The notes beneath the pieces are model-generated. The model searched no databases, was not told the origin of the DNA, and saw only the letters and a list, made by a program, of their open reading frames with translations. The position numbers were made by a program, and so were the translations under genes. A DNA stretch of 27,738 bases. Origin: an uncultured archaeon. Lineage in GTDB: Archaea; Iainarchaeota; Iainarchaeia; Iainarchaeales; 0-14-0-20-30-16. Shown in pieces: positions 1 to 27,738 of the stretch. Numbering within the stretch: the stretch's first letter is position 1; every line of letters starts with the position of its first letter. Location of the stretch: the NCBI GenBank assembly GCA_964595665.1, contig CAZQQS010000008.1, forward strand, positions 1 through 27,738. Reading direction: 5' to 3'.

Positions 1-154
1 TATATTTAGATTTTTTAATATCTAATCCTTCACCTAATATGCCTTTTTCTTTTGCTTTTTTTAGTAATTCTCCATTACCACAAGCTAGATCTAACCACTT
101 TTTATTTTCTATTAAATTTATAACATATTTATTTGCAACAAATTGAAATTTCAT
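1..154 (-). CDS. Class I SAM-dependent methyltransferase, N-terminal fragment (gene runs off the left edge)
   Basis: My reverse-strand translation from ATG at 154-152 reads MKFQFVANKYVINLIENKKWLDLACGNGELLKKAKEKGILGEGLDIKKSKY. LDLACGNG is a motif I (SAM-binding) signature. The ATG overlaps the TGA stop of 151..945 as ATGA. Confidence 0.55.
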   Translation of the reverse strand, partial: MKFQFVANKYVINLIENKKWLDLACGNGELLKKAKEKGILGEGLDIKKSKY

Positions 155-945
155 ACTAACCCCTTATCAACATACTCCTTATAATTTAAGATATATGGTT
201 TAATTTTGTAAAATAGTTTGTTTAATTCTTCTTCATTAAACCATGCCCAATGAATGGTGATACAATTAAGATTTGATTGTGGTTTGTATTTCACAATGTT
301 ATTTTTCTTTAAATAATTTGGATAATAGGATGGAATATAATTAATTCCTTTTAATAAATGTATTTTGCCAAATTCTTTTATTGTTTCTGGGCCTCCAGTT
401 ATAAATTTGAAGTGTTTTATAAATGTTTTTAAATTTTCATTATTAAATGTATTATATGGGGGCACAAATATTTTTGGTTTGGGCAACCCATATTCTTTGA
501 ATAATTTAAAACCTAATTTTATTTCTTTTTCTATTTGTAAATTAGATTTTCCTAAAAATTCGCTAAATTTTATGTTGGATGTGGTTTTATGTGTTAATCC
601 GTGCATTGCTATTATAATTCTATTATCTTTAATTCCATCTTTTAATAACGCTATTTCTTTTTTATTTAATTTTCTAAATGAATTGCAATCTTTATCTTTT
701 GGATTATTTGCAATATAGGGTGTAACTCCTAAAATATAAGGAATATCGTGCTTTTTCATAATTTTATCAAATTTTATAAAATCATTAATTTTTTTTTCCC
801 AGTGGGGGAAATCATCAACTCTAATTATAATTTTTGGTTTTCTTTTAATAAAAACATTACATTGTATTGGATTTTTTTCTTTAAATATTTCTATATAATA
901 AAGGAGAATATTTTTTATTTTGTAAAATTTATTATAATTTATCAT
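151..945 (-). CDS. DUF2334 / polysaccharide-deacetylase-like protein
   Basis: 264-aa ORF. IIIRVDDFPHW ... ILGVTPY ... IIAMHGLTHK matches the DUF2334-type deacetylase-fold pattern (DD near the N-terminus, HGxxH later). It sits in a glycan-modification gene context. Confidence 0.5.
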   Translation of the reverse strand: MINYNKFYKIKNILLYYIEIFKEKNPIQCNVFIKRKPKIIIRVDDFPHWEKKINDFIKFDKIMKKHDIPYILGVTPYIANNPKDKDCNSFRKLNKKEIALLKDGIKDNRIIIAMHGLTHKTTSNIKFSEFLGKSNLQIEKEIKLGFKLFKEYGLPKPKIFVPPYNTFNNENLKTFIKHFKFITGGPETIKEFGKIHLLKGINYIPSYYPNYLKKNNIVKYKPQSNLNCITIHWAWFNEEELNKLFYKIKPYILNYKEYVDKGLV

Positions 946-1144
946 TTATATCAAATATATTATAAACTAAAAGATTAAAAACCAATCTTATTTTTAGTTA
1001 ATAAATATTGTTATTTTGGGGTTACATTTATATATTCTTTTAACTTTTTAAATATAATTAAACTAAATATTAGATGTTTGAATATAATACTTTTAATTTT
1101 TAATATGTGTATAAATCTATAAATTGAAAAAATAATGTGAGAAT

Positions 1145-1903
1145 ATGAATTTAAAACCTATTCATAAAAATTGTGTTAATTTACTGGAAAAACTAGATAA
1201 ATGCTGTAAAGATAATAATTTAGAATATTTTCTTTTTTAGGGTAGTTTATTAGGCGCAATAAGACATAAAGGATTTATTCCTTGGGATGACGATATTGAT
1301 ATTGTTATGTCTCAAAATGATTTTTTAAAATTAATTTCTTTAAATAACAAATTAAAAAAATTTAATATTTTTAAGTATGATATAACTAATAAGAATGTGT
1401 TATTCCACACAGGATATATTAAATCAAAAGTTAATAAGGGACATATAGATGTATTTATTTTTAAATCAATAAATAAAATATCTTTTAAGTTAAGATTTAT
1501 GGTGTTTTATTTTTATTTATTATATTATTTACACAATATTCAAAATAATTCAAGATTGTTTGTAAGAAAAAATAATTTGCTTAAAAAAATTGGGTATTTT
1601 ATTATAAAGCCTGTAAGAGTGTTATTTAAAATATTTCATATTTTTGAGTTTGTATCTTTATTTAAATCATTTAAAGAAAAAGATTTTTTGTTGAATAAAG
1701 AAACACAATATATTGTTGCACAAAAAAAACCAAATTATTTTTTGATCAACAAATCTGATATATATCCTTTAAAAGAAATGTTATTTGGAAATAGAAAATA
1801 TCCTATTCCTAAAGAATATCATAAATTACTAACTAAGATTTATGGTGATTATATGGTGCCACCTAAACCTAAAGATAGGGTTCCATTACACGTTAAAACT
1901 TAG
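1145..1903 (+). pseudogene. licD: LicD-family phosphotransferase interrupted by an in-frame TAG at 1238-1240
   Basis: Reading from ATG 1145 gives [59 protein letters not shown]..., in frame with track ORF 1307..1903. [21 protein letters not shown] is the LicD signature and YGDYMxPP lies near the C-terminus. A GTGA Shine-Dalgarno at 1137-1140 and a TATA-like gtataaatc at about 1108-1116 are intact. Confidence 0.7.
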
Positions 1904-1937
1904 TTTGCTTTTATATATCTTTTTATGATATTTATTT

Positions 1938-3437
1938 ATGGCTGAGAGTAAAACAAATATTAAAGGAAATGTTCTTAAGAATTCCACATATAACTTGTTA
2001 GGTAATATTGTTTTAAGAATTTTCCAAATAATTCAATCTTTTTTTATGGCTAATATCTTGGGGCCAACACAATATGGTTTAAGAAATGGAATTCAAATGT
2101 ATTTTGAATATGGAAATTATAATCATTTAGGAACAAATAGTTTATTGTCCAAAAAACGACAACTTTATGAGCATTCTAATGTGGTTGAAAGAGATTATTT
2201 AACTAATTTAGTTTTTAGTTTTAATTTAATTACTGGAATTATTTTTATTTTGATAAGTTTGGGATTATATTTTATTTTGACAGATATTACTTTGAAATAT
2301 TCTTTATTGTTAATTGGATTTTGCGTTTTTATAGCTAATTTTAGAAATATAAATAATATTATTTTAAATTCACAACAAAAATTCAAACAGATCTCAAAAA
2401 TAAATTTTTGGATTGGTTTATCTGGAACAATATTTATTTGTTTGGGAGTTTATTTTTTTGGTATTATTGGGAGTTATCTTGGAAGCATACTATATCTAAC
2501 AATAAACTATTTCTTGAGTAAACATTATGCAGGGATTAGTTTTAAATTTATTTTTGAGCCCAAAAAATATTTTGAATTAATTAAAAATGGATTTATATTA
2601 TTTTTATTGAGTTTTAGTTTTTTATTAATCTTTAGTATTAATAGATTATTTATAATCAAAGGTTATGGGATTACTGAATTAGGGTATTATGCAATAGGTT
2701 TATTTTTTGCAAATTTAATGTATTTCTTTATTACTACCTTAGTTTATCCATTAATACCAAATATATATCAAAATAGAGACAATAATGTGGATTTAATTAA
2801 ATATATAATTATACCTTATAGGTTAGTTATGTCTTTAATTTATTTCATGTGTATATTAATTATATTTCTTATTCCATTTATAATATTTATTTTACCAGAA
2901 TATAATGCAGGTATACAATATATCAATATTTTATTGTTCTCAATAATCTTTTTTCCAATATTAATTACAAATTATTTTATAAGTAGGAATCAAGAAATGA
3001 AATTATTATTTATAACAAGCATAATTATTATTTTAGAAGTTTTATCAAACATATTTATTTTACTGTTAAATTTAAAACCAATATATCTTGCAATATCTGT
3101 AGTAATAATAAATTTTATTTATGGTTTTATATTAAATTTAATCTGTTATAAAGATATATTTAAATCTTATAAAAAAGCATTAAAAGAAATATTTAATTAT
3201 TTATGGCCTTTAGGATATGCATTAGTTGGTTATGGATTATTATGGTTGTTAGCACATTATGTTTTGTATGGTTTTGTGAATTATTATTTGGTAAAAATAA
3301 TTCAAGCAATTTTATTTACAATTTGGTACTCTCCTATATTATGGAAAATAGAAAAAGAACATAAAATATTGAAAATAATTTGGACTGGTGTAAAAAATAA
3401 ATTAAGTAAACAACCTTTAGAAAAAAATATTGAGTGA
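1938..3437 (+). CDS. Polysaccharide/oligosaccharide flippase (MOP/Wzx family)
   Basis: 499 aa and polytopic (about 12-14 hydrophobic segments). The N-terminus KNSTYNLLGNIVLRIFQIIQSFFMANILGPTQYG is typical of the polysaccharide biosynthesis protein family. Confidence 0.7.
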   Translation: MAESKTNIKGNVLKNSTYNLLGNIVLRIFQIIQSFFMANILGPTQYGLRNGIQMYFEYGNYNHLGTNSLLSKKRQLYEHSNVVERDYLTNLVFSFNLITGIIFILISLGLYFILTDITLKYSLLLIGFCVFIANFRNINNIILNSQQKFKQISKINFWIGLSGTIFICLGVYFFGIIGSYLGSILYLTINYFLSKHYAGISFKFIFEPKKYFELIKNGFILFLLSFSFLLIFSINRLFIIKGYGITELGYYAIGLFFANLMYFFITTLVYPLIPNIYQNRDNNVDLIKYIIIPYRLVMSLIYFMCILIIFLIPFIIFILPEYNAGIQYINILLFSIIFFPILITNYFISRNQEMKLLFITSIIIILEVLSNIFILLLNLKPIYLAISVVIINFIYGFILNLICYKDIFKSYKKALKEIFNYLWPLGYALVGYGLLWLLAHYVLYGFVNYYLVKIIQAILFTIWYSPILWKIEKEHKILKIIWTGVKNKLSKQPLEKNIE

Positions 3438-3442
3438 TGAAA

Positions 3443-3892
3443 ATGATTAAAGCAATAATATTTGATTTGGATGATACTTTATACCCTGATAAAATCAAAA
3501 CTATTGATAAAAAAAAGAGTGCTGAATTGATAAGAAACTTATCAAAGAAGTATATGATAGCAATTACTTCAAATGGTAATGCAAAAAAGAATTCTAAAAA
3601 AATAGATGAATTAGGAATAAGAAAATATTTAAAAAAAATAATGTTAAGAGAATTTTTTATTAATAGAAAACCATTACCAAATAAAATAAATAGAATTTTA
3701 AAAGAATTAAACATAACTAATAAAGAAGCATTAATTGTTGGGGATAAAATTCATACAGATATATTAGTAGCTAAGTTAACAAAAGTTAAAAGTGTTTTGG
3801 TTACAAATGGCCTAAAGAGAATGCAATTTGTTAAACCAGATTACAAAATTAATTCTGTTTTAGATTTGGAAAGAATTTTAAAGAAATTATAA
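3443..3892 (+). CDS. HAD-superfamily hydrolase (short cap)
   Basis: Motif I is IIFDLDDTLY, motif II ITSNG, and motifs III/IV RKP...VGDKIHTDI. The start is moved to ATG 3443 because GAGTGA at 3432-3437 is a Shine-Dalgarno 5 nt upstream. The track start 3434 is the GTG inside that Shine-Dalgarno, and ATG 3437 is also possible. Confidence 0.7.
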   Translation: MIKAIIFDLDDTLYPDKIKTIDKKKSAELIRNLSKKYMIAITSNGNAKKNSKKIDELGIRKYLKKIMLREFFINRKPLPNKINRILKELNITNKEALIVGDKIHTDILVAKLTKVKSVLVTNGLKRMQFVKPDYKINSVLDLERILKKL

Positions 3893-3893
3893 T

Positions 3894-4907
3894 TTACTTC
3901 AATAATTTACTAATTGAAATATTATGATTTAAATTAAATATAACTTCTGCAAAATATTTTGCAACTGATACTTCTTTAAACCAAGAATTTTGTTTAAATG
4001 ATTCTGTATGGTGTATTGCATCTGTACTAATAACTAATTCAAATATTTTTGAAGAATATAATTCACTAAACTTAGTTTCAGCATCTCCATTAAAAAATGC
4101 TAATGAACAAGAAATATAAATTTTATTTGCACCATTTTCTTTTAATGTTTTTGCAACATTAATTATTGTGCCACCAGTAGCAATCATATCATCAATTATT
4201 AAACAATCTTTATTTTTTACATCTCCAATTAAAGTAGTATTTACTATTTTACTCGATGCAGAATAATCTCTTTCTTTGTAAACTACTGCTAAAGGAACTT
4301 GTAATTTTTCAGAATAATTTTTAGCTCTTTTTACAGCACCAGTATCTGGTGCAACAACTGTTAAATTATCAATATTTAAATTATTTTTTATGTAATTACA
4401 AATTGTTTTTGTTGGAAATAAATTTTCTAAATTTACTTTTGTAAAAAATCCTCCAATTGCAGTATTGTGAATATCTAAAGTGATAACTCTATTTACTCCC
4501 AAGTTTTCTAATTCTCTTGCAATTAACGAAGCAGTAATACATTCCCTTGAAATTGACTTATCTTGTCTTGCATAAGGATATGCGGGCAATATAACAGTTA
4601 CATTTGTAGCGTCACTTCTTTTTGAAGCATCAATTGCTGTTTTTAAAGCCATTAAATTTTCATCTACACTATAGGGTAATTCAGTATTTGCACAATCTTG
4701 TACAATATAAATGTCTAAACCTCTTATACTTTCTAATATTTCGGTTTTTATTTCTGTATTTGCAAAATGTGTTTCTTTTGTGTTAATTAAATGGAAGTTT
4801 AAATCAATATTTTCTTTTTCATAAATTAAAGGTAATTCTTTTAATATTTTTTCAGCAAATGGTTTGCCAGCTTCACAAGCAATAATTCCGATATTTCCTC
4901 TAGTCAT
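3894..4907 (-). CDS. prs: Ribose-phosphate pyrophosphokinase
   Basis: ILPAYPYARQDK, VITLDIHN and the PRPP loop IIDDMIATGGT are all present. The start is set at ATG 4907, with a GAGTGA Shine-Dalgarno at 4918-4913. The track GTG at 4916 lies inside that Shine-Dalgarno. Confidence 0.9.
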   Translation of the reverse strand: MTRGNIGIIACEAGKPFAEKILKELPLIYEKENIDLNFHLINTKETHFANTEIKTEILESIRGLDIYIVQDCANTELPYSVDENLMALKTAIDASKRSDATNVTVILPAYPYARQDKSISRECITASLIARELENLGVNRVITLDIHNTAIGGFFTKVNLENLFPTKTICNYIKNNLNIDNLTVVAPDTGAVKRAKNYSEKLQVPLAVVYKERDYSASSKIVNTTLIGDVKNKDCLIIDDMIATGGTIINVAKTLKENGANKIYISCSLAFFNGDAETKFSELYSSKIFELVISTDAIHHTESFKQNSWFKEVSVAKYFAEVIFNLNHNISISKLLK

Positions 4908-4989
4908 AAAAATCACTCAAAATAAGATACTTAAAACAAATACAAAACCTATTTAAATATTGGTTTCTTTTATTTTAAATAGTGATTTT

Positions 4990-5523
4990 ATGGTTGTTAA
5001 TGTTGTTTTTTTTGGTAGAGGCGGACAAGGAGTTAAAACTATGGGGCATATTTTAGCTTTAGCTGGATTTTATGATAATTTAAATGTACAAGCTTTTCCA
5101 GAATATGGCCCTGAGAGAAGTGGAGCTCCGATGAAAACTTTTGTTAAGATTTCAAAAACTGAAATTGAAGATCAAGCGCCTTTTTCAAAAGCAGATTTTG
5201 TTGTTGTAATTGATAGCTCTTTGTTAAATTTGTTAATAGAGAATATTACATCTTTTGGCGATAAAAATACTAAATTTATTTTTAATTCTAAATCTAAAGT
5301 AAATGTTAAAAATTCTAAAACTTTAGATGCTTCGCAAATTGCTTTTGATGTTATTGGTAAAGATTATTCAAATGTTGTTATGTTAGGTGCATTAATTAAA
5401 GAAAGTAAATTAGTTAGTTTAAAGAGCTTAGAAAAAGCTTTGAAAGAAGTTTTTGCAAAAAAACCTAAAGCTTTAGAGTTAAATTTAAAGGCTATGGATT
5501 TAGGATATAAGGGATTAAAATGA
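4990..5523 (+). CDS. porC: Pyruvate/2-oxoacid:ferredoxin oxidoreductase, gamma subunit
   Basis: FFGRGGQGVKTMGHILALAGF...AFPEYGPERSGAPM is the gamma-subunit signature. ATG 4990 is preceded by TAGTGA-tttt, and the track TTG 4960 extension is unsupported. Confidence 0.9.
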   Translation: MVVNVVFFGRGGQGVKTMGHILALAGFYDNLNVQAFPEYGPERSGAPMKTFVKISKTEIEDQAPFSKADFVVVIDSSLLNLLIENITSFGDKNTKFIFNSKSKVNVKNSKTLDASQIAFDVIGKDYSNVVMLGALIKESKLVSLKSLEKALKEVFAKKPKALELNLKAMDLGYKGLK

Positions 5524-5774
5524 AATTGAGAAATGGTAATACTTTAAAAGCAGAAGAATCTGTTGATTATTCTACAGGCTCATGGAAAAAAGAAATGCCT
5601 ATTGTTAAAGATAAAGAAGCATTAAATAAAGATCCAAAAATTGCAATATTTTGTCCAGAGGCAGCAATTATTTACAAAGATGGAAAATTTTCACATATAG
5701 ATTACAGATATTGTAAAGGTTGTGGAATTTGTTCACATTATTTGCCAAAAGCAATTATTATGAAAAAGGTATGA
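5520..5774 (+). CDS. porD: Pyruvate:ferredoxin oxidoreductase, delta subunit (degenerate ferredoxin with one cluster motif retained)
   Basis: STGSWKKEMP...FCPEAAI...DYRYCKGCGICSHYLPKAI. The position between gamma and alpha fits, there is an ATGA overlap with porC, and the Shine-Dalgarno AAGGGA lies 5 nt upstream. Confidence 0.85.
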   Translation: MKLRNGNTLKAEESVDYSTGSWKKEMPIVKDKEALNKDPKIAIFCPEAAIIYKDGKFSHIDYRYCKGCGICSHYLPKAIIMKKV

Positions 5775-6625
5775 TTATGAGTAAGGAAAATGCTTTAGTT
5801 GTTTTTGAAAATAAAAAAATAAGAAGAATTTGGCATAAAGATGAATGGTATTTTGTATTAGAAGATATTATTGTAGCATTAACTGAGTCTAAGGATCCTA
5901 AATCCTATATTACTAAAATGAAATTAAGAGACCCTTCTTTGTCAGAAGGGTGGGGACAAATTGTCACCCCCCTTTCAATTGTAACTACTGGAGGCCCACA
6001 AAATAAAAATTGTGCTAATGTGCAAGGAATATTTAGAATTATTCAATCTGTGACTAGCCCAAAAGCAGAACCTTTTAAAAGATGGTTAGCACAAGTAGGA
6101 TATGAACGAATACAAGAAATTGAGAATCCAGAATTAGCGCAAAATAGAGCTAAAGAATATTATGAATTGAAAGGATATCCAAAAGATTGGATTGATAAAA
6201 GAATAAGAGGAATTGCAATAAGGCAAGAGCTAACAGGCGAATGGAAAAATCGAGGAATAAAACAAGATAAAGATTTTGCAATATTAACAAATGAAATATC
6301 TAAAGCAACTTTTGATAAAACTATAGAGGAATATAAAAAATTTAAGGGTTTAAATAATAAAAAGAATACCAATCTAAGAGATCACATGAATGATTGGGAA
6401 TTAATCTTAACAATGGTTGGTGAAAAAGCTACTACTGATATTACAAAAGTAAAAAACTCTAAAGGTTTTGTTAAGTGCAAAGAATCTGCAAAAGCAGGTG
6501 GCAAAATTGCTAAGAATACTAAGAAAGAATTGGAAAAGAAAATTGGTAAATCTATATTGTCAAAAAAAAATTATTTGCATTTAGAAAATAAAAATAAAAT
6601 TAAAAAGAAATTAAGGAAGAAATGA
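5771..6625 (+). CDS. Bro-N domain / antirepressor-like (DinD-like) protein inserted in the por operon
   Basis: NALVVFENKKIRRIWHKDEWYFVLEDIIVALT is a Bro-N-type N-terminus. It is followed by PKAEPFKRWLAQVGYERIQEIENPELAQNRAKEYYELKGYPKDWIDKRIRGIAIRQELTGEWKNRG, a module I recognise from bacterial and phage Bro-N proteins. The start is ATG 5771 (ATGA overlap with the porD stop) or ATG 5777 (after AAGGTA). The track start 5720 is an unsupported extension into porD. Confidence 0.75.
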   Translation: MIMSKENALVVFENKKIRRIWHKDEWYFVLEDIIVALTESKDPKSYITKMKLRDPSLSEGWGQIVTPLSIVTTGGPQNKNCANVQGIFRIIQSVTSPKAEPFKRWLAQVGYERIQEIENPELAQNRAKEYYELKGYPKDWIDKRIRGIAIRQELTGEWKNRGIKQDKDFAILTNEISKATFDKTIEEYKKFKGLNNKKNTNLRDHMNDWELILTMVGEKATTDITKVKNSKGFVKCKESAKAGGKIAKNTKKELEKKIGKSILSKKNYLHLENKNKIKKKLRKK

Positions 6626-7770
6626 TTGTTATGAAACAAGAAAAAAAATTATTAACTGGTGGAGAAGCTGTAGCTTATGCTATGATGCAAATTAATCCTG
6701 ATGTGTGTGCATCTTATCCAATTACTCCACAAACTCCAATAATTGAAACTTATGCTCAATATGTTGCCGATGGATTAGTTGATACAGAAATGGTTTTGAC
6801 TGAAAGTGAACATAGTGCATTAAGTGTTTGTATTGGTGCATCAGCTTATGGTTCAAGAACTTTTACTGCAACTGCATCGCAAGGTATATTATATATGAAT
6901 GAAGTTGTTTATAGTGCATCTGGATTGCGATTACCTATCGTAATGGCCGTAGGCAACAGAGCGATTTCTTCTCCAATAAATATTCATTGTGATCATTCAG
7001 ATTCGTTTACAGTAAAAGATTCTGGATGGATACAAATTTATTGTGAAAATGTACAAGAAGTTTATGATACTTCTTTAATGGCTTTTAAAATTGCAGAAAA
7101 AGTTAATTTACCTTTAATGTTTATGCAAGATGGTTTTTATACAACTCATAGTTTACAAGCAATAAATCTTTTGCAAAAAAAAGATGTACAAAAGTTTTTA
7201 GGCAAAGCACCTAAAAGAGAAAATTTGAAAGAAAATTATACTATTGGAATGTTTGCTTTGCAAGATTCGTATATGGAAGCGCGTTATAATATGTTTTCTG
7301 CTTTAAAAGATTCAGAAAAAGTTATTGAAGATGTGCAAAAAGAATTTTTTAAATTGACTGGAAGAAAATATTCTTTGTTTGAAAGTTATAAAGTTAAAGA
7401 TGCAGAAATTGTTTTTATTATTTTAAGTTCTACTGCACAATTAATGAAAAAAGCTGTTGATTTTTATAGAAAAAAAGGAAAGAAAGTTGGAGTATTAAGA
7501 TTGAGAGTTTTTAGACCTTTTCCTTTTGAATCTTTGAAAAAAGAATTGAAAAATAAAACGTTAATTGTAATGGATAGAAATGGGAATTACGGTTCAGAAT
7601 TTAGTGCATTAGCAAATGAATTTAAAAATATGGGGAAAGATTTGTATAATGTTGTTTATGGTTTAGGTGGAAGAGAATTTAATGATAAAGATGCATTAGA
7701 TTTAGTTAATAATTTTTTAACTAAGAAACAACCAAAAATACAGTATTATGGTTTAAGAAAAGATTTGTGA
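6622..7770 (+). CDS. porA: Pyruvate:ferredoxin oxidoreductase, alpha subunit
   Basis: LTGGEAVAYAMMQINPDVCASYPITPQTPIIE is the canonical alpha N-terminus, and the protein is 382 aa. ATG 6622 overlaps the upstream stop as ATGA, with an alternative ATG at 6631. Confidence 0.92.
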   Translation: MIVMKQEKKLLTGGEAVAYAMMQINPDVCASYPITPQTPIIETYAQYVADGLVDTEMVLTESEHSALSVCIGASAYGSRTFTATASQGILYMNEVVYSASGLRLPIVMAVGNRAISSPINIHCDHSDSFTVKDSGWIQIYCENVQEVYDTSLMAFKIAEKVNLPLMFMQDGFYTTHSLQAINLLQKKDVQKFLGKAPKRENLKENYTIGMFALQDSYMEARYNMFSALKDSEKVIEDVQKEFFKLTGRKYSLFESYKVKDAEIVFIILSSTAQLMKKAVDFYRKKGKKVGVLRLRVFRPFPFESLKKELKNKTLIVMDRNGNYGSEFSALANEFKNMGKDLYNVVYGLGGREFNDKDALDLVNNFLTKKQPKIQYYGLRKDL

Positions 7771-7775
7771 TTTTT

Positions 7776-8714
7776 ATGGATAATAAAGAAGTATTAAATA
7801 TTTTGGAAAAAGGTAAAGAATCTTTTAGGCCAGGACATAGAACTTGTGCTGGATGTTTTATTCCAACAATTGTTAGAACTGTTTTAGGAAATATTCCTAA
7901 AGGTTATTCTCCTGTTGTTTCAATTGCAACTGGTTGTTTAGAGGTTACGAGTACTTTATGGCCTAATAGTTCTTGGAATGTTCCCACAATCCATAATACT
8001 TTTGAGAATGCATCTGCTACTATTTCAGGTTCTGAAAAAGCACATTTAGTTAATGTAAAAAAAGGTTTGGAAAAACCGAATAAAAAATTTATTGTTTTCG
8101 CTGGAGATGGAGGAACAGTAGATATTGGATTAGCTGCATTATCTGGAACTCTTGAGAGAGGTCACGATATATTGTATGTTTTGTACGATAATGAAGTTTA
8201 TTCAAATACTGGTGCTCAAAGATCTGGTGCTACACCACATTATGCGAGTACTTCTACTACGCCTTCTGGTTCAGAATTATCTGGAAAAATTGAAATAAAA
8301 AAAGATATTATGAAAATTATTGCTGGACATAATATTCCTTATGTTGCTCAATGTAATCCTTATTTTTATGATGATTTTGTATATAAAGTTAAGAAAGCAT
8401 TTTCAATTAAAGGGCCTAAATTCTTAAGTGTTTTAATGCCCTGTACTTTTAGTTGGAAATTTGAAACTAATTTAACTGCTGAATTTTCTCGATTAGCTAC
8501 TGAAACAAATATTTGGCCATTATATGAGATTGAAAATGGAAAATATACTTTAAATTATTCTCCTAAAAAACCTTTAAAAGTAGAAGAGTTTTTGAATAAT
8601 CAAGGTAGATTTAAACATTTATTTAATCCTTTAAATAAAACTGCAATTAATAATGTTCAAAAAGAAATAGATTCTAAAATGAATGATCTAAAAGAAATAA
8701 GTAAAAAAAAGTGA
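7776..8714 (+). CDS. porB: Pyruvate:ferredoxin oxidoreductase, beta subunit (TPP-binding)
   Basis: GHRTCAGC, ATGC and MPC provide four Cys for the proximal [4Fe-4S] cluster. The TPP motif is FAGDGGTVDIGL...YDNEVYSNTG. The start is set at ATG 7776, because the track GTG 7767 is the GTGA Shine-Dalgarno. Confidence 0.92.
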   Translation: MDNKEVLNILEKGKESFRPGHRTCAGCFIPTIVRTVLGNIPKGYSPVVSIATGCLEVTSTLWPNSSWNVPTIHNTFENASATISGSEKAHLVNVKKGLEKPNKKFIVFAGDGGTVDIGLAALSGTLERGHDILYVLYDNEVYSNTGAQRSGATPHYASTSTTPSGSELSGKIEIKKDIMKIIAGHNIPYVAQCNPYFYDDFVYKVKKAFSIKGPKFLSVLMPCTFSWKFETNLTAEFSRLATETNIWPLYEIENGKYTLNYSPKKPLKVEEFLNNQGRFKHLFNPLNKTAINNVQKEIDSKMNDLKEISKKK

Positions 8715-8722
8715 AATAGCAG

Positions 8723-8733
8723 AATATATAAAG
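8723..8733 (+). promoter_or_regulatory. TATA-box-like element (aatatataaag) about 25 nt upstream of ATG 8753, implying a leaderless or near-leaderless mRNA
   Basis: It shares the core gaAATATATAAAG with elements at 12876-12887 and 19088-19099. The spacing to the start codon matches the usual archaeal TATA-to-TSS distance. Confidence 0.4.
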
Positions 8734-8752
8734 TTTAAGGCAATATATTATT

Positions 8753-9058
8753 ATGAATAAAGAAGAGCAAATGAATTATATAATAAAAAATAATTGTAAT
8801 ATTGAAGGGTTTAATTTAGATATTGATTCTGGTGTAGATATTGAATATTGGGCTAATTATTGTAGATCTAATCCTTTAGAAGCTAAACAACAACATTCTA
8901 AATTTATCAATTCTATTTATGAAAAACATGTTTCTTGGAAAAAAACTTTATTATCTAAATCAAATGGTGTAAAAATATTATCGGAATTGTATGATATTAG
9001 AAATCCCATTATTTTATATGAACTAACTGAGAAATCTAAACAATTACAAAAGAAGTGA
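8753..9058 (+). CDS. Hypothetical protein (101 aa, no recognisable motif)
   Basis: It is an ORF with its own TATA-like element. No family was recognised. Confidence 0.4.
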   Translation: MNKEEQMNYIIKNNCNIEGFNLDIDSGVDIEYWANYCRSNPLEAKQQHSKFINSIYEKHVSWKKTLLSKSNGVKILSELYDIRNPIILYELTEKSKQLQKK

Positions 9059-9062
9059 TTTT

Positions 9063-9323
9063 ATGATTTGGTTATATGTTTTGTTAGCATTTCTTTATGT
9101 TTGGATATTTTGTATTGCAATGTTTAGAGGTAAAAGAAATTTTCTTTTGTTTTATGTTTCTTTATTCTTGCCATTTGTGATTGTTGCTTTAGTTTTAATA
9201 TTGGCATTATTAATAGTATTTTTCCCGATAATTTATTTAGTTTTATTTATTTATTCTTTCTTTTCTCCATCTATGGAATTAAATTATGTTTTTAAAAAGC
9301 TTAACATAGGAAAAAAGAATTAA
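9063..9323 (+). CDS. Hypothetical small membrane protein (3 predicted TM segments)
   Basis: 86 aa and almost entirely hydrophobic (WLYVLLAFLYVWIFCIAMF, LLFYVSLFLPFVIVALVLILALLIVFFPIIYLVLFIY). It starts 4 nt after the previous stop. Confidence 0.4.
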   Translation: MIWLYVLLAFLYVWIFCIAMFRGKRNFLLFYVSLFLPFVIVALVLILALLIVFFPIIYLVLFIYSFFSPSMELNYVFKKLNIGKKN

Positions 9324-9733
9324 TTTTTTCTAAATCCTGATAAAAGTAATATTAATTCTTTTGTATTGAATGTAGGTATTTTAGTTTGTTCTTTAAGGTG
9401 TTTATCATTAGACCAAATAGGGTAGTTTAATTTTATTGCTAATGCTAAATAAGAAATATCTTTTTTATCAGATATATTTTCTTTAGCAAATTTTAATTCT
9501 TTATCATATATTTTTAGATCTAAGAATTCTACTTTTGATTTTAGATCTTTTATTAAATTATTAAAATTAGTTTGTTTTGTTTTTTCTAAAATTAATTCTT
9601 TATATTTGTTTAATTCTATTAATGCAAAATCTGGTGCAAATAATTTCAATTTAAATTCAGTTATTAGTTCGTTAGTTACGGAGTTAGGATTTAAAATAGA
9701 AAATAATATGTTTGCATCAGCAATTAATTTTAT
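9320..9733 (-). CDS. PIN-domain (VapC-like) toxin whose N-terminal catalytic region lies upstream of any canonical start codon
   Basis: The track ORF starts at TTG 9649. The same frame is open upstream and encodes (I)KLIADANILFSILNPNSVTNELITEFK, which carries the first PIN acidic residue in IADAN. Later PIN motifs are LIEL, DKKDISYLALA and IWSNDKHL. The 9733 end is the ATA codon that overlaps the antitoxin stop. Confidence 0.65.
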   Translation of the reverse strand: MKLIADANILFSILNPNSVTNELITEFKLKLFAPDFALIELNKYKELILEKTKQTNFNNLIKDLKSKVEFLDLKIYDKELKFAKENISDKKDISYLALAIKLNYPIWSNDKHLKEQTKIPTFNTKELILLLSGFRKN

Positions 9734-9972
9734 ATTAATCCCTTCTTTTTTATTGCTTTGGTAACATCTTTATTTACTTTTTTACCCATCTCAATAGTCC
9801 AAGATTCAAAATCTTTTTCTTTTTCTAATTTTTTTAGCATTTCTTCTTTCCAAGTTAATTCTGTAGTTTTTTCAATAATTGCTTTTTTTGCAACACCAGA
9901 CCAATTTATTTCAGGAAAATTATCCATGCTTTGCTTTACTTCTTCTGGAATAGATATAGTTATATTTACCAT
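9730..9972 (-). CDS. Ribbon-helix-helix (CopG/VapB-like) antitoxin
   Basis: 80 aa. The N-terminus MVNITISIPEEVKQSMD...INWSGVAKKAI fits a beta-strand plus helix RHH pattern. It lies directly upstream of the PIN gene, and an AGGTGA Shine-Dalgarno sits 5 nt before the ATG. Confidence 0.6.
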   Translation of the reverse strand: MVNITISIPEEVKQSMDNFPEINWSGVAKKAIIEKTTELTWKEEMLKKLEKEKDFESWTIEMGKKVNKDVTKAIKKKGLI

Positions 9973-10173
9973 AATATCACCTAATATAATATTTACACAG
10001 AAATATTTAAAAATATTCCCTTTCTTTAAACAATTCTAATTAATTTCTAGATTTAATTACTATTTATAAACTTTATTATATAATATATAATATATCCATT
10101 TGTGATTTTTGGGCGTTATTAAATAAATTTAATATCTGTTTTTAAGGGGATTTTTATATTTTCGACAAGAAAT

Positions 10174-10185
10174 GTATTGCAATAC
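10174..10185. promoter_or_regulatory. Perfect 12-nt palindrome gtattgcaatac flanked by direct cgacaa repeats, a candidate operator in the S-layer upstream region
   Basis: The local sequence reads ttCGACAAgaaatGTATTGCAATACGACAAcatt. Confidence 0.25.
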
Positions 10186-10246
10186 GACAACATTAATCGT
10201 AGAAAATACAAAATCCAAAAGATTCAAAACCTTAAAATAGCAAATA

Positions 10247-10254
10247 TTTATAAA
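10247..10254 (+). promoter_or_regulatory. Candidate TATA box (tttataaa) for the surface-protein gene, implying a leader of roughly 85 nt
   Basis: This is the only strong TATA-like element in the 120 nt before the GGAGAGGTGA Shine-Dalgarno at 10348-10357. An alternative TATA lies near 10150. Confidence 0.3.
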
Positions 10255-10362
10255 TGTAATCGTTTATTTAATAATAATGAGTTTGTTGGATGACTTTGCT
10301 GTAGTGGCAAAATCAGATGATGCAAATTCGCTCTTGATTTCATACAAGGAGAGGTGAAATAA

Positions 10363-12723
10363 ATGAAAGGACAATTCCTTAAGAAAATAACTGCTGTAGG
10401 AATGGGTTTAGCATTAGTTGCTGGGTCTGTTGTTGCTGCAGTAAATTGGTCTGATATGGTTGATGAAACTAATAAGACTATGAAAGTTAGTGGTATAGTT
10501 GTAGGTGCAAATGCTGACCCTATGGATAGTACTGCTGCTGGAAATTTAGCTGCTGCTTTAGCAAGTAAGTACAGCTACGATAAACCGACTACTGTAACTG
10601 AAACAGTTCCTGTTGAAGGTACTGCTGGATTATCTGCTGCTGATGCAAAATCTAAAAAAGAAACTGTAGGTTATAACGAATTCTCTATGACTAAAGCTCA
10701 ATTAACTGGATTTTTAAACGAATCTAGATCTATGGTTGTATCAGATGTTTCAAAAAGTGTTTACTTAAAAGAAGAAATGTTATTCAAAACAACTTCAGAA
10801 TACAACACATCTAAAACTGTTCAAGAATTAGTATCTGGCGTAACTGCAGGTAACTTTGAATATTTAGTAAATGTTGGATCTTCAGGTTTAGATTTGGATA
10901 CAAACGCTTATGAATCAGATAGTGAAAACTATATAACTATGCCATTTTTAGGTGAATGGTACGAGTTAGATGTTGCATCATCTACAGATAACAAAATAGA
11001 ATTAGTATCTGAAGGAGATAAAGACAACTGGTTGAACGAAGGTGAAACTGTTACTGGTTTAGCTTCTAAAGACGGAACTACAACTTATATGGTAAAAGTT
11101 GCTGATGCTTACACAGAAAATACTAGTAATTATGTAATTTTAGAATTATATGATGAAGCAACAAGTGCAAAAATTGCAACTGAAACTGTTGGTGCTGATG
11201 AAACTATAAGATTTAGAGCAAAAGGTAAAGAATTATTACAAGAAAGTATTAAAGTTAAAGAAATTGCAAAAAGAACAGTTTCAAGCTCAGATTCTTTCAA
11301 AGTAAACATTAGAACTGGATTAAACAGAGTTGTTTTGAAAGATGGTAAATGTTATCCTAACTTCGAAGACACAGCTTCAAAAACAAAATGTGATTGGAAA
11401 GCTAATGTAACTTTTACAACTGCTACTAATGTTTTAGAAAGTTATGGTGTAGAAACAACTAACACATACACAAGTTCTTCTGCTTTAAAAGTAAATGATT
11501 CTTTAGTATTACCAAACAATTATGGTGCTGTTCAATTCTTAGGATTAACTGCTGAAGATTCTTTTATGGCTACTTTCGGAACTTCTGTTGAAGGTGTTTC
11601 AGGTAATGCAAGCGATTACGGATTCTCATATTATGATGCAGATGATGTATTAAGAAGCGTTCCATACTATTTCTTAGAAGAAGGTATTCAAATTGATGCT
11701 GACTTACCAGAACCAGTTTATGTAACAGTAGATAATCAAGACTATACTTTGTTCTTACAAAGAGATGGTAACGATTTATTGTACTTAATTGAAGCTGGAG
11801 AAATAGATGAAAACACTGAAGCATTAGGTTCTTTAGATGTTAACTTCTTCTTAGATATTGAAGATGATATGAATGTATCTGACGCAATAACTTTCGGTGA
11901 AGGAGACGTAGATATGAATTACAATGTAATGTTATCTAACTACTCTGGATCTACAGATATCTATAACTTATGGTTAACTTTAGCTCCACAAACTTTTGAT
12001 ATGAAAGTTGGAACTTTAGAATTCATGGGTACAGATACTGATGAAAACATCGATAATAGTGTAGAAGCTGAATATTATATGGTTAACCACGAAGATTTCG
12101 TTATTGCAGATGTTGATGACGATGATTACTACTCAGCTTTATTCAATGTTGCTGATGTTAGTGGTGCTGATATAAATGTATTAGTTGATACAACTACAGG
12201 ATTATTGACTGCTGATGGAGATACAGAAAACGGAAATTCTTATGCTGTAATGTACGGTACTAAATCTTTAAGAACAAAAGTTGGCGAAAGAAAATTATAC
12301 ATTGATGAAAATGTATCTTTGGAAATAGTTGACGATGAAGTTTTAGAATTGTTAATTGCTGAAGATGTAAGAAGAGCTGAATACTTATTCTTCGATTCTA
12401 CAATGATAACTGCAGAAGGTGCAACAAAAGAAGTAACTACTACTAAAATGGTAAAAACTCCATATGCTGGTATGCCTACAGTTATGACTGATGTTGCTGC
12501 TGGTGCTGGTAACTACATAGTAGTTGGTGGATATGCGGTTAATAGCTTGTTTGCTGAAGTAGCTATTGATGCAACTGCTGCAGCTAAAGTTTTCGGTGAT
12601 GCTTTAGCTGAAGCTGGAAATAAAGTTACAAAAGTAATCAACGGTAGCTTATATGTTGCTGGATACACAAAAGAAGACACTATGGATGCTGTAAACGCAT
12701 TAATAGATGAATTAAATTTGTAA
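10363..12723 (+). CDS. S-layer-type cell-surface protein (secreted, acidic, Thr/Asp/Val-rich)
   Basis: The signal peptide is MKGQFLKKITAVGMGLALVAGSVVAA. The protein is 786 aa with no Cys-rich or enzymatic motifs. The C-terminus NYIVVGGYAVNSLFAE...LYVAGYTKEDTMDAVNALIDEL resembles the VVGGxxVN...AGYxxxDT module of archaeal S-layer proteins. It has a strong Shine-Dalgarno, a strong hairpin terminator, and base composition visibly richer in G+C than its neighbours. Confidence 0.65.
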   Translation: MKGQFLKKITAVGMGLALVAGSVVAAVNWSDMVDETNKTMKVSGIVVGANADPMDSTAAGNLAAALASKYSYDKPTTVTETVPVEGTAGLSAADAKSKKETVGYNEFSMTKAQLTGFLNESRSMVVSDVSKSVYLKEEMLFKTTSEYNTSKTVQELVSGVTAGNFEYLVNVGSSGLDLDTNAYESDSENYITMPFLGEWYELDVASSTDNKIELVSEGDKDNWLNEGETVTGLASKDGTTTYMVKVADAYTENTSNYVILELYDEATSAKIATETVGADETIRFRAKGKELLQESIKVKEIAKRTVSSSDSFKVNIRTGLNRVVLKDGKCYPNFEDTASKTKCDWKANVTFTTATNVLESYGVETTNTYTSSSALKVNDSLVLPNNYGAVQFLGLTAEDSFMATFGTSVEGVSGNASDYGFSYYDADDVLRSVPYYFLEEGIQIDADLPEPVYVTVDNQDYTLFLQRDGNDLLYLIEAGEIDENTEALGSLDVNFFLDIEDDMNVSDAITFGEGDVDMNYNVMLSNYSGSTDIYNLWLTLAPQTFDMKVGTLEFMGTDTDENIDNSVEAEYYMVNHEDFVIADVDDDDYYSALFNVADVSGADINVLVDTTTGLLTADGDTENGNSYAVMYGTKSLRTKVGERKLYIDENVSLEIVDDEVLELLIAEDVRRAEYLFFDSTMITAEGATKEVTTTKMVKTPYAGMPTVMTDVAAGAGNYIVVGGYAVNSLFAEVAIDATAAAKVFGDALAEAGNKVTKVINGSLYVAGYTKEDTMDAVNALIDELNL

Positions 12724-12736
12724 ATCCAAAAACCTG

Positions 12737-12775
12737 AGTTAGAGCGAAAGCTCTAACTTATTTTCTCTTTTTTTC
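12737..12775 (+). terminator. Hairpin plus T-tract terminator after the surface-protein gene
   Basis: agttagagc (12737-12745), a GAAA loop and gctctaact (12750-12758) form a 9-bp perfect stem. It is followed by tattttctctttttttc. Confidence 0.6.
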
Positions 12776-12776
12776 G

Positions 12777-12847
12777 ATATCCCTTTTAAACAAAAGGTCT
12801 ACAGTCTACCCCAAAGAAAGGGTATGTTTCGCTTTGCTCAAGCATAC
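12777..12847 (+). repeat. Three-hairpin intergenic module, copy A
   Basis: It starts with atatcccttt. HP1 pairs 12782-12787 with 12792-12797 (cctttt/aaaagg). HP2 pairs 12807-12811 with 12820-12824 (taccc/gggta) around the loop caaagaaa. HP3 pairs 12822-12829 with 12840-12847, where gtatg/catac extends through a G-U and two A-U pairs. Confidence 0.55.
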
Positions 12848-12875
12848 TGTATAATTAGTTTAATTTGTGGAAAGA

Positions 12876-12887
12876 AATATATATAAG
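12876..12887 (+). promoter_or_regulatory. TATA-box-like element (aatatatataag) upstream of the DUF4258-like gene
   Basis: The same core occurs at 8723 and 19088, and it lies about 23 nt before GTG 12905. Confidence 0.4.
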
Positions 12888-12904
12888 ATATTTGTGTTTA
12901 TTTT

Positions 12905-13249
12905 GTGAAATTAATTGATAATGTTGCTAAACAAAATCTATTTTCTAAAATAAAGAATTTTGATATTAACTTTACTAAGCATGCATTATTAAGATTAGAA
13001 CAATCTTCTAGGGTGTATACAAAAGAAGACGTTTCTAGTTTGTTTAAAGCTATTTCTAAATATAAAATAGAACTTTTCTTAGAAAAAGAGAATGTTTATC
13101 ATATTATTTTTATATTTTCAAAACGTAAGGCAATAGATGTTGTTTTTAAAGTTAATGGGCTTATATTAATATTAACGGTATTTCCTTTAGGTAGAAAATC
13201 ATTATTAAAAATATGTAAAAAAATGGGGTTAGATTATGATAAAATATGA
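12905..13249 (+). CDS. DUF4258-like putative toxin
   Basis: INFTKHALLRLEQSSRVYTKEDV and ...LILILTVFPL follow the DUF4258 pattern (FTxHAxxRxxxRxI...vITv). It uses a GTG start and overlaps the downstream DUF2283 gene by 14 nt. Confidence 0.5.
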   Translation: MKLIDNVAKQNLFSKIKNFDINFTKHALLRLEQSSRVYTKEDVSSLFKAISKYKIELFLEKENVYHIIFIFSKRKAIDVVFKVNGLILILTVFPLGRKSLLKICKKMGLDYDKI

Positions 13250-13577
13250 TTATGATTTGGAAAATGATATTTTAAATGTGAATAAATCTAAAGTATTTGA
13301 GAGTATTGAATTAATTGATGGTTTCTATATTGATTTGGATAATAAAAAAAATATTGTTGGTATAGAGTTATTATCCGCATCTAAAATTTTATCAAAATTA
13401 TCTTTTGGTAAAATAAATAAATCTTTTTTGGAAGATTTAAATTTTGTTTCATTAGATATATCTAAATATAGAAATGGATTCATTCTAAAATTGAGTTTTG
13501 AAACAAATGGTAAAAAACAAGATGTTGCTGTGCCAATATATGATTTATACGCTAATCAAAATGTTGTTACAGTTTAA
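13236..13577 (+). CDS. DUF2283-family protein (putative antitoxin partner)
   Basis: MIKYDYDLENDILNV...GFYIDLDNKKNIVGIELLSASK matches the DUF2283 pattern YDxExDxLyi...D.d..G.ivGIEil.as. Confidence 0.6.
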   Translation: MIKYDYDLENDILNVNKSKVFESIELIDGFYIDLDNKKNIVGIELLSASKILSKLSFGKINKSFLEDLNFVSLDISKYRNGFILKLSFETNGKKQDVAVPIYDLYANQNVVTV

Positions 13578-13601
13578 ATATCTTTTTAATATTCATTTTA
13601 T

Positions 13602-13904
13602 ATGAATAAAAAATTAATCGTTTTAATTATCTTAGTTTTTATAATTCTAATTTTTAGTTTATATCCAAAATTTAATGAACTGAATATTAAACAACAAATA
13701 GAAAAAGCAAATTATTGTGATGCAAATTCTGATTGTATTAATTTAGGACAAAAATGTCCTTTTGGTTGTTGTATTTATGTTAATGTAAATGAAGTAGATA
13801 AACTCTCTAACTTATTACTAGCTTATAACTCAAAATGTGTTTACGGTTGTTTAAGTTGTGAAAAAGTAATTTGTGAAAATAAAAAGTGTAAGGAAATAAT
13901 TTAA
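13602..13904 (+). CDS. Small membrane-anchored or secreted Cys-rich protein
   Basis: It has an N-terminal hydrophobic segment LIVLIILVFIILIFSLY. This is followed by 10 Cys in about 60 aa (CDANSDCINLGQKCPFGCC...CVYGCLSCEKVICENKKC). Confidence 0.45.
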   Translation: MNKKLIVLIILVFIILIFSLYPKFNELNIKQQIEKANYCDANSDCINLGQKCPFGCCIYVNVNEVDKLSNLLLAYNSKCVYGCLSCEKVICENKKCKEII

Positions 13905-13958
13905 ATTAGTTAAGATAACTTTAAATAACTTTAGGTTATTTATTATTTAGTGATGTTT

Positions 13959-14219
13959 ATGGGTGCTGTAACTTTAAATTTGAAAGTAACTGATTATAGT
14001 AATCGGGTTTTAGGTGTAGTAAAAGAAAAATATGGTTTTAAAGATAAATCTCAAGCTTTAAATAAGTTATTAGATTTATATGGTCAAGATTTTGTGGAAA
14101 AAGAAGTAAAAGAAGAAGTAATAAAAGACATGTTAAATTCTTGTAATACTCATATTAAAAAATATGGCTTTAGATCTAATAATTTGGCAGATTTAAAAAA
14201 AGAGTTGGAAAGTGAATAA
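13959..14219 (+). CDS. Putative antitoxin (DUF2683-like)
   Basis: GAVTLNLKVTDYSNRVLGVVKEKYGFKDKSQALNKLLDLYG resembles the small archaeal antitoxin family found upstream of RelE. The start is set at ATG 13959, with an AGTGA Shine-Dalgarno at 13948-13952. The stop directly abuts the toxin ATG. Confidence 0.5.
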   Translation: MGAVTLNLKVTDYSNRVLGVVKEKYGFKDKSQALNKLLDLYGQDFVEKEVKEEVIKDMLNSCNTHIKKYGFRSNNLADLKKELESE

Positions 14220-14498
14220 ATGTTTAATTATGATTTGTCAGATGAATTAAAACAGCAATTAAAATTATTATTTAAAAAAAATAAATCTTTGTATTCTATA
14301 ATCTTAAAAAAAATTGAACAAATTATTATGCAAGATAATGAGACTATAAACCATTATAAAAATTTAAGATATGATTTATCTGATTGTAAAAGAGTTCATA
14401 TAGATAAATCTTTTGTATTATTGTTTAAAGTATATCTTGATAAAAATTTTATTTTATTTTATAAGTTTGATCATCACGATAATATTTATAAATTTTAA
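14220..14498 (+). CDS. RelE/ParE-superfamily toxin
   Basis: 92 aa. YKNLRYDLSDCKRVHIDKSFVLLFKVY...ILFYKFDHHDNIYK is the typical RelE/YafQ-type C-terminal pattern (R.hi...fvl.f......i.f..f.HHD.iY). Confidence 0.65.
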   Translation: MFNYDLSDELKQQLKLLFKKNKSLYSIILKKIEQIIMQDNETINHYKNLRYDLSDCKRVHIDKSFVLLFKVYLDKNFILFYKFDHHDNIYKF

Positions 14499-15604
14499 AT
14501 TTTATTTCCTATGTTGTCGCTTAATCTATTTATTTGTTCTTTAATAGTTTCTGCAAGTTTTTCAGATATGCCTGATTTCTTAGCAATTTCTTTACTAGGG
14601 GTAGATAAGATAGTAAATAAATATCCTAAAGAGTTTACTAATTTATCAATATTTGTTTTACTTAATTTTGGAATCTTAGATAATAATCTATAACCTTTTA
14701 CAGATACTAAGCTTTCAATTTTGTCTGAAGGTATTTGTAATATTCCAGAGATTATATCTTTATCAATATTATTTTTGTTAGAATATAATTCTTCAATTAT
14801 GTTTTCTATACTTATGTCGTTACGAGAATAATCTAATAATAATAAACTTAATTCTTTTCTCAAACCAGAAGTATTTTCTTGCAAAGAATGTTTTATTTGA
14901 GTGCCTTCTACACCTAATTCAATAATTATTTCTTCTAAATCTAATTTTGATTTTTCTAAATACAATATTTTTAATAATATTTTTATGGCATCTAAATAAG
15001 TTGTATTATTATTTAATTCATAATAAGTTAATTCATTTAACATAGCATTAATTTGTGTTCTATAATTTGCTATGGTTTTCAAATAATGATCTGCTTTTGT
15101 TGTTAAGTATGGTAAATCGTGTAAAACATAATGTTCTTGATTGTAATATAATGAAATAATATTTCTTCTTTTTGAAATAGCTACAACAGGTAATCCTGTT
15201 TGTTTAGCAGTTTGTTCTCCACTTCTATGTCTTATTCCAGTTTCTTTTGATTCTATATTTCTATCTGGTGTTAAATGAACGTTTGCATATGCAATTTTCT
15301 TTAAATCATTAGATAATACTATTGCACCATCCATTTTACATAATTCAAATAAAGTAGAAGAATTCATTTCAGTATTAATTTTTAGGCCACCTCTTAAAAC
15401 ACCCTCTAAACTGATGTTTGTGCCTAAAACTACTAATGCACCCATTTGTGCTCTTAAAATCTCATCTAAAGCAACTCTAATCTCAGTTCCTGGAGATATT
15501 AAAGTCAATATTTCATAGATGTTCATATCTTGTTTTATACCTTGAACTTTGGCATAATTTATGTCGGGAAAAATGTCTTCTATAATGTCTTCGAACTTGT
15601 CCAT
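14495..15604 (-). CDS. disA: DisA-type diadenylate cyclase (DNA integrity scanning protein)
   Basis: SPGTEIRVALDEILRAQMGALVVLG, the DGA motif in KMDGAIVLS and the RHR motif in ETGIRHRSGEQTAKQTGLPVVAISKRRNIISLY are all present. A C-terminal helix-hairpin-helix follows (KGYRLLSKIPKLS...KKSGISEKLAETIKEQI). The protein is collinear with bacterial DisA over its full length. Confidence 0.9.
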   Translation of the reverse strand: MDKFEDIIEDIFPDINYAKVQGIKQDMNIYEILTLISPGTEIRVALDEILRAQMGALVVLGTNISLEGVLRGGLKINTEMNSSTLFELCKMDGAIVLSNDLKKIAYANVHLTPDRNIESKETGIRHRSGEQTAKQTGLPVVAISKRRNIISLYYNQEHYVLHDLPYLTTKADHYLKTIANYRTQINAMLNELTYYELNNNTTYLDAIKILLKILYLEKSKLDLEEIIIELGVEGTQIKHSLQENTSGLRKELSLLLLDYSRNDISIENIIEELYSNKNNIDKDIISGILQIPSDKIESLVSVKGYRLLSKIPKLSKTNIDKLVNSLGYLFTILSTPSKEIAKKSGISEKLAETIKEQINRLSDNIGNKI

Positions 15605-15684
15605 GAAATCACTTAATTATATATTCTGCTAAAATATATATAGATTTCGTGTAAACATATCTCGAGTAAACATAACAATCTCTT

Positions 15685-15693
15685 TTTATATTT
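15685..15693 (+). promoter_or_regulatory. TATA box (tttatattt) for the RNase P RNA gene
   Basis: It is centred about 25 nt upstream of the first base of the predicted P1 helix at 15714. Confidence 0.5.
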
Positions 15694-15713
15694 AATGTAA
15701 TATATTTTTTTAT

Positions 15714-15951
15714 TAGTAGTAGGCGATTGGCTTTCGGTTTTAAACTGAGGAAAGTCCGCCCATTCCTATAGAGTAATTGTTTTGAGAGAAACTAGATTTG
15801 TATACAGAAAAGCACCTTTTTAGGTTTACTATGATATTAAACTTGAGATGCCTAAAAACTCGTTGAAATTAGCAAATCACTCTGGAATGCAAGCATACGC
15901 GCTTAGATCAATGCCAACTAAAAACAGAAGGCGGCTTACGGCCTACAACTA
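15714..15951 (+). ncRNA. rnpB: RNase P RNA (short, about 238 nt)
   Basis: CR-I is GAGGAAAGTCCGCC at 15747-15760, CR-IV-like AGATCAATG at 15905-15913 and CR-V ACAGAAGGCGGCTTA at 15924-15938. P4 forms between AAGTCCGCC and GGCGGCTT with the conserved bulged U. P1 pairs tagtagtaggc (15714-15724) with gcctacaacta (15941-15951), 11 bp with one mismatch. Confidence 0.85.
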
Positions 15952-15997
15952 TATCCTTTTATAAAATTTCTGTTATTATTATATTAAAGTGGTATTT

Positions 15998-16246
15998 ATG
16001 GGATTTGTAGATTATAATTTGTATGCAATAATTAGGGATCAAATAAAAAATTCTGATGATTATTTGGATATGAAAAAATTAAATTTAAAATTAACAAAAT
16101 TTGATACTTCTTTAATACAACAAACTGTTGATTATTTAATTAAAAGTAATAAAGTAATACTTTCAAAAGATAAAAAATTAATTTGGGTATTTGCAGATAC
16201 ATCTAAATCAAAGAGATTATTAAAAGAGTGTGTTAGGGTTGCATGA
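15998..16246 (+). CDS. Hypothetical small protein, putative antitoxin (wHTH-like) of the downstream RelE/ParE-like gene
   Basis: 82 aa from ATG 15998, because the track GTG 15989 sits in AAGTGG, the Shine-Dalgarno. It overlaps the following toxin-like ORF. No confident family was recognised. Confidence 0.4.
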   Translation: MGFVDYNLYAIIRDQIKNSDDYLDMKKLNLKLTKFDTSLIQQTVDYLIKSNKVILSKDKKLIWVFADTSKSKRLLKECVRVA

Positions 16247-16583
16247 AATTCATTTATCTAAGGAATTTAATAAAGAATATGTAAAAATCCAAGCTTTGGC
16301 TGAAAAAGGAAAACAAGAAGAAAAATATTTATTAGGTTTGATTTCAAAGGCTATTTCTGTTTTATCACAAGATAAAGAAGCTGGTAAGAAAATTCCTAAG
16401 AAATTGTGGCCTAAAGAGTATATTATTAAATATGATATAACTAATTTATGGAAATATAATTTAGATACTTATTGGCGATTAATTTATACTATTTCTGGTA
16501 ATGAAATACAATTTTTTTTAATATGTTTAGATTTTGTGGATCATAAAGAATATAATAAAAAATTTAATTATTCTTCAAGATAG
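16230..16583 (+). CDS. RelE/ParE-superfamily toxin-like protein
   Basis: The C-terminal NLWKYNLDTYWRLIYTISGNEIQFFLICLDFVDHKEYNKKF follows the pattern ...L...wRliY.i.....i.i..i..HkeY. The start is uncertain (GTG 16230 or TTG 16239). Confidence 0.55.
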   Translation: MLGLHEIHLSKEFNKEYVKIQALAEKGKQEEKYLLGLISKAISVLSQDKEAGKKIPKKLWPKEYIIKYDITNLWKYNLDTYWRLIYTISGNEIQFFLICLDFVDHKEYNKKFNYSSR

Positions 16584-16584
16584 A

Positions 16585-16657
16585 AGCTCTGTGGTGTAGT
16601 GGTCTATCATTCAAGGTTCTGGTCCTTGAGACCTGAGTTCGAATCTCAGCGGAGCTA
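16585..16657 (+). tRNA. tRNA-Gln (anticodon CUG)
   Basis: The cloverleaf reads AGCTCTG-TG-GTGT-AGTGGTCTA-TCAT-T-CAAGG-TTCTGGT-CCTTG-AGAC-CTGAG-TTCGAAT-CTCAG-CGGAGCT-A. The A1-U72 pair and the GGTGTAGTGG..TATCAT D-arm are typical of archaeal tRNA-Gln. CCA is not encoded. Confidence 0.9.
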
Positions 16658-16725
16658 TCCTTTCTTTTTAGAAAAAAGAAAGCCTAAGTTTGCCAAAGAA
16701 AAACTAAGTGCTATTAAAATAGCAC
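16658..16725 (+). repeat. Three-hairpin intergenic module, copy C (directly 3' of tRNA-Gln)
   Basis: HP1 pairs 16660-16668 with 16674-16682 (ctttctttt/aaaagaaag). HP2 pairs 16684-16691 with 16701-16708 (ctaagttt/aaactaag, one mismatch) around the loop gccaaagaa. HP3 pairs 16708-16713 with 16720-16725 (gtgcta/tagcac). Confidence 0.5.
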
Positions 16726-16733
16726 AATATGTT

Positions 16734-16985
16734 TTAATATTTTTTTACTTCTTCTAAAATGAATTTTCCAAAATCAGTTAGCTCATATAATTTGAATCCT
16801 ACATAACTAGGGTTTAGACATTTAACCAAATCTTTTTTTATTAAATCTTTTAATGCTCGACTTATTGTGGGCAAATGCGTATTAATGTCTTTGGCTAATT
16901 GATTTGCATTTTTTGGTTTAATTAAATTCAAAATTATGGCCTTTCTTACCTTTCCTCTTAATACAAAAATCACTAATTCGTTCAT
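16734..16985 (-). CDS. Small winged-helix (ArsR/MarR-like) transcriptional regulator
   Basis: 83 aa. The HTH is NANQLAKDINTHLPTISRALKDLIKKDLV and the wing is YVGFKLYELTDFG. An inverted repeat aaatgct-N12-agcattt lies in its upstream region at about 17015-17040. Confidence 0.6.
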   Translation of the reverse strand: MNELVIFVLRGKVRKAIILNLIKPKNANQLAKDINTHLPTISRALKDLIKKDLVKCLNPSYVGFKLYELTDFGKFILEEVKKY

Positions 16986-17195
16986 TTAATATTGGAATAG
17001 CAATATATTTATAAATGCTTTGCAATAGGTTAGCATTTAGTTATCAAATTTAAGAATTATGCCGTAAAATAGAGTATAAGTAGTAAGTGAAGTTCACTAT
17101 GAAAATTAAATAATGAATAGAGGAATTATAGGGGGTGGGTGCTCAAAATCGAAAAGTTTTTATATTCTAATACATTTTGTATATCAGGTGATTAA

Positions 17196-17657
17196 ATGGT
17201 TGCTAAGAAAAAGAAAGTTACAAAAGTAGCTGTTAAAAAAGAAGCAATAAAAAAAGAAGTTGTTAAAAAAAGTGTTAAGTCTAAAAAACAAGTAAAACCT
17301 GTAAAGGTTACTCCTATTGTTAAAAAACCAATTGAGCATGTTGAACATAAAGCTCCTATTGAACACAAAGAACATAAAGAGCAAAAAGAAGTAAAGAAAT
17401 CAAATGCTATAGGTTTGGTTGGATTCATATTGTCTATTGTAGGATTTGTTTCAATGATTATTCCTATATTAGGTCCATTAATATCTTTAGTTGCTGGAGT
17501 TCTATGTGGAATACAAATTAAAAAACATTCTAATGGTTTGGCTATTGCAGGATTAATTATAGCAGTTATAGGTTTCTTATTAGGAGTTTATATTACAATA
17601 ATTGCTTTTTTAGTTTTAGCAAGTTTGGGCTCAATGAATACCCCAATGGTTTATTAA
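17196..17657 (+). CDS. Membrane protein with a Lys/His-rich repetitive N-terminal tail and a DUF4190-like two-TM C-terminal region
   Basis: The N-terminus is KKKKVTKVAVKKEAIKKEVVKK...PIEHVEHKAPIEHKEHKEQKE. The C-terminus is GLVGFILSIVGFVSMIIPILGPLISLVAGVLCG...LAIAGLIIAVIGFLLGVYITIIAF. An AGGTGA Shine-Dalgarno precedes the ATG. Confidence 0.5.
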   Translation: MVAKKKKVTKVAVKKEAIKKEVVKKSVKSKKQVKPVKVTPIVKKPIEHVEHKAPIEHKEHKEQKEVKKSNAIGLVGFILSIVGFVSMIIPILGPLISLVAGVLCGIQIKKHSNGLAIAGLIIAVIGFLLGVYITIIAFLVLASLGSMNTPMVY

Positions 17658-17685
17658 TTAAACCATTCTTTTTTTTATTTTTTTT
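17645..17685 (+). terminator. Hairpin plus long T-tract terminator
   Basis: aatggttta (17645-17653), loop ttaat and taaaccatt (17659-17667) form the hairpin, followed by cttttttttttatttttttt. The hairpin spans the stop codon of 17196..17657. Confidence 0.55.
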
Positions 17686-17698
17686 AGGAGGTTTATCT

Positions 17699-18094
17699 TT
17701 GGAAGAATCTATTAAAAGAAATATATTCAGAAAATGTTTAGTTTGTGGAAAAAGAAAAAAAATTGTGCAATATAAAGATGGTTATTGTAAGGGTGCTAAA
17801 TATTTTGGAATTATAGAAGATTCTATTGCAAATACTGGGGAATATGTTAAAACAGGTACTTTTAAGTTTGGTAAATTGAAAATGAATGTTGTTAAATGGA
17901 CTGGTAAAATAAGAAAATTTGAATATTGGGAATGTGAAGATTGTTATAATGAGGGAATCTTTGAATTTACTTTAAAAAATAAAATAGAAAAGATATATGG
18001 TCCAAGATGTAAAGATTATAATAAAGATTGTATAGTGTGTCTGGCTTGGGCAATATATGATACAACAATAAAAGATGATAGATGTAAATTATAA
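17699..18094 (+). CDS. Cys-rich hypothetical protein (probable zinc-ribbon)
   Basis: It uses a TTG start 7 nt after an AGGAGG Shine-Dalgarno (17686-17691). Cys pairs are CLVCG ... CEDC ... CKDYNKDCIVC. Confidence 0.4.
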   Translation: MEESIKRNIFRKCLVCGKRKKIVQYKDGYCKGAKYFGIIEDSIANTGEYVKTGTFKFGKLKMNVVKWTGKIRKFEYWECEDCYNEGIFEFTLKNKIEKIYGPRCKDYNKDCIVCLAWAIYDTTIKDDRCKL

Positions 18095-18101
18095 TGTTTT
18101 T

Positions 18102-18638
18102 TTATTTATCTAAATAAATATCTAAATACATAGGCAAAGTACCTTTGTATCTTTCTTTTAATGTTTTGAATCCAAATTTTTTATAAAAATGTACTGAATC
18201 TTTTAAATGATCTTGATTCCTTTTTGCATCTAGAATTAAAAATCTACAACCAACATAATTTTGACTTATTTTGAAGGTTAAATGTACAGAATATTTTAAA
18301 ATGGCTTTTCCAACACCTTGTTTTTGAAAATTATTATCTACTGCCAATCTACCAATTTTTATTGCTGGCAAAGTTTTGTAGAGAATATCTTTATTTTTGA
18401 AAAATTCTCTTAGTTCTCCTTCTAATCTTAAAGTATCGGTTAATAAAGTAACATATCCTACAAGATTATTTTCTTTGAAAAATAAGTATGTTTTAGATAT
18501 CCCTTGTTTTTGGTTTTCTAAAGAATCTTCTTTTAGAAAATTAGTTAATTCTTGTTCATAACAATTAAAATTAGAAATAGAATTCAAATGTTTTTCAGAT
18601 ATTACTTCTATTTTAAGTTCTTGCAGAATGTCTTGCAT
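18102..18638 (-). CDS. GNAT-family acetyltransferase of the TA-toxin type (TacT/AtaT/KacT-like)
   Basis: The acetyl-CoA motif is RLAVDNNFQKQGVGKAIL. The N-terminal FNCYEQELTNFLKEDSLENQKQGISKTYLFF..NLVGYVTLL matches the FxCGxxxLxxFL... pattern of GNAT toxins. The start is set at ATG 18638, with an AAGTGA Shine-Dalgarno, and the track GTG 18647 lies inside it. Confidence 0.6.
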   Translation of the reverse strand: MQDILQELKIEVISEKHLNSISNFNCYEQELTNFLKEDSLENQKQGISKTYLFFKENNLVGYVTLLTDTLRLEGELREFFKNKDILYKTLPAIKIGRLAVDNNFQKQGVGKAILKYSVHLTFKISQNYVGCRFLILDAKRNQDHLKDSVHFYKKFGFKTLKERYKGTLPMYLDIYLDK

Positions 18639-18804
18639 TAGCTTCACTTAATAATTTGTCTAAGATTGCTTTATCTTTTTCAACAGATCTTATAAATGCT
18701 ACTCTTTCTTTAGATGGGTGTTTAATTTCTTCTAACCATTCTTTTACAAACTTTCTAGCATCTTCGCCTCGTAATACAGGTGTTGCTCTAATTGGTTTAG
18801 CCAT
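18613..18804 (-). CDS. Small putative antitoxin partner of the GNAT gene
   Basis: 63 aa, MAKPIRATPVLRGEDARKFVKEWLEEIKHPSKERVAFI. It lies immediately upstream of the GNAT gene and overlaps it by 26 nt. An AGTGA Shine-Dalgarno is present. Confidence 0.45.
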   Translation of the reverse strand: MAKPIRATPVLRGEDARKFVKEWLEEIKHPSKERVAFIRSVEKDKAILDKLLSEANARHSART

Positions 18805-18911
18805 AATAAATCACTAAATATAAATATTATAAAAATTAATATATATGCTATGTTTATGCATATTTAAATCTTTTGATTTAAAAAGTTGTGGCTTTAAGAC
18901 AGAAAGTATTA

Positions 18912-18983
18912 AGCCACTTGAGGGATTTGAACCCCCGGCCAGCTGCTTACAAGGCAGCTGCTCTACCGCTGAGCTAAAGTGGC
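18912..18983 (-). tRNA. tRNA-Thr (anticodon UGU)
   Basis: The reverse complement folds as GCCACTT-TA-GCTC-AGCGGTA-GAGC-A-GCTGC-CTTGTAA-GCAGC-TGGCC-GGGGG-TTCAAAT-CCCTC-AAGTGGC-T. CCA is not encoded. Confidence 0.9.
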
Positions 18984-18985
18984 AC

Positions 18986-19066
18986 TATATCCCTTTCTTT
19001 TCCAAAAGAAAGGTCTGAAGTTCACCCCAAAGAAAAGGTGCTTCGCTTCTTATTAAATAAAATAAG
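18986..19066 (+). repeat. Three-hairpin intergenic module, copy B
   Basis: It starts with tatatcccttt. HP1 pairs 18992-18999 with 19006-19013 (cctttctt/aagaaagg). HP2 pairs gaag-tt-cacc (19017-19026) with ggtgcttc (19037-19044) around the loop ccaaagaaaa. HP3 pairs cttatt (19049-19054) with aataag (19061-19066). Confidence 0.55.
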
Positions 19067-19087
19067 TATATTATATAATTTATAGGA

Positions 19088-19099
19088 AATATATATAAA
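19088..19099 (+). promoter_or_regulatory. TATA-box-like element (aatatatataaa) upstream of 19143
   Basis: The gaaatatatataa core is shared with 12876 and 8723. An AGGTGA Shine-Dalgarno lies at 19133-19138. Confidence 0.4.
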
Positions 19100-19142
19100 G
19101 GTTATCTTACTGTTTTATATTATAATTATATTAGGTGATATT

Positions 19143-19511
19143 ATGGGTGCAGTTAAAGTTTATAAACCAATAAAAGGTAGAAATGGTGCTATAATTAGAA
19201 GTGCTAGAAAACCATCAGTTAAAAAATTATATGCTGAAGTGCATGAAAATAATACTGTTAAGAGAACTGTTTTTGATATTATTAATTCCCAAAGAGATCT
19301 TACTAGAACTGAAGTACATGCTTTTATGGAAGGTGTAAGAAGTGTTGGAATATCTGATGTAAAATTAGAAACTATATTAGAAGATTTAGAAGTGCATATT
19401 ATAACTTCAAATACAATTCCTATAACTCAAAAAACTAAGTTATTAGCTAAATTAGAAAGATTAACAGAGAATGTAGAACAATTAGCTTTAGAGAGATCGA
19501 GATCAAGGTAA
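19143..19511 (+). CDS. Hypothetical protein (122 aa)
   Basis: It has a good Shine-Dalgarno (AGGTGAtatt-ATG). No family was recognised. Its 3' end overlaps the top6A 3' end convergently by 9 nt. Confidence 0.4.
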   Translation: MGAVKVYKPIKGRNGAIIRSARKPSVKKLYAEVHENNTVKRTVFDIINSQRDLTRTEVHAFMEGVRSVGISDVKLETILEDLEVHIITSNTIPITQKTKLLAKLERLTENVEQLALERSRSR

Positions 19512-20591
19512 GAAATCTTTATTTTTAAGTTTTTCAGGTAAATATTCTTCAGTTATGTGTCTTATTCCTAATCGAGATAAAGCTTCCAATTCTAATTTAT
19601 AATTCATTTTTTTCATTAAATCTAATTCTTTTTGCCAAGCTTTATTTTGGAACCATGGGTAATTCTTCATTTCTTTAATTCTTTTCAAATCTTCATCATT
19701 TAATTTAATTGTTACGTTGTTAGGAATCTTAAATTTTTCAACATCAGAAATACTTAAACCAATAAATTTTGTTTCTGGGGTAGCTAATTTCTCCTCAGAA
19801 TAACTTAAAGAGATAGAACCTCTTTTGATTACAGAATAAATATAAAAACCCCAAGGGTCTGCATCCATTAATGCATATACTGGCAATTTGAATTCATTAT
19901 TGAATCTTTGAACTAATCTTCTTTCTGCTCTTGCTGGTTGTCCTTTACCAGTTATAATAATACATTTATGTTTTTTCCAAAATTTATCTTCATTAAATCT
20001 TTTCCAAACTGCATCTTTTTCAATAAATAAAACAAATTCAGCATCTAAATCTTTTATTTCTATTTTTTCGGGTTCAACATTTGAAGGAACACCCCATCCT
20101 CCGGAACCCATTCTACTTAAATCAATAGTATCTTTACCATCTTTAACTTTTAAATCTCCGGCAATAATTCCTTTAGTTGAAGCAGTTAAATTTAATTCTT
20201 CTCTTAATAATCCTAAAGTAGCTTCAATATCTTCAATTAATGGATCGGATTCTTTTTGTTCTTCAAATAAGTTTTCTTTTGAGTTTTTTAAAGTGTGTTT
20301 TAATGCATAATATAAATCTCTTATTGAAATTGTTGCATCTTCTTTAATTATTTTTTTTAATTCTGCAGCAATAGCAACAGTTTGAGTGAATTTTCTTGTG
20401 TGAGCAATATTCAAATATTGTCTTTTAGATGTTTTATCTCCCATTTTAATAGTTTTAGAATTCTCATCAAAAAAAGTATTCGATAAAGATCTTACAGGTA
20501 ATTCTATACTTGGGCTAACATTTTCTTTTATTTGCTCCCAAACATCTTGACCTAATTTTTCTAATTCTTTAATACTTTTTTCATTTTTCAT
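19503..20591 (-). CDS. top6A: DNA topoisomerase VI subunit A (Spo11-like)
   Basis: The catalytic Tyr region is ISIRDLYYALKH. The Toprim Glu lies in FVLFIEKDAVW and the DxD motif in YALMDADPWGFYIY. The protein is 362 aa. Confidence 0.92.
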   Translation of the reverse strand: MKNEKSIKELEKLGQDVWEQIKENVSPSIELPVRSLSNTFFDENSKTIKMGDKTSKRQYLNIAHTRKFTQTVAIAAELKKIIKEDATISIRDLYYALKHTLKNSKENLFEEQKESDPLIEDIEATLGLLREELNLTASTKGIIAGDLKVKDGKDTIDLSRMGSGGWGVPSNVEPEKIEIKDLDAEFVLFIEKDAVWKRFNEDKFWKKHKCIIITGKGQPARAERRLVQRFNNEFKLPVYALMDADPWGFYIYSVIKRGSISLSYSEEKLATPETKFIGLSISDVEKFKIPNNVTIKLNDEDLKRIKEMKNYPWFQNKAWQKELDLMKKMNYKLELEALSRLGIRHITEEYLPEKLKNKDFLP

Positions 20592-20596
20592 TTATA

Positions 20597-22279
20597 TCAC
20601 TCAAAAAATTCATCTAATTTTTTATTTTTGGTTTTCTTTTTAGAAAAATCATCTTCCTCTTCTATATTTTCTTCATCATCATTTTCAAAAGTTTTTTTAC
20701 TTATCTTTTCAATATCTTCTTTTTCTTTTTCCAATTTTTCATTTAATTTATTTAATTCTAATTTTTCATCAATTAGTTTTTCTAATTTTTCAACAACTTC
20801 TTTTTTATCTAAACCCAACATTTGATGTAAAAAGAAAGCTATTTCTAAATTATATTTTGCAAACATTCTTTTTGTTTCTAAACCAATATTTACTTTGTGC
20901 TTTCTGGAAATGTGTGTTGAAATAGCACGAGCAACAGTCATTATTGCTAATTTAATTTCATCAATAATTTCTTGCTCATCAGCAACAGCTTGTTTTCCTA
21001 CATTAGTATAAGGAATATGAACAGAACTTAAATTAATTAATATTGTTATGGGACTATTATCAAAATCTTTTATATTATATCTTTTCCATTCCATAGCATT
21101 TATTGCAGAAGTGATTGCACATGCTCCTTGATCAAATAATAATGGAGTTCGATTAGAGAATCTCATAGTTTCTGATTTTAAAGAACAGTCTTTTAATTTT
21201 CTACCACAGTTTCCTCCATAAGCAATTGCACAATCAATTTGGAATGGAAATCCACCTTTATAAGTAGTTGGTTTTCGTGTAATAACATGTAAACTTTCGG
21301 GTTTTAATATGCTTGTAATTGAAGCTTTTAATTGTTCTTCGCCAATAGGTATTATTGCATCTGTTCTAGGAGCTATTGTTTTTATTTTTTGTATTGCCTT
21401 AACAATTTTTTCAGAAATATTAAAATCAATATTTCTTTTAGTAACCTTTTTCAAATCTAAATCTTTCAAATTATTTTGTAATTCTTTAATAAATTTATCG
21501 CCAGTTCTATCAAAATTCTCTTTTATATGTGCTATAACAGAATTGTTATTAGATGCTCGAAAACTATTCAAAAATAAATCAGTATTAACACTTTTAATAT
21601 GTGGTTTAACTTCTATAGGAATCTTAGGTAAAGTAGTAACAGATCTTTCAAAAATATGTATTTTTTCAAACGGGTCTAAATATTTTATAGTTACATGAGG
21701 ATTTGCTAATGCTGTTCTTTTTAAATATTCAAAAGCATTTTGATTACTATCTTGATAATCTATTTCTTTAAATTCTGCTGATATAGCTAATCCTTTAAAA
21801 TCTTTTTCAATATATTTTAAGTTTTTTAACTCGGGTTCGTTTTTTGCAACATTTATTCCTAATTCAGCATAAAATACTTTTCCTTTATTTCCAGAAATAA
21901 CTTTTACAATTTTTCCTGTAGTCATTTGACTAAATAATATACATCCAGAAGCCCCAATTCCTTGTTGGCCTCTCATTTGAATTTGTCTATGAAATTTTGT
22001 TCCAGCTAATAACTTTCCTAATGCTTTTCCAATATTTTGTTCTGATAACCCTGGACCATTATCAATAACGTGAACTTCAAAATGTTCTTCACCTAATTTA
22101 ACTATTTTAACCTCAATCTCTGGTAAAATATTATTTTCTTCACAGGCATCAATAGAATTAGCAACAAACTCATGTACTATAGTTGTTAAAGATCGTAATT
22201 TTCCATACAAACCTAACATGTGCCTATTTTTTTTAAAGAATTCTGCAACTGAATGCTCCTTTAAGTTTGACTTTTCCAT
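20597..22279 (-). CDS. top6B: DNA topoisomerase VI subunit B (GHKL ATPase)
   Basis: The N-box is HEFVANSIDA, G1 is VIDNGPGL and G2 is RGQQGIGASG. A transducer domain follows, and then a highly charged Lys/Glu/Asp C-terminal tail. Confidence 0.92.
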   Translation of the reverse strand: MEKSNLKEHSVAEFFKKNRHMLGLYGKLRSLTTIVHEFVANSIDACEENNILPEIEVKIVKLGEEHFEVHVIDNGPGLSEQNIGKALGKLLAGTKFHRQIQMRGQQGIGASGCILFSQMTTGKIVKVISGNKGKVFYAELGINVAKNEPELKNLKYIEKDFKGLAISAEFKEIDYQDSNQNAFEYLKRTALANPHVTIKYLDPFEKIHIFERSVTTLPKIPIEVKPHIKSVNTDLFLNSFRASNNNSVIAHIKENFDRTGDKFIKELQNNLKDLDLKKVTKRNIDFNISEKIVKAIQKIKTIAPRTDAIIPIGEEQLKASITSILKPESLHVITRKPTTYKGGFPFQIDCAIAYGGNCGRKLKDCSLKSETMRFSNRTPLLFDQGACAITSAINAMEWKRYNIKDFDNSPITILINLSSVHIPYTNVGKQAVADEQEIIDEIKLAIMTVARAISTHISRKHKVNIGLETKRMFAKYNLEIAFFLHQMLGLDKKEVVEKLEKLIDEKLELNKLNEKLEKEKEDIEKISKKTFENDDEENIEEEDDFSKKKTKNKKLDEFFE

Positions 22280-22460
22280 ATTAATACCTTTATAAATAAA
22301 ATGTGGAAAGGGTTTATAAACCTTTAAGGATTTATTTTCTGAGTGAGAATATGGGTTTAGGGAATTAATAACAAAATATATACAAAAGAATATTACTAAG
22401 ATTGTTAATTATTTATTTCTAAAGGTAAAATTAAATGATTTAATTTCTTAAAACTTAAGA

Positions 22461-22484
22461 ATATTTTGGATCAATCCAAAATAT
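22461..22484 (-). terminator. Perfect 10-bp hairpin spanning the stop codon of the KH-domain gene
   Basis: atattttgga (22461-22470), loop tcaa and tccaaaatat (22475-22484). Confidence 0.4.
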
Positions 22485-23046
22485 CTTCTTCTTTTTTGTT
22501 TTCATTGAATTCAAACTCATCTTGAGTTTCTATGCTTTTAGACATTTTTTCTATATAATGTTTTACTGCACCAATAGATGCACCATTAATAATTCGCATT
22601 AAAGCTTCATGACAAATTCTTATGTTAGATAATCTTCCTATAATAGAAATAGTTTTACCTTGAACAGAAATAAAACAATCTAATTGTTTTTCTAAATAAC
22701 CTCGAATAGAGCCTTGTGCACCAATAACTCTTGCTTTTCTATTGTGTGCGCCTCTTTCAGTATTTATTCCTAATTCATGTAAATTTATGATACTTAAAGT
22801 ATAATATTCATCTAATAATAGTTTGGCTTTTTCAGGATTGAAGCCTCGACCAATAGCTTTAATTACATTTTCTAATTTGTAAAAAGTTACAACATTTGCA
22901 TTTTTATTAGAGATTTCAATTTCTCCTTCTCCGTCTACATAAATTTTAGAATCAGTTAATTCTTCTAATTCTTTTTTTGTTTCTCCGTTTTTACCTATTA
23001 CTACTCCGACTCTTATTTTTGGTATTTTAATAAATATATTTGTCAT
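22471..23046 (-). CDS. KH-domain RNA-binding protein (archaeal Dim2/Pno1-like)
   Basis: It has two KH-like units: VGVVIGKNGETKKELEE and ARVIGAQGSIRGYLEKQ. It is coupled to the RIO kinase gene by an ATGA overlap, a pairing common in archaea. Confidence 0.75.
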   Translation of the reverse strand: MTNIFIKIPKIRVGVVIGKNGETKKELEELTDSKIYVDGEGEIEISNKNANVVTFYKLENVIKAIGRGFNPEKAKLLLDEYYTLSIINLHELGINTERGAHNRKARVIGAQGSIRGYLEKQLDCFISVQGKTISIIGRLSNIRICHEALMRIINGASIGAVKHYIEKMSKSIETQDEFEFNENKKEEDILD

Positions 23047-23789
23047 AATTTCACCTGTTTAATATCTAATTTAATTTCTTCTAATGTTTTATTTATTCCT
23101 AAAGGTTTAAAATATTTAATTAAATTTTTTAAATCTCTTTCTAAGAATATTTTTGCTTTATCATATTTTGTGGAAACACTTTGCCCCATATCAATGAAAT
23201 AAATCTTTTTCTTAAAGAATATTATGTTATATTCTGATAAATCTGCATGAACGGTTTTTGCTTTATATATTAAATTATTTAAGTTTTTAATTGTTTCTTT
23301 GTAAATTAACTCTGCATCTTTTTTATCAATATTATCATATTTTAAAGTATTTTGTGGAACTCCGTTAGAACCAATTAATTCCATTATTATTATATTTCCA
23401 TCTTGATCTATAGGCTTAGGAACTTTAACTTTATTATCGTAAGCATTTTTTAGATTAAAATATTCTCTTTCTGTCCAAGCATAAATTCTTTTTATTGGAT
23501 TCTTAGAGATTTTTTCTAAATCTTCATTATCAATGTAAGACTTTCTATTATGAAAGTAAGTAGTTTCAATTCTATAAATTTTAACAGCAACAAATTTTTT
23601 ACCAGCTTTTCCTATGAATAAATTTGCCTCTTTACCTTTAGATATTGGTCCAATAATATAATCTAAATTGCCTTTTCGTTCTATTTTTCTTAAAGACTTT
23701 TCAGTTCGATCATCAAAAACTTCTTTAAAGATTTTTCTTTTAACTTTTATATTATCTTTTTCAGTTGTTGCTAAAATATATTCATTCAT
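23043..23789 (-). CDS. rio1: RIO-type serine protein kinase (Rio1-like)
   Basis: ISKGKEANLF is the P-loop-like motif, VAVKIYR carries the Lys, HADLSEYNIIF is the catalytic loop and IDMGQSV is the metal-binding loop. There is no N-terminal wHTH, so it is Rio1-type rather than Rio2. Confidence 0.88.
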   Translation of the reverse strand: MNEYILATTEKDNIKVKRKIFKEVFDDRTEKSLRKIERKGNLDYIIGPISKGKEANLFIGKAGKKFVAVKIYRIETTYFHNRKSYIDNEDLEKISKNPIKRIYAWTEREYFNLKNAYDNKVKVPKPIDQDGNIIIMELIGSNGVPQNTLKYDNIDKKDAELIYKETIKNLNNLIYKAKTVHADLSEYNIIFFKKKIYFIDMGQSVSTKYDKAKIFLERDLKNLIKYFKPLGINKTLEEIKLDIKQVKL

Positions 23790-23793
23790 AATT

Positions 23794-24696
23794 TCACTTT
23801 TTAGAATATTGAGATTTCAAAGCTGTTGATCCATATCGAATTCCCATATTAGAATCAGAGTTGTATTTTGCAAAATATTTTCTTTTATTTATTGGTTTTA
23901 CTGATTCTAATTTTAATTTAATAATAGTAGTTAGATTTTTTGTTTTTGTAATTATTATTCCATTTGTAGAATTTATATCCACAATTAAATGAGGGTTATA
24001 TTTTTCTAAAATGGTTTTTAATAATTCTTTATTTGTATGGGTTTGCAATATTAATTTGCCATTAACTTGTAATGCATCACAGCAGTTTTGTATCGCTCTT
24101 AATTTATCTCCCACATAATCCAAAGACCACATAGAAACTATTAGATCATATTTGTTTTTAGGTAATCTATTATAAGTAAAATCAAAAGTTTTAACTTTTG
24201 GGTTTAATGATGGTAATAGATCTACTCCTTCATATTCTACTTTTTTTTTATTACTATTTTGAATATTTGGATATAATCTATTAAAATCTGTTCCTAAATT
24301 ACCTTCTCCAGCACCTAAATCTAATACTTTTACTTTTGTTTTTTTAAAAGAATCAATAATATTTTCTATTATTGGTTCAATTTCTATAAGTAATGGTTCT
24401 TTTTCTAATTCAGAATTATATGCTTCTAAATTTCGTTTTTTTTCATAACTCTTTCGATTTTGAAATCTTTTAGATAATATTGTAAGTTCTGCTTCTGGCA
24501 AATATCTAGGAATATATTTTAATTGATTTCTATTTTTTAATATTTCAATAATTCTTTTCATTCGTTCTTGTTTTTTATATTCTTCATTCATTTCCTCGCG
24601 AGATCTAGGTCTAGTATACTCTTTTAATTTTGCTATTTGTTTTAGTTCTTTAATCCTTTGAGGGTTTGGTCTTCCTGGAATTATTGGTTTTGGCAT
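23794..24696 (-). CDS. Class I SAM-dependent methyltransferase with a ~110-aa basic N-terminal extension
   Basis: Motif I is KVLDLGAGEGNLG, an acidic residue follows in EGVDLLP, and post-I/II motifs are DLIVSMWSLDYV...LQVNGKLIL. There is no N(L/I)PY motif. The N-terminus is rich in K/R/E (PKPIIPGRPNPQRIKELKQIAKLKEYTRPRSREEM...). Confidence 0.7.
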   Translation of the reverse strand: MPKPIIPGRPNPQRIKELKQIAKLKEYTRPRSREEMNEEYKKQERMKRIIEILKNRNQLKYIPRYLPEAELTILSKRFQNRKSYEKKRNLEAYNSELEKEPLLIEIEPIIENIIDSFKKTKVKVLDLGAGEGNLGTDFNRLYPNIQNSNKKKVEYEGVDLLPSLNPKVKTFDFTYNRLPKNKYDLIVSMWSLDYVGDKLRAIQNCCDALQVNGKLILQTHTNKELLKTILEKYNPHLIVDINSTNGIIITKTKNLTTIIKLKLESVKPINKRKYFAKYNSDSNMGIRYGSTALKSQYSKK

Positions 24697-24726
24697 AAAA
24701 TCACATATAAAATAAGCGAAGGGGAT

Positions 24727-25251
24727 TTAAAGATGTTTTGCTTTATTTGCAAATATTCGCAATTTATCTTTACCAGAAATTTCATTATAGATTTTCTGTA
24801 TTAAATTTTTCATAAATATGTTTGTTTTTGCTCTATACTCTAATTCTTTTAAAGAATTAAATTCTTTCTCTTTTTTAGCATCTAATATTTTTTCAGTTGT
24901 TTTTGGACCTAACCTAAAACTTATGGCTAAAGCTTTTTTTTGTAATTCAAAATCTTTATTAGAATTAATAAATTCTAAATATTTTTGTTCGTTATCTAAT
25001 ATAATTTTTTGTATTGCATCATAAACAATAAGTTTATTTGCTTCTTGAAATTCAATTTCAGAAATCCATTTATTTACATTTTGAACTTTATCTCGCTTTT
25101 CTTCACCTAAATAAAGTTTGTCTAATAAATCGCAAGTCTCATTATTTTTTAGCAGTAGTTCTAAAGGGGTAAAATTCTTATTACCTAATACAAAAACACA
25201 ATTTTTGTAATCCATTTTGTAGATTACATAACCATATTCTTCTTTATCCAT
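24727..25251 (-). CDS. DUF655-family protein (OB-like N-terminus plus C-terminal helix-hairpin-helix)
   Basis: EEYGYVIYKMDY... at the N-terminus and RLGPKTTEKILDAKKEKEFNSLKELE (HhH) at the C-terminus. It sits downstream of rpl21e-rpoF, the usual archaeal context for DUF655. Confidence 0.7.
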   Translation of the reverse strand: MDKEEYGYVIYKMDYKNCVFVLGNKNFTPLELLLKNNETCDLLDKLYLGEEKRDKVQNVNKWISEIEFQEANKLIVYDAIQKIILDNEQKYLEFINSNKDFELQKKALAISFRLGPKTTEKILDAKKEKEFNSLKELEYRAKTNIFMKNLIQKIYNEISGKDKLRIFANKAKHL

Positions 25252-25253
25252 GA

Positions 25254-25279
25254 CTACCTCTTTTCTAAAAAGAAAGGTT
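25254..25279 (-). repeat. HP1-like polypyrimidine/polypurine hairpin (partial relative of the three-hairpin module) between rpoF and the DUF655 gene
   Basis: The minus strand reads aaCCTTTCTTTTTAGAAAAGAGGtagtc-ATG. Its first 17 nt from CCTTTC are identical to copy C HP1 (cctttctttttagaaaa). Its 3' arm doubles as the Shine-Dalgarno GAGGT. Confidence 0.35.
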
Positions 25280-25609
25280 TTATGCTAAAATTTCTTTGAT
25301 ATCTTTTATTAATTTGTCTGTGTGTTCTACTTTTTTATATAATATTGTTTTTATTAATTCTTCATTTTGAGGCATAATATTTACTAATTCTATAACTGTT
25401 TTTTCATCTAAGCCTAATTCAGTTAATTGTTTTATTTTTTCTTTTGTTACTCCTTTTTTAGTTACTTTTAAAAGATATTCTTTCGTTTGTTGAACTTCAA
25501 AAGGTAATTCTTTATCTCTAGATTTAAAGTTTTCTGCAATGTCATTTAAATATTTGTTAGCATCAGAATTGTTTATTATTTGTGTACCTTTTATTTTGTT
25601 AGCAATCAA
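25280..25609 (-). CDS. rpoF: DNA-directed RNA polymerase subunit F (Rpo4)
   Basis: 109 aa. LTELGLDEKTVIELVNIMPQNEELIKTIL is the Rpb4/RpoF HRDC-like C-terminus. It lies directly after rpl21e, and it uses a TTG start 5 nt after an AGGTGG Shine-Dalgarno. Confidence 0.7.
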   Translation of the reverse strand: MIANKIKGTQIINNSDANKYLNDIAENFKSRDKELPFEVQQTKEYLLKVTKKGVTKEKIKQLTELGLDEKTVIELVNIMPQNEELIKTILYKKVEHTDKLIKDIKEILA

Positions 25610-25617
25610 AATACCAC

Positions 25618-25893
25618 CTATTTAATTGATTTTATGTGTGCTGGGCCCACTAAAACTTGTTTCTTTTCGTTAGGCACATCTACTAAGTAGCTTCTACCTC
25701 TTTTTTCAGCAACTATTGCTACTTTTCCTACAAATCTTCTAAAAGGTAAACCTTCGTGGTATCGTCCATTTGGTTTAATTACAACTTTATCCCCAACTTC
25801 ATAATCTGTTAAAAGTTTTTCTAAAGTTAATTTTGTTCCTCTAAATAAATATCTTGTATTTGCTCTCTTACCCTTAGGTTTCTTATTAGTCAT
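25618..25893 (-). CDS. rpl21e: 50S ribosomal protein L21e
   Basis: KGKRANTRYLFRG...YEVGDKVVIKPNG...GLPFRRFVGKVAIV...GRSYLVDV is the eL21 signature. An AAGGTGA Shine-Dalgarno is present. Confidence 0.9.
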   Translation of the reverse strand: MTNKKPKGKRANTRYLFRGTKLTLEKLLTDYEVGDKVVIKPNGRYHEGLPFRRFVGKVAIVAEKRGRSYLVDVPNEKKQVLVGPAHIKSIK

Positions 25894-25994
25894 TAAATCA
25901 CCTTAATATAAAAATAACTCGTCTAAATAGCTTTTAGATATAATATAATTATATAGTTATATTTATAAAGCTAACTAGATTTTAATTATAAATA

Positions 25995-27668
25995 ATGTTA
26001 ACTAAAATTAAAAAATATGCTAATTTTGATAAATTCTCAGTTTGTTTGATTATAATTAGTTTAATTGTTATTTTGATCTTTAAATTGATGTTTATTTCAA
26101 ACTTTATGTTAATAATTTCAACATTTTTATATGAGTTTGCAATATTTGCTTTTATTTTAAGTGTTACTTTGTTGATTAACTCTAATAATAAACGTTTTGC
26201 AAGAATTTTCTTTTTTATTAGCTATATTTTAAATATGTTATTGTTTGTTTTATGGTCTTATTTTTTAGATTTAATTGTAGGTCGGAAGGTATCAATTTAT
26301 TCTATAAATTTAGATGTAGTATCTTTTGTTATCTCAAAAATAATTAATTTAAAATATATTTTTCTTATTTTATTTGGGATAATTATTTTATTTTTAGTTT
26401 GTATTTTTATAAGTAAGTATTTTTTTAAACTAAAACGAAGAATCTTAATTATATTGTTATTTGGGAGTTTATTCTTAGGTTTATTTACTCCAATTGTATT
26501 CCAAGACAATTTTGATAATTTTTATAACAACAGTTTTAATTTATTTTTTCAAAAAGTTTCAAATAATAATCAAAAATATGATTTAAATTATAATTGTAAT
26601 TTAAATATAGATTTTTTAGAAAAAAAGAATTATCCTGATTTAAATCTAGATAGTAAATATTCTAAGATTGTGGTGTTTGTAATGGAAGAGGTTTTGTTTG
26701 ATAATTTTTATAAATATCAAAAGAAAATTCAAAAAGAATATAATTTTTATGAACAAAATAAACTGAATTCCCATTATTATTTTAATTATTATACTAATAA
26801 TCAAGATAGTACTACCTCAATAATTTCTATGATCTCTTCCAAGTTCATTCCAAATGAAGCTTATATTTATAATGAATCCTATAGCTTGTGCGCACATAAT
26901 TTATATTTTGATTATGATTTAGTAGACCTTTTTAATGATTATAATTATTATACTGTATTTTATGTTTCATCTATACAACCTGGTTGTGAATTAACTAAAT
27001 ATAGTTGGAAAAATATTGTTGACATAAGTGGCAGATTTGAGGATTTAAAAAAAACAAATATGTGTTTTAATCCATTTCCATACGATACAGCTTGTGAAGA
27101 TAAAGTATTATTAAATAAATTAATTCAAGATTTAAATAAAGAAAAAGTATTTATAATGCAAGAATTTATTTTTGGGCATAATAATTTATACCAAAAAACA
27201 AGTAAAAAATCGAAAACAGAATATTATAATGAATATTTCTACGAGTTTTATCAAAAAATTTTAGAAAATAATTGGGAAGATGATTTATTAATAATTTTAG
27301 TTTCTGATCATGGTAATAAAGGAATTCAAGCATATTCTAATTTACAAGGGTATAATATTCCTTTAATATTCGTTGCTAATGATTTGAATTATTTGGAAAA
27401 TTATGATTTACTTTCGCATTTAGATTTTAAAGATATTTTATTAAAATATAATTTTAATATAGACTTTAATCCTAGTAAAGAATTCTTTATTGTGGGGCCA
27501 ACTGCAAGTAATGTTTTTGGATATGTAAATAATGTTTTTTGGAATATTTTTAAAAAAGAATTAAATTATGTTAGTTTAATTAATGGCAATGTTTTGGATT
27601 TGCAAGAAGAATTAAATTGTTTTTTATATTATCAAAGAGAATTTAATAAGGGTATAACCATGCCTTAG
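25995..27668 (+). CDS. Membrane-anchored sulfatase / LtaS-like phosphotransferase (alkaline-phosphatase superfamily)
   Basis: About 5 N-terminal TM helices precede a soluble domain. That domain has IVVFVMEEV (metal-binding acidic residue), QDSTTSIISMISS (candidate nucleophile Thr/Ser) and LIILVSDHGNKG (the DH motif). Confidence 0.6.
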   Translation: MLTKIKKYANFDKFSVCLIIISLIVILIFKLMFISNFMLIISTFLYEFAIFAFILSVTLLINSNNKRFARIFFFISYILNMLLFVLWSYFLDLIVGRKVSIYSINLDVVSFVISKIINLKYIFLILFGIIILFLVCIFISKYFFKLKRRILIILLFGSLFLGLFTPIVFQDNFDNFYNNSFNLFFQKVSNNNQKYDLNYNCNLNIDFLEKKNYPDLNLDSKYSKIVVFVMEEVLFDNFYKYQKKIQKEYNFYEQNKLNSHYYFNYYTNNQDSTTSIISMISSKFIPNEAYIYNESYSLCAHNLYFDYDLVDLFNDYNYYTVFYVSSIQPGCELTKYSWKNIVDISGRFEDLKKTNMCFNPFPYDTACEDKVLLNKLIQDLNKEKVFIMQEFIFGHNNLYQKTSKKSKTEYYNEYFYEFYQKILENNWEDDLLIILVSDHGNKGIQAYSNLQGYNIPLIFVANDLNYLENYDLLSHLDFKDILLKYNFNIDFNPSKEFFIVGPTASNVFGYVNNVFWNIFKKELNYVSLINGNVLDLQEELNCFLYYQREFNKGITMP

Positions 27669-27738
27669 TGTTAGGTTTTTATAAATTAATATGTCTTATT
27701 ATATTTAGAGTTTTATGATTTTAAATTATCTATTAATA

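Follow-up and report, generated by a model that had tools for sequence, protein, structure and literature searches.

Candidate A/T-rich triple-helix elements at tRNA gene ends and within tRNA introns of DPANN-type archaea

The closest known relatives of the elements considered here are TMECO (ITxF class II; Holder et al. 2015, PMC4666352), the PIT elements (Hoyne, Maher and co-workers, 2000) and the tRNA intron families of Thermoproteales. TMECO, laid out as Y-R-R', folds into a DNA triplex in vitro (PMC4666352). As in TMECO and PIT elements, one strand of our modules carries, in order, a pyrimidine (Y) arm, a loop, a purine (R) arm, a second loop and a mirrored purine strand, with a pyrimidine-type motif on the complementary strand, and the modules are repeated, intergenic and found at loci where close relatives differ. 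TMECO, however, is G/C-rich (CCCTCNCCC...) and proteobacterial, with second loops of 3 nt and no reported link to tRNA, whereas the present family is rich in A/T and found mainly in archaea, has second loops of 8-16 nt that are partly base-paired, and is associated with the exon boundaries and introns of tRNAs. Published triplex searches would miss it, since they limit loops to 6 or at most 10 nt. The Thermoproteales families have, in the account given in PMC4090602, been interpreted as 'intron transposition' (Fujishima et al. 2010). They resemble our family in that copies would be tolerated, with the splicing endonuclease removing them, but ours occurs in a DPANN-type lineage, has a putative triple-helix motif as its conserved part, and is also present in 5' leaders, in 3' trailers and away from tRNAs (copy A).

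REP/BIME and MITE elements are likewise short, structured, multi-copy intergenic repeats with covarying stems, occurring singly or as inverted pairs and gained and lost between strains; by contrast, we saw no terminal inverted repeats, target-site duplications or associated transposase in the present family, and REP elements have no counterpart of its third-strand mirror rule. At the RNA level, the systems to consider are ENE elements and the 3' end of MALAT1 and MEN-beta, where a triple helix is followed by a tRNA-like mascRNA. MALAT1 comes from eukaryotes or viruses, where the A-rich tract forms the 3' end of a long functional RNA. By analogy, the pyrimidine strand of our modules may be likened to it in its U-rich, U-rich, A-rich order, in a U.A-U run broken by a single C+.G-C-compatible position and in an RNase P site just downstream; it differs in that the RNA upstream of our modules is often just a leader, and most copies are reversed (purine type). 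Classes of RNA triple helix are reviewed in PMC13541005.

The stretch of DNA analysed here (the window) is 27,738 nt long, with a G+C content of about 25%. A preliminary description reported three same-strand copies (A, B and C) of a three-hairpin module (HP1-HP3) matching no described element. Whilst the structural class is in fact known from bacteria (PMC4666352), no Rfam family covers the modules and our literature search found no description of the module family or its link to tRNA genes, so that the family itself is apparently undescribed.

Modules follow a mirror rule

A covariance model of 104 related modules, run on the window with filters off, returned exactly three full-length matches, all on the + strand (Table 1), and sequence and model together confirm the three copies. 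CCAAAGAAA occurs three times in the window, confined to A, B and C, against 0.74 occurrences expected by chance, and three were reached in two of 100 shuffles; A and B share 81% identity across 36 nt. The HP1 hairpins, in which the purine arm forms Watson-Crick pairs with the pyrimidine arm, fold as originally proposed. Two suggested degenerate relatives did not hold up, that at 25254-25279 being just a short hairpin (E about 0.08 on both strands under the covariance model) and that at 22290-22325 giving no match to the model, and the supposed TATCCYTTT leader alone is no more frequent than chance. A fourth TATATCCTTTT lies at 15950-15960, just behind the RNase P RNA. The window contains no transposase.

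A scan of relatives, proposed in the preliminary description, found more copies in related DPANN-type genomes. In metagenomes, the 26-base composite pattern HP1 + N8-16 + CCAAAGAAA matched at least 120 contigs, and it had no match among 2.9 million viral contigs. Read 5' to 3', a module comprises a short variable helix (P0), CC, the pyrimidine arm, a 2-4 nt loop, the purine arm, GG, a linker of about 8-16 nt, CC and a distal purine strand. This distal strand, CCAAAGAAA in the window copies, is a mirror repeat of the HP1 purine arm; in copy C the score is mirror 9 versus direct 8 of 10. The rule was first seen in variants outside the search pattern, such as TTTTTTCTTTT/AAAAGAAAAAA followed by AAAAAAGAAAA, and 36 distinct arm sequences obey it. 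A perfect mirror lay downstream of 69 of the 416 asymmetric Y/R hairpins in related contigs, compared with 8 for a direct copy, 4 for an upstream mirror and 10.4 for shuffled cores, although module counts are not independent events, as many members were drawn from related genomes. Where perfect mirrored purine pairs were collected (269), the Y arm was perfectly complementary in 134 and had one or two mismatches in only 5. The stem extension past HP1 also covaries, its score being reached by none of 500 shuffles.

On the + strand, the mirror layout fits the purine-motif triplex rule (A.A-T and G.G-C; class II of Hoyne and Holder), and CCAAAGAAA seems to be conserved as a third strand, not as a hairpin loop. 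The complementary strand, read as Hoogsteen pyrimidine strand, linker and hairpin, fits the pyrimidine-motif rule (U.A-U, C+.G-C; class IV). This latter rule is established for RNA. Semerad and Maher reportedly concluded in 1994 that the purine motif is restricted to DNA, and the stability of purine-type modules as RNA is doubtful. The sequences suggest that triple helices do form in the modules, but three features count against this: the linker, partly paired in P0 or P2, exceeds those of characterised intrastrand triplexes; CC 5' of the third strand and GG 3' of the purine arm imply non-canonical triads; and modules in tRNA-sense transcripts are more often of the purine type (29 versus 10).

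Table 1. Features of the three copies and their surroundings in the window.
Feature	Position	Strand	Evidence or remark
Copy A, apparently decayed, not adjoining any tRNA	12777..12852	+	sequence, fold, 37-bit match
Copy A model match	12773-12827	+	37 bits, lowest of three
Copy A shortened Y arm CCTTTT	12782-12787	+	loop AAAC
Copy A R arm AAAAGG	12792-12797	+	mirror rule broken
Copy A helix ACAGT/ACTGT	12801-12805 with 12846-12850	+	
Copy A CCAAAGAAA	12811-12819	+	
Copy A hairpin GTATG/CATAC	12822-12826 with 12843-12847	+	
Conserved loop of this hairpin, TTTCGCTTTGCTCAAG	12827-12842	+	
tRNA-Gln (CUG)	16585..16657	+	3' end 2 nt from copy C hairpin; copy C starts 2-3 nt after it
Copy C, putative tRNA-Gln 3' trailer	16658..16725	+	sequence, fold z = -4.7, 47-bit match
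Copy C model match	16652-16709	+	47 bits
Copy C Y arm CTTTCTTTTT	16660-16669	+	loop AGA 16670-16672
Copy C R arm AAAAAGAAAG	16673-16682	+	
Copy C linker CCTAAGTTTG	16683-16692	+	CC 16693-16694
Copy C third strand AAAGAAAAA	16695-16703	+	mirror of AAAAAGAAA, 9/9
Copy C unrelated hairpin GTGCTAT/ATAGCAC	16708-16725	+	
tRNA-Thr (UGU)	18912..18983	-	5' end 9 nt from copy B hairpin
Copy B, full module	18984..19046	+	sequence, fold, model match, L020 orthologue, insertion alignment
Copy B model match	18985-19043	+	58 bits
Copy B Y arm CCTTTCTTT	18992-19000	+	loop 19001-19004
Copy B R arm AAAGAAAGG	19005-19013	+	linker 19014-19026
Copy B CC	19027-19028	+	
Copy B mirrored third strand AAAGAAAA	19029-19036	+	
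Copy B GCTTCGC	19040-19046	+	
TATATAATATAC, putative tRNA-Thr promoter TATA box	19066..19077	-	three-way alignment
Near-palindromic TATA block GAAATATATATAAAG	19087..19099		reads TTTATATA on - strand

Modules follow a placement rule and are gained and lost

The modules that adjoin tRNAs belong to tiny DPANN-type archaea and sit at tRNA gene ends and in tRNA introns. The hairpin faces a tRNA exon boundary, whether 5' end, 3' end or splice site, at a distance of 2-16 nt, and the third strand is directed away, a rule kept in 15 of 16 flank cases and in all 24 intron cases. Of the modules that flank a tRNA at 25 nt or less from its end, ten were tRNA-sense in the 3' flank, five antisense in the 5' flank and one in the opposite configurations; with a relaxed pattern, flank modules favoured the rule by 17 to 0. 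In introns, the hairpin side of tRNA-sense modules was 5-13 nt from the 5' splice site (19/19) and that of antisense modules within about 16 nt of the 3' splice site (5/5). No tRNA could be detected near about half of the modules, and deleting a segment around the module restored a tRNA in 23 of 85 otherwise unassigned modules versus 8 of 166 random controls. A related element in one bacterial genome is distant from tRNAs, so the tRNA link is not universal.

Within the window, the preliminary description had correctly placed A behind the terminator of an S-layer gene (PF05124), C at the tRNA-Gln 3' end and B beside the tRNA-Thr 5' end, and we agree with it that a plain terminator is insufficient as an explanation and that the structure is selected, not drifting AT-rich spacer. 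On the - strand, copy B constitutes the ~60-nt 5' leader of tRNA-Thr. It is present, with a different linker, in an 85% relative (L020) and absent from a 79% relative (L145/L146); the conserved promoter block is 24 nt from tRNA-Thr in L145 and 82 nt away in the window because module B sits between. Transcription of tRNA-Thr probably starts at about 19040-19047 on the - strand, and the alignment shows B as an insertion between the putative promoter and the gene, where it would be transcribed as a pyrimidine-type leader. The neighbouring TATA block (19087..19099) is a possible promoter of the + strand gene 19143, and it is kept in L020, where that gene is absent. Copy C, which would be the trailer of tRNA-Gln, is absent from an 82% relative (L021), L143 keeps its Y arm only, and a tRNA-Tyr intron of L105 carries a linker and third strand near-identical to those of C. 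L021 also lacks copy A and the five genes downstream of it. The loop motif TTTCGCTTTGCTCAAG recurs directly 3' of modules within tRNA introns of L030, L075, L093 and L116, and A is probably a decayed intron-type copy stranded behind the S-layer gene. On balance, we think it probable that A, B and C are members of a large family of A/T-rich intrastrand triple-helix elements, placed where tRNA maturation would remove them and tolerated as insertions.

Alternative readings

An unlikely alternative, albeit the one that fares best, is that the triple helix acts in RNA, either protecting an end or assisting a processing step linked to tRNA cleavage, which would make it an archaeal equivalent of the MALAT1/MEN-beta 3' end. 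The pyrimidine strand would then read U-rich Hoogsteen strand, linker, U-rich strand, loop, A-rich tract and, after 2-11 nt, tRNA or antisense tRNA, and cleavage by RNase P would leave an RNA with its end enclosed in a U.A-U/C+.G-C triple helix. The B leader follows precisely this order, ending 8-9 nt before the RNase P site, although the RNA so protected would be just a leader without known use. Also in favour of this reading, L020 has the end of its TopoVI-A gene just upstream, on that strand too, and C lies within the 3' untranslated region of a winged-helix gene (16985-16734, - strand). Against it, modules within 150 nt of a gene end favour neither strand (33 versus 31), and tRNA-sense copies are mostly purine type. 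Orthologues have identical core arms and diverged linkers (B and L020; L027 and L028), and perfect Watson-Crick arms without wobble pairs would suit triad geometry, but close relatives lose modules with no obvious replacement, and the comparison with MALAT1 is an analogy.

Somewhat less likely again is a non-B structure acting in DNA only, either a single-stranded class II triplex or H-DNA with a cruciform, which would form while DNA is replicated or, where tRNA genes are heavily transcribed, on the displaced strand, stall polymerases and promote rearrangement, as has been proposed for TMECO in E. coli; spread and turnover would be by-products of this recombinogenic behaviour. Purine-motif triplexes are well established in DNA, and TMECO loci show more rearrangement from strain to strain, yet no stable triplex was detected by footprinting in vivo (Holder et al., PMC4666352). 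All three window copies border segments that differ from relatives: A and five small genes stand in place of a 170-nt spacer, a two-gene ParE-like cassette lies between the RNase P RNA and tRNA-Gln, and the 122-aa gene beside B is missing from L020. Placement shows mirror symmetry about the tRNA, which a DNA-level feature predicts, but the 2-16 nt distance of the hairpin to the exon boundary, both splice sites included, is left unexplained, the intron copies are polar with single modules always at the 5' exon side, and loops are purine-rich on one strand.

The three-hairpin RNA or ssDNA module of the preliminary description, with a conserved HP2 loop on covarying stems and alternative HP2-HP1 folds, is largely refuted, and we consider it very improbable. 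HP2 can form in A (ACCC/GGGT) and in B (GAAG..CACC/GGTGCTTC). The HP2 stem of C contains an A-A mismatch that the preliminary description had left out, and the L020 orthologue of B keeps CCAAAGAAAA with no HP2 stem possible. A minority of members do have a 5-10 bp stem of differing sequence around the motif, but enrichment is weak (at least 5 bp in 13% of 107 members versus 6% when shuffled). The HP3 hairpins exist, yet are not homologous among copies. Pairing of the loop with the HP1 5' arm is excluded by the asymmetric variants, which have the mirror and not a direct copy; since the distal strand mirrors the purine arm, G and C fall out of register. Least credible of all is a chance likeness of low-complexity T-rich archaeal terminators and A-rich spacers, for which one might cite the ~25% G+C of the window, T-runs behind RNA genes (TATATCCTTTT behind the RNase P RNA too) and the lone T-rich arm behind tRNA-Gln in L143, but which is refuted by the counts for the composite pattern in metagenomes and viral contigs, the covariance-model matches, the mirror rule across 36 arm variants and the copies within introns, where a terminator would harm.

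Possible consequences for tRNA genes

In DPANN-type archaea, the family occupies 5' leaders, 3' trailers and introns, the segments of tRNA transcription units that maturation discards. If the modules are indeed triple-helix insertions, they would be tolerated since they are cut off by RNase P, RNase Z or the splicing endonuclease. Their effect may be to provide a compact, nuclease-resistant fold that shields the tRNA from flanking low-complexity sequence and caps the released RNA pieces.

Three window copies and their surroundings

The three plus-strand modules A, B and C were confirmed at the positions at which the preliminary description had placed them, and the motif CCAAAGAAA is confined, within the window, to these copies. 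A and B share 81% identity across 36 nt, and a covariance model built from relatives matched A, B and C alone in the window, all on the plus strand; two stretches previously put forward as degenerate relatives fell below significance with this model. The second hairpin (HP2), taken at first for a conserved feature, is missing in the B orthologue of an 85% relative (L020), and HP2 stems of at least 5 bp occur in 13% of the family vs 6% of controls, a weak enrichment. The third hairpins (HP3) of A, B and C are mutually unrelated.

Positions of the modules and of other features in the window
Feature	Position	Strand
S-layer gene end with hairpin	12737-12775
Copy A	12777-12852	+
Conserved loop TTTCGCT-N2-GCTCAA(G)	12827-12842
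Archaeal RNase P RNA	15715-15950	+
tRNA-Gln	16585-16657	+
Copy C	16658-16725	+
tRNA-Thr	18912-18983	-
Copy B	18984-19046	+
Topoisomerase VI B gene	20597-22279
Small accessory/toxin-antitoxin-like genes	9320-9972
Small accessory/toxin-antitoxin-like genes	13236-14498
Small accessory/toxin-antitoxin-like genes (includes the ParE-like cassette)	15989-16583
Small accessory/toxin-antitoxin-like genes	18102-18647

The module consists of a pyrimidine arm, a loop and a purine arm, together hairpin 1 (HP1), followed by a linker and a distal purine motif that mirrors the purine arm. The block order pyrimidine, purine, purine on one strand, which defines the published class II, is present in B and C, whose HP1 Watson-Crick arms span 9 bp and 10 bp, respectively. 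The mirror holds at 9/9 positions in C (A5GA3 in the purine arm, A3GA5 in the distal strand) and at 8 positions in B (A4GA3 vs A3GA4). Copy A has just 6 bp in HP1 and breaks the mirror rule, with which its lowest model score agrees. Its HP3 bears the loop TTTCGCTTTGCTCAAG, found identically, over differing stems, directly after modules in the tRNA introns of four other contigs, and the enclosing helix of those introns also occurs in A (ACAGT/ACTGT). Because both its HP3 loop and its enclosing helix match intron modules, A looks, from its sequence, like a whole intron-type element outside any tRNA. A conserved 14-16-nt loop, TTTCGCT-N2-GCTCAA(G), recurs with stems that vary by copy in five related contigs (L030, L066, L075, L093 and L116), and its hairpin usually stands directly 3' of the triplex module.

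The window is archaeal, with a G+C content of about 25%. Its protein genes include topoisomerase VI A and B, one S-layer gene, genes for pyruvate:ferredoxin oxidoreductase and several small ones that resemble toxin-antitoxin genes. Among named sequences, the closest to the topoisomerase VI A protein come from 'Candidatus Diapherotrites', Micrarchaeota and 'ainarchaeum' metagenome genomes, which places the source among DPANN-type archaea; an exact sequence look-up of two window proteins returned no record. Topoisomerase VI B has no intein in the window, and in a 75% relative (L149/L150, 655-4014) it is a protein of 1119 residues with an intein containing a LAGLIDADG domain. Small toxin-antitoxin-like or accessory genes (PIN_2, DUF2283, ParE-like, GNAT) are unusually dense around the three copies, most of them without a counterpart at the matching place in an 82% relative (L021). 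The S-layer gene ends in a 10-bp hairpin with a GAAA loop (GAGTTAGAGC-GAAA-GCTCTAACTT) followed by TTTTCTCTTTTTTT; L021 keeps the T-rich tail, and its hairpin sequence differs.

The mirror rule and a predicted triple helix

The strict pattern shared by A and B, AGTNNACCCCAAAGAAANGGT, gave 17 bacterial matches, a chance number, in species-representative genomes, among which the source genome is absent. A broader pattern drawn from the features common to B, C and the B orthologue (CTTTCTTTT-N2-8-AAAGAAAG-N8-16-CCAAAGAAA) matched at least 120 metagenome contigs and nothing in a viral collection. The covariance model added several copies per 10 kb in many of the matched contigs, and the pyrimidine-purine-purine order is found in 135 family modules.

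Copies that differ from the search pattern are the most informative, as a change in the HP1 arms is accompanied by a change in the distal purine motif, which again mirrors the purine arm. Examples, in the order pyrimidine arm, purine arm and distal strand, are TTTTTTCTTTT, AAAAGAAAAAA and AAAAAAGAAAA; TTTTCTCTT, AAGAGAAAA and AAAAGAGAA; and TCTTTTCTTTTTC, GAAAAAGAAAAGA and AGAAAAGAAAAAG. Related contigs contain 416 asymmetric pyrimidine/purine hairpins, and in 69 of these the purine core is perfectly mirrored no more than 28 nt downstream, compared with 8 for a direct copy, 4 for an upstream mirror and 10.4 for shuffled cores, and the rule involves 36 distinct arm sequences. Taken from the other side, of 269 purine pairs in perfect mirror relation, 134 are accompanied by a fully complementary Watson-Crick pyrimidine arm and just 5 by one with 1-2 mismatches, so that complementarity is perfect in 134 of 139 modules; the mismatches (2 T:G vs 3 C:A) are too few for wobble-pair asymmetry to assign the RNA strand.

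A mirror repeat cannot be produced by copying either strand; the simple physical rule that yields one is a triple helix. We therefore predict from sequence that the conserved 'loop' is the third strand of a triple helix. On the module strand this would be a purine-motif triplex (A.A-T, G.G-C) with the third strand antiparallel to the purine arm, and on the complementary strand a pyrimidine-motif triplex (U.A-U, C+.G-C) with a parallel third strand; in the terms of Hoyne/Maher and Holder these correspond to class II and class IV, respectively (PMC4666352). In most cases a covarying helix of variable sequence, P0, lengthens HP1 by pairing the few nucleotides that precede the pyrimidine arm with the first part of the linker (for example, TGACA/TGTCA and TACCA/TGGTA). 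Loop 1, at 2-4 nt, lies within the published class II limits, whereas loop 2 is mostly 12-15 nt from the mirrored core, longer than the short loop of class II. Published loop limits are 1-6 nt (ITxF) and 0-10 nt (Hoyne et al.) (PMC4666352), so with a second-loop maximum of 6-10 nt these elements would be missed. The loops are purine-rich on the module strand, and GNRA/UNCG motifs in them are uninformative for the RNA strand.

The initial view that no described element matches the module stands for the family and not for its structural class. An Rfam search of the modules (gathering score or E up to 5) matched no family, and we found no paper that describes this family or joins the triplex class with tRNA introns; the class II structural class is known from bacteria (PMC4666352).

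Several further elements were seen in the related contigs. A discrete element of ~105-150 nt with the same triple-helix core (GCGAAAAC-CTTTCTTTT-loop-AAAAGAAAG-GTTTTCGC-GCTTT-CCAAAGAAA, then a 16-bp covarying hairpin, as at L074 5870-6040) occurs in L024, L042, L054, L072, L074, L079, L088, L128 and others, including at least 6 contigs of one sample (Ga0154466). It has no Rfam match and no tRNA nearby, and its neighbours in L074 are bacterial (ECF sigma factor, type II secretion F, HtrA-like). A block GGAAGAGG-TTTAGAAA-GGAGAAACC-loop-GGTTTCTCC recurs downstream of modules in eight contigs (L034, L050, L064, L073, L091, L051, L108 and L142) and may be a second triplex-type element with a 5'-located third strand (class I), though its mirror spans just ~6-7 nt. 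L089 has at least 5 modules and no ORF of 130 aa or more across 6 kb (6000-12000); a tRNA-Ala there bears three of these modules (two intron, one trailer), and the module-rich stretch adjoins a tyrosine recombinase gene (12012-12836).

Placement at tRNA exon boundaries

All three window copies lie outside tRNA genes, and none qualifies as a bulge-helix-bulge intron. Many of their metagenome relatives are tRNA introns; the hosts include tRNAs for Ser, Leu, Thr, Ala, Tyr, Lys, Pro, Gly and Arg, among others, and the sites used are the anticodon loop and, in L061, also the T loop. All 19 same-sense intron modules have their hairpin side 5-13 nt away from the 5' splice site, and all 5 antisense ones have it no more than ~16 nt away from the 3' splice site. 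All 5 antisense modules share their intron with a same-sense module, so that long introns hold an inverted pair. When a segment around the module was deleted, a tRNA emerged for 23 of the 85 modules that had no other assignment, compared with 8 of 166 random positions; this reveals non-canonical introns, L061 being one example.

In a pattern-independent set of 135 modules, considering distances of at most 25 nt from a tRNA end, 10 lie in the same-sense 3' flank and 5 in the antisense 5' flank vs 1 in the opposite configurations; the relaxed pattern gave 17 vs 0. As a rule, then, the hairpin sits against a tRNA exon boundary with the third strand directed away from it, and B and C comply with this.

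Relatives of the window record the gain and loss of modules. In a 79% relative (L145/L146) the tRNA-Thr has no module and a conserved promoter block, TATATAATATAC, ends 24 nt upstream; in the window the block ends 82 nt before the gene, and in L020 it is farther still, in each case with the module between. B is thus an insertion between promoter and gene, and its junctions show no duplication against L145. From the start site that we infer, B is most likely transcribed as a ~60-nt leader, essentially as a pyrimidine-type module. The linker of the L020 module differs from that of B and is common to modules at other tRNAs (L046, L096). Copy C is absent from the tRNA-Gln trailer of L021, and just the T-rich arm remains in a further relative, L143; a 170-nt spacer in L021 corresponds to A and five small genes in the window.

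Other observations concern the tRNAs themselves. In one tRNA of L061 (~4180-4420; anticodon TCG by eye), the anticodon loop and the T loop are each interrupted by an intron, and each intron bears its own triplex module, the arm sequences differing between the two. The L020 tRNA-Thr (10836-10955, window orientation) has a ~45 nt anticodon-loop intron, missed by ARAGORN without intron mode, and the window tRNA-Thr is intronless. tRNA-Gln starts 16-25 nt after the RNase P RNA in L021 (13940-14330) and L143 (650-882), where the two are likely a co-transcript. In the window (15950-16584) a two-gene ParE-like toxin-antitoxin cassette separates them, its stop codon 1 nt upstream of tRNA-Gln, and TATATCCTTTTATAAAA, directly after the RNase P RNA, resembles the module leader.

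Possible roles of the module

The sequence comparisons demonstrate the mirror rule, the placement beside tRNA exon boundaries and the turnover of copies. We read the module best as a structured insertion in those stretches of tRNA transcription units that can be removed; its selected property would be a compact, self-contained, predicted triple-stranded fold beside a processing site. More tentatively, a triple helix kept by three-way compensation could be a standard component of the leaders, trailers and introns of DPANN pre-tRNAs, acting either as an end cap coupled to RNase P, RNase Z or endonuclease (a prokaryotic counterpart of MALAT1) or as the structure by which a new kind of mobile archaeal intron, with bacterial relatives and able to land outside tRNA genes as well, is recognised.

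Two narrower versions are less probable. In MALAT1/ENE, RNase P cuts upstream of a tRNA-like structure, and the A-rich tract thereby becomes the 3' end of the RNA, which it stabilises. At the sequence level, the minus strands of B and C have the same order of Hoogsteen U-rich, Watson-Crick U-rich and A tracts, and B, 8-9 nt from the 5' end of tRNA-Thr, suits this geometry. A purely RNA-level pyrimidine triplex sits poorly with the purine type of most copies in tRNA-sense RNA, and a MALAT1-like cap coupled to RNase P is on balance unlikely. A purely DNA-level recombinogenic structure, comparable with the bacterial intrastrand-triplex repeat TMECO, would have to account for the tight splice-site spacing and the polarity of single intron modules, and we consider it rather improbable.

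In Thermoproteales, tRNA introns that form families have been described (PMC4090602). Like an archaeal bulge-helix-bulge tRNA intron family, the modules carry related sequence across differing tRNAs and positions, but A, B and C are outside tRNAs. Nor were the terminal inverted repeats, target-site duplication or cognate transposase by which REP and MITE elements are recognised seen for the module, no transposase domain being found in 20 window ORFs scanned between 4960 and 19511. HUH/IS200-type ends are disfavoured by these same ORFs and by a mirror repeat that is not arm-equivalent in any duplex orientation; nor is it equivalent to the arms for a duplex-binding protein, which rules against a double-stranded DNA protein-binding site. 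A simple terminator was already doubted in the preliminary description, rightly, as family copies sit within introns. An mRNA 3' untranslated-region element is countered by the lack of strand bias relative to gene ends, and attachment sites of integrated elements by copies that are outside tRNAs and non-identical. Integron attC sites or gene cassettes fail on inter-copy segments that carry RNase P RNA and tRNAs and on the lack of an R-box consensus, origin-recognition boxes on spacing, orientation and the lack of a nearby Orc1/Cdc6 gene, C/D or H/ACA guide RNAs on the lack of boxes and guide pocket, and a small ORF or pseudogene fragment on a frame lost past the motif, the translations of A and B being alike for ~15 codons.

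What appears to be new, given that we found no paper on it, is the link of the triplex class to archaeal tRNA introns and flanks, both parts being separately known; the searched passages of reviews on RNA triple helices list no such element. For annotation, the long second loop hides the family from published triplex finders, and standard tRNA finders overlook many of the host tRNAs. To our knowledge, selected triple helices are rare beyond a few riboswitches, telomerase RNA and viral or long non-coding RNA elements. Dozens of variants that keep a three-strand rule which no copying mechanism yields represent comparative evidence for a triple helix in vivo, and their position at tRNA exon boundaries relates non-B structures of nucleic acids to tRNA processing and to the unsolved spread of archaeal tRNA introns.
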